64,000 bases of DNA from Candidatus Omnitrophota bacterium (lineage in GTDB: Bacteria; Omnitrophota; Gorgyraeia; Zapsychrales; Fredricksoniimonadaceae), in NCBI GenBank assembly GCA_015232565.1, contig JADFZK010000001.1:77160-141159 (forward strand), in the 5' to 3' direction. The translations under genes and the position numbers were made by a program. Positions 1 through 64,000 of this stretch are shown one piece after another. How positions within the stretch are numbered: the first letter of the stretch is position 1; each line of letters starts with the position of its first letter. Below the pieces are notes generated by a model. That model ran no database searches. It worked only from the letters and a program-made list of their open reading frames with translations, and had not been told where the DNA came from.

Positions 1-2
1 CA

Positions 3-542
3 TTTGGCTGTCTGGATCATGCCACAGTAGCGCGGGTTATTGGCGTGCTCGAGCAGGCTCGTTTGGGAAAGAAAAGGATCTTTTTTATTGGTAACGGCGG
101 GAGCGCGTCGACCTGCGGGCATTTTGTTAATGACCTGCATGCGGGCTCACTGCGTCATGGCGGCGGTGGTTTTCGCGCACAGGATCTGACCTGTAATGTC
201 GCATCATTGACGGCGCTGGCCAATGATGTTGGCTACGACAAGGTTTTCTCCTGCCAGCTCGAGGGGGTTTTAGACGCCGGAGATGTAGTGGTCGCTATAT
301 CGGCTAGCGGTAATTCGCCTAATTTGGTTGGGGCGGTTGAATATGCCAGGGCGCAGGGAGCTGTTACCGTAGGGCTTTTGGGGTTCGACGGCGGGTCGTT
401 GGCAAAACTATGCCATCATTGCGTGATCGTTAGTACAGAAAAAGGTGAGTACGGCCCGGTAGAAGATGTTCATATGGTTTTGGATCATTTGATATCATCT
501 TATTTTTGTTTGAGCCGGAATTCCGAGAGAAAGTGTTCATAG
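3..542 (+). CDS. SIS-domain sugar-phosphate isomerase, sedoheptulose-7-phosphate isomerase (GmhA)/DiaA-like. The 5' end is truncated by the window edge, and the reading frame is open back to position 3.
   Basis: The translation reads KKRIFFIGNGGSASTCGHFVNDL ... VVAISASGNSPNLVGAVEYARAQGAVTVGLLG, the typical single SIS fold of GmhA-type isomerases. There is no CBS domain, so it is not KpsF/GutQ type. There is no in-frame stop between position 3 and the GTG at 45. Confidence 0.6.
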   Translation, partial: FGCLDHATVARVIGVLEQARLGKKRIFFIGNGGSASTCGHFVNDLHAGSLRHGGGGFRAQDLTCNVASLTALANDVGYDKVFSCQLEGVLDAGDVVVAISASGNSPNLVGAVEYARAQGAVTVGLLGFDGGSLAKLCHHCVIVSTEKGEYGPVEDVHMVLDHLISSYFCLSRNSERKCS

Positions 543-598
543 TGTGACATTCATCTTTTTTGGGTGGATTCTTTTGCCACTGGGAATGGTCAGCAGGT

Positions 599-1351
599 AT
601 GCGTAAAAAGGATTTATTAAGATATTTGGAGCTTGCTAAGACCGCCGCTACGCAGGCCGGCATTTTTTTGTGCTCACACCAGTCTGCCTCGCAGGTTATT
701 GATAAGAATATGGCACACGACCTGAAATTGCGAGCGGATAAGGATTCGGAGACCTTGTTGATCAGGTTGTTACAGAATGGTGCCGATTTTCCAATATTAT
801 CAGAAGAATGTGGGGCTATAGGCGGGTTGACCGACGGTCTGCGCTGGATCGTGGACCCGTTGGACGGGACGATCAATTATTCCAGGAAGGTCCCGCTGTC
901 TTGCGTATCTGTTGGCTTGCGTGATGGGGCCCGGTCGGTTCTGGGCGTTATCTACGATTTTAATCGGAAAGAGTTGTTTTCCGGGATCGTCGGTCAGGGC
1001 GCCTGGCTTAATGGTAATAAAATCTCGGTCAGCCGGGTGCCCAGGAAACGCGACGCTATCCTGGCTACAGGGTTTCCGGGTAAGACGGATCTTTCGGGAA
1101 AGAGCATTGAAAGTTTTGCGCGCAATGTCCGCGTCTACAAGAAGCCGCGCTTGATCGGATCGGCGGCTCTTTCCATGGCTTATGTCGCCGCCGGGCGTTT
1201 TGACGCTTATGACGAGAAAGACATTATGCTTTGGGATATTGCGGCCGGGGCGGCCATTGTTGAAGCGGCCGGCGGTAAGGTAAAGATTAAACAGGCCGGA
1301 CATGAGTATAGTTATCATGTCCAGGCGTGCAATGGCATATTCAGGATGTGA
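599..1351 (+). CDS. Inositol-monophosphatase-family phosphatase (IMPase/SuhB/CysQ-like sugar- or nucleotide-phosphate phosphatase).
   Basis: It has the motifs WIVDPLDGTINY and LWDIAAGAAIVEAAGG, the IMPase family metal-binding and C-terminal signatures. The ATG at 599 (MRKKDLL) is chosen over the upstream alternative-start ORF. Confidence 0.7.
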   Translation: MRKKDLLRYLELAKTAATQAGIFLCSHQSASQVIDKNMAHDLKLRADKDSETLLIRLLQNGADFPILSEECGAIGGLTDGLRWIVDPLDGTINYSRKVPLSCVSVGLRDGARSVLGVIYDFNRKELFSGIVGQGAWLNGNKISVSRVPRKRDAILATGFPGKTDLSGKSIESFARNVRVYKKPRLIGSAALSMAYVAAGRFDAYDEKDIMLWDIAAGAAIVEAAGGKVKIKQAGHEYSYHVQACNGIFRM

Positions 1352-1353
1352 TA

Positions 1354-2271
1354 ATGGGTCATCATATTTACATAGCCAGTTCAACATTCTCTGAAGTTCC
1401 GGCGCAGGTCTTGACCGATAAAGGCTGGTCGCTTTCCTGGAACAGGACAGGTAAAAGGTTGAATTCCAAAGAGCTTGTTGAGCAGGCCCGCGGAGCTGAG
1501 GCGGTTATCGCAGGGCTTGAGGTATACGACCGCGCTGTTCTGGAAGCGCTCCCGCAATTGCGTTGTATCAGCCGTTGCGGTGTGGGAATGGACAATGTCG
1601 ATCTTAAATTCGCTCGGGAAAAGGGCATTACTGTTTTTAATACGCCGGATGTTGTTATTCAGCCGGTTGCCGAATTGACCTTGGCCATGATCTTTGATCT
1701 TTTGCGTAAAGTGACCTTTCAAACCGTTATGATGCGTCAGAATGTGTGGGAGCGTCAGAGCGGTTTTGAGCTTAAAGGCCGTAAAGTCGGCATTTTGGGC
1801 CTTGGGCGCATCGGCCGTCGGGTGGCGGAGCTTTTAGTAAGGCTCGAAGCAGATGTTTCGGGGTATGATCTTTATCCTGATGACGATTGGGCTGCTACTG
1901 CGGGGGTCAAGCTGGTGTGTTTTGATGATATATTGACGGGAATGGACGTTATCAGCCTTCATCTTTCCGTGACTAGTGAGAATCCTTTTTGTCTTGGTTC
2001 GGGGGAGTTGTCCCGTATGAGGTCCGGAGTTCTCCTGGTGAATGTTGCCCGGGGGGCATTGGTGGACGAAGAGGCGCTTTATGCGGCCATCGTTTCTGAA
2101 AAGGTTGGCGGTGTTGCGTTGGATGTATATGCGCAGGAGCCCTATGTTGGCCGGTTAACTGAGCTGTCGAATGTTATTATGACACCTCATGTAGGGTCTT
2201 TTACCAGGGAAAGCCGGTTGAATATGGAAACGCAGGCTGTAAGTCATGTTGTGAACTTCTTCAAGACTTAG
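1354..2271 (+). CDS. D-isomer-specific 2-hydroxyacid dehydrogenase (phosphoglycerate/glycerate dehydrogenase-like, NAD-binding).
   Basis: It has a GILGLGRIGRRVAELL Rossmann motif with the catalytic-domain/NAD-domain architecture. The ATG at 1354 overlaps the upstream stop (TGATAATG). Confidence 0.75.
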   Translation: MGHHIYIASSTFSEVPAQVLTDKGWSLSWNRTGKRLNSKELVEQARGAEAVIAGLEVYDRAVLEALPQLRCISRCGVGMDNVDLKFAREKGITVFNTPDVVIQPVAELTLAMIFDLLRKVTFQTVMMRQNVWERQSGFELKGRKVGILGLGRIGRRVAELLVRLEADVSGYDLYPDDDWAATAGVKLVCFDDILTGMDVISLHLSVTSENPFCLGSGELSRMRSGVLLVNVARGALVDEEALYAAIVSEKVGGVALDVYAQEPYVGRLTELSNVIMTPHVGSFTRESRLNMETQAVSHVVNFFKT

Positions 2272-2274
2272 GGG

Positions 2275-3159
2275 GTGTTTGTGCGTAAGACTAAAGGGAT
2301 AATTCTGGCTGGGGGCAAGGCTACGCGTTTGTATCCGATTACAAAAGTTGTTTGCAAGCAATTGTTGCCTGTTTTTGATAAGCCGATGATTTATTATCCT
2401 TTATCTGTTTTGTTGTTGGCGGATATTAGAGACATTCTAATTATTGTTAATCCAGATGACCTGCCTTTGTTTAAAGCTTTGTTAGGAGATGGTTCGGCAT
2501 TGGGGCTTACTATTGAATACGCCGTTCAGCCGGTACCTGCGGGAGTTGCGCAGGCGTTTCTTATCGGGGAAGCTTTTATTGGCCGCGATAATGTTTGTTT
2601 GATCCTGGGGGATAATGTTTTTTACGGCCACGGACTTCAAGCCATTTTACAGAGTGCGAAAGATAGGGCAGGAGCGAGCGTGTTTGCTTATACTGTCCGG
2701 GATCCTGAAAGATACGGAGTCGTGACCTTTGATACTGACGGAGTGGTCAGCAAGATCGAGGAGAAGCCTGATATGCCTGAGTCATCATGGGCGGTAACAG
2801 GGTTGTATTTCTTCGATAATGATGTGGTCGGATTTGCCAAGAAGGTGCGTCCTTCCCTAAGAGGGGAATTGGAGATAACCGATGTTCTCAAATGCTATCT
2901 TGATGAAGGTCGGTTGAATGTGTTTCCTTTTGGCCGGGGATATGCCTGGCTGGATACTGGAACGTATGAGTCCTTGGTGGATGCGGCTGTTTTTATTAAG
3001 ACGATCGAGGACCGACAGGGATTCAAGATCGGCTGTATTGAAGAGATCTCTTTTCAGAAGGGTTGGATATCGAAGGAGCAAGTTTTGGCGATTGCGCAGG
3101 GTTACAAAACGTCTTATGCCGATTATCTGCGTAAGATTGCTGGAGGAGCCATCGGATGA
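2275..3159 (+). CDS. rmlA: Glucose-1-phosphate thymidylyltransferase (long form, about 294 aa).
   Basis: It has [50 protein letters not shown], the canonical RmlA N-terminus. The length also matches RmlA. An AGGGGGTG ribosome-binding site lies upstream. Confidence 0.8.
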
Positions 3160-3980
3160 AAGATCTGGCTTATCAGATCAGGAGAATTATTCTGGAGCAG
3201 TCGTTTCGGGCGGGTGTCGGGCATATAGGTTCGGCCCTGTCTATAGCAGATATCCTGGCTTCTGTTTATGGGGATGTTCTGCGCGCTCGTTCACCTCGGG
3301 ATAAAGAAAGAGATGTGTTTATTCTTTCCAAAGGGCATGCAGCGCTTGCATTGTATGCGGCCTTATATTGCAGGGGGTGGCTTTCGAAGAAGAACCTGGG
3401 TACTTATTGCGGGGATGGCACGTGTTTAGGCGTTCATCCGGAGCACGGGCTACCTGGGATCGAATGCTCTACCGGATCGTTGGGCCAGGGGCTTTCCATG
3501 GGGGTTGGCATGGCACTGGCATTGAAAATGAAACGAAGCAAAGCAAGGGTTTTTATTGTTATAAGTGATGCCGAATATAATGAAGGTTCCCTTTGGGAAG
3601 CCGCCATGTTTGCCGCGCATCATCAATTGTCCAATATTTGCGTTATTGCTGATAATAATGGCCAGCAGGCTTTCGGGTATACTCGAGATGTTTTGAACGT
3701 TGCGCCTGTTGAGAATATATGGAAAGCGTTTGGATGGGGTGTTTATAGTGTCGATGGGCATGACCGCTTAGCTATTACGAGGACGATTAGAAAATCATTG
3801 AAGGTAAAGAACAGTCCGCATGTTATCATCGCTAATACCCAGCTGGGGTATGGTGTTTCTTATATGCAACGGCAAATAAAATGGCATTATTGGCCGATGA
3901 GTGACAAAGAGTACGGGCTGGCCTTGGAGGATATTAAGAAAGTCGGACTGAAGAAGTCACATGGAATAGGACGTGCCTGA
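3156..3980 (+). CDS. Transketolase, N-terminal (TPP-binding) subunit of a split transketolase.
   Basis: It has the motifs [29 protein letters not shown] and [15 protein letters not shown], the transketolase PP-domain signatures. It overlaps rmlA by 4 bp. Confidence 0.8.
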
Positions 3981-4908
3981 TATGCGAGACTCGTTTATCA
4001 AGACATTGATTGATTTGGCGCATAAGGACAAGAGGATCGTGCTTTTGACGGCAGATCTTGGGTATACTGTGCTCGAGTCTTTTCGGGATGTTTTCCCCGG
4101 CCGGTTTTTTAATGTGGGGGTGGCCGAGCAGAATATGGTCGGGGTGGCTACCGGGATGGCAATGCAGGGATTGATCCCGTTTGTTTATTCTATCGGTAAT
4201 TTTGCTGCTTTTCGTCCTTTTGAGTTTATTCGTAACGGCCCCGCAGGGCATGGCCTGCCTGTGCGTATTATAGGGGTTGGTGCCGGAGTAGATTATGGCA
4301 CAGCGGGGAAGAGTCACTGGACTTTGGAAGACGTGGGTGTATTGCGGAATTTGCTCGGGTTGCATATTGTTGTTCCGGCCGATCTTTTTCAGGCTCAATC
4401 TGCCTTGAAAAAAACGTGGGATCTTCCTGGGCCGGTCTATTACAGGATAGGGAAAGGCGATAAATCGGCATTGATTCCCGAAGGTTCTTTTGATCTTGGG
4501 AGAATTAATGTGCTTGCCAGAGGAGAAGATGTTCTTTTTGTTTCGATGGGAAGCGCGGTTAAGGAAGTGGTTAATGCGGTAGAGCTTCTTAGGAAAGACG
4601 GCATTTCATGTGGTGTTGCTGCAGTATCGAGTTTTAATCCTTTCCCGAATGCTGATCTGGTGCGCGTGATGGGGAAGGTTCGTTGGGTGGTTACGGTGGA
4701 GGATCATGTGGTTAATACCGGGTTGGGGGGAGCTGTTGCGCAGGCCATGGTATGTGGCTTAAGCAAAGCCCGCTTGCTATCGCTTGGGGTTACTTCGGCT
4801 GATCTTCCTAAGTCCGGGAGCAAAAAGTATCTTTATGAGCAAATGGGGTTGTCTTCCAACAAGATAGCATCGGCGGTCCGTCAGATTTTGAACAGGGAGC
4901 GTGGTTGA
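3973..4908 (+). CDS. Transketolase, C-terminal (Pyr plus C-domain) subunit.
   Basis: It has FFNVGVAEQNMVGVATGMAMQGLIPFVYSIGNFAAF, the transketolase pyrimidine-binding domain. It overlaps the N-subunit gene by 8 bp. Confidence 0.8.
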   Translation: MPDMRDSFIKTLIDLAHKDKRIVLLTADLGYTVLESFRDVFPGRFFNVGVAEQNMVGVATGMAMQGLIPFVYSIGNFAAFRPFEFIRNGPAGHGLPVRIIGVGAGVDYGTAGKSHWTLEDVGVLRNLLGLHIVVPADLFQAQSALKKTWDLPGPVYYRIGKGDKSALIPEGSFDLGRINVLARGEDVLFVSMGSAVKEVVNAVELLRKDGISCGVAAVSSFNPFPNADLVRVMGKVRWVVTVEDHVVNTGLGGAVAQAMVCGLSKARLLSLGVTSADLPKSGSKKYLYEQMGLSSNKIASAVRQILNRERG

Positions 4909-6350
4909 TGGGCCTAAAGGTTCTTTTTGTAATTGAAAAGATAGGTTTGCTGGATGTTATGTCCATTCCGGTCTTGGCGGCGGCAGTTAAACAGCATGGC
5001 CATCAGGTGCGATTGGCGGTTTATAATCAGGGTAAGATGGCGACTCGAGAGTTGTTGAGAACTTTTAAGCCGGATCTTGTCGCGTATTCTTTGACTTCAG
5101 AGGATTCGGGGCGGTATGTGGCGATCAATAGGGAGTTGAAAAAAGAAGAGAAATTCTTCGCAGTTTTCGGGGGGGCTCATCCGACGTTCTTCCCGGAATT
5201 TATACACGAAGACGGAGTTGACGCTATCTGCCTTGGAGAGGGCGATATTGTTTTTCCTGCATTGTTGGAGCGTTTTGGCTCCGAATCAATGTATGAGGTT
5301 GCTAATTTCCATTTCAAGAAGTCAGACGGGACGATACGGAAGAATCCATTATCCAATCTGGTGTCGGATCTCGACGTTTTGCCATTCCCGGACCGGGACA
5401 TTATTTTTCAGCAAAACACCTTTCTGGCGCAGAATCCGGTCAAGGCGTTTTTTGCCGGCCGAGGCTGTCCTTTTCAATGCACGTATTGTTTCAATCATTC
5501 TTATAACGAATTGTATCGCGGCAAGGGCCGGGTTATCAGGAATAAGAGTGTCGGGTACCTTATCAAAGAAATTAAAAGCGTTGCGGAGAGATACCCGGTA
5601 TCTTTTGTTAAATTCCATGACGATGTCTTTGGGTTTAATAAAGATTGGCTGGCTGAATTCACTGCGAGATATCCTCGGGAAATAGCCAAGCCTTTTCTCA
5701 GTTATGTGAATCCTTCTATGGTGACAGATGCGTATTGTCGGTCGTTAAAGGAGGCTGGATGTTTTTCTGTTTGCATGGCGTTTGAAAGCGGGAGCCGGCG
5801 TATCCGCGAAGAAATCCTTCATCGCCGGATGTCGGATCAGCAGATTATTGATGCTGCGGCTTTATGCAAAAGGCACGGCCTGCGGATATACACATTGAAC
5901 ATGATCGGGATTCCGGATGAAAGTGAAGCGGAGATTTGGGAAACGGTTGAGTTGAATCAGAAAGTGGATTCGGATTATGCTGATGCTTCGATCTTTCAAG
6001 CGTATCCTGGAACGTGGATCTCTACTTATTGTCGCGATAAGGGATTGTTGTCGGAGGATAAGGGAGGGTTTAACAGTCAGTTTTCGGGGTCGTCATTAAA
6101 CTTCTCGCAAGAATACAAGGTTAAACTTGAGATCATTCACCGTCTTTTTCCAATGTTGGTTGATTTACCCGGATTAGAAAAGGTTTATCCTTGGCTTGGC
6201 ACAAGTCGTTTTGTGAGGGGTCTTTTTCATTATTTGTACCGTTTTTATTACGGAGTATTCTTGCATCAGCGAATCTACGCGAATTCTATTCCGTTACGGC
6301 TGCAGCTTAAAGCTTTCATGACTCTTTTGTTTTCGAAGGACAGGGCTTAG
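4908..6350 (+). CDS. Cobalamin (B12)-binding radical SAM enzyme (class B).
   Basis: An N-terminal Rossmann-like B12-binding region (LKVLFVIEKIG ... HGHQVRLAVYN) is followed by the CxxxCxxC cluster motif FFAGRGCPFQCTYCFN. The ATG at 4908 overlaps the transketolase stop. Confidence 0.75.
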   Translation: MGLKVLFVIEKIGLLDVMSIPVLAAAVKQHGHQVRLAVYNQGKMATRELLRTFKPDLVAYSLTSEDSGRYVAINRELKKEEKFFAVFGGAHPTFFPEFIHEDGVDAICLGEGDIVFPALLERFGSESMYEVANFHFKKSDGTIRKNPLSNLVSDLDVLPFPDRDIIFQQNTFLAQNPVKAFFAGRGCPFQCTYCFNHSYNELYRGKGRVIRNKSVGYLIKEIKSVAERYPVSFVKFHDDVFGFNKDWLAEFTARYPREIAKPFLSYVNPSMVTDAYCRSLKEAGCFSVCMAFESGSRRIREEILHRRMSDQQIIDAAALCKRHGLRIYTLNMIGIPDESEAEIWETVELNQKVDSDYADASIFQAYPGTWISTYCRDKGLLSEDKGGFNSQFSGSSLNFSQEYKVKLEIIHRLFPMLVDLPGLEKVYPWLGTSRFVRGLFHYLYRFYYGVFLHQRIYANSIPLRLQLKAFMTLLFSKDRA

Positions 6351-6411
6351 GGATGATCCTGTGGATGGTAAATGGGGATTTAGTGGGACAAAAGAAGGGG
6401 ATATATTTAAT

Positions 6412-7104
6412 ATGCTGATTTCGATTGTTCTGCCGGTCTACAATCAGGCGGATCATATTCAACAAGTGATTGAGGAATATATGTTCTCTCTTAGGAATCT
6501 TACAGTTCCCTATGAGGCGATCTTGGTGGTCAATGGTTCGAAGGACCGGTCAATGGAGGTTTGTCTTGAATTGGCAGAGAAGTATCCTGTTGTCCGCGTT
6601 GTTGAGTCGCCTAAAGCCGGCTGGGGGGCGGCGGTGAGGTTTGGCATTGCCCAGGCAAAAGGGGAGCAGATCTGTTATACGAATACGGCGCGTACTCGAG
6701 GAAAGGATCTTTTGTTGTTTTTGTTGTATGGCATGGCGCATCAGGATACGGTAATTAAAGCGAACCGCAGAATTCGTGATGGGATAAGGCGGCGTATTGG
6801 GTCGCTGTTTTATAATCTTGAGGGACGGATGCTTTTTGATCTGTATAATTGGGATATTAATGGTACTCCCAAGGTTTTTCAGCGTCGTTGGACAGCGTTG
6901 CTGGAGATGAAGTCGGAAGATGATCTTATTGATTTGGAATTTTGCGTTTGCTGCAGGGAGAATGATCTGATGGTTTTGGAAGTACCGATCTTTTCAACCA
7001 GCCGCAAGAGCGGGCGGTCAACGACAGGTTTATTTTCAGCTTTAAAGTTGTATTGGGGCGCTTACAAACTATGGAAGTCGCGGTATGGTAAAAGGGATGT
7101 GTGA
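6412..7104 (+). CDS. Glycosyltransferase family 2.
   Basis: It has MLISIVLPVYNQADHIQQVIEEY, a GT2 N-terminus. An AAGGGGAT ribosome-binding site lies about 10 nt upstream of the ATG at 6412. Confidence 0.65.
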   Translation: MLISIVLPVYNQADHIQQVIEEYMFSLRNLTVPYEAILVVNGSKDRSMEVCLELAEKYPVVRVVESPKAGWGAAVRFGIAQAKGEQICYTNTARTRGKDLLLFLLYGMAHQDTVIKANRRIRDGIRRRIGSLFYNLEGRMLFDLYNWDINGTPKVFQRRWTALLEMKSEDDLIDLEFCVCCRENDLMVLEVPIFSTSRKSGRSTTGLFSALKLYWGAYKLWKSRYGKRDV

Positions 7105-8291
7105 TGATAAGTTCGTCAGGAAATGATCAAGTGTGGCGTAATCCGTTGCGAGTGGTGAATCAATTGGCGGATAGCTCTTTGATGGTTACTAAGAATCAGT
7201 TACAGCATAAAGTTGATGATGGATTCTGGGAGGCATTGGCCGCTACCGGGCTTTCCTTACTGGTTAGCCGGGAGTACGAACATTTCCTGTTGTGCCTGGG
7301 GTGCGGGAATAAAGGTCCAGATATTTCTTATATGTGCTTGCCTCATCCTTCGGGGATAGCGGTGGATAAGGAGCGTAGGTGTGTTTATGTGGCGAGTACG
7401 CGCAATCCGAATTTGGTTTATGAACTTGCGGCTTCAGCGGGCCTCCAGTCTCGGGCCGACCTCGGCCGTTTTGGGAAGAGGGCCGTTGAATTGGAAGGGT
7501 GCCTTATTCCTTGGCGGATATTTGTATATCCTGGAAGCTTGTATATTCATGATTTGGCATTGATTAAAGGGCGCTTGTTTGCGAACGCGGTGGCGCATAA
7601 TGCCGTGGTTCGTCTTGATGAGTCGGGGGGCGTGGAATATGCGTGGTGGCCGCGCTCGATGCAGCAAGGGAAGGGGCCTTGTACGGACCAGAACTTCCTG
7701 CAACTAAATTCTATTGCTGCGGGGCGGGATCTGGAGAGCTCGTTTTTTTCTGCTTCTTGTTCCGAGAAGGCAAAGTATCGTCCAGGTCATCGGTATTTTC
7801 GGGTCGATGGCGAGGGGGTTATATTCTCAGGAAGATCGGGAGATCCGGTATGCCGGGGATTGACTCGCCCGCATTCGGCTAGAATTCATCAGGGAAAGGT
7901 CTGGGTTGATAATAGTGGCTATGGACAGGTTGGTTTTGTTGATAAGGGAAGACTGAATGTGGTTGCCGCTCTGCCTGGATGGACTCGGGGATTGTTTTTT
8001 TGTGGGAATACGCTTTTTGTTGGTGTTTCACGTGTGTTGCCAAAATTCAGGCAGTACGCTCCGGGTTTGGATGTAAAAAAGAGCTTTTGCGGTATTTATG
8101 CTATTGATATTAATTCTGGTAAAACGATCGGCCGGCTTATTTGGCAAGAAGGGGATCAGATATTCGCGGTTGAAGGTTTGCCGCGGGAAATGGGGCGGGG
8201 GTTAATGTGTCCGGCCGGCCGGCCTTTGATGAACGAAGACGGCATAGGGAAGGCTTTTTACGGGTTCAATAAAACAACATGGAGAGGGTAG
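7101..8291 (+). CDS. Conserved hypothetical protein (396 aa, soluble, no motif recognised).
   Basis: It is a long uninterrupted ORF, translationally coupled to its neighbours by ATGA overlaps at both ends. Confidence 0.4.
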   Translation: MMISSSGNDQVWRNPLRVVNQLADSSLMVTKNQLQHKVDDGFWEALAATGLSLLVSREYEHFLLCLGCGNKGPDISYMCLPHPSGIAVDKERRCVYVASTRNPNLVYELAASAGLQSRADLGRFGKRAVELEGCLIPWRIFVYPGSLYIHDLALIKGRLFANAVAHNAVVRLDESGGVEYAWWPRSMQQGKGPCTDQNFLQLNSIAAGRDLESSFFSASCSEKAKYRPGHRYFRVDGEGVIFSGRSGDPVCRGLTRPHSARIHQGKVWVDNSGYGQVGFVDKGRLNVVAALPGWTRGLFFCGNTLFVGVSRVLPKFRQYAPGLDVKKSFCGIYAIDINSGKTIGRLIWQEGDQIFAVEGLPREMGRGLMCPAGRPLMNEDGIGKAFYGFNKTTWRG

Positions 8292-8295
8292 AAAG

Positions 8296-9222
8296 ATGGG
8301 AAAAGAATTCAAGTTGTTAATGCTTGGGGCAATGTATGAAAATGGCGGTAATACCACTCATCGTTTTCTTGATGGACATCCGCAGATGTGTGTTTATCCC
8401 TTTGAGTCCCAATTGGGATCCAGACTGGTGGTTGATCAAATGTCAACGCTATTTCCCCAGAAATATCGCTGGCCGGTTTTTCCTCTTGATGGCACGGCCT
8501 ACGGCGATTACAAGCTTATTATTGATGAGGAAGGGAAGGTGCGTTCGCGTACGCCTCAGGTTAGTAAATTCAGGCATGAGCCGTTTGATATGTCAGATGA
8601 TGAGCGTTGTGAAATCTATCAGAAATATATTGCGCGTCTTGGGCGGTCCCGGGCGCATAATATTGAAGCGTTCTTTAGAAGCACTTTTGATGCCTGGAAA
8701 GATTTCAACCGGACAGGCAGTGAGCAGTTTTATGTTGGATATTCTCCTGTTCTGGTTGTTGATGCGGACAAGATCCTTAATGATGTCCCTGGGGCTCATT
8801 TTCTTCATGTTGTGCGCAATCCATGGGCGGCGTATGCGGACACTAAGAAACGTCCGGTGCCTTTGTCGTTGGAGAATTATATGTTCTGTTGGAATATCAA
8901 CCAGTATTTTGCCTTGTTATGGAAAAAGAAATTCCCGGCCCGTTTTCATTTGATCAGGATCGAGGATGTTTTGGCTGGACCGCAAAAGACTTTGGGTGCG
9001 TTATGTCGCAAGCTTGGGTTAAAGACCAGCGAGACGCTCGGACGAGTAAGCTGGAACGGAAAAGTCTTAGAGGAAGTGTATCCATGGGGGACCATCCGTA
9101 AGCCTACAGCCGAGGCTAATCTCAAGACCGCTCAGGAGCTTTCTAAAGCTGAGATCCGCGAGATTGGCGAAAGGACTTGGCAGTATCTGGATGTGTTTGG
9201 GTATAAGGATTTTCTTAAATGA
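8296..9222 (+). CDS. Sulfotransferase-family protein (putative PAPS-dependent glycan sulfotransferase).
   Basis: FLHVVRNPWAAYADTKK resembles the 3'-phosphate-binding RDPRD...S motif of bacterial sulfotransferases. LLMLGAMYENGGNTT is a degenerate 5'-PSB-like loop. Confidence 0.45.
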   Translation: MGKEFKLLMLGAMYENGGNTTHRFLDGHPQMCVYPFESQLGSRLVVDQMSTLFPQKYRWPVFPLDGTAYGDYKLIIDEEGKVRSRTPQVSKFRHEPFDMSDDERCEIYQKYIARLGRSRAHNIEAFFRSTFDAWKDFNRTGSEQFYVGYSPVLVVDADKILNDVPGAHFLHVVRNPWAAYADTKKRPVPLSLENYMFCWNINQYFALLWKKKFPARFHLIRIEDVLAGPQKTLGALCRKLGLKTSETLGRVSWNGKVLEEVYPWGTIRKPTAEANLKTAQELSKAEIREIGERTWQYLDVFGYKDFLK

Positions 9223-10169
9223 AGCGAGTTAAGAAAGTCTTGATAACGGGGGCAAGCGGGTTTATTGGCGCTAACCTGGCCCGGGCTTTGTTGGCTCAGG
9301 GGCACGAGGTTCATGTCCTGTTGCGTCCCCAAGCGAGTCTGTGGCGCCTGCAGGGGGTGATGGCCTGTTTGCAAAAGCATGCCGTTAACCTGCAGGACGG
9401 TAAAAAGCTAGGACCATTGTTGGGCAAGATCGCGGCTGAATGGGTTTTTCATTTAGCGACATACGGCGCGTATTCCAGTCAGCAAGATATCGATACAGCA
9501 GTGCTAACTAATATAACCGGAATAAATCATTTGTTGCCTGCTGCGCTTGATGCGGGTTGCGAGTCTTTTGTTAATGTTGGTTCATCTTCAGAATACGGGT
9601 TCAAGGATCATGCGCCTAAAGAAAATGAGGTTTTGGAGCCGAACAGTCATTATGCCTTAACCAAAGCGTATGCTACGATGTTTTGTCGGCATACGTCCCT
9701 TACACGGGATCGGCATGTTGTGTCATTAAGGCCGTATTCGGTTTATGGTCCTTATGAAGAGCCGTCGCGGTTCATTCCGCAGTTGGTGTTAAGCGGGTTA
9801 AAAGGCGGGTATCCTCCGTTGGTTGGTCCCGGGGTGGCGCGTGATTATGTGTATGTGGATGATTTTGTGCGGGCTTGTATCTTGGCCGCGCAGAAAACGG
9901 ATCTACCGCGCGGCATGGTTTTTAATGTAGGTACTGGTCGACAGACCACGATTCGGCAGGCCGCGGACATAGCGCGTAAAATCTTCGGTATAGGGCGGTT
10001 GCCTGTTTTCGGCGGAATGGTGAACCGTGAGTGGGATACCAACGTCTGGGTTAGCGATAGTCGCTTGATCCGTCAATGGTTGGGCTGGGAGCCTGTGGTG
10101 GCATTCTCCGACGGTATCTTAAAGACGGTGGAATGGCTCGATCAAAACGGGGGCAAATGGAATGAATAG
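9219..10169 (+). CDS. NAD-dependent epimerase/dehydratase (extended SDR).
   Basis: It has the VLITGASGFIGANLARALLAQGHEV Rossmann motif and a YALTKAYA (YxxxK) catalytic motif. Confidence 0.75.
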   Translation: MKRVKKVLITGASGFIGANLARALLAQGHEVHVLLRPQASLWRLQGVMACLQKHAVNLQDGKKLGPLLGKIAAEWVFHLATYGAYSSQQDIDTAVLTNITGINHLLPAALDAGCESFVNVGSSSEYGFKDHAPKENEVLEPNSHYALTKAYATMFCRHTSLTRDRHVVSLRPYSVYGPYEEPSRFIPQLVLSGLKGGYPPLVGPGVARDYVYVDDFVRACILAAQKTDLPRGMVFNVGTGRQTTIRQAADIARKIFGIGRLPVFGGMVNREWDTNVWVSDSRLIRQWLGWEPVVAFSDGILKTVEWLDQNGGKWNE

Positions 10170-11802
10170 GGATCGTTGGATAGTCTTAACGGGGATTGTA
10201 GTTCTGCTGTCTTTTGCGATTGCCTGGGCTTGCCTGGCCGGGAGATTGACTCTTTGGTCCGATGAGCTTCCGCCTGTTCAAGCGGCTAAAGGTCTTTGGT
10301 TGACGGGCAAGCCTTTTTTGTATGATTTGGATATGGGTACGATAGGGGATAAACCCTATACACATGGGTACCCGATGTCCTTTCTGGGACAGTTTGTCTA
10401 CCGGGCGCTGGGTCACCCAAGTCTTTTTTGGTTTCGGGTTATTCCACTTTCTTTCGGGCTTGTGACCATTGTTTTCTTTTTGTTGTTCTTGAGATTCAGC
10501 GGCCTGGTGAACAGAGTGAAATTGTGGTTGTTGATTGCTTTGTTCTTCTCTTGCGCTATCGTTTTTGATAATTTGCTGTTTTACCGTTATTACACCCTGA
10601 TAGGGTTGTGCGCTTTGCTCAATCTGGTGGCTTTTTGGTATGGAGCGGCGGCGATCAAGGCTAGGTGTTGGTTGAAGGCGTTAATGTGGGCCCTTTTATT
10701 TATTGCCGCTTTTATTTATCCATTGGCCGGTCATTTGCAGATTGTCCATTGCGTGATTATTCCTGTGGCTGGGATTATATTGGCGTTCGGGTCCTCCGGC
10801 AGGTTGCGGGAATGGATCGTCTGTAGGCGAAAGATTCTGGTGTTTTTGGCGGCAGGCGCCGTCATTTTGTGGCCGCTCATTGTTTACGTGTGTGATCTTG
10901 GGCTTGCGCGTGTTGATGTCGGCGGAGGGGCGGTCTCCAGGACCTACATGACTATTTGGGATAATCTGTTCGGACTCGCACGGTTCGGTCTGGCCTTGAA
11001 TATTGTGATCCTGGCGGCAGTCTGGTGGGTTCGTGACAGGCAGGACAAGGCCCTGAATTTGGAAACGTTTTTGTGTTTGACCGGTGTTATTTCGGGATTA
11101 TTGATTGGATTCTGTAATCCGCATCATATGATCTTTCTGGCAAGATACTATTATGTTTCTGCCATGCTGGCTGTCCTTGGGGCTCCTGCGATACTGTTGG
11201 AAATGTGTCGTAATGGCCGCAAATTGGGCTGGTTGCTGGGGATGTTTCTTGTTATAAATTTTGCGTTAATTGCGGTGACAATGACACTGGAGCGTGACAA
11301 TATTGATCGTGCGGTCTCTTGGGTTGAGCAGAATCTGAGGCCAGATGATACGCTTTTATGCGGCCTGATCGAGTTTGAAGTTCATGGCGGGACAAACTTG
11401 GTTGGGCGTGCCCACCGTGTTGAGGCGTCCGAAGACATCCGGTCGGTGTCTCGTTTGCGGGCATTCCTTGAAGGGCAACCGTCGACCAGGGTTCTTTTGA
11501 TTTATGTTGACGCGTATCATCCTCGGGACACGCTTTATCATTGGACAACAGGTGAAAGTCGAGATCCGGTTTCTTCATTGGATGTATTTATGAGGATCAA
11601 GGCGGTTGGGAAGGATGCAGCTTATGGTCTTCGTAATTGTGGCGTGAGGGAATTTGACAGGCTGGCGCTGATTGATCAATTGCGCACGTTGGAGAAAACT
11701 GGGTTTGAGGCCCATTTTAAGGGCCTGGAAAAGCGTTGGGCCAAAAGGATATTTCAACATCTAAAGTTGTGGATCCAGGGGCGCTTCAACGGAGCACAAT
11801 GA
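10162..11802 (+). CDS. Multi-pass membrane GT-C-type glycosyltransferase (ArnT/PMT, GT39/GT83-like).
   Basis: It has more than 10 predicted TM helices. The first extracytoplasmic loop carries the acidic motif RLTLWSDELPPVQAAKGLWLTGKPF typical of the ArnT/PMT family. It has a large soluble C-terminal domain. Confidence 0.55.
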   Translation: MNRDRWIVLTGIVVLLSFAIAWACLAGRLTLWSDELPPVQAAKGLWLTGKPFLYDLDMGTIGDKPYTHGYPMSFLGQFVYRALGHPSLFWFRVIPLSFGLVTIVFFLLFLRFSGLVNRVKLWLLIALFFSCAIVFDNLLFYRYYTLIGLCALLNLVAFWYGAAAIKARCWLKALMWALLFIAAFIYPLAGHLQIVHCVIIPVAGIILAFGSSGRLREWIVCRRKILVFLAAGAVILWPLIVYVCDLGLARVDVGGGAVSRTYMTIWDNLFGLARFGLALNIVILAAVWWVRDRQDKALNLETFLCLTGVISGLLIGFCNPHHMIFLARYYYVSAMLAVLGAPAILLEMCRNGRKLGWLLGMFLVINFALIAVTMTLERDNIDRAVSWVEQNLRPDDTLLCGLIEFEVHGGTNLVGRAHRVEASEDIRSVSRLRAFLEGQPSTRVLLIYVDAYHPRDTLYHWTTGESRDPVSSLDVFMRIKAVGKDAAYGLRNCGVREFDRLALIDQLRTLEKTGFEAHFKGLEKRWAKRIFQHLKLWIQGRFNGAQ

Positions 11803-12386
11803 TGAATAGTCATGCCTGGAAATATGCTTTGTCATGGCTGATCGGGTGGGCCTACTGCCGTTGTTGTGGTGTTGAATTGGACAAAGGCCTTCGGGTTTAC
11901 GGGTTGCCTATATTGTTGCGGCATCGTAAGGCGAAGATCATTCTGGGCCGGGAGGTTGTCTTGAACAGTGATCCCCGTGTTAATCTGGCCGGTATTGTCC
12001 GCAGGGTCATACTTGCTGCGCCTTTTGCTGCAAGTGAGATCGTTGTCGGCGATCACACAGGCTTGTCGGGTGTGGTTATTTATGCCGCCCGCTCGGTCAG
12101 GATTGGAGCGCATGTTAACATTGGCGCGAATGCCTGTATTTACGATACGGATTTTCATCCATTGGATTGGCGTGCCCGGCGCGGCAATGATATTGCATTG
12201 GCGGTCTCGGCACCGGTGGTGATCGGGGATGATGTTTGGATCGGTGGAAATTCGGTCATCCTAAAGGGTGTTAATATCGGGCGCGGCGCGGTGATTGGGG
12301 CCGGGAGCATTGTCACCAGGGACGTGCCATCAGGGGAAATGTGGGCTGGAAATCCGGCCCGGTTTAGAAAGAAAGTTGTGCTTTAA
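11799..12386 (+). CDS. Hexapeptide-repeat (LbH) sugar O-acetyltransferase (WcaF/maltose-acetyltransferase-like).
   Basis: It has repeating [LIV]G hexapeptides (VGDHTGLSGVVIYAARSVRIGAHVNIGANACIY ... VIGDDVWIGGNSVILKGVNIGRGAVIGAGSIV). The ATG overlaps the upstream stop (ATGATGA). Confidence 0.7.
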   Translation: MMNSHAWKYALSWLIGWAYCRCCGVELDKGLRVYGLPILLRHRKAKIILGREVVLNSDPRVNLAGIVRRVILAAPFAASEIVVGDHTGLSGVVIYAARSVRIGAHVNIGANACIYDTDFHPLDWRARRGNDIALAVSAPVVIGDDVWIGGNSVILKGVNIGRGAVIGAGSIVTRDVPSGEMWAGNPARFRKKVVL

Positions 12387-12400
12387 GCGGTGTTGATACA

Positions 12401-13321
12401 ATGCTAAGAATCGCTTTTATTATTCCGACGAAGGATCGCGAGTTAGAGCTTGGTAGGCTCCTGAGAAGTTTGCAGGGACAGTGTCGGTTGCCGGAGGAGA
12501 TTATAATTGTTGACGCCAGTGCCGAGTTTAAGGGACAGGCCTATGTTACCGGAGGTTTCGGGCCGCTTGTGATTAAGCATATGAAAGCCCATCGCGCCTG
12601 TTTGCCGGCTCAGCGCAATCAGGGGTTAGAGCATGTAAGCTCTGGCATTGAGCTGGTGTGTTTCTTGGATGACGATATTGTGTTTTGCGAGGGCGCCGTT
12701 AAGGAGATGGCTAGCTTTTGGGATCAGGCTTCCGTCGATGTTGCTGGTGCGGTATTCAATATTATTAACGAGAAGTTTCCGACGGCTGGCGTGTATTTTA
12801 AAATGATCTTTGGAACTGGTTCAGTCCAGCGGGGTGCTGTGTTGCCCTCCGGGTATAATTCCCTGATGTGTCCTGCTATTGAGACGGCCTATGTGCAGTG
12901 GCTTTTTGGCGGGGCGACCGTTTGGCGGCGGAAAATATTCAGTGAGTTCCTTTTTGATGAGTGGTTCGAAGGGACCGGTCTGTGCGAGGATCTCGACTTC
13001 AGTTATCGTGTGGGGAGAAGATATAGACTGGTTGTGGTGGCTACGGCCCGTGTAGAGCATTTGTCCGGAGATGTCTCTCGTCGCCGTAATTTCTGGTTTG
13101 GACGTTCACAGCTCAGGAACAGGTACTACTTCGTGAAGAAGAATCAGCTGTCTATCGGCATGTGTTTATGGGCGAGTGCTGGGCAGATGCTGGAAAATAT
13201 TGTGCTGGGGGTTGCGAGGCGTAATGTAGGATATTGGCAACGGGCTTTGGGTAATTTTACCGGATTCTTTGAATTATGGACGATAAACGTTGTTTCGGGA
13301 CATCGTAAGCAGCAATCGTAA
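12401..13321 (+). CDS. Glycosyltransferase family 2.
   Basis: It has RIAFIIPTKDRELELGRLLRSLQGQ ... IIVDASAE, a GT2 fold N-terminus. Confidence 0.7.
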   Translation: MLRIAFIIPTKDRELELGRLLRSLQGQCRLPEEIIIVDASAEFKGQAYVTGGFGPLVIKHMKAHRACLPAQRNQGLEHVSSGIELVCFLDDDIVFCEGAVKEMASFWDQASVDVAGAVFNIINEKFPTAGVYFKMIFGTGSVQRGAVLPSGYNSLMCPAIETAYVQWLFGGATVWRRKIFSEFLFDEWFEGTGLCEDLDFSYRVGRRYRLVVVATARVEHLSGDVSRRRNFWFGRSQLRNRYYFVKKNQLSIGMCLWASAGQMLENIVLGVARRNVGYWQRALGNFTGFFELWTINVVSGHRKQQS

Positions 13322-13336
13322 TACGGAGTATTTTCT

Positions 13337-15172
13337 ATGTTGAAACAGTGGTCAAGTTATTTCTGCCTTGCCATGATCGGGGGCGCTTGTGTTCTTTATG
13401 CGCTGTTTGGTTCGTCCTTTGCTGAGATGCATACTCAGTTCGCTTTTCTGGACTTTCCCGTCTTTATCGGGGAATGGTTGATGATCGTTTGTTGGTGCGT
13501 GCTCATCGGTCAGATTCTTATGGAGCCTGTCCGTTGGAGTAGTTGGCGCATATTGATTTTATGCTATCTTTTTTGGGTGATGGTTAAGATGGCTGAGGGC
13601 TATATTCAGTACGGTCCTTATGCTTTGCGAAATGCGGCGTTGTTTTACTATCCTGTTCTTTCAATTATGGTGGTTCATTTTCTGCGTAGAGTCAGGTTTG
13701 GAGATGGTTTGCGAGTTGTGTTTCTTGTAACTTTATTGTACATGATTTCTTGTCTTCCTGTTCAGGCAAGTGCCCAATATGCCTGTTTGATGGGGGGCTT
13801 CTTTGTGGCGGCCGCGTTGTCCCGTTGCTGGCTTCGCAATATTTTTTTCATTCTTCTTATCTTTCTCTTTTTTATGCGTATCGTTTTGTTGAGTACCGGA
13901 CGCGGCTGTTTTACAGGCGCTTTAGTTGGTGTGTTATTTCTAGCGTGGTATAGCGTTCAGGTTTTGCGGCTTTCTGTCTGGAAACAGCTGTGCGGGATAG
14001 TGGTTTTAAGTGTATTTCTGGGTATAAGCTTATGGATGTGGGGAGACAGGAACGCGTTGCTTTCTTTGATCACGCCATGGAGAATTACCGAGAATTATCA
14101 TCTTTATGTAAGTCAAATTGAAAAGAAACGAATGGGTTTTGTTCCGCGGCAGTTAAAGGCAAAGACATACCATGAGAATCTGTCCAGGGTTGATCTCGCT
14201 AAGATTGATTCAGTCAAGACATTGTCTCAGACGCCGGTTATTGTGCATGATGTAATTACCCCTCAAGCTGTTGATCCAGAGCTGGCAGTGAAAGGGCCGG
14301 TTGCTGGGCAGTCTTCGTCAGCGGTTGCGGTTGTTGCGCCTGAAGTTATTGCCAGTCAAGCTGTCAATCAAAAGTCGGCAGTGAAGGGTCAGGTCGCTGG
14401 GAAGTCTTCATTAGCGGTTGCGGTTGTTGCGCCTGAAGTTATGGCCAGTCAAGCCGTCAATCAAAAGTCGGCAGTGAAGGGTCAGGTCGCTGGGAAGTCT
14501 TCATTAGCGGTTGCGGTTGTTGCGCCTGAAGTTATGGCCAGTCAAGCCGTCAAACAAAAACCGTCAGTTAAGTCGCGGGGTGTTGTTCGGCCTTCATCAT
14601 CGGTAATTGCTCCTGCAGTTATGGCTAAGCAGGTAGTTAATACTGAGTTCTCTGTTGACAATGAGATGTCGGGACAATTCGCACAGAGTGCAATTAATAA
14701 TTTTCGAGATCTGGACGCTGCTTATGGTAATGGCGTCTTTCGGCTCCTCATTTGGAAGGATATGCTTCATGAGCTTTTGAAGTATCGGCCTTTGTTTGGG
14801 TTTAGTTTTGGTTGGCCGCAACGATCACCGTCGCTTGAGATTTTGCGCATGGGAGAGGTCGATTGGTTACGGGACGGCTGGATTACGCCGCATAATGTTT
14901 CTTTACATTTGATCTATCGTGGCGGTATTGTTGGTCTGGCAATGATCGCTATGGTTTTGTTCTTTATTGCCCGTATGACGCATGATTTTATACGGGCACG
15001 TTCCTGGCGGGGCGGGGTGCTGGTGAGCGCTTTAATCTCTTGGATTATCATTGCGCAGTTCGGGGTGATCCTCGAATTACCATATAATGCGATTCCGTTT
15101 TGGACTTTATTTGGCGTTGTTGTGGCTTATCGTAATCGGTTGTTGGAAGGGGCTTTGGGTGAGGAAGGATGA
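13337..15172 (+). CDS. O-antigen ligase/polymerase-like (Wzy_C) polytopic membrane protein carrying an internal Ala/Val-rich tandem-repeat loop.
   Basis: It has multiple N-terminal TM helices. The C-terminal PHNVSLHLIYRGGIVGLAMIAM matches the Wzy_C HN..L...E.G..G signature. A 31-aa repeat (ASQAVNQKSAVKGQVAGKSSLAVAVVAPEVM) occurs about three times in the middle. Confidence 0.6.
   Translation: MLKQWSSYFCLAMIGGACVLYALFGSSFAEMHTQFAFLDFPVFIGEWLMIVCWCVLIGQILMEPVRWSSWRILILCYLFWVMVKMAEGYIQYGPYALRNAALFYYPVLSIMVVHFLRRVRFGDGLRVVFLVTLLYMISCLPVQASAQYACLMGGFFVAAALSRCWLRNIFFILLIFLFFMRIVLLSTGRGCFTGALVGVLFLAWYSVQVLRLSVWKQLCGIVVLSVFLGISLWMWGDRNALLSLITPWRITENYHLYVSQIEKKRMGFVPRQLKAKTYHENLSRVDLAKIDSVKTLSQTPVIVHDVITPQAVDPELAVKGPVAGQSSSAVAVVAPEVIASQAVNQKSAVKGQVAGKSSLAVAVVAPEVMASQAVNQKSAVKGQVAGKSSLAVAVVAPEVMASQAVKQKPSVKSRGVVRPSSSVIAPAVMAKQVVNTEFSVDNEMSGQFAQSAINNFRDLDAAYGNGVFRLLIWKDMLHELLKYRPLFGFSFGWPQRSPSLEILRMGEVDWLRDGWITPHNVSLHLIYRGGIVGLAMIAMVLFFIARMTHDFIRARSWRGGVLVSALISWIIIAQFGVILELPYNAIPFWTLFGVVVAYRNRLLEGALGEEG
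14256..14640. repeat. 93-bp in-frame tandem repeat array of about 3.5 units. The two central units are about 97% identical.
   Basis: Units at 14339-14431 and 14432-14524 differ at only 2-3 nt. Degenerate units flank them on both sides (14256-14338 and 14525-14640). Confidence 0.9.
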
Positions 15173-16203
15173 GTGAAGGTATGACGCAAGGCAAAGATTA
15201 TCTTGTGACCGGTGGCGCCGGTTTTATTGGGAGTAATTTTATCAGATATTTGTATCAAAATGTCGAGGGTATTCGTGTTCGGGTCCTTGATAAATTAACC
15301 TATTCCGGCAATCTGGCAAATTTATTCGAGTTCGAGGGCCGTAACGGATTTGAATTCCTCAAGGGAGACATTTGCGACGAGGCCATGGTCCGTAAGGCCA
15401 TGGATGGCGTTGATGTGGTCGTGAACTTTGCCGCCGAGGTTTCGGTAGACCGTTCGATCGACGATCCGCAATCATTCTTAAAGACCGATATCGTGGGCGT
15501 GTACACTCTTTTACAACAGGCACGAAAAATGCCGGGTCTGAAGCGTTTTATCCAGATCTCGACCGATGAAGTCTACGGGCATATCCTGGAGGGGAGTTTT
15601 CACGAAGCGTCCGAGCTGAAGCCGCGCAACCCTTACGCGGCCTCCAAGCTGGGCGGTGAACGGTTGGCTTACAGCTTCTTTGAGACCTATGGCGTCCCGG
15701 TGGTAATAACCCGGGCTTCCAATAATTACGGTCCTTACGCTTATCCCGAGAAAGTTATTCCTTTATTTATCACCAATCTGTTTGATGGCGGCACGGTCCC
15801 GGTTTTTGGCGCGGGCCGTCAGATACGGGACTGGCTTTATGTGGAGGATCATTGCCGGGCGATCAGACTTTTGGTAGATAGCGGCGTGAACGGCGAGGTG
15901 TATAACGTCGGCGGCAGTCAGGAGTGCGAAAACATCGACCTGACGCGCAAACTGCTTGTTCTGATGGGCAAGGATGAGCGCTCAATTAAATTCGTACAGG
16001 ATCGTCCGGGCCATGATATGCGCTACAGTCTGGATTCTTCCAAGTTGCTCAGGCTGGGTTGGCAGCCGGCATACGATCTGGATAAAGGCCTGCAGGCCAC
16101 TGTGGAGTGGTATCGTGCTAATGAAGCCTGGTGGCGGCCTTTAAAAGACAAACTTGATCCCCGTTACAGCAAGGGTTTCTGGGGTGAGAAGGGGGCCAAA
16201 TGA
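15169..16203 (+). CDS. rmlB: dTDP-glucose 4,6-dehydratase.
   Basis: It has YLVTGGAGFIGSNFIRYLYQN, RVLDKLTYSGNLANL and YAASKLGGE (YxxxK). Length and motifs are characteristic of RmlB/RfbB. Confidence 0.85.
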   Translation: MSEGMTQGKDYLVTGGAGFIGSNFIRYLYQNVEGIRVRVLDKLTYSGNLANLFEFEGRNGFEFLKGDICDEAMVRKAMDGVDVVVNFAAEVSVDRSIDDPQSFLKTDIVGVYTLLQQARKMPGLKRFIQISTDEVYGHILEGSFHEASELKPRNPYAASKLGGERLAYSFFETYGVPVVITRASNNYGPYAYPEKVIPLFITNLFDGGTVPVFGAGRQIRDWLYVEDHCRAIRLLVDSGVNGEVYNVGGSQECENIDLTRKLLVLMGKDERSIKFVQDRPGHDMRYSLDSSKLLRLGWQPAYDLDKGLQATVEWYRANEAWWRPLKDKLDPRYSKGFWGEKGAK

Positions 16204-16922
16204 AAGGCGTATTGCTCGCAGGCGGGACCGGGTCGCGGCTTTTGCCTTTGACCAAGGTCACCAATAAACATTTGTTGCCGGTTTATAAAAAGCCGATGAT
16301 CTATTATCCGTTGGAGACCCTGATCAGCGCCGGGATCAAGGATATCTTGATAGTTACCGGCGGTGAACATATCGGGGATTTCTTTCGCCTTTTGGGATCC
16401 GGGAAAGAATGGGGCGCGCATTTTAGTTACGAAATTCAGGAAGGTAGTGGCGGTACTGGCGCGGCCTTGCTTTTGGCCGAGTCGTTTGCCCGGGACGAAG
16501 AGTTCATGGTTATTCTAGGCGATAATATTGTGATCGAGAATGTCCGCCCTTTTGTGGATGAATTCAAGGCCGGAAAAGGACATTTTAAGGCCAAGATCCT
16601 GGTAGCTAAAGTAAAAGATCCGCAGAAATACGGAGTAGTAACCATCAAAGGTGATCGGATCGTGGATATCGTGGAGAAGCCCAAAGAGCCGGCTTCGAAT
16701 TACGTCAATACTGGCTTGTGGATGTTTCAGCCGGAAGTTTTTTCTTTGCTTAAGAATTTGAAAAAGAGCCCGCGCGGTGAGTATGAAGTTACGGATGTCC
16801 TGGCCAATTACGTTAAAGAAGGCCAATTGTCTTTTTCTATCCTTAGATCGGAGTGGACCGATGCCGGATCTTTCGAATCACTTTTTAATGCAACCGTTCT
16901 AATGCAGAAATTCGCGCCATAA
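16200..16922 (+). CDS. Short-form (about 240 aa) sugar-1-phosphate thymidylyltransferase (RmlA-like nucleotidyltransferase).
   Basis: It has [39 protein letters not shown], an RmlA-type signature. It lacks the C-terminal extension of long-form RmlA. Confidence 0.7.
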   Translation: MKGVLLAGGTGSRLLPLTKVTNKHLLPVYKKPMIYYPLETLISAGIKDILIVTGGEHIGDFFRLLGSGKEWGAHFSYEIQEGSGGTGAALLLAESFARDEEFMVILGDNIVIENVRPFVDEFKAGKGHFKAKILVAKVKDPQKYGVVTIKGDRIVDIVEKPKEPASNYVNTGLWMFQPEVFSLLKNLKKSPRGEYEVTDVLANYVKEGQLSFSILRSEWTDAGSFESLFNATVLMQKFAP

Positions 16923-17800
16923 TGAAGATCCTGGTGACCGGGGCGAATGGTTTTATCGGGCGGGCTTGTGTGGCCGCGCTGGTGGCCCGGGGCCATGAGG
17001 TCGATGCGCTTGATCTGGCGGATACGGGTTGTTTTAGTACGATCGGGATCAATAGTTTTCATGCCTGTGACATTACTGCTCCATTTACGATCGCCGGTGT
17101 TTTTGATGTGGTGGTTCATCTGGCCGCTTACAATATTACTCATGTGGGAGATACCGATCCGGCTATCTACGATCGCGTTAATGTTAACGGGACGGCCAAT
17201 GTCCTGGCTGGAATAGATACGCGCAGGTTTGTCTTTCTATCGACCAGCAAAGTTTATGGCCGGGATCAGGCTGTTATTACGGAAGAGAGCTTGATCGCGC
17301 CGTCACAGCCCTATGAAAAGAGCAAATTAAAGGCTGAAGGGTTGCTTTTAAACGCGCGCAAGGATGGCGGATTGGTGATCTTGCGTTCGGTAAATGTTTT
17401 CGGGCCCGGCCAGCCGGAGAAAGCGGTTATCCCGATATTTTGTGCCCAGGCAATGCAGAATGCTCCGGTTAAAGTGGTTGCTCCACGTGGTTCGTGGTTG
17501 CAGTTTGTGTATATTGACGATCTGGTGCGCGCTTTGGTCCTGGCGGCTTCGGCTGTTGAGTTAGCGGGGATATATAACGTGTCAACGGATGAGACCCTGC
17601 GGTTGGATGCTTTGGCGTTAATGGTCAGGAAGGTTTGCGGATCAGGGTCGGAAGTTATTTTTACCGACGAACGCTCTGTGTCGCTGAGCCGGGTTTCTTT
17701 TGACAAGTTAAAAAATAAGACTGGCTGGGAGCCGGCGGTTGCTATTGAGGAGGGTGTTCGGCGTTATCATGAATATTATGTCCAAAAGCCTTCAGCCTAA
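16922..17800 (+). CDS. NAD-dependent epimerase/reductase (extended SDR; RmlD or 4-epimerase-like).
   Basis: It has the KILVTGANGFIGRACVAALVARGHEV Rossmann motif and a YEKSKLKAE catalytic YxxxK. Confidence 0.7.
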   Translation: MKILVTGANGFIGRACVAALVARGHEVDALDLADTGCFSTIGINSFHACDITAPFTIAGVFDVVVHLAAYNITHVGDTDPAIYDRVNVNGTANVLAGIDTRRFVFLSTSKVYGRDQAVITEESLIAPSQPYEKSKLKAEGLLLNARKDGGLVILRSVNVFGPGQPEKAVIPIFCAQAMQNAPVKVVAPRGSWLQFVYIDDLVRALVLAASAVELAGIYNVSTDETLRLDALALMVRKVCGSGSEVIFTDERSVSLSRVSFDKLKNKTGWEPAVAIEEGVRRYHEYYVQKPSA

Positions 17801-18896
17801 AGTTTTGGTGTGCGGGGTTCTGCCGCCGCCTTTTTTTGGCCACAGTGTGATCTACCAGATGCTGATGGCTTCCTCTTTTCCTGCCAATGTCCGGGTGCGG
17901 TTTTTAAATATGCATTTCTGGTCTTATCAGACTAACAAGAAGGTTACCGGCCAGAAGCTTGTAAAGATGGTTAAGTATTATCTTCAGTATGTCGCCGCAA
18001 TTGTTTTTTGGCGGCCGCGCTATGTGCTCTATAACAGCAGTTTTTATCGTATGCCGTTCTGGAAGGATTTTTTGTTTTGTGCTACGGGGATCGCGCTTGG
18101 GCGTCGGGTCGTGTTTCATGATCTGGGTCAGTATGTGCGAGAATTGCATGATGGTTTGCCGGTCTTTCAGCGTGCGCTGTTGCGCTGGATGTTGCGTCAT
18201 TCAGCGGGCAGTATCGTTATGGGTGAAAGTGTGCGGGCAACCTACAAAGGGCTAATGAATAATGAAAAGATATTTGTTGTGCCTGGCGTAGTTGAAGATA
18301 CGAAGACTTTCGCTGTTGTGCCTAACCGCCCGGCAGGCTGGTTGTTAAATGTGCTTTATTTTTCGCATATGAGCCGTCCCAAGGGGATATATGTCGCTTT
18401 TGAGGCGGCGGCCAGGATCTTGCGTGTCCGTAGGGATGTGGCGGTAACCTTTGCCGGTCCACTTGAGGATGATGAGGTTGCGCGCAAACTGGACGAATTA
18501 CAGCAGGCTTACCCTGGGAGGGTGCGTTATCTGGGTTACGTTGATGACGCTCGTGAACGCACAGCCATATTTCGCGGGGCTGACGTATTCATGTTTACAA
18601 CCTTGAGAGATGTTTTCGGGTTGGTCCTTCTGCATGCCATGGCCGAGGGTTTGCCCATAGTGGCTTCTGATGAAGGAACTATTCCCGAGATCCTGCTCGA
18701 CGAAGGTCATGGGCTTTTGTTTGCGAAGGGAGAGGCTTCGGAGCTTGTTGCGAAGATCCTTTGGTTGGCAGAGAATGAGGTTCACCGGAAAACCATGGGC
18801 GTAGCCAATCGGAAACGGTTCGAGGAAGTTTACAGCCTGGAACAATATGGCGCGATTATGACAAATATATTCAGAACTCTGGATGTTTGCACGTGA
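17769..18896 (+). CDS. Glycosyltransferase family 1 (GT4, retaining).
   Basis: The C-terminal domain has the EGLPIVASDEGTIPEIL (E-x7-E-like) motif. The start is assigned to the ATG at 17769 and is uncertain. Confidence 0.65.
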   Translation: MNIMSKSLQPKVLVCGVLPPPFFGHSVIYQMLMASSFPANVRVRFLNMHFWSYQTNKKVTGQKLVKMVKYYLQYVAAIVFWRPRYVLYNSSFYRMPFWKDFLFCATGIALGRRVVFHDLGQYVRELHDGLPVFQRALLRWMLRHSAGSIVMGESVRATYKGLMNNEKIFVVPGVVEDTKTFAVVPNRPAGWLLNVLYFSHMSRPKGIYVAFEAAARILRVRRDVAVTFAGPLEDDEVARKLDELQQAYPGRVRYLGYVDDARERTAIFRGADVFMFTTLRDVFGLVLLHAMAEGLPIVASDEGTIPEILLDEGHGLLFAKGEASELVAKILWLAENEVHRKTMGVANRKRFEEVYSLEQYGAIMTNIFRTLDVCT

Positions 18897-20040
18897 GATG
18901 TTACGATTTGAAAGGGAAAATGTGGACTTTTTGACTTTTTTTAGAGGGATGAAGAGATTTCGTATTCCATTAATTGTTACGTTAATTTCCGCTTATGCTT
19001 TTTATTTGCGATTGGTCCATTTAGCCGGTCATGACCTTTGGGTTGATGAGCTTTATCAAATCAGCCAGATGAATGGGACTTTCTTTCAGATGGTCCAAGG
19101 GCTTACCCGGAGTGAATATTGCGCTTATTTGTCTGCGGACTATTATCTTACGTATCCCTTTTATAAGATTTTCTCGATGAATAAGTGGGGGCTTGCCATT
19201 CCACATATGGGGGCAACCCTTCTTGGGTTTTATTTGCTTTATTTAATCTGTCGGCGTTATTTAAAGAGTGTATTGGGCTATGTTGTTACGTTCAGCATTG
19301 TGTGTTTTAACGCTACCTTGATCTGGCATGCTACAGAGATCAGGACGTACGCGGTTCTGCCCACGGTGGCATTGGCTTCTTTATATCTTTGGTTGAGGAT
19401 AATTGACGCGAATGGTTATTTGAGCATGGGGAAGAAAGTTGTCGCGGGAGTTGTGTTCGTTTTTATACTGTGGTTCCATGTTTATGGGATAGTGATGTTC
19501 TTTTTCACAGGACTTTATGCCTTGTTGACAAGGGTGAAGGATAAGTCATTCTTTATTATTCTAAAGAATGTTGCTCCTTTCGTGTTGGTGGTTCTTTGTT
19601 TGGCCGCGCCTTTGTGGCTATTGAGCACGTTCGGTCCGCATCTTGCCAATCCCACCAGTAATAACGATACGTTTCAATTTATCCCAAGTCCTTCCAGGGA
19701 TATGATCGGATTTCTTAAAGGCGTTTTCGGCAATCTTATCGGCGACAAAAGGCTTTATTTTTTGCTTCTGGGGGGTGTGGCGCCATTCGTTATTCCGTAC
19801 AGGCAGAGGTTTCATCAGATCATTTTCCTGATAGTGCTGGTGGTGGTGCCTGTGGGGACGATATTGTCAGGAAATATTCTTACGCACTACTGGTTTCTTC
19901 AACGGGGATTTATATGGGTGATGCCTATCTTCGCTTTGTTCATTGGGTGGTCCCTGGAGTCTTTTGTATTGTATGTGAAGGATAAATGCCAGTCTTCTGG
20001 GCAACGGATCGCCAGGAACTCGGACCTGAGAATTGAATAG
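18883..20040 (+). CDS. Polytopic membrane protein, possibly a GT-C-like glycosyltransferase.
   Basis: It has about 10 TM helices and a first-loop acidic motif HDLWVDELYQISQ. Its GC content is lower than that of its neighbours. Confidence 0.4.
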   Translation: MFAREMLRFERENVDFLTFFRGMKRFRIPLIVTLISAYAFYLRLVHLAGHDLWVDELYQISQMNGTFFQMVQGLTRSEYCAYLSADYYLTYPFYKIFSMNKWGLAIPHMGATLLGFYLLYLICRRYLKSVLGYVVTFSIVCFNATLIWHATEIRTYAVLPTVALASLYLWLRIIDANGYLSMGKKVVAGVVFVFILWFHVYGIVMFFFTGLYALLTRVKDKSFFIILKNVAPFVLVVLCLAAPLWLLSTFGPHLANPTSNNDTFQFIPSPSRDMIGFLKGVFGNLIGDKRLYFLLLGGVAPFVIPYRQRFHQIIFLIVLVVVPVGTILSGNILTHYWFLQRGFIWVMPIFALFIGWSLESFVLYVKDKCQSSGQRIARNSDLRIE

Positions 20041-20048
20041 GAGCGATA

Positions 20049-21158
20049 ATGGCTGTTAATATTAGAAAGCTTACAACGTTTGCCCGATTCGCAATAATTA
20101 AGGCGGCCCCTTTTTTGTGGCCTGTTATGGCACTTCGTCCGTATTCTGCGACGATCAATATTACGGATAATTGCTGCCTTAAGTGTGTGATGTGTAATCA
20201 ATGGCAGACGTATCATAAAGATGAGCTGAGCAAGGATGAGTGGATGCGGATTCTGGGTGAGTTGTATGTCTGCGGGGTGCGGGAGATCAATTTGACTGGT
20301 GGTGAACCGTTGTGCCGATCCGATATTTTCGAGATCATTGCCGAGGCCGTTCGATTGGGGATCAAGGTCGGTGTGTCCTCAAATGGTGATATGATCGATG
20401 ATGAGATGGCAGATCAATTGCTCAGGTTAGGGGTTAAGGATATTACTATATCGGTTGATGCGATAGGGCTCGAGTATGACCGTTTACGCGGGGTTAAAGG
20501 GGCGTACCAAAGGGTTTATCGGGCTTTGGAGATACTGTCTGCCTATAACCGGGACCGGAGGATGTCGGTGCTGGTGGCATTTGTTTTGATGAAAGACACG
20601 TTGACTTCCTATAAGGAAGTGGTGAACGCTGTTAGCCCTCTGGGCATTCCTGTTGTTGTTAATTTGTTTGATACGAGTCCGTATTTCTTTCAGATCAAGG
20701 GAGCTAGGGAGAGGTTTTGGGTGACGGAAAAAGAGATGTCGCGGTTGGCGGACTTGCAACAGTTTTTTGTTGAGCAAATCCAGATAGCTTCGGTGTTCAC
20801 CAAGCATCGTTTTGTGGACATTGATTTCTTTAAACGCTATTTTCGGGATCCACTACAGAAGGATCTTCCTTGTTATGTTTCCCAAATTCGTTTGAACATA
20901 GGTCCTAAAGGGCAGATCTTTGGCGGATGTTGGTCTTTGGGTGTTCATGGCGATTTACGCAAGAATCGGCTTCAGGAGATACTCAAGTCCAAGGCTTATC
21001 GTGCGATCCAGCAGAAAATGTTCAATAAGCAGTGCCCGGGGTGTTCGTGTGGCTATATTACAACGTTAAATTATTCTTTAGGTAATTGGGTAAAGGAACT
21101 TGTTTATCGTGCTTTTCCATCGGCACGGAGGGGAATTTATGCTGGTGTCAAAAAATAA
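20049..21158 (+). CDS. Radical SAM enzyme with a Cys-rich C-terminal (SPASM/twitch-like) region.
   Basis: It has NITDNCCLKCVMCNQW, a CxxxCxxC motif with an extra Cys. Additional Cys residues lie near the C-terminus (NKQCPGCSCGY). Confidence 0.6.
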   Translation: MAVNIRKLTTFARFAIIKAAPFLWPVMALRPYSATINITDNCCLKCVMCNQWQTYHKDELSKDEWMRILGELYVCGVREINLTGGEPLCRSDIFEIIAEAVRLGIKVGVSSNGDMIDDEMADQLLRLGVKDITISVDAIGLEYDRLRGVKGAYQRVYRALEILSAYNRDRRMSVLVAFVLMKDTLTSYKEVVNAVSPLGIPVVVNLFDTSPYFFQIKGARERFWVTEKEMSRLADLQQFFVEQIQIASVFTKHRFVDIDFFKRYFRDPLQKDLPCYVSQIRLNIGPKGQIFGGCWSLGVHGDLRKNRLQEILKSKAYRAIQQKMFNKQCPGCSCGYITTLNYSLGNWVKELVYRAFPSARRGIYAGVKK

Positions 21159-21277
21159 ATGCGGAGTTTGGTCTGGCTGGGGAAGTATGTCGGCTGATGG
21201 TCAGCTGAATTCTTTCATCGGTAGCGCGGGCGTTCTGTTGGTGGCCATATCCTTGGGATGGTAGGGTTGTTTTCTAC

Positions 21278-22222
21278 ATGTGGAGAATGATGCGATCACT
21301 TGAAATAAAGCCGCATGGACTTATGTTCCATCATTTTTATAACGAGAAGCATTGCCGGGGGCAGGGGGCTATATCTATTGGCCAGTTTGAGGCTGTCCTG
21401 ACTCATTACGAGAAGCACATCCTTTCGGCTGAGGAGTGGTTTAATAGGGCGGTGAGCAACTCGTTAAAGGATCATGATATTTGCTTGACCTTTGATGATG
21501 CGTTATTGTGCCAGTATGAGGTTGCACTTCCGGTGTTGGAGCGGTATGGTTTGACCGCGTTCTGGTTTGTTTATTCCTCCGTGCTGGACGGAGGTTTGGA
21601 GAAACTAGAGATCTACCGGAAATTCAGGACAGTGTGTTATGCATGTATTGATGACTTTTATTTGGATTTCTTCTCGCGGGTGAAGGCTTCGGCTTATAAT
21701 GACGCAGTGGAGTTGGCGTTAAAAGGATATGCACATGACAATTGGAAGTATTGTCCGTTTTATTCTCCTAATGACACAAAGTTCAGGTATATAAGAGATG
21801 TTGCTTTGGGTGTTGATAAGTACCAGGAACTTATGGACAGGATGATTTGCGAACAAGGGATAGATTTGGCTTCTTTTGCTTCTGATCTGTGGATGACGAA
21901 AGAACATGTTAGGAGTTTGTGTGCACGCGGGCATGTCATAGGGTTACATTCGCATACTCATCCGACTGTTCTGGCTGATCTGCCCGCGACCGAACAGCAA
22001 AAAGAATATGGACAGAATTACCGGTTTCTTAGAGATCTTCTTGGTAAAAGCCCGGAAGTGGTCTCGCATCCTTGTAATTCTTATAATGTGGAGACTTTGA
22101 AGATCCTGGCTGCGCTTGGTATTCGGTTGGGGTTTCGGGCTAACATGGCAGATCATCAATATTCAAGGTTTGAATTCGCGCGGGAAGATCACGCGAATGT
22201 GATCCGGAGGATCGGGCAATGA
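21278..22222 (+). CDS. Polysaccharide deacetylase family (NodB-homology) protein; possible de-N-acetylase or deformylase.
   Basis: It has ICLTFDDALLCQYEVALPVLERYGLTAFWF, the NodB motif 1 (TFDD), followed by His-containing motifs HSHTHP. Confidence 0.7.
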   Translation: MWRMMRSLEIKPHGLMFHHFYNEKHCRGQGAISIGQFEAVLTHYEKHILSAEEWFNRAVSNSLKDHDICLTFDDALLCQYEVALPVLERYGLTAFWFVYSSVLDGGLEKLEIYRKFRTVCYACIDDFYLDFFSRVKASAYNDAVELALKGYAHDNWKYCPFYSPNDTKFRYIRDVALGVDKYQELMDRMICEQGIDLASFASDLWMTKEHVRSLCARGHVIGLHSHTHPTVLADLPATEQQKEYGQNYRFLRDLLGKSPEVVSHPCNSYNVETLKILAALGIRLGFRANMADHQYSRFEFAREDHANVIRRIGQ

Positions 22223-23013
22223 AAGTAACCGTGTTTACTAGTAATCAGCCTAGGCATATCGCGCTCATTCATCGTTTGGCGACGGTTGCCGATGAAGTCT
22301 TTGCAGTTTTGGAATGTAATACTGTTTTTCCGGGACAGGTTCAGGATTTCTTTAAACGAACCAATGTTATGCAGGAATATTTTAGGCATGTGATCGAAGC
22401 GGAGAGGATGGTTTTCGGGTCCCTGGACTTTTTGCCGTCAAATGTAAGGTCTTTATCTTTGAGGTCTGGAGACTTGAGCTTGCTGGACATGAGCGCACTT
22501 GTAGCGGCGTTCCAAAGTGATTATTATATTGTTTTCGGGAGCAGTTATATCAGGAACGAGCTTGCTGATTTTTTGGTAGAGCATCAGGCGATTAATATTC
22601 ATATGGGTGTGTCACCTTATTATCGTGGAAATAGTTGTAATTTCTGGGCGCTTTATGACCGGAAGCCGGATTATGTGGGGGCGACGATCCATTTGCTGTC
22701 CAAGGGGCTGGATTCTGGCGCTATGCTGTTTCATGCTGTTCCCGCGGAGCAGGCAGTGGATCCCTTCGAGTTGGGCATGTTGGCGGTTCGGGCCGCGCAG
22801 AATGGCTTGTTGCAAGCGTTAAAGACGGGAGAGTTACTGAAGATGGTGCCCGTGCTTCAGGACAAGAGTCTCCAGATTAGGTATACTCGTAATAGCGATT
22901 TTAATGACGATGTTGCTTCCGGCTATTTAAGAAGCTTGCCGGGGAAGAATGACATTGGCCGTGCGTTAAGAGACCGGGATGTGGGATTGTTGTTGCGGCC
23001 TTATATTGAATAG
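22219..23013 (+). CDS. Formyltransferase-family protein (N-terminal Fmt/ArnA-N/PurN-like catalytic domain only).
   Basis: NIHMGVSPYYRGNSCNFWALYDRKPDYVGATIHLLSKGLDSGAML aligns closely with the Fmt core HGSLLPRWRGAAPIQRSL ... GVTIMQMDVGLDTGDML. Confidence 0.7.
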   Translation: MKVTVFTSNQPRHIALIHRLATVADEVFAVLECNTVFPGQVQDFFKRTNVMQEYFRHVIEAERMVFGSLDFLPSNVRSLSLRSGDLSLLDMSALVAAFQSDYYIVFGSSYIRNELADFLVEHQAINIHMGVSPYYRGNSCNFWALYDRKPDYVGATIHLLSKGLDSGAMLFHAVPAEQAVDPFELGMLAVRAAQNGLLQALKTGELLKMVPVLQDKSLQIRYTRNSDFNDDVASGYLRSLPGKNDIGRALRDRDVGLLLRPYIE

Positions 23014-23055
23014 AGTTCGTTTCTGGATCAGGCGTACAAGATAAGGAGAGGAATA

Positions 23056-25068
23056 ATGAACGTAGCTTTATTGGATCTCAACCATTTTACCCGCGGCGTG
23101 ACGAATAACACGGTGCCTCTTGGTCTGGGTATGATAGCCGCCTTTTTACGCAAACGGATCGGGGGTGCTCTGGACATCAGGATTTTCAAGGATACCAGCA
23201 AGGCCCTGGGTGTGTTTGCATCCTGGACTCCTGACGTGATCGGTCTTGCGCAGTATGTCTGGAACAGTGAACTCAATTTGTCCGTTGCCCGCATTGTTAA
23301 AGACAGGAATCCGCGTTGTTTTGTCGTCGTTGGTGGCCCTAACCTGGATTTGTCTGCGGCCCGGCGGATGCAGTATTTTATTGACCACCCGTTAGTGGAT
23401 GCCGGGATCCTTTATGATGGGGAGATCCCTTTTGCCGGGCTGGTTGGGAGGCTTATGGCCGGGGAGTCGCGGGAAAGCATCTGCCTGACCCCTTCGGCTG
23501 GTATGTACTCGTTTGACAGGAAAGAGAATGCTTTGCGGGAATCAGCCGAACCGCCGCCGCGTCTTTCCAGTCTTGACGAGATAGGGGCGATCTATGCCGA
23601 GGGCGTTTTTGACGAGTTTCTGAATGTTGGCTGTCATCCATTTCTGCAAACACATCGCGGGTGTCCTTTTACGTGTACGTTTTGCCATACTAGCGATTCC
23701 TATTATTCTCGGATGCTTTTTCTTTCCCCTGAGATATTTCGGCGTGAGATGGAGTGCCTGGGTAAACGCTATGCTGGCCGGCATGACGTGACCCTTTTTC
23801 TGGCCAACACGAATATGTCGCTTTTCCCGGAAGATTTTACGATCGCCGGGATCATTCGCGAGACTCAGGAGAAATACGATTGGCCGCGCAACATCAGCGT
23901 TAATTCGGGCAAAGATCCCAAGAAGTTGCTGGCAATGATGGATATACTCCGTTTTCAACCATCGATCGCACTTCAGACTTTGACGCCAGCTGTCCTGAAA
24001 AATATTAAAAGAATTAATATTCCTTTTGATAATTTTGTGTCTTTTCAGCGCGCAGTCCTTAAAGAGACCGGTGCCCCGTCGGTTACCGAATTGATCTTGT
24101 GTCTTCCAGGAGAGACCCGGGCCAGCTTTCTTGAAACGTTGTGCAGGGTGCTTAATTCCGGGGTTCAGTCGGTAGTGATCTATACGCTCATGTCGCTTAA
24201 AGGGACGGAACTGGTTTCGGAAGAGAGCATCCGTAAATATCGTTTCGATATTCGCCACAGGGTTGTTCCCCGGCAGTTTAGCGTTGTGTCTGGCCGGAAA
24301 GTTCTTGACACCGAGGCGGTTGTCGTAGCGACGGATACGATGTCCTTCGGAGATTATTTGGAATTACGGGGATTGTGTTTTACTGTGACCACGTTTTATA
24401 GTTCCCTTGAGTTGATGCCTATCAAGAAATTGCTCTTGGAAAGCGGTGTGGATGTTTCAGCTTGGGTGCTGGGCATTCACGCGCGATGTGCTCAGTTTCC
24501 TGATCTTGCGTATTATCATGATGAATTTATCAAGGAGACCCAGGCTGAACTATTTTTAACCCGGGAAGCGCTGACGGACTTTTTTGAGGATCCCCGGCAT
24601 TGGGAGGATCTGTGCCAGGGGCTTTACGGGGATAACCTTACGCGTAAGTATAAACAGTTGGTATTGACGAAATGTTATAAGACGCTGCTGGAAGTTGCTT
24701 TGTCCGAGGCAAGGGATTTGCTAGCCGCGAAGCTCCTGCCTGATATGCTCGAAGATCTTTTGCGTGATCTTAGGTCTTATTTGTCGGTCAGGGACGTACG
24801 GGACATTTTTGAAGGGACTTTGTCCCTTGAAGACAGGGTTGTAACTGTTGCGTATAATATTCCGTTATGGATGATGAACTCCAATCCCGCTCTTGGAATG
24901 AACGATTTTCGGGGCAGGACTTCATACCGGGTGATTTATCCTGTTGATATAAAGGAGAAAGCCCAGGAATTCGCGAGGTCGAATAAAGACAAGGAGTTGT
25001 CGTTGCAGATCATGTATCGCGATGGACTTATCAGTGATTTCTGGCCAAGATGGATTGAGAGCAAATGA
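23056..25068 (+). CDS. Large cobalamin (B12)-binding radical SAM enzyme (670 aa).
   Basis: An N-terminal B12-binding-like domain (VIGLAQYVWNSELN ... FVVVGGPNLD) is followed by HRGCPFTCTFCHTS (CxxxCxxC) and a long C-terminal extension. Confidence 0.7.
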   Translation: MNVALLDLNHFTRGVTNNTVPLGLGMIAAFLRKRIGGALDIRIFKDTSKALGVFASWTPDVIGLAQYVWNSELNLSVARIVKDRNPRCFVVVGGPNLDLSAARRMQYFIDHPLVDAGILYDGEIPFAGLVGRLMAGESRESICLTPSAGMYSFDRKENALRESAEPPPRLSSLDEIGAIYAEGVFDEFLNVGCHPFLQTHRGCPFTCTFCHTSDSYYSRMLFLSPEIFRREMECLGKRYAGRHDVTLFLANTNMSLFPEDFTIAGIIRETQEKYDWPRNISVNSGKDPKKLLAMMDILRFQPSIALQTLTPAVLKNIKRINIPFDNFVSFQRAVLKETGAPSVTELILCLPGETRASFLETLCRVLNSGVQSVVIYTLMSLKGTELVSEESIRKYRFDIRHRVVPRQFSVVSGRKVLDTEAVVVATDTMSFGDYLELRGLCFTVTTFYSSLELMPIKKLLLESGVDVSAWVLGIHARCAQFPDLAYYHDEFIKETQAELFLTREALTDFFEDPRHWEDLCQGLYGDNLTRKYKQLVLTKCYKTLLEVALSEARDLLAAKLLPDMLEDLLRDLRSYLSVRDVRDIFEGTLSLEDRVVTVAYNIPLWMMNSNPALGMNDFRGRTSYRVIYPVDIKEKAQEFARSNKDKELSLQIMYRDGLISDFWPRWIESK

Positions 25069-25280
25069 CATTAATATCTGTAAGCCTCAAAAAGAAAGAA
25101 GTGGTTCGTTGAAGTCGATTGTTTGATGCCTGTTGGCACGATATTGGCTGGAAATAGGTCTGGGATTCTTTGATCTCGAGAAATATCTGCCCTGATCGTA
25201 AGACGGCGTAGTTTCGCCGGCAAGTTTGTTAAGTGATCAACGAAGAAGCTGTTTGCACAATCTAATGTAATGAGGTGTTC

Positions 25281-26711
25281 ATGTTGAAGATTGGTAAGTT
25301 CTCTGTGTCGTGGATCATCTTTAGCGTTATTCTGGTTTCTTTATGTTACCGTATCTATTTGGCATGCACTACGAATATGATCATTTGCTGGGATTCTTTG
25401 GAATATCGGGACTTGGGGCGCTTGCTTCAGAATAATGACTTCCTGTCTTATTTTAAGGGAGGCCCTAGGCGGGAACCGATTTATCCTGTTTTGGTGTCGG
25501 TGGCGATGCATATGGAGTCGTGGAGTGGAATTGTTTACACCAGGATTCTGGCCGGTATCGGGGTAGGGATACTTTTTATTACACAGGTGTTGATGTACAT
25601 TGTTTTGCGTAAACTTAATGTCCGCATCTGGATTTGCGCGTTCATTCTTTTATATTTTGGTTTTTCACCAGCGATAAACAATACTGCTTTCAGCTTATAT
25701 TCAGAGATCTCAGTCCTGCCGTGGACGTTATTAAGCGCCTTGTTGATCGCGAAATCTTTTGAGACCATTATATCAAAGAATATTGTGCGAAGTTTCTTTG
25801 CGGGGGCGGGGATCGGATCGCTTTTTGTGATTATGACAATGATCAAGGCTCCTTTTGAGCTTGTTTTCTTCGTTTTTGTGGGGCTTTATTTTGTGCTGCT
25901 GTTGCGGGCGTTCATACAAAAGAACAGGCCTGTTATCATAAAAGCACTTGTTTTTATCTTTACACTTTGTTTGGTGTATGAAGTCCCGGTTACCGCTTAC
26001 AAAATGTTAAACAAAGTTTTCAATAATAATTACGCTCTTACCGGAAGAGGTAGTTGGGCACTTTATGGCGGCGTTGCGCTTAAGACCGAGCCTATGACAG
26101 CCAGGAAGATATTGACTGCAATTGCGCATATTCCTGGTAATGGTGCCTGTATGCGTTTCTTTTCCGAGGAAGAATGTACTTATTGGGAAGCATTTTCTGC
26201 CAGTGATGGTTTTGGGTTAGGAAAGTATGGCCAGGTTAGTTCTACAACGCCAGCGGCCGATGTTGACAGGGTTATTTTGGGAGATTGCAAAAAAAGGATC
26301 CTGGAGCATCCTTTTCAGTATGTTTTCATGTCCAGTTTCGATTGGATAAAAATGTTTTTTTGGGAATCGACCAAGATAGGGTTCGTTGAATATCCGCCCT
26401 GGCTGGAAACATTGTATAATAAGACGATTTTTAAAGATGGTTTGCGTTTATTGGTGTCTCTAGGGTCTTTAATAGCTTTCATCATATTGTTGCTTTCTAT
26501 TAGAAATCCAGTAAAGTTGACTGATTCGCAATGTCCGGCCACTAAAGAGCAATATTTGCGTTTTACAATTTTCGTTATCTTATTGTTCTACACTGGTTTA
26601 CATTCGATGTTTAATACAGTAACGCGGTGGGCATTGCCTCTGGCTCCATTGTATCTTGTTTGCGTGGGTTACGCTTTGCAACTCTTGTGGCCAAAGCCTC
26701 GGAGCAAGTGA
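25281..26711 (+). CDS. Polytopic membrane GT-C-like glycosyltransferase (ArnT/PMT-like).
   Basis: It has about 11 TM helices and an N-terminal loop ICWDSLEYRDLGRLL carrying an acidic motif. Its GC content is low. The ATG at 25281 is preferred because of the TGAGGTG ribosome-binding site. Confidence 0.5.
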   Translation: MLKIGKFSVSWIIFSVILVSLCYRIYLACTTNMIICWDSLEYRDLGRLLQNNDFLSYFKGGPRREPIYPVLVSVAMHMESWSGIVYTRILAGIGVGILFITQVLMYIVLRKLNVRIWICAFILLYFGFSPAINNTAFSLYSEISVLPWTLLSALLIAKSFETIISKNIVRSFFAGAGIGSLFVIMTMIKAPFELVFFVFVGLYFVLLLRAFIQKNRPVIIKALVFIFTLCLVYEVPVTAYKMLNKVFNNNYALTGRGSWALYGGVALKTEPMTARKILTAIAHIPGNGACMRFFSEEECTYWEAFSASDGFGLGKYGQVSSTTPAADVDRVILGDCKKRILEHPFQYVFMSSFDWIKMFFWESTKIGFVEYPPWLETLYNKTIFKDGLRLLVSLGSLIAFIILLLSIRNPVKLTDSQCPATKEQYLRFTIFVILLFYTGLHSMFNTVTRWALPLAPLYLVCVGYALQLLWPKPRSK

Positions 26712-26742
26712 TAATGTTGCCTTTTAACAATATTGGGAGCTT

Positions 26743-27504
26743 ATGATCCATTTCATCTTCCCCGTTTATAACGAAAAAGCCAATTTGCCGGAATTGATCG
26801 CGGGTATTCGCCGCCTTATGGCTGGCAAGGCTTACCGCATGGTGGCGGTCAATGACGGCTCTACCGACGGCTCGCTGGAATTCCTGAAAGAACAGCAAGG
26901 TGTGGATCTGGTAATTACCGGTTCGGTCATCAATATGAATGTCGGGGCGGTATTCTCCTCCGGGATCCATGAAGCGCTTAAGGGTGCCAAAGACGATGAT
27001 GTGATCGTCATTATGGAAAGTGACCAGACCAGTGAGCAAGAACTGGTCCTGCCGATGGCTGAGAGCATCGGCCTTGGAACTGCCGACATTGTTATAGCCT
27101 CGCGCTATGTTTCGGGAGGGAGATATGTTAATTTTCCTTTGCCGCGAGTGATCTTTAGCCATTGCGCCAATCGCCTTATGCGGGCTTTTTTCCCGGTTGC
27201 TTCAGTGCGTGATTACACAATATTCTTCCGGGCCTATCGGGCGGGCATCCTTAAGCGAGCCTCGGATTATTTCGGTCCGTTCGGCCTGATCCAGTCCAAA
27301 GGGTTTGTGGCCAACGCGGAACTCCTGGTAAAGCTGGCTTTCTTTACCGACCGTATTATGGAGGTTCCGTTCGTTTATAATTACGGCATGAAAAAAGGCG
27401 CCAGCAAGATCAACGTTCTGCGCACGATCAATGAGTACTTTACTCTGATAAATTATTTGAAACGCCTTATTTCGAAACATAGTGCTCTCGGGAGAAGAAT
27501 ATGA
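26743..27504 (+). CDS. GT2 polyprenyl-phosphate sugar synthase (Dpm1/ArnC/GtrB-like).
   Basis: It has IHFIFPVYNEKANLPELI and VAVNDGSTDGS, and is short (253 aa) with no TM anchor in the N-terminal half. This is typical of Dpm1-like GT2 enzymes that load sugars onto polyprenyl phosphate. Confidence 0.7.
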   Translation: MIHFIFPVYNEKANLPELIAGIRRLMAGKAYRMVAVNDGSTDGSLEFLKEQQGVDLVITGSVINMNVGAVFSSGIHEALKGAKDDDVIVIMESDQTSEQELVLPMAESIGLGTADIVIASRYVSGGRYVNFPLPRVIFSHCANRLMRAFFPVASVRDYTIFFRAYRAGILKRASDYFGPFGLIQSKGFVANAELLVKLAFFTDRIMEVPFVYNYGMKKGASKINVLRTINEYFTLINYLKRLISKHSALGRRI

Positions 27505-28538
27505 AGATCTTGATCACCGGCGGCGCCGGAATGGTGGGTTCGCACGCGGCGGAACATTTTGCCGGGCAGGGCAATCAGGTTCTGGTGTACGACAATCTTC
27601 TGCGTTCGCAGATCTTTGGGGTGGATACGCAGTCGGTCGAATTTAACTGGAAATATTTACAACGCTTCAAGAATATCAAGCTGGTCAAGGCCGATATCCG
27701 TGACCGGAAAACATTGGAAGCGACCTTACGGAAGTTCAAGCCCGATGCTGTTATTCATGCCGCGGGCCAGCCGGGTGTGGGGTTCTCCCTTAACGATCCT
27801 TGTGAAGACGCTTCCATTAATGCCACAGGTACACTGAACGTGGTCGAAGCTTTGCGTCAGGTTAACTCCAAAGCCGCGCTGGTTTACTGTTCCACAAATA
27901 AAGTCTACGGTGATAATGTTAACCTTTATCCCATCAGCGAGAAGAAGACCCGTTACGCCTTTCGGAACATCAAGGGTGTGCCGGAAACCTGTTCTATCGA
28001 TCATTGCGGCCATACTCCATATGGTGTATCCAAACTTACCGGCGATCTTTACGCCCAGGATGCCGCACAGTCGTTCGGTTTGCGCACCGGTGTTTTTCGG
28101 ATGAGTTGTACCTATGGCACCCGGCAATTTGGTTTTGAAGATCAGGGCTGGATCGCCTGGTTTGCTATCCGTTTTATGCAGGGCCGGCCGATCACGATAT
28201 ATGGCGACGGCAAACAGGTGCGCGATGTTCTATGGGTCGGCGATCTGGTTAATGCTTTCGATAAGTTTATTACACAGAAAGCGCCTTCCGGGGTTTTCAA
28301 CATGGGCGGCGGAGCGGATAATACGCTGTCCTTGCTTGAATTGCTCGAGCTCCTGGAAAGCATTACCGGCCGTGCGGTCAAGATCGGTTTCGACGACTGG
28401 CGCAAGTTCGACCAGAAAGTTTATATTTCCGATATTGCCAAGGTAAAGCGCGCGCTTAAATGGAAGCCGACCGTAGGGCCTCGTGAAGGCGTAAGCCGCA
28501 TTGTGCGCTGGATCCAGGATAATAGCAGGATCTTTTGA
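27501..28538 (+). CDS. CDP-paratose 2-epimerase (tyvelose epimerase, RfbE)-family extended SDR.
   Basis: It has MKILITGGAGMVGSHAAEHF, YCSTNKVYGD, TYGTRQFGFEDQGWIAWF, YGDGKQVRDVLWVGDLV and NMGGGADNTLSLLELLELLE. These are collinear with characteristic tyvelose-epimerase blocks. Confidence 0.7.
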   Translation: MKILITGGAGMVGSHAAEHFAGQGNQVLVYDNLLRSQIFGVDTQSVEFNWKYLQRFKNIKLVKADIRDRKTLEATLRKFKPDAVIHAAGQPGVGFSLNDPCEDASINATGTLNVVEALRQVNSKAALVYCSTNKVYGDNVNLYPISEKKTRYAFRNIKGVPETCSIDHCGHTPYGVSKLTGDLYAQDAAQSFGLRTGVFRMSCTYGTRQFGFEDQGWIAWFAIRFMQGRPITIYGDGKQVRDVLWVGDLVNAFDKFITQKAPSGVFNMGGGADNTLSLLELLELLESITGRAVKIGFDDWRKFDQKVYISDIAKVKRALKWKPTVGPREGVSRIVRWIQDNSRIF

Positions 28539-28566
28539 TCAACAATAAACGGATTGAGCGTTTCTG

Positions 28567-30081
28567 ATGAAAAGAGTTACCTGGTTGATCTTCCTTTCAG
28601 CTTTTCTTTTGCTTCGTCCATATAACTTCTCTACCACCGGACAAATGTATTCCGGTGATGATTGGTCTTATTTTGCGCATGCGTCCGCGTTGGCGTTTGG
28701 AGAATTCCCCTCTTATAGCAAGGAGTCCTGGATGACCGGAGAGGGTGTTCCGTCTCATTCGGTAGGTGCCGGAGTCCTGGCGGCCCCTTTTGTTTATCTG
28801 TTTTCGCGGTTAGATTTGCTAAATGGTAACGATATTGTTTCGGAACGAAAGCCGAACAACATTCCGGGTAGTTGGGCTTTATTCGGATTTGTGGTGGCGA
28901 GTTCAGTGTATTTCTGGTTAGCGTGTTTATTTCTTTTTCTTTCAGCTCGAATGTTCGTTAGCAGCACTGCCGCTTCCTGGGCGGTTATCGGGATGGTGTT
29001 GGTACAAGGCGCCCCGCTGTTTATTTTTCGTCGTCCGGTTTTCTCTCATGTTTATGAGCTGGTGTTATTGGCTTTCCTGGTCTGGTTGTTTTGCCGGGTG
29101 AAACAGGCCGGCGCGGTGTTCGGCCGGGGCAGTATGTTGGTGGCCGGAATAGCCGGTGGCCTTCTTTCTTTAACCAGACTGGATGATCTGGGTTTTGTAT
29201 TAGGTTTTCAGATCTTGTTCGTGTGGCAAATGAAGGGGGCCGTTTATCGTAAAGCGTTGGCCTTAGGCCTGATGGTTTTCCTGGGAGCCTTGGTGGTGGC
29301 GGTATTTAAAGTCTGGCCGGAAATGCTGGTTGCGCATCATTCTTTACATGGTGTTGATAATTTGATGAAGCACCTTTCTGTTTTGGATTATATGCGCAGG
29401 TTGTGGCATATCATCGTCGGGCCCGATTGGGGTTTGGTGTTTACGGCGCCTTTTATTCTGGTAACTGTCGTATTTTTGTATACTTCGGCTAACAGTGTTC
29501 TCGTTCAGTTTAAATGGATAAGTGTTTTGTTATTGATCAAGCTTTGGGTAGTGATGCAGTGGATGACCCAGGGTGGTTGGTATGGCTATCGTTATTTGCT
29601 TTTGAGTGCGATGGCCTTGTTGACAGTGCCGTTTGCGGTATTTCTGGAAGAGAAGGTTCTGAAAGGGGCATTATGGCGGCGAGTGGCAGTTGTGTTGATC
29701 GCTTTACCGCCACTTTTGTCGATGTTGTTCTTTGAGGGTAATGCCGAGGGGTTGACCTTGCATATTGTCGAGCAATATTTTGCTGTTAGTGGATGGGGTA
29801 ATAATATATATCAGTGGGAGGTGTGGAGAGCCTTATTGTGGACGCCTTTGGAGGCTGTTATGGTTTTGTGCAAAGGGGGAGTCTTGTATTTTTTCTATCT
29901 GTTCTGCCAGGCATTTTCTCTGGACAGCGTATTGCCAATTATTGTGCGTGGTAAATATCCGTCTTTTCAATGGGTCGTGCTGGTTAAGACTATTCTGGTT
30001 TATGTTATTCCGTTCGTTTTGTTTCTTTTATGGCAAGCCAGCAACTTTAAGCCCGGACGCAAAGCCTGGTTGCAAGAATAG
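28567..30081 (+). CDS. Polytopic membrane protein (504 aa), possibly a GT-C-like glycosyltransferase or polymerase.
   Basis: It has more than 10 TM helices and an N-terminal loop YSGDDWSYFAHASALAFGEFP with a DD motif. No soluble domain was recognised. Confidence 0.45.
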   Translation: MKRVTWLIFLSAFLLLRPYNFSTTGQMYSGDDWSYFAHASALAFGEFPSYSKESWMTGEGVPSHSVGAGVLAAPFVYLFSRLDLLNGNDIVSERKPNNIPGSWALFGFVVASSVYFWLACLFLFLSARMFVSSTAASWAVIGMVLVQGAPLFIFRRPVFSHVYELVLLAFLVWLFCRVKQAGAVFGRGSMLVAGIAGGLLSLTRLDDLGFVLGFQILFVWQMKGAVYRKALALGLMVFLGALVVAVFKVWPEMLVAHHSLHGVDNLMKHLSVLDYMRRLWHIIVGPDWGLVFTAPFILVTVVFLYTSANSVLVQFKWISVLLLIKLWVVMQWMTQGGWYGYRYLLLSAMALLTVPFAVFLEEKVLKGALWRRVAVVLIALPPLLSMLFFEGNAEGLTLHIVEQYFAVSGWGNNIYQWEVWRALLWTPLEAVMVLCKGGVLYFFYLFCQAFSLDSVLPIIVRGKYPSFQWVVLVKTILVYVIPFVLFLLWQASNFKPGRKAWLQE

Positions 30082-30125
30082 GGCGATATAACAACCGCAG
30101 AACACCCAAGAAAATATTGTTTGCG

Positions 30126-30677
30126 TTAGGTGTGTTCCAGGATAAATAACTGGTTGGCGCCCCATAAAAAACGCTGATATGCGCCGATCTTAAGGCGGCA
30201 TTCTTTCGTTAATTGATCCATTGCTGCCCAATCAAGATATTGATGATGTTCTTCTGCTGCGGAGTGGTTAAAGAGGCCCAGGCAGGCGCCAGTTTCGTAA
30301 ATCTTCCTAAAGGCCGGATGTGGCGTTGTGATTATGATCTTTCCTTCAGGTTCCAGCTTGTCGGCCAGTTTATGCATAAAAGAGCCGGGGTCAGCCAGGT
30401 GTTCAATAACGGCCAGTAAAGCGATAGTCCTGAATTTTATGTTTGGGGGCAGTTCGGCCATCAGGTGGAAACAATGGCGCGGATGATCCTTTTTTGCGCA
30501 AGCGATGGCTTCGGGGTTGATATCTGTTCCGGTATAAGAATTGGGATCAAAATATTGGGCCAGATGGCCTTTGCCACAGCCAACGTCCAGTATGGCCGGA
30601 GCGAGAAAGGGTTTGGCGGTATGCAGCCGGATAAAGCGCAGATAACCGGATAGAGCCCCATCGGCCTGTTCATTCAT
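30126..30677 (-). CDS. Class I SAM-dependent methyltransferase.
   Basis: It has ILDVGCGKGHLAQYFD (motif I GxGxG) and IIITTP downstream. It is one of only two minus-strand genes in the window. Confidence 0.7.
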   Translation of the reverse strand: MNEQADGALSGYLRFIRLHTAKPFLAPAILDVGCGKGHLAQYFDPNSYTGTDINPEAIACAKKDHPRHCFHLMAELPPNIKFRTIALLAVIEHLADPGSFMHKLADKLEPEGKIIITTPHPAFRKIYETGACLGLFNHSAAEEHHQYLDWAAMDQLTKECRLKIGAYQRFLWGANQLFILEHT

Positions 30678-31623
30678 GGGAAGCGTCTTTAAGTTGATCT
30701 TTCTTAAGGCGATATTGCACGTCTTCCATTATTCGCCGATTGATCGCGGAAACATCGGTAATGAACGCAGTGAGGATAATCTGAAATCCAAGGCCGAGCA
30801 GGATGGAGGCGGCTATCAGGGATTGAACATGGCCATTGCCGGAATGATGATAGAACAGCCACAGGAAGCGTATTATCATCAGGCTTCCTATTACAGCAAA
30901 AAAGGTTCCGATCGAGAAAAAGAATCGAAAAGGGTGGTAGTTTACTGATATCCTGATGATGGTTTGGAGAGAATTTAACACATATGAAAGGGTGCTTTTT
31001 GCCAGGCGTGAAGGGCGCAGGTAGCCGTTAACTCGGATGGGGACACTTACTACCGTCAGGTTCTTTTGTTTGGCCTGGATCAACATCTCCAGAGTATAAG
31101 TGTATTTGCTGAATATGTTTATCTTTAACGCCGCTTCCCGATTCAGGGCGCGAAATCCGCTGGTAGCGTCCAGTATATTGACTCCGCTTATCCAGCGGAC
31201 TATTGCGCTTCCAATGTTTTGCAAAAGTTTTTTAGTGAAAGAAAAATGCTGTATTTGGCCGATTGGCCTGGTGCCGATCACTATATCGGCGTGTTTTTGT
31301 GTTATTGGGGCGGTAAGTTTATTAATATCTTCCGCGTTGTATTGATTGTCGGCATCGGTATTTACAATTATATCGGCGCCCAGTTTTACGCTGGCTTCCA
31401 TTCCCATGGTGAAAGCGCGAGCCAGGCCCTGGTGAGAGGTCATTTTAACAATGTGATCGGCACCGTTCTGGCGGGCCACTTCGATTGTGTTGTCGGTACT
31501 GCCATCGTCTATTATCAACACTTTTACATCGCGACATCCGGTTACTGAACGCGGGATCTTGGCCAAGGTAACGGGTAGCGTAGCGGCTTCATTATAACAG
31601 GGTATTTGTATGAAAAGTTGCAT
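30670..31623 (-). CDS. Glycosyltransferase family 2 (membrane-anchored by C-terminal TM helices).
   Basis: It has MQLFIQIPCYNEAATLPVTLAKI and LIIDDGSTDNT, with C-terminal hydrophobic helices. The ATG at 31623 is preferred (MQLFIQIP). Confidence 0.7.
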   Translation of the reverse strand: MQLFIQIPCYNEAATLPVTLAKIPRSVTGCRDVKVLIIDDGSTDNTIEVARQNGADHIVKMTSHQGLARAFTMGMEASVKLGADIIVNTDADNQYNAEDINKLTAPITQKHADIVIGTRPIGQIQHFSFTKKLLQNIGSAIVRWISGVNILDATSGFRALNREAALKINIFSKYTYTLEMLIQAKQKNLTVVSVPIRVNGYLRPSRLAKSTLSYVLNSLQTIIRISVNYHPFRFFFSIGTFFAVIGSLMIIRFLWLFYHHSGNGHVQSLIAASILLGLGFQIILTAFITDVSAINRRIMEDVQYRLKKDQLKDASHE

Positions 31624-31659
31624 GGCATTAATGATATTAAAAAAATACCTAAATAACAA

Positions 31660-31797
31660 TGTTTTTCGGTACGTAATTATATTATGCTTTTATGCCAAGG
31701 CTTGATTTGTGTTGCTTAGTGACCGGTTCAAATGTTTTTTATGAATTTAATTTGTGCTGGCTGGCTTGATCGTGTTTGAAACTATAACGGATTCTTT
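31660..31797. promoter_or_regulatory. AT-rich divergent intergenic region between the minus-strand GT2 gene and the plus-strand wecB-like gene; probable bidirectional promoter region.
   Basis: The 138-bp non-coding stretch is strongly AT-rich (aaaaaatacctaaataacaatgttttt ... tttttatgaatttaatttg) and lies between divergently oriented starts. Confidence 0.3.
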
Positions 31798-32547
31798 ATG
31801 ACCACCTATAGCGTTCTGGATATTCAGGTTTCCGCGGTTAATCCCGACCTGGCGTTCTCTGTTATTCGCGATCTTGTTGCTTCCCGTGCTAAAGCTTATG
31901 TTTGCGTGGCACCGGTGTCTACTATTGTGGACGCGCGGCGTGATCCGCAGTACCGGGCGGTGGTTAACGCCGCGGCTATGGTAACGCCGGATGGCGCTCC
32001 GGTGGCCTGGCTGGGGCGTTGGCACGGGCATAAGTCCGTGCGCCGGACTTATGGGCCGGATCTTATGTTGCAGGTCTGCGCTGAAGGCCGTGCGCAGGGA
32101 TTTCGTCATTTTTTCTATGGCGCAAGCGCCCCTGTTTGTGATAGATTGGAACACAATTTAAGGTCCCGGTTCCCAGGCATTCACATAGCGGGCAAGATTG
32201 CTCCGCCTTATATTAGTAAAGCCGCAGTGTTGGCGGACGCCGTGATCAAGGAGATCAATGCCGCGCGCCCGGATGTGCTGTGGGTGGGGCTGGGGTCGCC
32301 CAAACAGGATCTTTGGATGGCGCTAAACCGTGCGGCTTTGGATGTGCCGGTAATGATCGGCATTGGCGCGGCGTTCGACTTTATCGCCGGCGAGAAGCCG
32401 CAGGCGCCCGGCTGGATGCGGGCTTGCGCGCTCGAATGGCTTTTTCGGTTATGTTGCGAACCCCGGCGGCTCTGGAAGCGTTATCTGCTGGGCAACACCT
32501 TGTTTATTTTCTGGTTGATCAAGGACGCTGTTTTTAAACGCCGTTAA
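31798..32547 (+). CDS. WecB/TagA/CpsF-family glycosyltransferase (GT26).
   Basis: It has VLDIQVSAVNPDLAFSVI and VTPDGAPVAWLGRWHG, characteristic of GT26 N-acetylmannosaminyl/glucuronosyl transferases. Confidence 0.75.
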   Translation: MTTYSVLDIQVSAVNPDLAFSVIRDLVASRAKAYVCVAPVSTIVDARRDPQYRAVVNAAAMVTPDGAPVAWLGRWHGHKSVRRTYGPDLMLQVCAEGRAQGFRHFFYGASAPVCDRLEHNLRSRFPGIHIAGKIAPPYISKAAVLADAVIKEINAARPDVLWVGLGSPKQDLWMALNRAALDVPVMIGIGAAFDFIAGEKPQAPGWMRACALEWLFRLCCEPRRLWKRYLLGNTLFIFWLIKDAVFKRR

Positions 32548-32586
32548 GAAAGCACCTTTAGGGAAATCTTCGGAGATAAGGCCTTA

Positions 32587-34001
32587 ATGATCAGCCGCGC
32601 CCTTTCTTTTCTTATTCGCTTGTCCTATGTCCTGGTTGACATCGGGTGTATTTTCTTCAGTATCTTTCTGGCCTCCTGGCTCAGGCAGAACGCTTTCCCC
32701 ATGACTTTGCAGGAATTGTTTTTTGATACCAGCAATCCTTTTCATCTGGTTTTCGTTATCTGGTTTGTGACCGTCCTGTTCTTTAATGGTCTGCATCATT
32801 TGTATCAGACCCGGCGGGAAGTGGTGGAGTTCCACGAGATCGGGCAGGTGGTGCGTTCGGTGCTTTTTGCGGCCGGGACCGTGCTGGTGTTTGTTTATGG
32901 CATGAAGATCGTGGGGTTTCCGCGGTCAGTCTTTTTTCTTATAGTGTTCTTCACGTTCGTGTTATTTTGTTTGTGGCGTTTCCTTAAACGTCTTTTCGTG
33001 GAATTCCTGGCGGCCAATGGTTACAACAATTTCAATGTCCTGATCGTGGGCGCCGGGCGGACCGGTATGATGCTGGCCCAGGAAATAAAGCTTCATCCGG
33101 GACTGGGTTTGCGGGTGGTCGGGTTCTTGGATGATGTCAAAACGGCTACCGAACTGGGTCCCGAACATAAGGTGCTGGGCAAGCTTTCCCAGCTGGAAGA
33201 GGTGGCCAGGAAGAATTTCGTGCACAAGGTTTTCTTTACCATTCATCCTCCGGGTAATATTTTCTACGATATGATCGAGACCGCCAAGGCCCTGCGTATC
33301 GCGGTCCGCGTTATTCCCGTGGCTTTCGACCGGGCGGTGGGTGAGATATTCAAATTCAATATTGGGTATATCCCGGTCCTGGAGTATTCCGGACTGGGTC
33401 ATAATCGGGTGCAATACGGCAAGCGCGTTTTTGACCTGATGATGTCGGGGGTGGCGTTGGTTTTGCTCATGCCTTGCGTCTTTCTGATCGGCCTTTTGAT
33501 CAAACTCGACAGCGTTGGCCCGGTGTTCTATTTCTCCAGTCGTTATGGTTGTGGTGGCCGGGTATTTAAGATGTGGAAATTCCGTAGTATGGTGGTGGAT
33601 GCGGATGCCCGCCTGGCCGAGCTTAAGGCTAAGAACGAGGTCGATGGCCCGATATTCAAGATCAAACAGGATCCGCGGGTTACGGCTATCGGTAAATTCT
33701 TAAGAAAATACAGCCTGGATGAACTGCCGCAGATATTCAATGTTCTTATGGGGGATATGAGCCTGGTCGGCCCGCGGCCTTTACCCCTGGACCAGGTTGA
33801 GCGGGAAGATCCCAATCAGCTTAAGCGCCTGGAGGTCCGTCCGGGCATTACCGGTTTATGGCAGGTGCGCGGCCGCAGTGACCTGCCTTTTCATCGTTTG
33901 ATAAAATGGGATACGTGGTACATAAATAACTGGTCGTTCATGCTGGATATCGGCATTCTGCTGGAAACGGTGCCGGTGGTGATAAAAGGAAAAGGAGCGT
34001 A

Positions 34002-34005
<4 letters not shown>
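32587..34005 (+). CDS. Polyprenyl-phosphate sugar phosphotransferase (WbaP/bacterial sugar transferase family); initiating enzyme.
   Basis: It has N-terminal TM helices and a central Rossmann-like domain ([15 protein letters not shown]). The C-terminal Bac_transf domain reads [18 protein letters not shown] ... [25 protein letters not shown] ... [13 protein letters not shown]. Confidence 0.8.
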
Positions 34006-35958
<1,953 letters not shown>

Positions 35959-35959
<1 letters not shown>

Positions 35960-37203
35960 TGATAGCTATCACTTTTCTTGATCGGGCGATCTTTGTTCTA
36001 CTTTGTCTTTTGGTTTTCTTTTTGCCTGCCACCAATGCTTTTGTGGAAGTGGCGTCTGCTTTGGCTATACTGGCTTTCCTCATAAAACAGTTTCTGCTGG
36101 GCCCCGCGGCTTTAAAACGCCTGCCGGGCAAGATGGTGCTTATTCCGGCTTTGTTGTTTTTTGTCTGGTCGGGGCTTTCCATTGTCTGGAGCCAGTTCCC
36201 GTTGTTAAGCCTGAAGGGTTTTCTCGGCAAATCTTTGCAGGCCGCTTTTTTGTTCATTATTAGTTATGAAACTTTGTCTTCCGGCAAGCGCTACTGGATC
36301 CTGATCGCGGTTTTTATGGTCTCGGCGGGCATTGTATCTTTGGATGGCTTATGGCAGGCTTATTCGGGGTTCGACATCTTTGTGCGCGCTCCGTTCTCGG
36401 ACGGGCGGGTAATGGCGTCTTTCCGGCACCCTAATGATTTTGGGGCTTACCTTATCCTGGCGATCCTGCCGGTCATAGTGCTTACCATAACAGCCGGAGT
36501 GCGTTCTTTTACCGATTACAGTCTTAAGAACGCCATGTTGTTCTTTGGCGGTTTTCTCTTTGTGGGCGTAGCTTCAACAGCTTTGGGATTAACTTATTCC
36601 CGGGGTGCCTGGTTCGGCATGGTAGTGGCGGCGATCATTTTGATCGCCCATAACCGCCGTTTGTGGCCGGCGGTGCTGGCTTTCACGTCTTTGTTCATCC
36701 TTATTTTTCAGCCTTTATTGCTTAAGATCCGGGATGTTTCTTTTGTGGCGGATACGGTCGGCGGGCAGTCAAGTTTCGGGGTTTTTAACGGTAATGGTCG
36801 GCTGGTTTTCTGGCGCGACGCACTGAAGGTCATCGCCGATAACCCCATCTTCGGCACCGGGTTGAATTCCTACACTATGGTAATTAAGAAGTATGTGCCT
36901 ATGTGGGCTATTTATCCGCATAACTGCTATTTGCAAATGGGCGCCGAGTTGGGGCTGGTGGGGTTGGCTTTGTTCCTTTGGTTCATGATTGCGCTAATGA
37001 TCAAGATGTCGTCGGGGATCGGGCGTTTGCCCAAAGAGCCCGAGCGCTGGTTATTGACGGCTTTCTTTGCCGGCTGGTGCGGTTTTCTGGTCCATAGCGG
37101 GCTGGATACCTCGTTATATTCGTCCCAGTTGACCGCTATTTTCTGGGTCGTTACCGGAGCGATGGCAGCTTTCGGTAAGCAGATATCATGTCGTCAGGTA
37201 TGA
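35959..37203 (+). CDS. O-antigen ligase / Wzy-type polymerase family membrane protein.
   Basis: It has about 11 TM helices. The C-terminal region YPHNCYLQMGAELGLVGLALFLWF matches the Wzy_C motif. Confidence 0.65.
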
Positions 37204-37234
37204 TCTGAATGGTTTCTGGCGTTTGAATTGCGAT

Positions 37235-37262
37235 TTGACAAAACGGGTTCAATAAATATAAT
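37235..37262 (+). promoter_or_regulatory. Consensus sigma70-type promoter (TTGACA-N16-TATAAT) upstream of pgk.
   Basis: Exact TTGACA at 37235-37240 and exact TATAAT at 37257-37262 with a 16-nt spacer. It lies in the 300-bp gap that separates the glycan locus from pgk. Confidence 0.45.
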
Positions 37263-37404
37263 AGGGAATCTTTTGGGGTGGTTAATGCTGTAGGTAGTGT
37301 GTCTGACGCTTCTTTACATTTGAAGAGCATTGGAAAATCGAGAATAGACCGCAATGGAGCCAAATGTTTTATTATTTCTCCATTTTCGATTGCTTCATTG
37401 CTCC

Positions 37405-37448
37405 AGTGTGGTGATTCAAATGTAAAGAGATATGTGAATCACCACACT
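37405..37448. promoter_or_regulatory. 14-bp perfect inverted repeat (hairpin or palindromic operator) in the pgk leader.
   Basis: aGTGTGGTGATTCA (37405-37418), a 16-nt loop, then TGAATCACCACACt (37435-37448). It lies about 60 nt upstream of the pgk ATG and downstream of the consensus promoter. No U-tract follows. Confidence 0.35.
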
Positions 37449-37504
37449 AGCGGCCACTGGTCAAAAACGAACTCTTACCTGAAATAACTCTTAAGCGAGG
37501 TTTT

Positions 37505-38728
37505 ATGAACAAGCAGACGGTGCGGGATGTGGTTTTAAAGGGCAAGAAAGTTATTATTCGCGTGGATTTTAATGTGCCGCTGGATGGCGACAAGATCACG
37601 GACGACATACGGATCAGGGCCGCTGTTCCGACGATAAAATATGTGCTGGATAATGGCGCCGCGAAGGTTGTCTTAATGAGCCATTTGGGCCGGCCCAAAG
37701 GCACGGGTTTCGAGAAAGAATTTTCACTGGCTCCGGCGGCTAAATGTTTGGCCGGGCTTTTGGGAACGCCGGTAAAACTTTTGTCCGATTGCATTGGCCC
37801 GGAAGTCAAGGCTGGTATAGCCGCGGCCACCGAGAAAGTGGTCTTGCTGGAAAACCTGCGTTTTCATAAGGAAGAAGAAAAGAACGACCCCGCTTTTGCC
37901 AAAGAGCTGGCCAGTTTAGCTGATATTTATGTTAATGACGCTTTCGGCACCGCGCATCGTGCGCATGCTTCAACTGCGGGTGTGGCGGCGTTCCTTCCGG
38001 CGGTGAGCGGCTTTCTGATCGAAAAAGAGTTAACTTACCTGGGAGCCGCGGTCAACAATCCGGAGCGGCCTTTTGTGGTTATCCTGGGCGGCGCCAAGGT
38101 GTCGGACAAGATCCTGCTTATCGAGAGCCTGCTTAAGAAGGCCAACACTATTATCATCGGCGGCGGGATGGCATACACGTTCCTTAAGTCACAGGGTATC
38201 AATATTGGAAATTCTAAGCTGGAGAAAGACAAGGTTGACCTGGCCCGGGGGTTGCTGGAAAAGGCCAAGGCGGCGGGTGTGCGCATTGAGCTTACCGAAG
38301 ACTTTGTGATCGTGCCCAATTTTGAATCTAACGACGGTAAGATCTCGGATGTTATTCCGGATGGTTTCGAGTCTTTGGATATTGGCCCCAAAACGCGTGC
38401 CAAGTTCAAGAAAATACTGGATGGCGCCAGGACGGTGGTGTGGAACGGCCCTCTGGGGGTGTTCGAGCGCGATGCTTTTGCCAATGGCACCAAAGAGATC
38501 GCCCAGCATTTGGCCGCTTTGAAAGACAAAGGCGTCAAGACCATTATCGGCGGCGGCGATTCGGCGGCCGCGGTACTTAAGTTCGGCCTGGACGACAAGA
38601 TGACGCATATTTCGACCGGCGGCGGGGCTTCGCTGGAGTATCTGGAAGGCAAGGAATTGCCCGGGATCACGGCGCTGAACGACAAGAAAGCCAAGGGTTG
38701 CTGTAGCGGCGGTTGCGTTTGTTCTTAA
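37505..38728 (+). CDS. pgk: Phosphoglycerate kinase.
   Basis: It has [35 protein letters not shown] and GGGASLE, the canonical Pgk motifs. It carries an unusual C-terminal tail [14 protein letters not shown]. Confidence 0.9.
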
Positions 38729-38781
38729 GGTAGTTCGGGGAAACGTTTTTAGTAAAGTTCAAAAATCTTGCGGAGATATAA

Positions 38782-39540
38782 ATGAGAAAAAAGATCATTG
38801 CCGGCAACTGGAAAATGTATAAGACCGCGCCTGAGGCGCTGGAGCTGGTGGCGGCGCTTAAGAAGGAAATTGGCGGCGTGACCGCGGTGGATGTGGTGGT
38901 TTGTCCTCCTTTCGTTCATTTGGGAGCGGTGGTGGATAATTGCCGTGCCAGTTCGATCGCGGTTGGCGCGCAGAATATTTATTGGGAAGATGCGGGTGCT
39001 TTCACCGGTGAAGTTTCGGGCCCTATGCTGGCTTCGGTGGGAGTAAAATACGTTATTATCGGGCATTCGGAACGCCGTCAGTTCTTCGGTGAGACCAATG
39101 AGACCGTCAACAAGCGTACCCGGGCGGCCCTTAAGAATGGGTTAAAGCCTATTGTTTGCGTGGGGGAGAACCTGGCTGAGCGCGAGTCCGGCCGGACCTT
39201 TGATGTTATTCGCGATCATGTTACCGGATCGCTGGCGGGCCTCACCAAGGAAGACATGCTCAGGATCGTACTGGCTTATGAACCGGTGTGGGCTATCGGC
39301 ACGGGCAAAACCGCCTCTGCCGCCCAGGCGCAGGAAGTGCATAAGTTCATCCGCGAAATATTGCTCAAGATGTTCGACAAGGCTACGGCGGACGCTACAC
39401 GGATCCAGTACGGCGGCAGTGTGAAGCCCGAGAATATCGCCGAGCTGGTGGCCCAGCCGGATATCGATGGCGCTTTGGTGGGCGGAGCCAGCCTGAAGGC
39501 GGATTCTTTTGCCGCGCTGGTTAGAAATTCAATGAATTAA
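38782..39540 (+). CDS. tpiA: Triose-phosphate isomerase.
   Basis: It has IIAGNWKMYKT, VIIGHSERRQFFGE, YEPVWAIGTGKTAS and QYGGSV, the canonical TIM motifs. Confidence 0.9.
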   Translation: MRKKIIAGNWKMYKTAPEALELVAALKKEIGGVTAVDVVVCPPFVHLGAVVDNCRASSIAVGAQNIYWEDAGAFTGEVSGPMLASVGVKYVIIGHSERRQFFGETNETVNKRTRAALKNGLKPIVCVGENLAERESGRTFDVIRDHVTGSLAGLTKEDMLRIVLAYEPVWAIGTGKTASAAQAQEVHKFIREILLKMFDKATADATRIQYGGSVKPENIAELVAQPDIDGALVGGASLKADSFAALVRNSMN

Positions 39541-39555
39541 TAGGGGGTATTGCCA

Positions 39556-39975
39556 GTGATCACATTTCTAACTATCGTTCATATCATCGCCTGTATTTTA
39601 CTAGTGGCCACTATTTTGATGCAGTCCGGCAAGGGCGGCGGGTTGGCCGAAGGCTTTAGTTCGGCCGAGAATCTGCTGGGCGCGCAGACCAATGTGGTAA
39701 TGGTGCGGGTCACTACCTTTATCGGGGTGATCTTTCTGGTCACTTGCCTGAGCCTGGCGGTTTTAACGGCCAAGCAGGGGACTTCCTTGATGAAAAAGAT
39801 CCCGGCGCGGACTCCGAAAGCCAAGACCGTTGATGTGGACAAGCTTTTTGATCAGGCGCCTTCGCAGACCATTACTTTGAATGCCGAAGGCCCGGCGGGT
39901 GAAGCGGCGGCTGTGCCGGCGGAAAAGTCCGCGGCTCCGGTCAGTCCAGGGGTTTTGGTGAACACTACAAAATAA
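39556..39975 (+). CDS. secG: Preprotein translocase subunit SecG (with a low-complexity C-terminal extension).
   Basis: ITFLTIVHIIACILLVATILMQSGKGGGLAEGF matches the SecG N-terminal TM helix plus the LMQ.GKG motif. The pgk-tpiA-secG order is conserved. The GTG at 39556 has a GGGGGT ribosome-binding site 8 nt upstream. Confidence 0.75.
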   Translation: MITFLTIVHIIACILLVATILMQSGKGGGLAEGFSSAENLLGAQTNVVMVRVTTFIGVIFLVTCLSLAVLTAKQGTSLMKKIPARTPKAKTVDVDKLFDQAPSQTITLNAEGPAGEAAAVPAEKSAAPVSPGVLVNTTK

Positions 39976-41702
39976 TGAGATCTCTTCTTAATATCACAAG
40001 GAGCACGGCATGTTTATTGCTGTGCTCCTTGTTGTTTTCGGGGGCGGGCCAGGCCGCTGATGCCCGCTATGGCGGCGAGCTGGTGTTGGCAATAACTTCC
40101 GATCCGAAATCGTTTAATCCCATACTGGCCAAAGAAACTTCCACTACCACTATCACCGGGCATTTGTTCGAAGGCCTGACCAGGCTGGACGCTTTCGATA
40201 TGACCGTCAAGCCCAATCTGGCCAGTCGCTGGCAGGTAAGCGCCGATGGCCTGACCTGGACCTTTGAATTGCGTGAAGGTTTGCGCTGGTCGGACGGCGC
40301 GCCGTTAACCGCCGATGATGTGGTGTTCACGTTTAATGACCTGATCTTTAACGACGCGGTTCCCAATTCGGCCCGGGATATATATACCATCAAGGGCCAG
40401 CCTTTGCAGGTTGAGAAGGTCGACGCTCTGACCGTGCGCTTTATTTTGCCTTTCCGTTTTGCGCCATTCCTGCGCAGTATGGGCCAGGAGATCCTGCCGA
40501 AACATGTTTTGAGCCCGGCGGTCAAGGCCGGACGGTTTGCTTTTACCTGGGGGATCGATGCGGTGCCGGGAATGGTAGTCGGTAATGGGGCTTTTGTATT
40601 GGAATCGTATTATCCCGGCCAGGAAGTTGTTCTGCGGCGTAACCCATACTATTGGAAGAAGTCACCGGCGGGGGGCGCTTTGCCTTACCTGGACCGGGTG
40701 CGTTATGTGATCGTGCCGAGCATGGATGTGGAACTGCTTAAGTTCCTGGAAGGTTCGATAGACGCCTATGGTGTGCGCGGCATGGATTTTCCCTTGTTGA
40801 AACCTTTGGAGCGTAAGCGCGATTTTCGGATCTTTGACCTGGGGCCGGATATGGGCGCGAGTTTTGTGGTCTTTAATCAGAATCCGGGCCAGGATCAAAA
40901 GACCGGCCAGCCTTTTGTTCCGCCGTTCAAGCTGGCCTGGTTTACCAATCGTGATTTTCGTCGAGCCGTGGCTTATTCCATCGATAAGGCGCGTATAATC
41001 GCGATCGTCAAGAACGGCCTGGGTTATCCGCAGTATTCACCGGAAAGTCCGGGGTCCGGCTTCTTTTATTGTGACCAGGTGCGTAAATACGACTACGATC
41101 CTGCCAAGGCCCGGGAATTGTTGGGCCAGGCGGGCTTCCGGGATGTTAATGGTGACGGGATCCTGGAAGATTTTGCCGGGCATCCTTTGGAGTTCACTTT
41201 GCTGACCAACGCGGATAATACCGAACGGGTGGACATTGCCTCGATCATCCGCCGTGACCTGGAGAATCTGGGGGTGAAGGTTAATTTTCAGCTGGTTGAG
41301 TTTAATACTTTGGTCGCCAAGCTTACTTCTACCTTTGACTGGGAAGTGGTAGTGCTCGGCCTTACCGGCTCGACCGATCCGCATTTCGGGCAGAATGTCT
41401 GGCTGTCATCCGGCCAGTTGCATATGTGGTCGCCCCGGCAGGCGGCTCCGCAGACCCGTTGGGAGAAACGTATCGACGAGCTCTTCGCCGCCGGGGTGCA
41501 GGAGTTGGACGAAACCCGGCGCAAGGCTTATTACGACGAGTACCAGCAGATCGTGGCCGAGGAAGTGCCCATGGCTTATACTGCGCTGGGTGCGCGGCTT
41601 ACCGCGGTGCGCAACAAGTTCGGCAATTTACAGCCTGCCCGGTTTGGCGGGGTGTTCCATAATATCGAGGAACTTTACGTTCTGCCTGGTGAGGGGAGAT
41701 GA
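39975..41702 (+). CDS. ABC transporter substrate-binding protein, family 5 (peptide/nickel/oligosaccharide, Opp/Dpp type).
   Basis: It has an N-terminal signal peptide. The length and motif layout match SBP_bac_5 (DGAPLTADDVVFTFND, WSDG, YYW). Confidence 0.8.
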   Translation: MRSLLNITRSTACLLLCSLLFSGAGQAADARYGGELVLAITSDPKSFNPILAKETSTTTITGHLFEGLTRLDAFDMTVKPNLASRWQVSADGLTWTFELREGLRWSDGAPLTADDVVFTFNDLIFNDAVPNSARDIYTIKGQPLQVEKVDALTVRFILPFRFAPFLRSMGQEILPKHVLSPAVKAGRFAFTWGIDAVPGMVVGNGAFVLESYYPGQEVVLRRNPYYWKKSPAGGALPYLDRVRYVIVPSMDVELLKFLEGSIDAYGVRGMDFPLLKPLERKRDFRIFDLGPDMGASFVVFNQNPGQDQKTGQPFVPPFKLAWFTNRDFRRAVAYSIDKARIIAIVKNGLGYPQYSPESPGSGFFYCDQVRKYDYDPAKARELLGQAGFRDVNGDGILEDFAGHPLEFTLLTNADNTERVDIASIIRRDLENLGVKVNFQLVEFNTLVAKLTSTFDWEVVVLGLTGSTDPHFGQNVWLSSGQLHMWSPRQAAPQTRWEKRIDELFAAGVQELDETRRKAYYDEYQQIVAEEVPMAYTALGARLTAVRNKFGNLQPARFGGVFHNIEELYVLPGEGR

Positions 41703-42673
41703 TGAAATATATTGCGCGGCGAATAGTTACGGCAGTTTTTCTGTTATTGGCCATGAGCTTTCTTACTTTTATGCTTATGCGCCTGACCCCGGGTAATTAT
41801 CTGGATACGCTCCGGCTGGATCCGCAAGTGTCTGCGGAAACCCTGGCGCATTATGAGAAACTTTACCATTTGAATGATCCGGCCTTTATGCAATATGGTT
41901 ACTGGTTGACCAATCTTTTGCGCGGTGAAATGGGGTATTCTTTTTATTATAACGTGCCGGTGGTGAATATTATCGGCGGCCGGATCTGGAATACCTTTGT
42001 GCTGTCGCTGTGCGCTTTTCTGGTTACTTGGCTGTTGGCCATACCGCTGGGGGTTTGGGCGGCTCTGCGGCGTAATCGTTTCTCCGACCGGCTGGTGCAG
42101 GTCTTGAGTTATGTTTTTCTTTCCTTACCGGGTTTCTTTGTGGCAATGATCTTTCTTTTCTGGGCCAGCCAGACCGGTATCCTGCCGCTGGGAGGGATGC
42201 ATAGTCCGGGTTACGCGGTCTGGCCGTGGTGGCGCCAGTGGCTTGATCTGGGGGCGCATTTGGTTATACCGACCGCGGCTTTGTCTTTGGGTTCGGTGGC
42301 CGCTTTACAGCGGATCATGCGCGGCAATATGCTCGAGGAGCTGGGTAAACAATATGTTCTGGCCGCGCGGGCCAAAGGCCTGCCCGAGAACCGGATCATT
42401 TATGTGCATGTCCTGCGCAATGCGCTCAACCCTTTGATCACGCTGTTGGGTTATGAATTCGCCGGATTGCTCAGCGGTGCGGCGATCATGGAGATCATCA
42501 CCAGCTGGCCGGGCCTGGGCGCGCTGATGCTTACCGCGGTACGGTCTAAGGATATTTACCTGGTTATGGCGAGCATGCTGATGGGTGGAGTGATGTTCAT
42601 TGCCGGCAATTTGCTGGCTGATATCCTGCTGGCCAAGGCTGATCCGCGTATCCGGGCTGAGAGTGCTGTTTAG
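41699..42673 (+). CDS. ABC transporter permease (OppB/DppB-like).
   Basis: It has the MMKYIARRIVTAVFLLL start typical of DppB. It also has an EAA-like loop (YVLAARAKGLPENRIIYVHVLRNAL). Confidence 0.8.
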   Translation: MMKYIARRIVTAVFLLLAMSFLTFMLMRLTPGNYLDTLRLDPQVSAETLAHYEKLYHLNDPAFMQYGYWLTNLLRGEMGYSFYYNVPVVNIIGGRIWNTFVLSLCAFLVTWLLAIPLGVWAALRRNRFSDRLVQVLSYVFLSLPGFFVAMIFLFWASQTGILPLGGMHSPGYAVWPWWRQWLDLGAHLVIPTAALSLGSVAALQRIMRGNMLEELGKQYVLAARAKGLPENRIIYVHVLRNALNPLITLLGYEFAGLLSGAAIMEIITSWPGLGALMLTAVRSKDIYLVMASMLMGGVMFIAGNLLADILLAKADPRIRAESAV

Positions 42674-42688
42674 AAATCTACAGGTGCT

Positions 42689-43708
42689 ATGAAAAAGATG
42701 ACCGGCTTGTTTTTCAAGAATAAATGGGCGCTGGCGGCGCTCTGGGCTCTGGGTGTGCTATATGCCGGAGCTTTACTGGCCGATTTTGTGGCGCCGTACT
42801 CTTTTAAGGACGAGGCGCGGGACCTGTCTTATTGCCCGCCTACCGCGATCCAGGTGGTCCATGATGGCAAATTGCGTTCGCCCTTTGTTTATGGCCGCAA
42901 GTTGACGTTTAACGAATACCGCCAGCGGATATATGTAACGGACCAGACTGTTTTGTATGCGGTCAAGTTCTTTACTCCCAGGCTTTTTACGGTTGAGGCT
43001 CCGGGCCGGGTATATTTGCTGGGCGCAGATAGCCGCGGGCGCGATATATTGTCGCGCATTATTTATGGGGCGCGGGTATCTTTGACCATTGGTTTGATCG
43101 GCGTGCTGATCTCTTTTGCCCTCGGGTTGCTGGTGGGTGGTATCGCCGGGTATTATGGCGGACGGGTAGATAATGTGTTGATGCGGCTGTGCGAAGTGTT
43201 GATGATGGCTCCGGGTTTTTATTTGTTATTGGCCTTGCGTGCCGCAGTGCCGGATAACTTTAATTCGGTGCAGGTATACTTTTCTATTGTGATAATCTTG
43301 TCAGTGATCGGCTGGGCGGGTTTGGCCAGGGTAGTGCGCGGGATGTGCCTGTCTTTACGGGAACGGGATTATGTGCTGGCGGCAAAGACTTTTGGCTTGA
43401 GTGACTTACAGATAATTGTCCGTCATATTCTACCGCATACGGTGTCGTATTCGATCGCCGCGGTCATGTTATCGATACCAGGCTATATTCTGGGTGAGTC
43501 GGCTCTAAGCCTCATAGGTTTGGGGATACAGGATCCTTATGCCAGCTGGGGCAATATGCTGTCGGACGCGATGAGTATAGTGCGTATCAAGTTCGCGCCC
43601 TGGATCCTGTGGCCCGCGTTCTTTATTTTTGTGAGTGTGGTATGTTTTAATGTGATCGGCGATGCACTGCGTGATGTTTTGGACCCTATGATAAAGCGGG
43701 ATACATGA
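42689..43708 (+). CDS. ABC transporter permease (OppC/DppC-like).
   Basis: It has the long N-terminal periplasmic segment typical of OppC and an EAA loop (YVLAAKTFGLSDLQIIVRHILPH). Confidence 0.8.
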   Translation: MKKMTGLFFKNKWALAALWALGVLYAGALLADFVAPYSFKDEARDLSYCPPTAIQVVHDGKLRSPFVYGRKLTFNEYRQRIYVTDQTVLYAVKFFTPRLFTVEAPGRVYLLGADSRGRDILSRIIYGARVSLTIGLIGVLISFALGLLVGGIAGYYGGRVDNVLMRLCEVLMMAPGFYLLLALRAAVPDNFNSVQVYFSIVIILSVIGWAGLARVVRGMCLSLRERDYVLAAKTFGLSDLQIIVRHILPHTVSYSIAAVMLSIPGYILGESALSLIGLGIQDPYASWGNMLSDAMSIVRIKFAPWILWPAFFIFVSVVCFNVIGDALRDVLDPMIKRDT

Positions 43709-44490
43709 ATAATCTCCTGGAAGTGCAAGGTTTGTCAGTCAGTTTGCCGCAATCTGGCGTTGCCGGAGCCAGGAGTGTGCTGAGTAATGTTTCTTTTGCA
43801 GTGTCGCGCGGTGCTGTTTTGGGTATTGTGGGTGGTTCAGGGAGCGGCAAAACCACCCTGGGTCTGGCGTTGTTGGGGCTTTTGCCCTCGGTAATGGTCC
43901 TGGCGGGCGGACAAGTGATATTTGATGGCCGAGAGTTGACGAAACTCTCGCCGGAAGAATGGCGGGCGTTGCGTGGGGCAGGCATCAGCATGGCCTTTCA
44001 GGAGCCGATGAGCGCGTTTGATCCGGTGATGACCATTGGCGCCCAGATCCAGGAGACCGTGTTGGCACATGAAAAAATTTCGTCTGCGGCGGCGCGCGAG
44101 CGTGCTTTGGAAGCTTTGCGTCTTTCCGGGTTGGCCGATCCTGTGCGGATAGCCGCGGCCTATGCTTTTGAATTAAGCGGCGGCTTGCGCCAGCGCGCGA
44201 TGATCGCGCAGGCGCTGGCCTGTCGTCCCGCGCTGTTAATTGCCGACGAGCCTACCAGCAGTCTGGATGTTAATACCCAGGAAAAGATCCTGGAGCTTTT
44301 TCAGGAGTTGCGCCGTTCTTTGGGGTTGTCGATAATTATCATTACGCACGATCTGGGGGTGGTGCGCCGGACGGCGGATGAAGTGGTGGTGTTATGCCGC
44401 GGCGTAGTCGTTGAGCAGGGCAAGGTGGCGCAGATGATGAGTGCGCCGCGTGCGGACTACACCCGGTTGCTGCTTGAAGCGGAAGGATGA
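43705..44490 (+). CDS. ABC transporter ATP-binding protein (OppD/DppD-like).
   Basis: It has Walker [10 protein letters not shown], the signature LSGGLRQR and Walker [13 protein letters not shown]. Confidence 0.85.
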
Positions 44491-44496
44491 AATTTC

Positions 44497-45198
44497 ATGC
44501 TTTTGGAATTAAAGGATATCAGCAAGACTTTTTCTGACCGGGCCGGAGGTAAGGTTAAGGCCGTGGATGGGGTTTCTTTGTGTATAACGGCTCAGGAAAG
44601 CTGTGCTATCGTTGGCGAGTCCGGTTGTGGTAAGACCACCCTGGCACGGATCGCCATGGGCCTGGTACGGCCGGATGCCGGCAAGATTTTATTTGAGGGC
44701 CAGCCGGTCTGGGGTGACCGCAAGCGTGAGCAGAATTTCCGCCTCAAGGTGCGGATGGTTTTTCAGGATCCTTTCGCCAGCCTGGACCCGCGGTATTCGG
44801 TGCGGGCTATTTTAGACGAGGCTTTGCATCTTCAGGGGCGTATCAGTCGTGATGAGCGGAAAGTTAAAATGGCGGCCGTTCTGGAGGCGGTCGCTCTGCC
44901 TGCGGATATCCTGTCCCGTTATCCGCATGAATTCAGTGGCGGCGAAAGACAGCGCCTGGCGATCGCCCGGGCCCTGATGACCGACCCCGCCCTGTTAATC
45001 CTTGACGAAGCGGTTTCTTCGCTGGACGTAATTGTGCAGAAAGAAGTCCTGGATTGTCTGGCCGGCTTGCAAAGCGCCAAACAGCTTACCTATCTGTTCA
45101 TTACTCATAATCTTGCGGCCGCGCGCCGTATTACGCGTAAGATCATCGTTATGCGATCTGGTAAAATTATTAACGTCACGGGCGCAAATGATCTATAG
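44497..45198 (+). CDS. ABC transporter ATP-binding protein (OppF/DppF-like).
   Basis: It has Walker A GESGCGKTT, the signature FSGGERQR and Walker B LLILDEAVSSLD. Confidence 0.85.
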   Translation: MLLELKDISKTFSDRAGGKVKAVDGVSLCITAQESCAIVGESGCGKTTLARIAMGLVRPDAGKILFEGQPVWGDRKREQNFRLKVRMVFQDPFASLDPRYSVRAILDEALHLQGRISRDERKVKMAAVLEAVALPADILSRYPHEFSGGERQRLAIARALMTDPALLILDEAVSSLDVIVQKEVLDCLAGLQSAKQLTYLFITHNLAAARRITRKIIVMRSGKIINVTGANDL

Positions 45199-45227
45199 TA
45201 GTGTTTTGGCAACAGGAGGTTGTATTA

Positions 45228-45845
45228 ATGGCAGGTTCGATCGTTCCGGGTAACGCAACGTTGCAAACCATCAATGATCGCCGCAGTACCAGGATGTTCC
45301 TGGACACTCCGGTTTCGGAAGATGATATCCGCACTATTTTGGACGCGGCACATCAGGCGCCTTCGGCGCACAATCAGCAGTCCTGGCGTTTTATTGTCAT
45401 TAGCGGGGCGCAGAAAGACGCGTTTGCCGCATTGATCAATGATAAAGCCGCCGATTTCCCCAAGCCTTCCTCAACTTTGTTACGCCTGGCGTCACGCGCT
45501 GTTAATTCCGCTCCGGTGGTGGTGGGGATCGCCAATTCCGGCGAGCTGATCTCCCGCGGAGCGGGTTTGTTCAATCTGGATGATTCGGCGGCCTTCGATT
45601 TTTTCCGGGTCATGGAGATCCAGAGCTCGGCCGCAGCGGTGCAGAATTTATTGCTGGCCGCCACTTCCCTGGGGCTTTCCACGGTTTGGCTGGGGGTCCT
45701 GGTGCTCATTAAGGCTGATATCCTGAAGTTCATCGGCGAGCCTCAAGGTGAGTTCATGGCTGTTATCCCGGTAGGGTATTCGGTGCCGTCCACCAGCGGC
45801 CCAAAAAAGAAAGCGCTGGATATGGTTATTCGGCGTCTTGCATAA
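45228..45845 (+). CDS. Nitroreductase-family protein.
   Basis: It has RRSTRMFLDTPVSEDDIRTILDAAHQAPSAHNQQSWRF, the canonical nitroreductase N-terminus. An AGGAGGT ribosome-binding site lies 7 nt upstream of the ATG at 45228. Confidence 0.75.
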   Translation: MAGSIVPGNATLQTINDRRSTRMFLDTPVSEDDIRTILDAAHQAPSAHNQQSWRFIVISGAQKDAFAALINDKAADFPKPSSTLLRLASRAVNSAPVVVGIANSGELISRGAGLFNLDDSAAFDFFRVMEIQSSAAAVQNLLLAATSLGLSTVWLGVLVLIKADILKFIGEPQGEFMAVIPVGYSVPSTSGPKKKALDMVIRRLA

Positions 45846-45865
45846 CTTGAACAGGCGGTCATCAT

Positions 45866-48004
45866 ATGAGCATTGATTTCTTTCGCAAACTTAACTGGGC
45901 TTTCGGGCTGATCGCGCTGGGCATTTTGTTCGGCGTCATACTCTTTGCCGCTACGGTCGAGGTCAAAGACCTGGACCTTTGGCTGCATTTGAGAATGGGC
46001 GAATACATTGTCCGCTACGGCTATGTGCCTTCGTTCGATGTCCTTTCGGCTTCATTCTTTGGCCAGCCGTGGGTGAATCATGAATGGCTTTTTCAGGTGG
46101 TGGTCCATTTGGTGCGCCAGGGCTGGGGCATGGATGGGCTTATTTACATGCAGGCCGGGCTGGTGCTGGTTACGTTTTTGCTGGCTTTGTTGCTGGTGTA
46201 CGACAAGGATCGTCAGCTGGTGCTGATCCCGTTTCTTTTTCTGGTCTTACAGATCTATCAAACTCGTTTTACGATCCGTCCGGATATCTTCAGCCTGTTC
46301 TTTTTTATCTGCTACATTGTGATCCTCTCGTCGCATTTGCACAAGCGCTGGTCGGTGTGGGCGCTGTTCATTTTGCAGGTAATTTGGACGAACATGCACG
46401 GGTATTCCTTGTGGGGTATCATTTTTGTCCTCATCGGCCTGGCCGCCGAGGCGCTCAAGCGCCGGGTGCCTTTGCCGTATCAGTGGAATGTGATCGGCCG
46501 TTTGACTGATGATGAGTTTCAGCGCCTGGGGCTCATTGCCGCCGCTTTGCTCGCCGCCATGTTCTTTAATCCGATGGGACTGGAAGGGGCTTTGTACCCT
46601 GTTCGGACGCTGATCGGTATCACCGGGGACTCCCGGGTGTTCTTCGACAGCATCACCGAGCTGCAGCGTTCGCTGTCCTGGAATACGCTTTTCAACATTG
46701 ACGATCAGTGGGCTTTCAAGTCGCTCATTGTGCTTTCTTTCATAAGTTTTATATTTAACCGCCGCAAACTTGATATCAGCGCTCTGATGCTCTGGTTGGT
46801 TTTTCTGCTTTTTTCCATCAGCGCTGTCCGGAACATGACCTATTTTGCTTTTGCGGCTTTTCTGGTTACCGGCTATAACCTGGCCGAGGTCCGGTTTCGG
46901 GATGTGGTGCCTTTGCGTTTCCGGAACATCAAGTTCTTTTTCTTAACCGGCACGGCGGGGGCGTTTTTTCTGGCGCTGTATCTGGTGGACTTTGGCAATA
47001 ATCTGGCCGAACGCGGCTATTATGATTTCGACAAATACCGTCAGAAGAGCGAGTTTCTGGGTGTTTCCCAGCGCAATTTCCCGGATAAGGCCGCGCAGTT
47101 CCTGATCGATAAAAAGATCACGGGTAACTTTTTCAACGATTTTAATTCCGGGGCTTATCTGGTAGGCCGCGTTTGTCCGGGCGTGATGGTTTATATCGAC
47201 GGGCGAACCGAGTTGCGCGGGCCGGTATTCTTCAAAGAGTATCAGAAGATCTGGAATAACGGCGATGCCCAGGCTTTTGAGGCGGTAGTGCGCAGGTATA
47301 ATCTGACCGGCGCTTTTATTAATACCTCCGGACATTTCGCCTCCGAGAAATTCCTTAAGATGCTGGCCGGTAAGCCGGAATGGAAGCCGGTCTATTTTGA
47401 TTACGACGCGCTGGTTTTGTTAAAAGATGTGCCGGGGAACCGGCAATGGATAAAGCAGTATGGCATTAACCTGGCGTCCTGGAAACCTGTGGAGCTTAAC
47501 TTGCAGGAACTGGGCCCGGCGCGCGTGGTGCCTTACCGTTATGTCCGTCGGGCGCGTACTTTGTATGATATGGGTTTTGTGGATCCGGCAGTGCGGGAGG
47601 CTCAGGCGGCGCTGAGGGTATTGCCGGCTTATGACGAAGCTTTCCGGATCCTGGGCGATGCGGCCAGTAAAAAAGGTGATATTATCAAGGCGTTTGAATA
47701 TTATCGCCTGGTCTGTGCGCACGCTGGCGGTGATGCTTTGGCCCGCAAGAAGCTGGCGATGGCGTATTTGACCCTCAACAATCCTGCCAAGGCCGTGGAA
47801 CAGGCCCGGCTGGCGGTAGAACTGGACGGGTCGAGCGTGGAATATAAATATGCCCTGGCCAGGGCGCTGGCGAAAAACAAGCAATTTAAAGAAGGTTATG
47901 ATATATTAGTGCCGATTTTGGCGGACCAAAAAGACTCGTCCGGGATCAAGGAGAAGGCCGGGGTGCTTCTTAAAGAGATAAAGTTACATATGGAGAAGAA
48001 ATAG
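45866..48004 (+). CDS. Large polytopic membrane protein with C-terminal TPR repeats (712 aa); possible GT-C/oligosaccharyltransferase-like enzyme.
   Basis: It has about 11 N-terminal TM helices, then a soluble domain ending in TPR-like repeats ([38 protein letters not shown] ... [29 protein letters not shown]). Confidence 0.5.
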
Positions 48005-48006
48005 TT

Positions 48007-49224
48007 ATGTCCAAGCAGGTGCTTACATTCATTCTGGCGGGCGGTAAGGGCGAGCGGTTAAATCCGCTTACGCGCGATCGGGCCAAGCCGGCGGTCCCTT
48101 TTGGCGGGATATACCGGATCATCGATTTTACCCTTTCCAATTGCATCAACTCCGGCCTGCGGCGGATCTTTGTGCTTATTCAGTACAAGTCTTTTTCCTT
48201 ACAGCGGCATATCCTTTCGGGTTGGGATGTGGTATCCAGCCAGCTGGGTGAATTTATCGATGTTATTCCGGCCCAACAGCGCCTGGGTGAGGACTGGTAT
48301 AAAGGTACGGCCGATGCCATCTATCAGAATTTGTATGCCATCAGCGATTACGCTCCGGAGTATATCCTTATACTGGCCGGCGACCATCTTTACAAAATGG
48401 ATTATCAGAAGATGATCGACGATCATATTAAAAACCAGGCCGACGTTACGGTGGCCTGTATCAAGATGCCCAAAGACGAGGCTTCCAGTTTTGGCGTGAT
48501 CGAGGTCGATAAACATAGCTTTATAACCGGTTTTCAGGAAAAGCCGGCGGCTCCCAAGACCGTGCCTAATGAGCCCGACAAGATCTTTGCCTCGATGGGT
48601 ATTTACCTGTTTAGCCGCAAGATGCTGATTTCGGAACTGGAACGCGATTCGCTGGATGTGCGCTCCGACCATGATTTCGGCAAGAATATCATCCCCAAGA
48701 TGCTGGCCGGCAAGAAGAAGATCCTGGCCTATGATTTTGGCCAGCAATCGCATTACTGGCGTGATATCGGGACTCGCGATGCTTATTACGAAGCCAATAT
48801 GGACCTGGTCAGCCTTAAGCCGGCGTTCAACTTGTTCGATAAAGTTTGGCCCCTGCGTACCCATTATTCACATTATCCGCCAGTGTTAATGCGGACGATC
48901 TGCGAGAAAGACCGTTGTGTTACCGGCATGGTGGTGGACTCGATTATTTCTCCCGGCTGTGTGATCGAAGGCGGCCGGGTGGAACGCTCCATACTGTCTT
49001 CCCAGGTGACTTTGCGCCGCGACAGCCTGGTGCAGGACTCGGTTATTATGGAAAGCGTGGTGGTAGGCGAAGGCGCGCAGATCAGGAATGCGATCATCGA
49101 CAAGCAGGTGCATGTCCCGCCCGGCGAGAAGATCGGCTACGACCTGGAGCTGGACCGCAAACGTTTCGCGGTTACCGCTTCCGGCATAGTTATCGTGGCC
49201 AAAAGGACCTCGATCGAGAGCTGA
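48007..49224 (+). CDS. glgC: Glucose-1-phosphate adenylyltransferase.
   Basis: It has [45 protein letters not shown], the canonical GlgC N-terminus. It also has the C-terminal LbH domain. Confidence 0.85.
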
Positions 49225-49371
49225 GCAAAAATTTTATAAAATATTTTGCTTTCCCGTTATTTGTGGTATTATTCCTGACATTTGCAGGGTAGGGGTCTTT
49301 CTTCCGGGCCGGCTTTTCATGTATCCGGAGATGGATCAAATCAAAAACAGGGCTTTTTTGGAGAGGTTAAA

Positions 49372-50526
49372 ATGATAGATTATCTTCTTACCGAAGAACA
49401 AACCATGATCCGGGATATGGCCCGTCAGATCACCGATGAAAAGATCCGCCCGGTGGCGGCTGAGTACGATCACACCGAGAAATTCCCATGGGATATTATG
49501 AAGGTCATGGGTAAATCCGACCTTTTTGGTGTTTATATCGATCAAAAGTATGGCGGCATGGGCGGCGGCGTGTTCGAGCTGTGCCTGGCTACCGAAGAAT
49601 TCTCCCGGGGTTGCGCGGGTATCGCTATTTGCTATTCCGCTTCGGCCTTAGGCGCTTACCCTATTATCCTGCATGGTAGTGAAGAACAAAAGATGAAATA
49701 TTTGCCCGCAATCGCCAAAGGCGAGAAGCTGGCGGCTTTTGGTTTAACTGAACCCGCCGCCGGTTCCGATGCCAGTGCTATTCAGACCACGGCCGAGAAA
49801 AAAGGCGATCACTATATCCTCAATGGTACCAAGCACTTTATAACCAATGGTGGTGAGGCCGAGATCTATACCATCATTGCCATGACCGACAAATCCAAGG
49901 GCCCGCGTGGCGCCAGTCTTTTTGTAGTGGAAAAAGGCACTCCGGGTTTTACTTTCGGTAAAAAAGAGGACAAGCTCGGCATTCGCGCTTCCGCCACCCG
50001 GGAGCTGATCTTTGATAATTGCAAGATCCCGAAAGAGAATTTGATCGGTCGGGAAGGTACCGGTTTTATTGCCGCTATGCGGACTTTTGATATGTCACGT
50101 CCGGGCATTGGCGCTCAGGCCGTTGGTATTGCTCAGGGTGCTTTGGATGCCGCGCTCAAATATGCCAAGCAGAGAAAACAGTTTGGCAAATCTATTTCGA
50201 CTTTCCAGGGAATACAGTGGATGCTGGCCGATATGGCCACCGAGACTGAAGCGGCCCGGGCTCTGGTGTATGCTTCGGCCAGGGAAGTTAATGCGGGCAA
50301 GAAAGATGTTGGCACGCATTCGGCTATGGCCAAGTTGTACGCTTCGGATGTGGCTATGAAAGTAGCTACGGACGCGGTGCAGATATTTGGCGGTTATGGT
50401 TACCTCAAGGAGTATCCCGCCGAGAAATATATGCGCGATGCCAAAATAACCCAAATTTACGAAGGTACGAATCAGATCCAGCGCAATATTATCGCCATGG
50501 GCCTGATCAAAGAATCCGCTAAATGA
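49372..50526 (+). CDS. Acyl-CoA dehydrogenase (short-chain/butyryl-CoA dehydrogenase type).
   Basis: It has LTEEQTMIRDMARQ, GLTEPAAGSDASAIQTTAEK, YASD and QIFGGYGY ... IYEGTNQIQR, the ACAD N, middle and C-terminal domains. Confidence 0.85.
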   Translation: MIDYLLTEEQTMIRDMARQITDEKIRPVAAEYDHTEKFPWDIMKVMGKSDLFGVYIDQKYGGMGGGVFELCLATEEFSRGCAGIAICYSASALGAYPIILHGSEEQKMKYLPAIAKGEKLAAFGLTEPAAGSDASAIQTTAEKKGDHYILNGTKHFITNGGEAEIYTIIAMTDKSKGPRGASLFVVEKGTPGFTFGKKEDKLGIRASATRELIFDNCKIPKENLIGREGTGFIAAMRTFDMSRPGIGAQAVGIAQGALDAALKYAKQRKQFGKSISTFQGIQWMLADMATETEAARALVYASAREVNAGKKDVGTHSAMAKLYASDVAMKVATDAVQIFGGYGYLKEYPAEKYMRDAKITQIYEGTNQIQRNIIAMGLIKESAK

Positions 50527-51305
50527 ATATTATAGTCTGCGTTAAACAGGTACCTGATACCACGGAAGTCAGGATCGATCCGGTCACCAAGAACCTTGTT
50601 AGAGAAGGCGTCAAGGCGATCATTAATCCTTTCGACATGTATGCTATCGAAGAAGGCTTGCGCCTGAAAGAAAAGTTTGGCGGCAAGGTTACGGCTATTA
50701 CCATGGGTCCGCCCCAGGCCGAGGCTATTCTTCGGGAAGCCATTTCCCTGGGTTGCGACGATGTTGTTCTGGTCAGCGACCGCGGCTTTGCCGGGTCGGA
50801 TACTTTGGCTACCGGATACACCTTGTCCAAGGCCATTGAAAAGATCAAGGATTACGATCTTATCATTTGCGGCAAACAGGCCATCGACGGTGATACCGCC
50901 CAGGTGGGGCCGGGCATCGCGGCAACTCTGGATATTGCCCAGATCGCGTATGTGCGCAAAGTCGAAGAGATCAAAGACGGCTACATTACGGCCGAACGGG
51001 CCACCGAAGCGGGCTACGAAGTCGTGCAGTCCAAACTGCCCTGTTTGTTGACGGTGGTAAAGGAGATCAATGATCCGCGCCTGCCTTCTTTGAAAGGCAA
51101 GATGCGGGCCAAGAGCGCGGTGGTTACGGTCTGGAAAGCGGCCGATATCCTGGCGGAAGAGAGCCGTATCGGATTGAAAGGCTCGCCGACCTGGGTGTTG
51201 AACATTTTCACGCCGCCGCCCAGGTCAAAAGGTAAAATCTTTGCGGGAGAACCGCAGGAAGCTGTTGATCAGCTTTTTGAATCAGTGAAAGGCTTGCTAC
51301 ATTAA
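50523..51305 (+). CDS. etfB: Electron-transfer flavoprotein beta subunit.
   Basis: It has MNIIVCVKQVPDTTEVRIDP and DLIICGKQAIDGDTAQVGP, the canonical EtfB motifs. Confidence 0.85.
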   Translation: MNIIVCVKQVPDTTEVRIDPVTKNLVREGVKAIINPFDMYAIEEGLRLKEKFGGKVTAITMGPPQAEAILREAISLGCDDVVLVSDRGFAGSDTLATGYTLSKAIEKIKDYDLIICGKQAIDGDTAQVGPGIAATLDIAQIAYVRKVEEIKDGYITAERATEAGYEVVQSKLPCLLTVVKEINDPRLPSLKGKMRAKSAVVTVWKAADILAEESRIGLKGSPTWVLNIFTPPPRSKGKIFAGEPQEAVDQLFESVKGLLH

Positions 51306-51306
51306 A

Positions 51307-52503
51307 ATGAGCGGAATAACAGTCTATAAAGATAAGTGCATCGGTTGCCAGCTGTGCGTAAAGTCCTGTCCTTTCGACGCTATTAAAATGGTTGAAAAGA
51401 AAGCGGTGATCGACCTGGATAAGTGTACCTTGTGCAGTTCCTGCGTGGAAGCCTGCCGCAAGACCGGTGCGATCGAGATCGTGCGCACCACCACCCAGAC
51501 TCCCGATATCGAGAAATACAAAGGGGTATGGGTATTCGTGGAGCAGAGAAAAGGCGTTATTCAGTCGGTGTCGTACGAGCTATTGGGCAAGGCCCGGGAG
51601 CTGGCCGACAAGCTGAAGGTCGAAGTGTCTTGTCTTTTGCTGGGAGCGAATGTTACGAATGTCGCCCAGGACCTGGTGCACCGCGGGGCCGATAAAGTTT
51701 ATGTGGTCGACGACGCGCGCCTGGAAAACTTGCTGGATGAGCCCTACGCGCGTATCGTATCTAATCTTATAAGAAAGCATCGTCCGGAAATCCTTTTGTG
51801 CCCGGCAACCACTATCGGCCGTTCGGTCATCTCTCGCGTTGCCGTTCAGTTGCGTGTGGGTTTAACCGCGGATTGTACCGAGCTGGATGTAAATGTTGCC
51901 GAGCGTTATCTTATGCAGACCCGGCCGGCTTTTGGCGGCAATATCATGGCCACTATTCTTTCCAAGCATCATCGTCCGCAGTTGGCGACGGTGCGCCACA
52001 AGGTGATGAAAGAGGCCGAAGTTGACCTGAAGCGTAAGGGAGTGATAGAGGCTGTAAAATTTGACAATTCTTTCTTTGCTTCCAAGACCAAAGTGCTGAG
52101 CGTGGTTGACGAGGTTACTTCAACTATCAACATAGCCGAAGCCAATGTGATCGTTTCCGGCGGACGGGCTATGGGTAAGGCCGAGAATTTCAAGATTCTC
52201 GAAGATTTGGCCAAGGTGTTAAACGGTGCGGTGGGTGGTTCGCGTGCCGCTATCGACGAGGGTTGGCTGCCGTATTCGCACCAGGTGGGCCAGACCGGTA
52301 AAACAGTTTGTCCAACTATTTATATCGCTTGCGGCATCTCCGGCCAGATCCAGCATTTGGTCGGTATGCAGTCATCCGACATAATTATTGCTATTAACAG
52401 GGACCCTTCCGCACCTATCTTTAACGTTGCTAACTATGGCATTGTAGGCGATCTTTTCGAGATCGTGCCTATGTTGACCAAGCGTTTTAAAGAAGTGCGT
52501 TAA
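51307..52503 (+). CDS. etfA: Electron-transfer flavoprotein alpha subunit with an N-terminal 2x[4Fe-4S] ferredoxin domain.
   Basis: It has CIGCQLCVKSCP and CTLCSSCVEAC (two CxxCxxCxxxC motifs), then the EtfA domain with the FAD-binding C-terminus (IYIACGISGQIQHLVGM). Confidence 0.85.
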   Translation: MSGITVYKDKCIGCQLCVKSCPFDAIKMVEKKAVIDLDKCTLCSSCVEACRKTGAIEIVRTTTQTPDIEKYKGVWVFVEQRKGVIQSVSYELLGKARELADKLKVEVSCLLLGANVTNVAQDLVHRGADKVYVVDDARLENLLDEPYARIVSNLIRKHRPEILLCPATTIGRSVISRVAVQLRVGLTADCTELDVNVAERYLMQTRPAFGGNIMATILSKHHRPQLATVRHKVMKEAEVDLKRKGVIEAVKFDNSFFASKTKVLSVVDEVTSTINIAEANVIVSGGRAMGKAENFKILEDLAKVLNGAVGGSRAAIDEGWLPYSHQVGQTGKTVCPTIYIACGISGQIQHLVGMQSSDIIIAINRDPSAPIFNVANYGIVGDLFEIVPMLTKRFKEVR

Positions 52504-52540
52504 CCCCGGGGCGTTAAGTCCCGGTTAACTTAAGCCCATC
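52501..52540 (+). terminator. Candidate stem-loop at the 3' end of etfA (GC-rich palindrome containing GTTAAC arms; no clear U-tract).
   Basis: gttaaCCCCGGGgcgttaagtCCCGGttaac forms CCGGG/CCCGG arms and is flanked by the palindromic gttaac. A 380-bp non-coding region follows. Confidence 0.2.
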
Positions 52541-52882
52541 GGGTTTCTTCCATAACGAGAATGATTATTTCTTTGTGCGCAAAACTGTATCGCGGCATTG
52601 TCCGCGGTATTATCTTTAATGTGCATGTTTTGCACGTATAGAGATCGCAATGTAACAAGATGGCACTTTTCGCGTGGACGGTTCGGTGATTTCTTTGGTC
52701 AAGTTTTTGGGGTAGAAGCCGGGTTCTCGTCGTTGATTTGGGTTTAAGTGCCGGATTGGCGGTGCGGCATAAATAAAATATTAAACTTCCGTTGACGCTT
52801 TTCAGTTCTTTTATTAAAGTATCATCGTGGCAAAAGTTTTATAACAGGGATGTATCATTAAACAGGGAGGCTACATACAATT

Positions 52883-53089
52883 ATGGAAAACAACAAGCCT
52901 AATATCGAGCAGATCGGCAGTTTGATGACTATCGATGAAGTGGCCGGTTATTTAAGGGTTAAGAAGCGCACGGTTTACGACTGGGTGAAAAAGGGCAAGA
53001 TCCCGGCTATGAAAACGGTGGGCCTGTGGCGTTTCCGCCGCGACCGCATCGATCAGTGGCTCGAAGCGGATGCCACTGTGGAAGCCTGA
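52883..53089 (+). CDS. Small helix-turn-helix DNA-binding protein of the excisionase/MerR-like (HTH_17) type.
   Basis: It has MTIDEVAGYLRVKKRTVYDWVKKGKIPAMKTVGLWRFRRDRIDQWL, which fits the pattern of excisionase-family DNA-binding domains. Confidence 0.6.
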   Translation: MENNKPNIEQIGSLMTIDEVAGYLRVKKRTVYDWVKKGKIPAMKTVGLWRFRRDRIDQWLEADATVEA

Positions 53090-53124
53090 TCTTTGTTTGA
53101 GCGTTCATACCAGGAAAGCCTTGC

Positions 53125-56100
53125 ATGTATTTTAAACGGTTGGAAATATTCGGCTTTAAGTCGTTTGCAGAGAAGACTGTCTTTAATTTCGAGCCCGGGG
53201 TCACGGCGGTAGTCGGCCCCAACGGCTGTGGTAAAAGCAATGTCTTCGATGCTATCCGCTGGGTTCTGGGTGAACAAAGCGTTAAGCAATTGCGCGGCGG
53301 CGAGATGCAGGATGTTATTTTTAACGGTACCGACACCAAGCTGGCCTTGGGGTTTGCCGAGGTCAGCGTGGGGTTCAGTAACACCACGCGCACGTTGCAG
53401 ATCAATTCTGATGAAGTGGTGATCACCCGCCGTTTATTCCGTTCCGGTGAGAGCGAATACCTCATAAATAAAGAACCTTCCCGCCTTAAAGATATCACCG
53501 AATTGTTCATGGGTACCGGCGTGGGCGCTGAGTCCTATTCTCTGGTCCAGCAGGGCCGGGTGGACCTGGTGGTCAGCGCCAAAGCCGAAGACCGCCGGAT
53601 GATCTTCGACGAAGCGGCCGGCATCACCAAATACAAATCTAAAAAACGCGAAGCCCAGCTTAAGCTTAAAGAGACCGACGATAATCTTTTGCGTATCAAT
53701 GATATTGTCGTCGAGGTTAAGCGGCAGATCTCGTCCATTGAGCGGCAGGCCCAAAGGGCCCAGCGTTACAAGGAAGAGTTCGAAAAGCTTAAAGGCCTGG
53801 AGCAGGTGCTGGCGTGTTATCAGCTGGATGGCTTTCGCCGGGAGAAAGACGAAGTACTGGCTTTCCTGGCGGAAGTGCAGGGTAAAGAAACCACCGGTTC
53901 GCTCGAGCTGGATGAATACCGTCAGGTAGTGGAGCGCGAAGCTTTGCTCGTGGAGGACTTGGCGGCGCAGGTGCAGTCCTTGCGTGAGCAGGATATAAAA
54001 TTACAGAACCAGATCGACATGGCCAACCGCCAGTCCGGCTTTGATGAAGAGCGTTTGACGAACCTGGACCAGAATGAAGAACGCATTGCCGCGCAAAGAA
54101 TAGTCCTGGCTGAGAAATGCCGCAATCATCAGGAAAAGATCACCGAGCTGGAGGCGGCGCTGGGTCTGTTCGACCAGACAGTTGCGGAAGCTCTGGCCGG
54201 CTTGAACGAGAAAAAGACGGCGCTGACGAATGCCGCCCGGGCTATCGAAGAGTGCCAGGACGCCATGCGCAACGACGAGGAGAGCATCCTGGGCATTACG
54301 TCCCGCCAGGTGCAGAATGTTAATGCTTTGACGGAAGTAATGAAGGAAACGCAGGGGTTCCTGGCGCGCCGCCGCCGGCTGGAAGTGGAGCAGGCCAAGT
54401 CGCAGGGCGAGAAAGAAGATATCGACCGCCGGCTGGCCGGAGTGTCACAGGGCATGGTGGATGTTATGGCCCGGCGCGACCGTTTAAGCCAGGATCTGCA
54501 GCGGGAGAAAGCCCTTTTGGCCAGCCAGAATGAAGAGCTGAATGCCCTTTCTTTGTCTATCGACGGGCTGGAGAAAAAGAAATTTTTCCTGATCTCGCAA
54601 AAAGATTTTATTGAAAAGATGCATGTGCAGTACCAGGATATGCCGGATCCGGTGATCGACGGGCGTTTCCTGTCGGGCAGTGTGCCGGTGGCCGGGCAGA
54701 CCGGGTTTATGGGCAAGATCAAGGAAGTTATTGCGGTGGATCCGGCCCGTAACGAGAATTTGCAGAGCCAGTTAAGCCGTTTTACCGGCCCGGCTCTTTA
54801 CGAAATCATTTGCGAAACCAAATTCATCGAACTGGACCCGCAGTCCCTGGCGGCGCAGATCAGCGCTATTGAGGACGAGATCAAGTCGTTGGTCATTGAG
54901 AAACAGGTTAAAGTGGCAATGGTCTCGGACCAGTCCCGGCTGGTGGAGCGGGTGCAGGCTGATATCCATGCCGAAGAACGCCGTTTGTCGGTGTGTGAAG
55001 CCCAGCAGAATGATATCGGCCTGGAAGCCAGAAAGATCATGGACGAGATCCAGGCGGTGGCTTTGGAGGTGTCCGAGGTGGAGCAGGGTTTGCTGCGCCT
55101 TAAGGATAGTGATGACCTGTTAAAAGCCGAAGCCGCCCGGATCGACGAGGAGCTGGCTTTTATCCGTAACGGGCTTAAAGGCCGGGAAGAATCGCTGGCG
55201 GGCAAGCGTCGGGAACGGGAAGAGGCCGCGGTGGCTTGCGCCCAGATGGAGAGTGAGCTTAAGGCTTTGAAAGATAAAGAACGTTCCTGGCGCGATAATC
55301 TGGCGATGTTCCGGGAGAGCCTCAACAGCTGTCTGGATGAGATCAGCCGGTTGCAGGTTGAAGCGGATTCCTGCGGCGAGCGGCGCCTGAAACTTAACGA
55401 GGACATTGCTCTTCTGCAACGCAATATTGAGGAGTTCAAGGCGGCGAGCCAGGAATTACGCGGCTCATTGGGCCGCCTGGAGGCCGAGGAACAGGATGTT
55501 TCCCAGCGTTTGTCGAGCGTGCGTACGCAGATCATGATGATGGAAAAAGAGATCGCCGACAATCGCGATATGGTCCATGAAAAAGAAATGAAGGTCCAGC
55601 AAATAGAGTACCAGGAGCAGGCGGTCCGGGAGCGCGTGTTCCAGAAATATAACATTGACCTGGCCGTGGCTATGGCTTCGCCGGGTGTGGCTTTGGACCT
55701 GCCTGGTTTCAACGGCGTGGATTCCGAAGGGACTGCGGGTCAGCCGGCGGCCGAGCCGCAGATCGATAGCGAGGCCCTCAAGCGCGATATCCAGGCTTTG
55801 GCCAAGCGTTGCGAATCTTTCGGCGGTGTTAATTTGATGGCGATCGAGGAATTTGAAGAGCTGAAGAACCGCTTTCATTTTCTGACCAAACAGCAAAGTG
55901 ACCTGTTGGCTGCCAAGGACTTGCTGGACCAGACCATCCGCAAGATTAATAAAACCACCCGGCAATTGTTCACCGATACTTTTGTGAAGGTCAACGAGCA
56001 GTTCCGGATGTATTTCCGTATGCTGTTTAACGGCGGCGAGGCCCAGCTGGTTTTGCTGGACCCCGAGAACGCCCTGGAGTCCGGGATCGAGATCGTGGCC

Positions 56101-56565
56101 CGCCCGCCCGGCAAGAAATTGCAGACCATCAGCCTCCTTTCCGGCGGCGAGAAGACCATGACGGCGATCGCTTTGATCTTTGCGGTATTCCGTGTTAACC
56201 CCAGCCCGTTCTGCGTGCTCGACGAGATTGATGCGGCTCTCGACGAGGCCAATGTGGACCGTTTTGCCAGTGTGCTTAAGGAATTCGCCAAGATAGCGCA
56301 GTTCATAGTTATTACGCATAATAAAAAGACTATTGCCCATGCGGATGTGATGTATGGCATTACCATGCAACAGACCGGCGTTTCCCGAGTGGTGTCGGTG
56401 AAATTTGCCGAGAAGGCCAAAGAGCCGCTGGGTGCCGCGGCGATCGAAACGGCAGCGTCCGAAACATCTCCGGCAGTTGAGCCTCAGCAGGAAACCGTCT
56501 CAACTCCGTCGGTGCTCCCCGAAGCGCCAGCCCAGTCCCCGTCCGAAGCTTTCGCTGAAGTATAA
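53125..56565 (+). CDS. smc: Chromosome segregation protein SMC.
   Basis: It has MYFKRLEIFGFKSFAEKTVFNFEPGVTAVVGPNGCGKSN (Walker A head) and long coiled coils. The hinge is followed by the C-terminal LSGGEKTMTAIALIFAVF ... CVLDEIDAALD signature and Walker B/D-loop. Confidence 0.9.
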   Translation: MYFKRLEIFGFKSFAEKTVFNFEPGVTAVVGPNGCGKSNVFDAIRWVLGEQSVKQLRGGEMQDVIFNGTDTKLALGFAEVSVGFSNTTRTLQINSDEVVITRRLFRSGESEYLINKEPSRLKDITELFMGTGVGAESYSLVQQGRVDLVVSAKAEDRRMIFDEAAGITKYKSKKREAQLKLKETDDNLLRINDIVVEVKRQISSIERQAQRAQRYKEEFEKLKGLEQVLACYQLDGFRREKDEVLAFLAEVQGKETTGSLELDEYRQVVEREALLVEDLAAQVQSLREQDIKLQNQIDMANRQSGFDEERLTNLDQNEERIAAQRIVLAEKCRNHQEKITELEAALGLFDQTVAEALAGLNEKKTALTNAARAIEECQDAMRNDEESILGITSRQVQNVNALTEVMKETQGFLARRRRLEVEQAKSQGEKEDIDRRLAGVSQGMVDVMARRDRLSQDLQREKALLASQNEELNALSLSIDGLEKKKFFLISQKDFIEKMHVQYQDMPDPVIDGRFLSGSVPVAGQTGFMGKIKEVIAVDPARNENLQSQLSRFTGPALYEIICETKFIELDPQSLAAQISAIEDEIKSLVIEKQVKVAMVSDQSRLVERVQADIHAEERRLSVCEAQQNDIGLEARKIMDEIQAVALEVSEVEQGLLRLKDSDDLLKAEAARIDEELAFIRNGLKGREESLAGKRREREEAAVACAQMESELKALKDKERSWRDNLAMFRESLNSCLDEISRLQVEADSCGERRLKLNEDIALLQRNIEEFKAASQELRGSLGRLEAEEQDVSQRLSSVRTQIMMMEKEIADNRDMVHEKEMKVQQIEYQEQAVRERVFQKYNIDLAVAMASPGVALDLPGFNGVDSEGTAGQPAAEPQIDSEALKRDIQALAKRCESFGGVNLMAIEEFEELKNRFHFLTKQQSDLLAAKDLLDQTIRKINKTTRQLFTDTFVKVNEQFRMYFRMLFNGGEAQLVLLDPENALESGIEIVARPPGKKLQTISLLSGGEKTMTAIALIFAVFRVNPSPFCVLDEIDAALDEANVDRFASVLKEFAKIAQFIVITHNKKTIAHADVMYGITMQQTGVSRVVSVKFAEKAKEPLGAAAIETAASETSPAVEPQQETVSTPSVLPEAPAQSPSEAFAEV

Positions 56566-56664
56566 ATTCTTTCAGTTAATTAGCTTGGGGCATTGATCAG
56601 TTTTTGGCTGTAAATTCGTCCTCCCCTTGAAATTTCCCCTTTTATAGTGTTTACTTACCAGTAA

Positions 56665-59600
56665 ATGATGGCGCTAAGCTTCCGATTACGCAGGTGGGTG
56701 TCTTTTTTTGTCTTTTGGGCTTTCCTGGCCGCTGAAACGGTCTCGACGGCACGGATGGCTCCGGGCCTCGGCCTGTCGTCGGAACCGGCTTTGGTGAATT
56801 TAAGCCGGCCGGTTAAGCCGTTGCTTAAAGGTTTACAGCTGGATCCGGCTCAGCCGTACAAGATCAATTTCCTGGTGGATAAAGGCGGCCTGGATAATGA
56901 AGGTAACAAATCCCGGGCGCTGGGTTTTCGCCGGGATACCGATGAGCTGGTGAAATATTTTCTGGCCGGCCTGACGGTTCCCCGGGGTGAGTTCTGGGTT
57001 AACCTTTCGCCGTATGAAGTCCGCAGGATAATCCCCGATGGTTTGGGCCGGACCGGTCTGGGCCGGGTTTTCCTTGAGCAGGACCTAAGGCTGAAGAACT
57101 TAACCGCCAGCCTGTTGTACCCGCAGAGCGTTACCGGTCGAAAGGTCTGGGAGCAGATCTACGCCGCGGCGTATGCAAAATACGGCACCACCGAGATCGG
57201 GATGGATATATTCAACAAAGTGTGGGTAGTGCCTGATGATCCTATGATCTATGAACGGCCTTTGCCGGCTGCCGGCGCGGGCTTGGAGACGGCGTATATT
57301 ACCCGCGCGAAGTTGAAGGTTATGCTGGATTGCGATTATGCGGCGGCAGGTTCCGCCGAGGCCCGTGCGCAGGCCGCTATTGATCCAGGCCAGAGCGGGG
57401 CCGTTGTAAATGCGGAGGTTTCTTCAGCCAGTGATCATGAGCTGGCCAGGAATATTCTGCGTAATGTTGTTATTCCCGTGCTGGAACAGGAAGTAAATGA
57501 AGGCGCTGGTTTTGCGCCATTACGGCAGGTTTACAATGCTTTGATACTGGCGGGATGGATGAGAAGCAAGATCCAGGCGCGGGAATTGGCTGCCTATGTT
57601 GATGCCAATAAGACTGCGGGGGTGGAAAATGGCGAGCCGGGCCTGAAAGAACGGGTCTGGAACAAGTATGTTGAGACATTCCGAAAAGGTGTTTTTGATC
57701 TTATACAGGAAGAGGAAGATCCCGCAACGCATGAACTTCTGCCGCGCAAATATTTCTCCGGGGGTTTTGATCTCAGCCAGGCGGCAGTCCCGCGGGTCAG
57801 TCACGATCTGGACGCCTCGGCGCTTCCTGTGAGACAGGAAATGGTGACGTATAGAATTAATCCGTTATCAGGCAATGGGGTGTTTAATATGGCGGACCTG
57901 GAGCGTCAGAAGAAGCCCCGGAAAGTAATTACTGAACAGCCCGCTGATTCGGACTCATCGGCAAATGCATTGGCAGATCTGTCAATTGAGGCAGATGAGC
58001 TGGTCCCGGAGCAGGTGCCTCTCGGTTCTAAAGAGCGGGAGCAGTGGATAGCTGGGCATATGGTGCCAGATACGGATCTGGAATTTAGTCTTGGGCGTAG
58101 GGCTGTTTTTGCCGATTATGTTAAAGCCGCCCGGGAAGCTTTTGCGGTGAAACATCATTCCAGGCAGTCGCGCTTGCGCGCAGGCGACTTTGGAGTGCAG
58201 GCACTTAATGTTCTTGTTCAGGAGTATGCGGCCAAAAATCGTTCCGGGATTATCGATGTAGGAAGCTTGATCCCGATGTTGGAGAGTTTTGCACCACTGG
58301 CGTATGACACCGGGTCTTTACAAGCCGTAGTGGATTTTATTAAAGTTAATTCATTGATTGATCAGCATAATATCGGAGCTTTGGCAAACCTTTTGCAGTC
58401 AGCCAAACTAGTTGGTTTGCGGACCGAGCTGTCCTTCTGGTTTCTGCAAGAAGAGATCCAAATGGATAATTTTATGACTAATATGCAAAGCCTGTTGTTT
58501 GCCTTGGAGAATCAACCTGCAGAAGCCTTAATGAGTAGGCTGGTTGGGCGAATGGGCTGGATTCAGGTAATGCATAGTACTGTTCGGCGACGTATTCAAG
58601 AAAGGGTCAAGCCGAAGGGTATAGGGATCCGGCAAATTATGACTGAGGCTGAAAAGGCGGTCTGGCGGGGTTTTTTTGTTGAATTTGAACAGATATTAAA
58701 TGATGGTGCTTTGCGGTCGTTCTTTGCACAAAGTTCATTTGAGGATATTTATGATGATGTGGTTTTTCACATCCATAATGTTTTGTCTTTAGTTGAGCGT
58801 GGAGAATTGCCGTTTATGACAGAAAACGGGACTGTGGCGGAGGCGATCGGGCGGGCGCATATTCCGGCAGAAACAATGTTCTTGCATATCAGCCCGGTTG
58901 TTAGGACGGCAGGAATAGAAAATCTTATTAAGGTCTTAAGATCCAGAGACAGGGCTTTTTCGGATGGTGAACTATATTTTCTGGATCGGTTAGGGAAAAG
59001 ATATTTTGTCCATAGTTTAGGAACTGATATTCGGGGATATTTTCCGGTAATTTCTGGCTTGATCGGCTTGGTTTCGCGTTATGTCAATGGGGGTTTTGAA
59101 GAGGTTCGGGAGGTGAATGATTTAGGGTCGGCTCAGCAGATTATTGGAGAATTGAATACCATTGCGAACATGCACGAGATGCGTCATGTGGCAGATGTGG
59201 CAGATGCATTGTCGGTTTTCTTGGTTTATGGTATTACTGCCAGGCCGGAAGATCAGGCGGTTTTCGATCTGTTGGAAGAGCGGCGTTTGGCGATGTGGGA
59301 CCTGATCAAGGCCTTGGCATATATGATCGGAAACTTTAAGTTGGAAACCGACCGCTCGGTCTCTGTGTTCTCTTTGGCTGAGATTAAAAGAATGTTGCTT
59401 GCTGTTGAGACATTGAATGCTCAGCTGGTTAAACATTTACAGGATTATGAGGTGCCAGAGGATTCTTTGGAGTTAATGTTGGAGTCTGTGGATTCAAGCT
59501 ATGACAGCATGTTTAGTCTTGAGCGGATTATCGAGCTTGCCGGATCAGGCGTGGCTAGTCCTGCAAGGGGGGCTTTCCGGGAGATACTTCAGGAGGTTAT

Positions 59601-62600
59601 TAAGCAGATCTCCAAATCTCAAGATGGTTTCGCCGGAACAATAGAAGGGGTACTTCCTGATGTGCGGATCCTTCGTTACGACATTTATTTATTGCTTAAA
59701 AATCTGGTCGTTAATGCCAAACAAGCGGGGGCTCGAAATGTGGTTTTGACGGCCCGGGCGGTTGGCACTGAAGTTTCAGGATCGGGATCAAAAGGTACTG
59801 GGCTGGAGCTGGTGGTTAAGGATGATGGGCCGGGAATGGCTGAGGAACAAGTTTCCAGGATAATGAGCCGGCAGGGTTTTTCCACCAAAGAGCTGGGCCA
59901 GGGAAAGGGCCTGTTGGGTGTGTGGCAAATAGTGGATCGTTATAACGGTGTGATGAAGGTCAAATCAGCCCCGGGTCAGGGGGCAACGTTTACGATTGTT
60001 TTTCCGGAAAGCGCATCGGCAGGCGGGGTGCGCATTGAAGGGCAGTCAGCATTGCTACCGTTAAGTGAAGATCTCGCCGGTAATGTGGCCGATCACGCCG
60101 CCCAGTCCGAGTTGCTGGCGCAGTTTCCGGAGGAGTATTTTGACCGTGAGTCAATCATTGCCCGGTTACGCGGTATGCCCGGCCCGGAATACAGTATTGC
60201 CTATGAGCCGTTTGTGGTAATGGGGGAAGGGCGGGAGGTCTCGGTTAAAGTTGCCTGGAACATCATTATTAAAGGAACGATGAGAAGCGCGCATTTGACA
60301 GTGAGGTTAAACGGGCAAGGAAATCAATATTATGAAGTGGATTATGATTACAATATCAGTGCTGGTGTTGAGCGTTTAATAAATGCTCATGAGTATGCCA
60401 GTTTTGAGAGAACTCCGCGAATGAAGGGCCTACTTAAAGCGTTGCGCTTCTTGGCGCTTGATCGAAAGGTGCCTGTTATAAATGTTAGGTTAATGAATTC
60501 AGAAACTTTAAGTCTTCTTATGAGTTTCGATAATATGGGAGCTGCACATTCTCAGAAGGCAATTTCGTTAATAGGCAGAACGACGCCAGCCTATTTCTTG
60601 TGGTGGGACATGACTGCGTTTGAAGATGTGTATTTGCCTAGCGGGTTGCGGCTATCTATCGGGCGTTATTGTTTTAATTTTAATCAATTTGGTTCTTCGG
60701 AGAAAGCCGAGCGTTTGCAAGGGATGTTCCGTCAAGCCACGGAGGTCGAGCTGGCTAATTATGCCGGGCCGGTTGATATTAAACTTGCACCGGAACGCCG
60801 CGATCTGTTGCGTGCCCGATACCCCGGCCGTGGCGCGATTGAAGCCCTGGCTGCTGTATTCAAGTATGAGCGAAAGAAGGTGCCGGTAAATGGCGATGCC
60901 TACGATCGCATTCTGTCCTCGGCCCTTCAGCGTCAAGAAAAGCGCTTGCGTTCTATTGCCGCCGCGAGTCTCAGTCAAAAGGAAATGGCAATTAACCCGG
61001 CGGCTTCGGTTGTGGCGGATAAAACAAAAGATTTCTCCGCGGCTCAGGAGGCGTTTACGGCACGATTCAAGCCTGTTGAGTTTAGCGGCGCAGGCAGGCT
61101 GGTTCGGATGGAGACATACGTAGATGACTTCTTTTACAAAAGTATTTTGAAGAACGGCTTTGTCCCCAGAAGCCTTAGGGCTGATCCTGGTATTGGCGTA
61201 ACGTATTTTCCGGATAATGTATCATTTCTCTTGTTGTTCGATTATTTAAAAAATCTGGGCATGCTGTTATCAACGAATAATTCCGGGGATGATGTTTCTA
61301 ACATTATTTACCTGCTGGATCCGCAAAAGGTTAAGGCGGGCCGCCAAAGTTTTGAATTGGCGGGAAGTTTCTTTGCTGAGGATTCTAAGCGTGACAAAGT
61401 ATTCAAACGGGGTTTGGCAATGCTGGGCTATACGGAAAATGACAAGTGGACTGGGCGCTTAAATGCGGCGCCCGATGAAATTCAGGCCCGCGACAAGGAG
61501 ATTGTTCCGTTTGATTATGTGGATAGCGTGGTTGTTCACCCGGACAACTTCGATACGGTTGTGCGCTGGAATGCCCAGATGGGAAGAAATGATCTGAAGG
61601 TATATGTTTTTGATCCGCAAAACAAGCGGGAATATGTCCTTTATGAGCCTAAAGAGCTTTCGGCAGGTTTGTTGCCGGAAAAGCCAGGAATCCAGGCTGA
61701 TTCGGGTTTGATCGGGTTGGAGGCGTTGAGTGCGTTGTTAAAAAGCCCTGGCGAGCGTACGCCCTTTCCTGTGGAGGCGTTTGACCTTCAGTATAATGTC
61801 AATAAATTACGGGCTCTGAGGGGAAGCAAGAAAAAGAGCGTTTCTTATTGGCCGTTTAAAGTGGTAGCGGGCGGACGGGAGGTTTTAGTTAGCATTGTTT
61901 GGGAAAGGGGAGAATTATTAACGGGGCAGGAGCATTTCTCTTTTAAAATTTTCTTTGATGGAGAAAAGACTGAAGGTTTTTGTTTGAATTTTTCCTACGG
62001 GAATGGCGTTGACCAGAAGCAAGGGATCATTGATAGCAATGCTTTGTCGTTGACGAGAACACCTGAAGCCGGGGAGATTGTTAAAGTGTTAAGCCCTTTG
62101 ATTTTGGCTGGTTCGGGGGGTGTGCTTGAAGGATCAGAGACTAAGTCTGCCGCCCAGTCCGAGTTGCTGGCGCAGTTTCCGGCGGAGTTTTTTGACCGTG
62201 AGTCAATCATTGCCCGGTTACGCGGTATGCCTGGCCCGGAACGCAGTGTTTCCTATGAGCCGTTTGTGGTAAGGGGGGAAGGGCGGGAGGTGTCTGTTAA
62301 AGTTGCTTGGTATATGTCTTTATCCGGAGACAAAGAATTAAAGTATCGTTTGAGCATTATTCTTAATGGGGATAAAAAACAATATTACACGGTTTATTAC
62401 GACTACTATCGGACTATTGAAGGAAGGGAGAAATTAAGGTCGGTTGATGAGTATGCCAGTTTCAAAGATGCCCCGCGCATGGCCGGATTGTTTAAGATAT
62501 TGCGTTCTTTAGCGCTGGACCGGAGTGTCCCTCTTATTGATGCAAATATAACCAATCAGGAAAGCCTCGATCTGTTAAGAAGTTTTGCTTATCCGGGGGA

Positions 62601-63303
62601 TAATGTTTTAGGGGTGGCGCATTCGCAGGAAGCGGTCACCTTGATAGGCAGAGTGACACCGGAATATTTTCTATGGTGGGATATGACTTCTTATGTTGAA
62701 AACCTATATTCACTAGATGGGTTTAAGTTTTCGCGGGGGCGTTATTGTTTTAATTTTAATCAATTTGGTTCTCCGGAGAAAGCCGAGCGCTTGCAAAGAA
62801 TGTTTCGTCAAGCCACTGAGATCGAGCTGGCGTATTATGCCGGACCGATTGATATTAAGTTTTCGCCGGAACGCCGCGATCTGTTGCGTGGCAAATACCC
62901 CGGCCGTGCCGCTGTTGAAGCCCTGGCCGCTGAATTCAAGAATGAGCGAGCGCAGCTGCCGGAGAAAGGCGATGCCTACGATCGCATTCTGTCTTCAGCC
63001 CTCGAGCGGCAGGAAAAGCGTCTGCAAGTTATTGCGTCCACTTTGGACTTTGCCGATAGAGCGCAGGTTCCAGAAGATGCATCGTCATCCGGGGCGTCTG
63101 CTGAGGCTTCGGTTGTTCCTGGTGGTGTGGACATGAACGCTGCAATGGCGCCGGGTGTTGGCGGGCCAGCCGCGGAGACTATTAGTGAGGCGAAGAGTGG
63201 TGCAACTGGCGATATTCTGGGTTTCGAACCGGTCTTCATTGGCGTTAAGACTGTCCATGACCTGCCGGCGTTTCTGGCTCCTGCCGGGCTCTTGGCGGAA
63301 TGA
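56665..63303 (+). CDS. Giant (2,212 aa) putatively secreted protein with an embedded GHKL/HATPase_c ATP-binding core and two copies of an uncharacterised domain of about 290 aa.
   Basis: The N-terminus MMALSFRLRRWVSFFVFWAFLAAETVS looks like a Sec signal peptide (n-, h- and c-regions). Near the middle it has LLLKNLVVNAKQAG (N-box), VKDDGPGM (G1), GQGKGLLGVWQIV (G2) and GQGATFTIVFP. A duplicated module begins AAQSELLAQFP(E/A)E(Y/F)FDRESIIARLRGMPGPE. Confidence 0.7.
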   Translation: MMALSFRLRRWVSFFVFWAFLAAETVSTARMAPGLGLSSEPALVNLSRPVKPLLKGLQLDPAQPYKINFLVDKGGLDNEGNKSRALGFRRDTDELVKYFLAGLTVPRGEFWVNLSPYEVRRIIPDGLGRTGLGRVFLEQDLRLKNLTASLLYPQSVTGRKVWEQIYAAAYAKYGTTEIGMDIFNKVWVVPDDPMIYERPLPAAGAGLETAYITRAKLKVMLDCDYAAAGSAEARAQAAIDPGQSGAVVNAEVSSASDHELARNILRNVVIPVLEQEVNEGAGFAPLRQVYNALILAGWMRSKIQARELAAYVDANKTAGVENGEPGLKERVWNKYVETFRKGVFDLIQEEEDPATHELLPRKYFSGGFDLSQAAVPRVSHDLDASALPVRQEMVTYRINPLSGNGVFNMADLERQKKPRKVITEQPADSDSSANALADLSIEADELVPEQVPLGSKEREQWIAGHMVPDTDLEFSLGRRAVFADYVKAAREAFAVKHHSRQSRLRAGDFGVQALNVLVQEYAAKNRSGIIDVGSLIPMLESFAPLAYDTGSLQAVVDFIKVNSLIDQHNIGALANLLQSAKLVGLRTELSFWFLQEEIQMDNFMTNMQSLLFALENQPAEALMSRLVGRMGWIQVMHSTVRRRIQERVKPKGIGIRQIMTEAEKAVWRGFFVEFEQILNDGALRSFFAQSSFEDIYDDVVFHIHNVLSLVERGELPFMTENGTVAEAIGRAHIPAETMFLHISPVVRTAGIENLIKVLRSRDRAFSDGELYFLDRLGKRYFVHSLGTDIRGYFPVISGLIGLVSRYVNGGFEEVREVNDLGSAQQIIGELNTIANMHEMRHVADVADALSVFLVYGITARPEDQAVFDLLEERRLAMWDLIKALAYMIGNFKLETDRSVSVFSLAEIKRMLLAVETLNAQLVKHLQDYEVPEDSLELMLESVDSSYDSMFSLERIIELAGSGVASPARGAFREILQEVIKQISKSQDGFAGTIEGVLPDVRILRYDIYLLLKNLVVNAKQAGARNVVLTARAVGTEVSGSGSKGTGLELVVKDDGPGMAEEQVSRIMSRQGFSTKELGQGKGLLGVWQIVDRYNGVMKVKSAPGQGATFTIVFPESASAGGVRIEGQSALLPLSEDLAGNVADHAAQSELLAQFPEEYFDRESIIARLRGMPGPEYSIAYEPFVVMGEGREVSVKVAWNIIIKGTMRSAHLTVRLNGQGNQYYEVDYDYNISAGVERLINAHEYASFERTPRMKGLLKALRFLALDRKVPVINVRLMNSETLSLLMSFDNMGAAHSQKAISLIGRTTPAYFLWWDMTAFEDVYLPSGLRLSIGRYCFNFNQFGSSEKAERLQGMFRQATEVELANYAGPVDIKLAPERRDLLRARYPGRGAIEALAAVFKYERKKVPVNGDAYDRILSSALQRQEKRLRSIAAASLSQKEMAINPAASVVADKTKDFSAAQEAFTARFKPVEFSGAGRLVRMETYVDDFFYKSILKNGFVPRSLRADPGIGVTYFPDNVSFLLLFDYLKNLGMLLSTNNSGDDVSNIIYLLDPQKVKAGRQSFELAGSFFAEDSKRDKVFKRGLAMLGYTENDKWTGRLNAAPDEIQARDKEIVPFDYVDSVVVHPDNFDTVVRWNAQMGRNDLKVYVFDPQNKREYVLYEPKELSAGLLPEKPGIQADSGLIGLEALSALLKSPGERTPFPVEAFDLQYNVNKLRALRGSKKKSVSYWPFKVVAGGREVLVSIVWERGELLTGQEHFSFKIFFDGEKTEGFCLNFSYGNGVDQKQGIIDSNALSLTRTPEAGEIVKVLSPLILAGSGGVLEGSETKSAAQSELLAQFPAEFFDRESIIARLRGMPGPERSVSYEPFVVRGEGREVSVKVAWYMSLSGDKELKYRLSIILNGDKKQYYTVYYDYYRTIEGREKLRSVDEYASFKDAPRMAGLFKILRSLALDRSVPLIDANITNQESLDLLRSFAYPGDNVLGVAHSQEAVTLIGRVTPEYFLWWDMTSYVENLYSLDGFKFSRGRYCFNFNQFGSPEKAERLQRMFRQATEIELAYYAGPIDIKFSPERRDLLRGKYPGRAAVEALAAEFKNERAQLPEKGDAYDRILSSALERQEKRLQVIASTLDFADRAQVPEDASSSGASAEASVVPGGVDMNAAMAPGVGGPAAETISEAKSGATGDILGFEPVFIGVKTVHDLPAFLAPAGLLAE
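60097..60955 (+). repeat. Copy 1 of an approximately 860-bp intragenic direct repeat (the partner lies 2,052 bp downstream).
   Basis: Near-identical stretches occur at 60097-60250 and 60640-60955, matching 62149-62300 and 62695-63025. They are also visible as near-identical out-of-frame ORF translations (60620-60889 and 62717-63136). Confidence 0.85.
62149..63025 (+). repeat. Copy 2 of the approximately 860-bp intragenic direct repeat.
   Basis: See copy 1. The protein-level identity of the two modules is about 65-70% overall, with identical blocks GRYCFNFNQFGS and AYDRILSSAL. Confidence 0.85.
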
Positions 63304-63333
63304 TCAGCTCCAGGTGTTTTGTCAGCCAATACC

Positions 63334-63362
63334 TTGACATTATGTATGTTATAAGCTACACT
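63334..63362 (+). promoter_or_regulatory. Candidate promoter for the toxin-antitoxin pair (TTGACA-N17-TACACT).
   Basis: TTGACA at 63334-63339 and TACACT at 63357-63362, immediately upstream of the ATG at 63368. Confidence 0.25.
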
Positions 63363-63367
63363 TATGA

Positions 63368-63700
63368 ATGACAATGACTAAGACAATCATTTTCTATCAA
63401 ACGCTGACCGGAGAAGAACCAGTAATGGAATGGTTCCTGTCTTTTCGGGATAAAATATATCGGCACCGTATTCAGGCAAGGATCGACAGAATAAAACAAG
63501 GCAATTATGGAGATCATAAACGTTTAAATGGAATCATAGAGATTAGAATGGACTTTGGTAAGGGGTACCGGCTCTATTGTGGAGAAGAAGGTCAAGTTCT
63601 TGTAATATTACTTGCCGGTGGAGACAAGTCAACGCAAGGCCGGGACATAAAAAGAGCCTTGGAATATTGGAGGGATTATCATGATCAAAAGAAAATTTAG
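63368..63700 (+). CDS. Type II toxin-antitoxin toxin, RelE/ParE superfamily (HigB-like 'addiction module killer').
   Basis: It has QGNYGDHKRLNGIIEIRMDFGKGYRLYCGEEGQVLVILLAGGDKSTQGRDIKRA. This follows the conserved pattern of the addiction-module-killer family (..GNFGD.K.V..GV.ELR...GPGYR.Y......LIILL.GGDKSSQ..DI..A). Confidence 0.7.
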   Translation: MTMTKTIIFYQTLTGEEPVMEWFLSFRDKIYRHRIQARIDRIKQGNYGDHKRLNGIIEIRMDFGKGYRLYCGEEGQVLVILLAGGDKSTQGRDIKRALEYWRDYHDQKKI

Positions 63701-63986
63701 AACATACGATGAGGCTATGATTGCACATTATAAGCAACATCCCGACGAACTTAAAGGGTATGTAAGTGTTGCTTTGTCTGAATATCAGAAAGACGGTGAT
63801 GAGAAGGCCTTTCTTTTAGCTCTTTCTCTTGCAACGCAAGTTCATGGTGGTTTTAGCAAGCTTTCCAAAGCTACTGGCTTAAATCGTGAAAATCTTTACA
63901 AAGCATTGTCAGTGCGCGGTGATCCACGCCTATCAACGATTATGCAGGTTATGGGAACCCTGGGCTTGTCATTAAAGATCGGTTGA
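63681..63986 (+). CDS. Type II toxin-antitoxin antitoxin (HigA-like 'addiction module antidote', HTH).
   Basis: It has DEKAFLLALSLATQVHGGFSKLSKATGLNRENLYKALSVRGDPRLSTIMQVMGTLGL. This follows the conserved antidote-family pattern. It overlaps the toxin gene by 20 bp. Confidence 0.7.
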   Translation: MIKRKFRTYDEAMIAHYKQHPDELKGYVSVALSEYQKDGDEKAFLLALSLATQVHGGFSKLSKATGLNRENLYKALSVRGDPRLSTIMQVMGTLGLSLKIG

Positions 63987-64000
63987 GCATAAACAAATAT

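Follow-up and report, generated by a model that had tools for sequence, protein, structure and literature searches.

The Omnitrophota, nanobacteria that have yet to be cultured, are believed to live on other microbes or to prey on them. According to three reports, long proteins of this phylum combine signal peptides or TM segments with PF02518, methyltransferase and glycolytic or PPDK domains, and some of them are predicted to be extracellular (bioRxiv 10.1101/2023.11.21.568195, bioRxiv 10.64898/2026.06.07.730766, PMC12419801). The giant Omnitrophota proteins (archaeovorins, dockerin-type giants and a 916-protein catalogue) are portrayed in these studies as proteins of at least 10 kaa (>10-30 kaa) with many TM helices and with SecA_DEAD, C39 or dockerin domains; PF02518 and methyltransferases are among their commonest domains. 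The protein analyzed here resembles them in coming from the same phylum, in bearing a leader and in stringing together cytoplasm-type domains. It differs in its length of 2,212 aa, in the lack of any TM segment after the leader, and in the lack of Pfam matches to SecA_DEAD, C39 or dockerin. In the passages of the giant-protein studies that were searched, we found no mention of a common N-terminal domain or of a GGIDL-type C-terminal domain (CTD).

Several secretion systems offer partial parallels. T9SS cargo of Bacteroidota, like the family described below, combines a Sec leader, often with Gln at +1, with a conserved domain of ~70 aa at the extreme C-terminus of unrelated proteins. Such cargo, however, has no obligatory conserved N-terminal domain and belongs to another phylum, whereas our protein comes from the PVC group, which is not known for T9SS; Por_Secre_tail/T9SS CTD models gave no Pfam or NCBIfam match in our protein or in four canonical family members. 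MARTX toxins and LapA-like RTX adhesins likewise place conserved ends, which serve export, retention or translocation, around swappable internal modules, and MARTX payloads act in the cytoplasm of the target cell. Unlike our protein, they are T1SS substrates without a Sec leader, with RTX GGxGxD repeats and a T1SS signal at the C-terminus, and no RTX/HemolysinCabind Pfam match was found in our sequence. TPS/CDI proteins (TpsA/CdiA) and polymorphic toxins share with the family a Sec leader, a conserved N-terminal "address" domain immediately after it, a variable downstream region and many paralogues. The TPS domain is a beta-helix (Haemagg_act), whereas the N-domain of our family is modeled as alpha+beta with long helices, and the C-terminus is conserved in our family but polymorphic in TPS/CDI toxins; there was no Haemagg_act match in our protein and no TpsB-like neighbor at the family loci examined. 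Finally, sensor histidine kinases (HisKA plus HATPase_c) resemble our protein in their HK-type CA domain, complete with N, G1 and G2 boxes, but differ in their DHp/H-box, TM sensor topology and receiver partner.

Sequence comparison places our protein, as a divergent member, in a very large multigene family that appears to be undescribed and is essentially confined to Omnitrophota. As judged from the same comparisons, its members consist of a Sec-type signal peptide, an N-domain of ~340 aa, a hypervariable cargo and a CTD of ~65 aa.

A multigene family with conserved ends and variable cargo

The gene lies in a 64,000-nt stretch of contig JADFZK010000001.1, hereafter the window, and its features are collected in Table 1. 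An in-frame TAA stands directly 5' of the ATG, and therefore no upstream extension of the ORF is possible. NCBI annotates the same gene from a GTG at codon 12 (2,201 aa); we favor the ATG because the n-region is basic in the consensus leader of the family. The original prediction had considered a misannotated start that hides a TM-anchored cytoplasmic protein: the upstream stop excludes the extension, and the positive-inside arrangement of the leader is also against it. An SMC gene lies upstream and a RelE/ParE-HI1420 toxin-antitoxin pair downstream. No RNA genes were found in the window, and PADLOC gave no match that would link the gene to anti-phage defense.

Table 1. Features of the gene, with nucleotide positions in the window
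Feature	Residues (aa)	Position (nt)	Strand	Basis or remark
Complete gene	1-2212	56665..63303	+	2,212 aa, ATG start; MBF0386335.1, HQL20_00600, Candidatus Omnitrophica MAG
Sec-type signal peptide (predicted)	1-29	56665..56751	+	Heuristic analysis and family-wide leader pattern
Family N-domain	~30-367	56752..57765	+	Family HMM against window, E=3.7e-136; ends in invariant PRKYFSGG
Orphan region	~441-945	57985..59499	+	No detectable homologues; holds MHEMRHVADVADAL at nt 59170-59211
HK-type GHKL ATP-binding (CA) domain	1006-1115	59680..60009	+	Pfam HATPase_c PF02518
Module A, copy 1	1137-1434	60073..60966	+	Rare alpha/beta module
Module B	~1460-1700	61042..61764	+	Rare; also in P0011 (3 copies), P0127, P0128, P0129
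Module A, partial third copy	~1701-1814	61765..62106	+	N-terminal sub-domain only; 27% identity, E=3e-9
Module A, copy 2	1821-2126	62125..63042	+	65% aa and 72.7% nt identity to copy 1
Family CTD	2152-2205	63118..63279	+	HMM E=1.9e-8; ends 7 aa before stop codon

The N-domain was found in at least 1,691 protein clusters (E<=1e-3), at the N-terminus. In the best 119 of these 1,691 clusters, only aa ~25-400 of our protein are shared, always at the N-terminus of the matching protein. In GTDB species genomes we confirmed at least 577 loci, and nearly all of them carry the label Omnitrophota or Omnitrophica. Copy number reached 8 per assembly among the loci fetched, with tandem arrays of 2-4 genes, and family proteins range from about 0.4 to 3.5 kaa. 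The original prediction was right in what it observed and found partial support in how it interpreted this, but it missed the main point, a family with conserved ends: the first ~370 aa and the last ~60 aa, which it counted among the novel sequence, are domains conserved in the family.

All the invariant motifs of the family N-domain (WVNLSPYE, EVNEG..F..LRQ.Y and PRKYFSGG) occur in our protein, as WVNLSPYE at aa 111-118, EVNEGAGFAPLRQVY at aa 276-290 and LPRKYFSGG at aa 359-367. No Pfam, NCBIfam or PADLOC model matched the domain. AF2 models it as an alpha+beta fold with long helices (pLDDT 68.9, pTM 0.66), and no relative was found in the PDB, a weak statement given the only moderate confidence of the model. 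The mature N-terminal stretch, LPxPGxMVxLSPxFxPxxLKG, is strongly conserved, yet predicted to be disordered in the monomer model. Many polar residues of the N-domain are invariant, and it could itself be an enzyme instead of a handle.

The CTD follows the pattern GGIDL...PVIINIQP...FLGL and was found in 116 of 120 family matches. Of 77 complete ORFs with the N-domain, 70 also have the CTD, and four of the seven that lack it are split genes; the distance from the end of the CTD to the stop codon is 0-7 aa in 63/72. Our protein carries a divergent version, PGGVDMN...GFEPVFIGVKTVHDLPAFL, with the divergence in the middle of the domain; the HMM that detected it was built from 111 canonical CTDs, leaving out the subfamily of our protein. 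Conservation stops sharply after PRKYFSGG and starts again at GGIDL, and the two conserved blocks co-vary (Spearman 0.60, a value reached by none of 300 permutations). We saw no sign of recent gene conversion of the ends among paralogues: identity is 53% within genomes and 51% between them. The CTD matched no Pfam or NCBIfam model and no PDB structure, and we found no paper describing either the N-domain or the CTD.

Between these ends almost nothing is shared: cargo was common to none of 83 same-genome pairs and to 2 of 1,045 other pairs. Pfam domains in the 120 family matches included HATPase_c-type domains (15 proteins) and methyltransferases (13), along with PPDK/PEP-utilisers, Pkinase, PP2C, SNF2, NDK, NUDIX, transketolase and others. 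By these domain assignments, the cargo consists largely of enzyme types that depend on cytoplasmic cofactors (ATP, SAM, PEP). When the 1,792 ORFs of 79 loci were clustered all versus all, no conserved neighbor or secretion system emerged beside family genes; the clusters contained only shadow ORFs and generic REC, HD-GYP, HK and ABC genes.

The cargo of our protein comprises the orphan region, the GHKL domain, two and a half copies of module A and one module B. Searches with aa 431-1130 returned only two weak kinase matches, both to the CA part. The duplication of a ~290-aa module, already recognized in the original prediction, holds over 306 aa (E=2e-127), and a partial third copy had gone unnoticed. 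In the AF2 model of module A, six long antiparallel strands are combined with helices, and the C-terminus forms a helical hairpin; no informative structural relative was found. Pfam and PDB searches with module B were negative. An ADP-ribosyltransferase-like identity for module B (R...SxS...E) is no more than speculative, given these negative profile searches and the degenerate SxS of our protein.

A leader of the Sec type

The N-terminus had been predicted to be a Sec signal peptide, and heuristic analysis together with the family-wide pattern agrees. In our protein the leader comprises the n-region MMALSFRLRR (charge +3), the 13-aa h-region WVSFFVFWAFLAA and the c-region ETVSTA↓R (arrow, cleavage). 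Across 94 complete family leaders, the median n-region charge is +2 and the median hydrophobic core 13 aa; a small-x-small↓Q signal-peptidase site, [AVSTG]x[AGS]↓Q, is present in 79 of them (84%), at a fixed spacing before the conserved mature N-terminus. By these heuristics the family leader is a canonical Sec/SPase-I type signal, although the STA↓R site of our protein is less canonical than the AxA↓Q of the family. The RLRRW of our protein raised the question of Tat instead of Sec export, which we rejected since the twin arginine is not conserved in family leaders. After aa 60 hydropathy reaches a maximum KD19 of 1.39, and our protein has no TM-like segment besides the leader. The paradox is real, with an ATP-dependent domain following a signal peptide, and the whole family shares it.

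The GHKL domain and the kinase question

A full GHKL ATP-binding core in the middle of the protein had been predicted, and it is there. The PF02518 match scores 54.7 bits (cut-off 26.4; E=1.6e-14), and all three boxes are intact: the N-box NLVVNAKQAG at aa 1013-1022, G1 DDGPGM at aa 1053-1058 and G2 GQGKGLLGVW at aa 1078-1087. In the PDB the CA domain matched ZraS (9jfj, E=2e-10), as well as CckA and EnvZ. HK models were matched only over their C-terminal catalytic parts.

These matches raise the question of an atypical sensor histidine kinase, in which HEMRH would act as a displaced H-box, support autophosphorylation and pass a signal to an unlinked response regulator. The CA domain is indeed of the HK type, with ZraS, VirA, AtoS, CckA and EnvZ as best matches, and weak PDB alignments reach into the DHp helix-2 region (EnvZ 4kp4, 8f71). 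The canonical H-box core is HE[LM]R, which HEMRH fits, and the weak H-box-like stretch of the original prediction is present (MHEMRHVADVADAL, aa 836-849). It lies, however, 180 aa before Asn1017 of the N-box, against a usual distance of ~110 aa, and relatives do not conserve HEMRH. Where P0121 and P0122 have the true H-box, our protein reads SVFSLAEIKRML in the same columns, with no His, and the putative DHp region alone matched no kinase in the PDB. Pfam and NCBIfam searches at E<=10, sub-segments included, detected no HisKA, HisKA_2, HisKA_3 or HWE domain and, as had been predicted, no receiver, HAMP or PAS domain. HisKA-type domains were also absent from five HATPase-bearing relatives at E<=1 and from the Pfam listing of all 120 family proteins, 15 of which have HATPase_c-type domains. 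No Response_reg domain occurs in the protein or among its adjacent genes, the SMC gene and the toxin-antitoxin pair. The HATPase-bearing relatives tested all lack a detectable DHp/His domain, a receiver and a TM anchor. Because its GHKL domain comes without a detectable DHp/phospho-acceptor His domain, receiver or membrane anchor, we do not regard our protein as a two-component sensor kinase. The atypical sensor that the original prediction had offered as one option is thus highly improbable, as a DHp/H-box at the canonical position is missing, and so are a TM anchor and a receiver, whether fused or adjacent.

Possible roles of the conserved ends

The best overall explanation, which we hold to be reasonably probable, is a Sec-exported chassis whose conserved head and tail carry a cytoplasm-type payload. 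Sec would translocate the protein across the inner membrane, and signal peptidase I would cut the leader. Head and tail would be the chassis that all members share for export, anchoring or delivery, recognized by shared machinery or by each other, and would bring interchangeable payloads to the envelope or exterior of ultra-small, probably host-dependent bacteria. Since the payloads depend on ATP or SAM, the most economical reading is that they act as effectors in the cytoplasm of another cell. In that case the function of the GHKL domain would be that of an ATP-binding/ATPase or protein-kinase-like module independent of a DHp. Among the options of the original prediction, the family-wide Sec/SPase-I leader and the lack of a later TM segment favor that of a very large effector, secreted or on the surface. 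A bolder version is possible though doubtful: head and tail may be a phylum-wide pair of export/delivery signals, defining a new Sec-dependent route by which each genome would send out dozens of unrelated enzymes of cytoplasmic type, to end up in or on the cells of a partner or prey, with the payload possibly freed at Gly-Gly boundaries. Example payloads for such a route are kinase-type ATPases, methyltransferases, phosphatases and PEP-utilisers.

Against an export chassis stand the less canonical cleavage site of our protein, with a leader call that combines heuristics and family conservation, and the lack of a conserved secretion-system gene or dedicated partner beside family members. Moreover, domains that depend on ATP, SAM or PEP are expected of cytoplasmic proteins, and a cytoplasmic location removes the paradox. 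Such a location is what a membrane-tethered scaffold would provide, with the hydrophobic segment left uncleaved as an anchor and most of the protein, GHKL domain included, in the cytoplasm of the producer. The cytoplasm-type enzymes of the family and the intact ATP-binding motifs fit this model, and a 2026 preprint favors the cytoplasmic face for TM-only long Omnitrophota proteins with PF02518 or methyltransferases (bioRxiv 10.64898/2026.06.07.730766). The leaders make it rather unlikely: basic residues precede the hydrophobic core and do not follow it, which by the positive-inside rule indicates N-in/C-out; the core is signal-peptide-like in length, shorter than a stable TM helix requires; most leaders have the small-x-small↓Q site at its fixed spacing; and our protein has no second hydrophobic segment able to reverse the topology.

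The obligate coupling and co-variation of head and tail could also reflect a surface coat or polymer, in which the head binds the tail in trans or in cis (e.g., by strand complementation) to build a lattice or filament that displays the variable middles. The conserved mature N-terminal stretch, disordered in the predicted monomer, and the strand-like PVIINIQP motif of the CTD are consistent with such binding, and a coat of giant proteins has been described on Omnitrophota cells (PMC10066038). Head-tail binding is nonetheless hypothetical, the co-variation may reflect simple co-inheritance, and ATP- or SAM-dependent enzymes would have no obvious use on a surface; we consider the coat unlikely. 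The conservation borders themselves fall exactly at an invariant GG on the cargo-facing side of both blocks, as expected if the protein were a polyprotein precursor cut by a protease at ...YFSGG↓ and ...GG↓IDL... to free the cargo enzyme or enzymes. C39 (double-glycine) peptidase domains are among the most frequent in giant Omnitrophota proteins and are proposed to process them. The borders are so far a coincidence of sequence, however, and a structural role may be all that the GG has; the classical double-glycine leader pattern does not match the residues that precede each GG, and no C39 gene is linked to family loci, which leaves a precursor of this kind improbable.

The Sec-exported chassis that we prefer bears on how these bacteria may act on their partners, a discussion that has so far centered on the >10-kaa giants. 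The family with conserved ends is a far more numerous and more tractable class than the giants, with payloads that differ in every paralogue. It turns a cytoplasm-type ATP-binding domain behind a signal peptide into a matter with a family-wide account, and its repeated use of HK-type catalytic domains without a DHp draws attention to a poorly understood GHKL mode. Should the chassis prove to serve export or delivery, it would define the effector repertoire of a whole phylum and provide two short, searchable sequence tags for finding effectors.

Paired ends flank diverse cargo in an Omnitrophota protein family

The 2,212-aa query belongs to a family, essentially restricted to Omnitrophota, whose members carry diverse cargo between an obligatorily paired N-domain (head) and C-terminal domain (CTD, tail). 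At E<=1e-3, at least 1,691 relatives were retrieved from 5.8 billion protein clusters. In all of the best 119, which are 1.2-3.5 kaa long, similarity to the query was confined to the first ~400 residues and always lay at the relative's own N-terminus. Source names bearing a taxon were, among the matches listed, Candidatus Omnitrophica/Omnitrophota throughout, with one case of Candidatus Aceula. Scanning one genome per GTDB species confirmed at least 577 loci, nearly all in MAGs labelled Omnitrophota/Omnitrophica; the other labels were some generic 'uncultured Planctomycetales' bins and one 4.9-kb 'Lysobacterales' contig. The N-domain may genuinely occur outside the phylum; mis-binning or generic taxonomic labels most likely explain these contigs (locus L059 on the 'Lysobacterales' contig JBLINE010000094.1; Planctomycetales binchicken MAG loci, e.g., L018, L031 and L035). 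The domain is strongly conserved (motifs FDFILDxGD, WVNLSPYEKDRIIP, TEMGRDLLAQDY, FNKVWIVP, EVNEGKNFAxLRQVY and IPRKYFSGG), and the query is a divergent member.

The C-terminus of P0002, a relative from the protein-cluster search, matches the query tail, so we compared C-termini across the family. Those of 116/120 best relatives were mutually similar, with GG[IVL]D[LFM] in the last 130 residues in 111; the consensus spans ~65 aa (GGIDLn..l..G..i.F..DPa.l..lqnapGf.PVIinI.P...l..FLG). An HMM built on 111 canonical copies, with the query's own subfamily left out, located the query CTD at aa 2152-2205 (E=1.9e-8), 7 residues before the protein end. Among independent GTDB loci, 70/77 complete N-domain ORFs carried the CTD, which ended 0-7 residues from the stop codon in 63/72. 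In four of the seven exceptions a frameshift or stop had split the gene, and the CTD lay on the piece that immediately followed. Pairwise identity at the head correlated with that at the tail (Spearman 0.60, reached by 0/300 label permutations), and the query subfamily (query, P0002 and P0009) has diverged at both ends. Split genes, an N-domain ORF and then a CTD ORF on the same strand, were seen at L017 (9896-12840), L024 (9851-13544), L041 (6101-9670) and L036 (16091-18982); the interruptions could be assembly errors, pseudogenes or programmed events.

Conservation dropped from ~100% to ~20% within one residue after PRKYFSGG and rose equally sharply at GGIDL; therefore, each block has a Gly-Gly on its cargo-facing edge. 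Judged from sequence, these edges might be processing sites, as Omnitrophota giants often contain C39 double-glycine peptidases, or may have a purely structural role. The query's ends are GC-richer (N-domain 56752-57819, 0.554, GC3 0.60; CTD 63118-63279, 0.586) than its cargo segments (57985-63042, 0.43-0.51), a difference that may stem from constraints that differ between the parts or from a mosaic origin.

At least one Pfam domain was found in the variable part of 61 of the best 120 family proteins: HATPase_c-type domains (15 proteins), SAM methyltransferases (13) and PPDK/PEP-utilisers (5), along with Pkinase/RIO/ABC1, PP2C, SNF2 helicases, NDK, NUDIX, guanylate kinase, transketolase/DXP synthase, His-phosphatase, ATP-grasp, glycosyltransferases, and TPR, HEAT and Ank repeats. 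None of these 120 had a HisKA-type Pfam domain, and only one had a receiver. When cargo was counted as common at similarity over at least 50% of its length, 0/83 same-genome pairs and 2/1,045 other pairs qualified. N-domains were equally diverged within and between genomes (median identity 53% versus 51%). A genome thus maintains a collection of payloads, old and distinct from one another, on a single chassis.

The 79 fetched loci contained 102 family ORFs, with 2-4 tandem copies at 18 loci and up to 8 copies per assembly; complete ORFs ranged from 133 to 3,341 aa (median 1,180). The query's source MAG has at least six paralogues among the top 120 matches. Family genes often form head-to-tail tandem arrays, ~15-200 bp apart, with unrelated cargo (four copies at L052; three each at L003, L006 and L022). 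No gene family was consistently adjacent to the family loci; the 'neighbours' that did recur were either shadow ORFs or REC, HD-GYP, HK and ABC genes of generic kinds.

The query gene and its GHKL domain

ORF listing and translation gave one uninterrupted ORF of 2,212 codons at 56665..63303 (+). The original prediction had allowed for a misannotated start concealing a TM-anchored cytoplasmic protein; an in-frame TAA immediately 5' of the ATG leaves no room for a longer N-terminus. In the NCBI version (MBF0386335.1, HQL20_00600; contig of 141,577 bp in a Candidatus Omnitrophica MAG) the gene begins at codon 12, and its product is named 'hypothetical protein'. The leader, MMALSFRLRR-WVSFFVFWAFLAA-ETVSTA↓R, starts with a basic n-region, continues with a hydrophobic core of 13 aa and ends at a small-x-small site. 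Kyte-Doolittle means stayed at or below 1.39 in every later 19-aa window, and thus there is no internal TM candidate.

HATPase_c (aa 1006-1115, E=1.6e-14) is the query's only Pfam domain; of the many histidine-kinase models matched in NCBIfam, only the catalytic C-terminal part aligned. The domain is of the HK type, with ZraS (9jfj, E=2e-10), CckA and EnvZ as closest solved relatives. The N, G1 and G2 boxes and the HEMRH motif lie where they had been predicted, the HEMRH His 180 aa upstream of the N-box Asn. Reading HEMRH as a weak H-box was not supported, since the H-box columns of two true kinases (AHDYNNFL, AHHFNNLL) align with SVFSLAEIKRML, aa 821-992 searched alone found no kinase match in the PDB, and five HATPase-bearing relatives had no DHp-type Pfam domain at E<=1. 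Further upstream, an xHxLGN..L..I motif of some relatives aligns weakly with query residues QQIIGELNTI, which have Gln in place of the His. Two-component hallmarks are absent from the query.

Several of the five relatives have tandem CA domains. P0010, P0094 and P0055 are among the family members with two tandem HATPase_c matches and no detected DHp domain, and P0010 looks, by eye from the alignment, to have a third CA-like repeat. Such multiplied 'orphan' CA domains are unusual for GHKL proteins.

The predicted ~300-aa duplication is real (aa 1137-1434 and 1821-2126; 65% identity, E=2e-127, 72.7% DNA identity), and a third, partial copy spans aa ~1701-1814. No homologues of aa ~441-945 were found anywhere. 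Module B had no match in Pfam or PDB profile searches; its relatives have in common the ordered pattern LLxRGI ... VS[FL]SL ... DE[IV], with an invariant Glu. The spacing recalls the R-S-E triad of ADP-ribosyltransferases, with the SxS position degenerate in the query (VSFLLL).

Genomic setting

Nearly every long ORF in the window (1-64000) is on the plus strand, GC skew is positive in all 2-kb bins (0.05-0.28), and the only two convincing minus-strand ORFs lie at 30126-31659. No tRNA genes or Rfam matches were found in the 64 kb. A toxin-antitoxin pair lies directly 3' of the query gene; no functional link to the upstream SMC gene is evident. The acyl-CoA dehydrogenase/ETF genes, whose best NCBIfam matches were acryloyl-CoA reductase AcrABC subunits, all under cut-off, may be an electron-bifurcating module.

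Features of the query gene and its surroundings
Feature	Position (nt)	Strand	Details
B12-binding radical-SAM enzyme	4905-6350		inside 30-kb same-strand cluster
B12-binding radical-SAM enzyme	23056-25068		same cluster
Several 480-610-aa proteins	10162-11802, 13337-15172, 25275-26711, 28567-30081		same cluster; no Pfam match at E<=1e-5
Sugar transferase	32587-34005		after the cluster
PGK	37505-38728		after the cluster
SBP_bac_5 solute-binding protein	39975-41702		after the cluster
Acyl-CoA dehydrogenase, then ETF-beta, ETF-alpha	49282-52503	+	ETF-alpha with N-terminal 2x[4Fe-4S] ferredoxin domain
Chromosome-segregation SMC protein, full-length	53125-56565	+	TIGR02168, E=9e-258; upstream neighbour of query gene, 99 bp gap
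Invariant Gly-Gly edge, N-domain	57739-57765	+	aa 359-367
Module B	61042-61764		aa 1460-1700; relatives P0011, P0127, P0128, P0129
Invariant Gly-Gly edge, CTD	63118-63138	+	aa 2152-2158
Sigma-70-like promoter match	63334-63362		
RelE/ParE-family toxin	within 63368-63986	+	TIGR02683 upstrm_HI1419, E=3e-29; overlaps antitoxin
HI1420-type antitoxin	within 63368-63986	+	TIGR02684, E=4e-15

Export and possible roles of the payloads

A basic n-region, a hydrophobic core and a small-x-small site are the textbook Sec/signal-peptidase-I pattern. Across 94 family proteins with complete leaders, the n-region had a median net charge of +2 and the uninterrupted hydrophobic core a median of 13 aa (range 8-20); 79/94 had [AVSTG]-x-[AGS]↓Q, mostly AxA↓Q, SxA↓Q or VxA↓Q, followed by a conserved mature N-terminus, LPxPGxMVxLSPxFxPxxLKG. 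None had a lipobox Cys, and a twin arginine was not conserved. Family leaders are thus well supported as predicted Sec/signal-peptidase-I signals. A rival explanation holds that the protein stays in the cytoplasm as a scaffold, its leader serving as an uncleaved tether. Two others, a head-to-tail surface polymer and a polyprotein processed at the Gly-Gly boundaries, are compatible with export; a further one makes the query an atypical kinase.

Our confidence falls along four proposed steps. Sec-dependent translocation, then leader cleavage, is the most probable; the head and tail would, somewhat less securely, be handles that all members have in common, used for export, anchoring, assembly or delivery. 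Less firmly still, the payloads may act as effectors in another cell's cytoplasm, because they need ATP, SAM or PEP. Most tentatively, the GHKL domain might bind ATP, or work as an ATPase or kinase-like module, independently of a DHp domain.

The query is likest to constant-address/variable-payload systems (T9SS cargo, TpsA/CdiA, MARTX/LapA), but lacks the defining sequence features of each. Three Omnitrophota giant-protein studies describe, in their relevant passages, proteins of >10 kaa and domain catalogues in which PF02518 and methyltransferases rank among the most frequent entries; the query is smaller and lacks the defining domains of those giants. The relevant passages of these studies and of the lipocone paper describe no common N-terminal or C-terminal domain, and neither the motif nor a family of this kind turned up in full-text literature searches. 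Omnitrophota proteins that are long, bear a signal and combine several enzymes, often with PF02518, have been catalogued before; this seems not to be so for the conserved chassis of head and tail, or for its scale. That it forms a new phylum-wide delivery route we consider doubtful. Passages of PMC10066038 and bioRxiv 10.1101/2023.11.21.568195 propose a host-dependent or predatory lifestyle for Omnitrophota, which payloads acting as effectors in another cell would fit.
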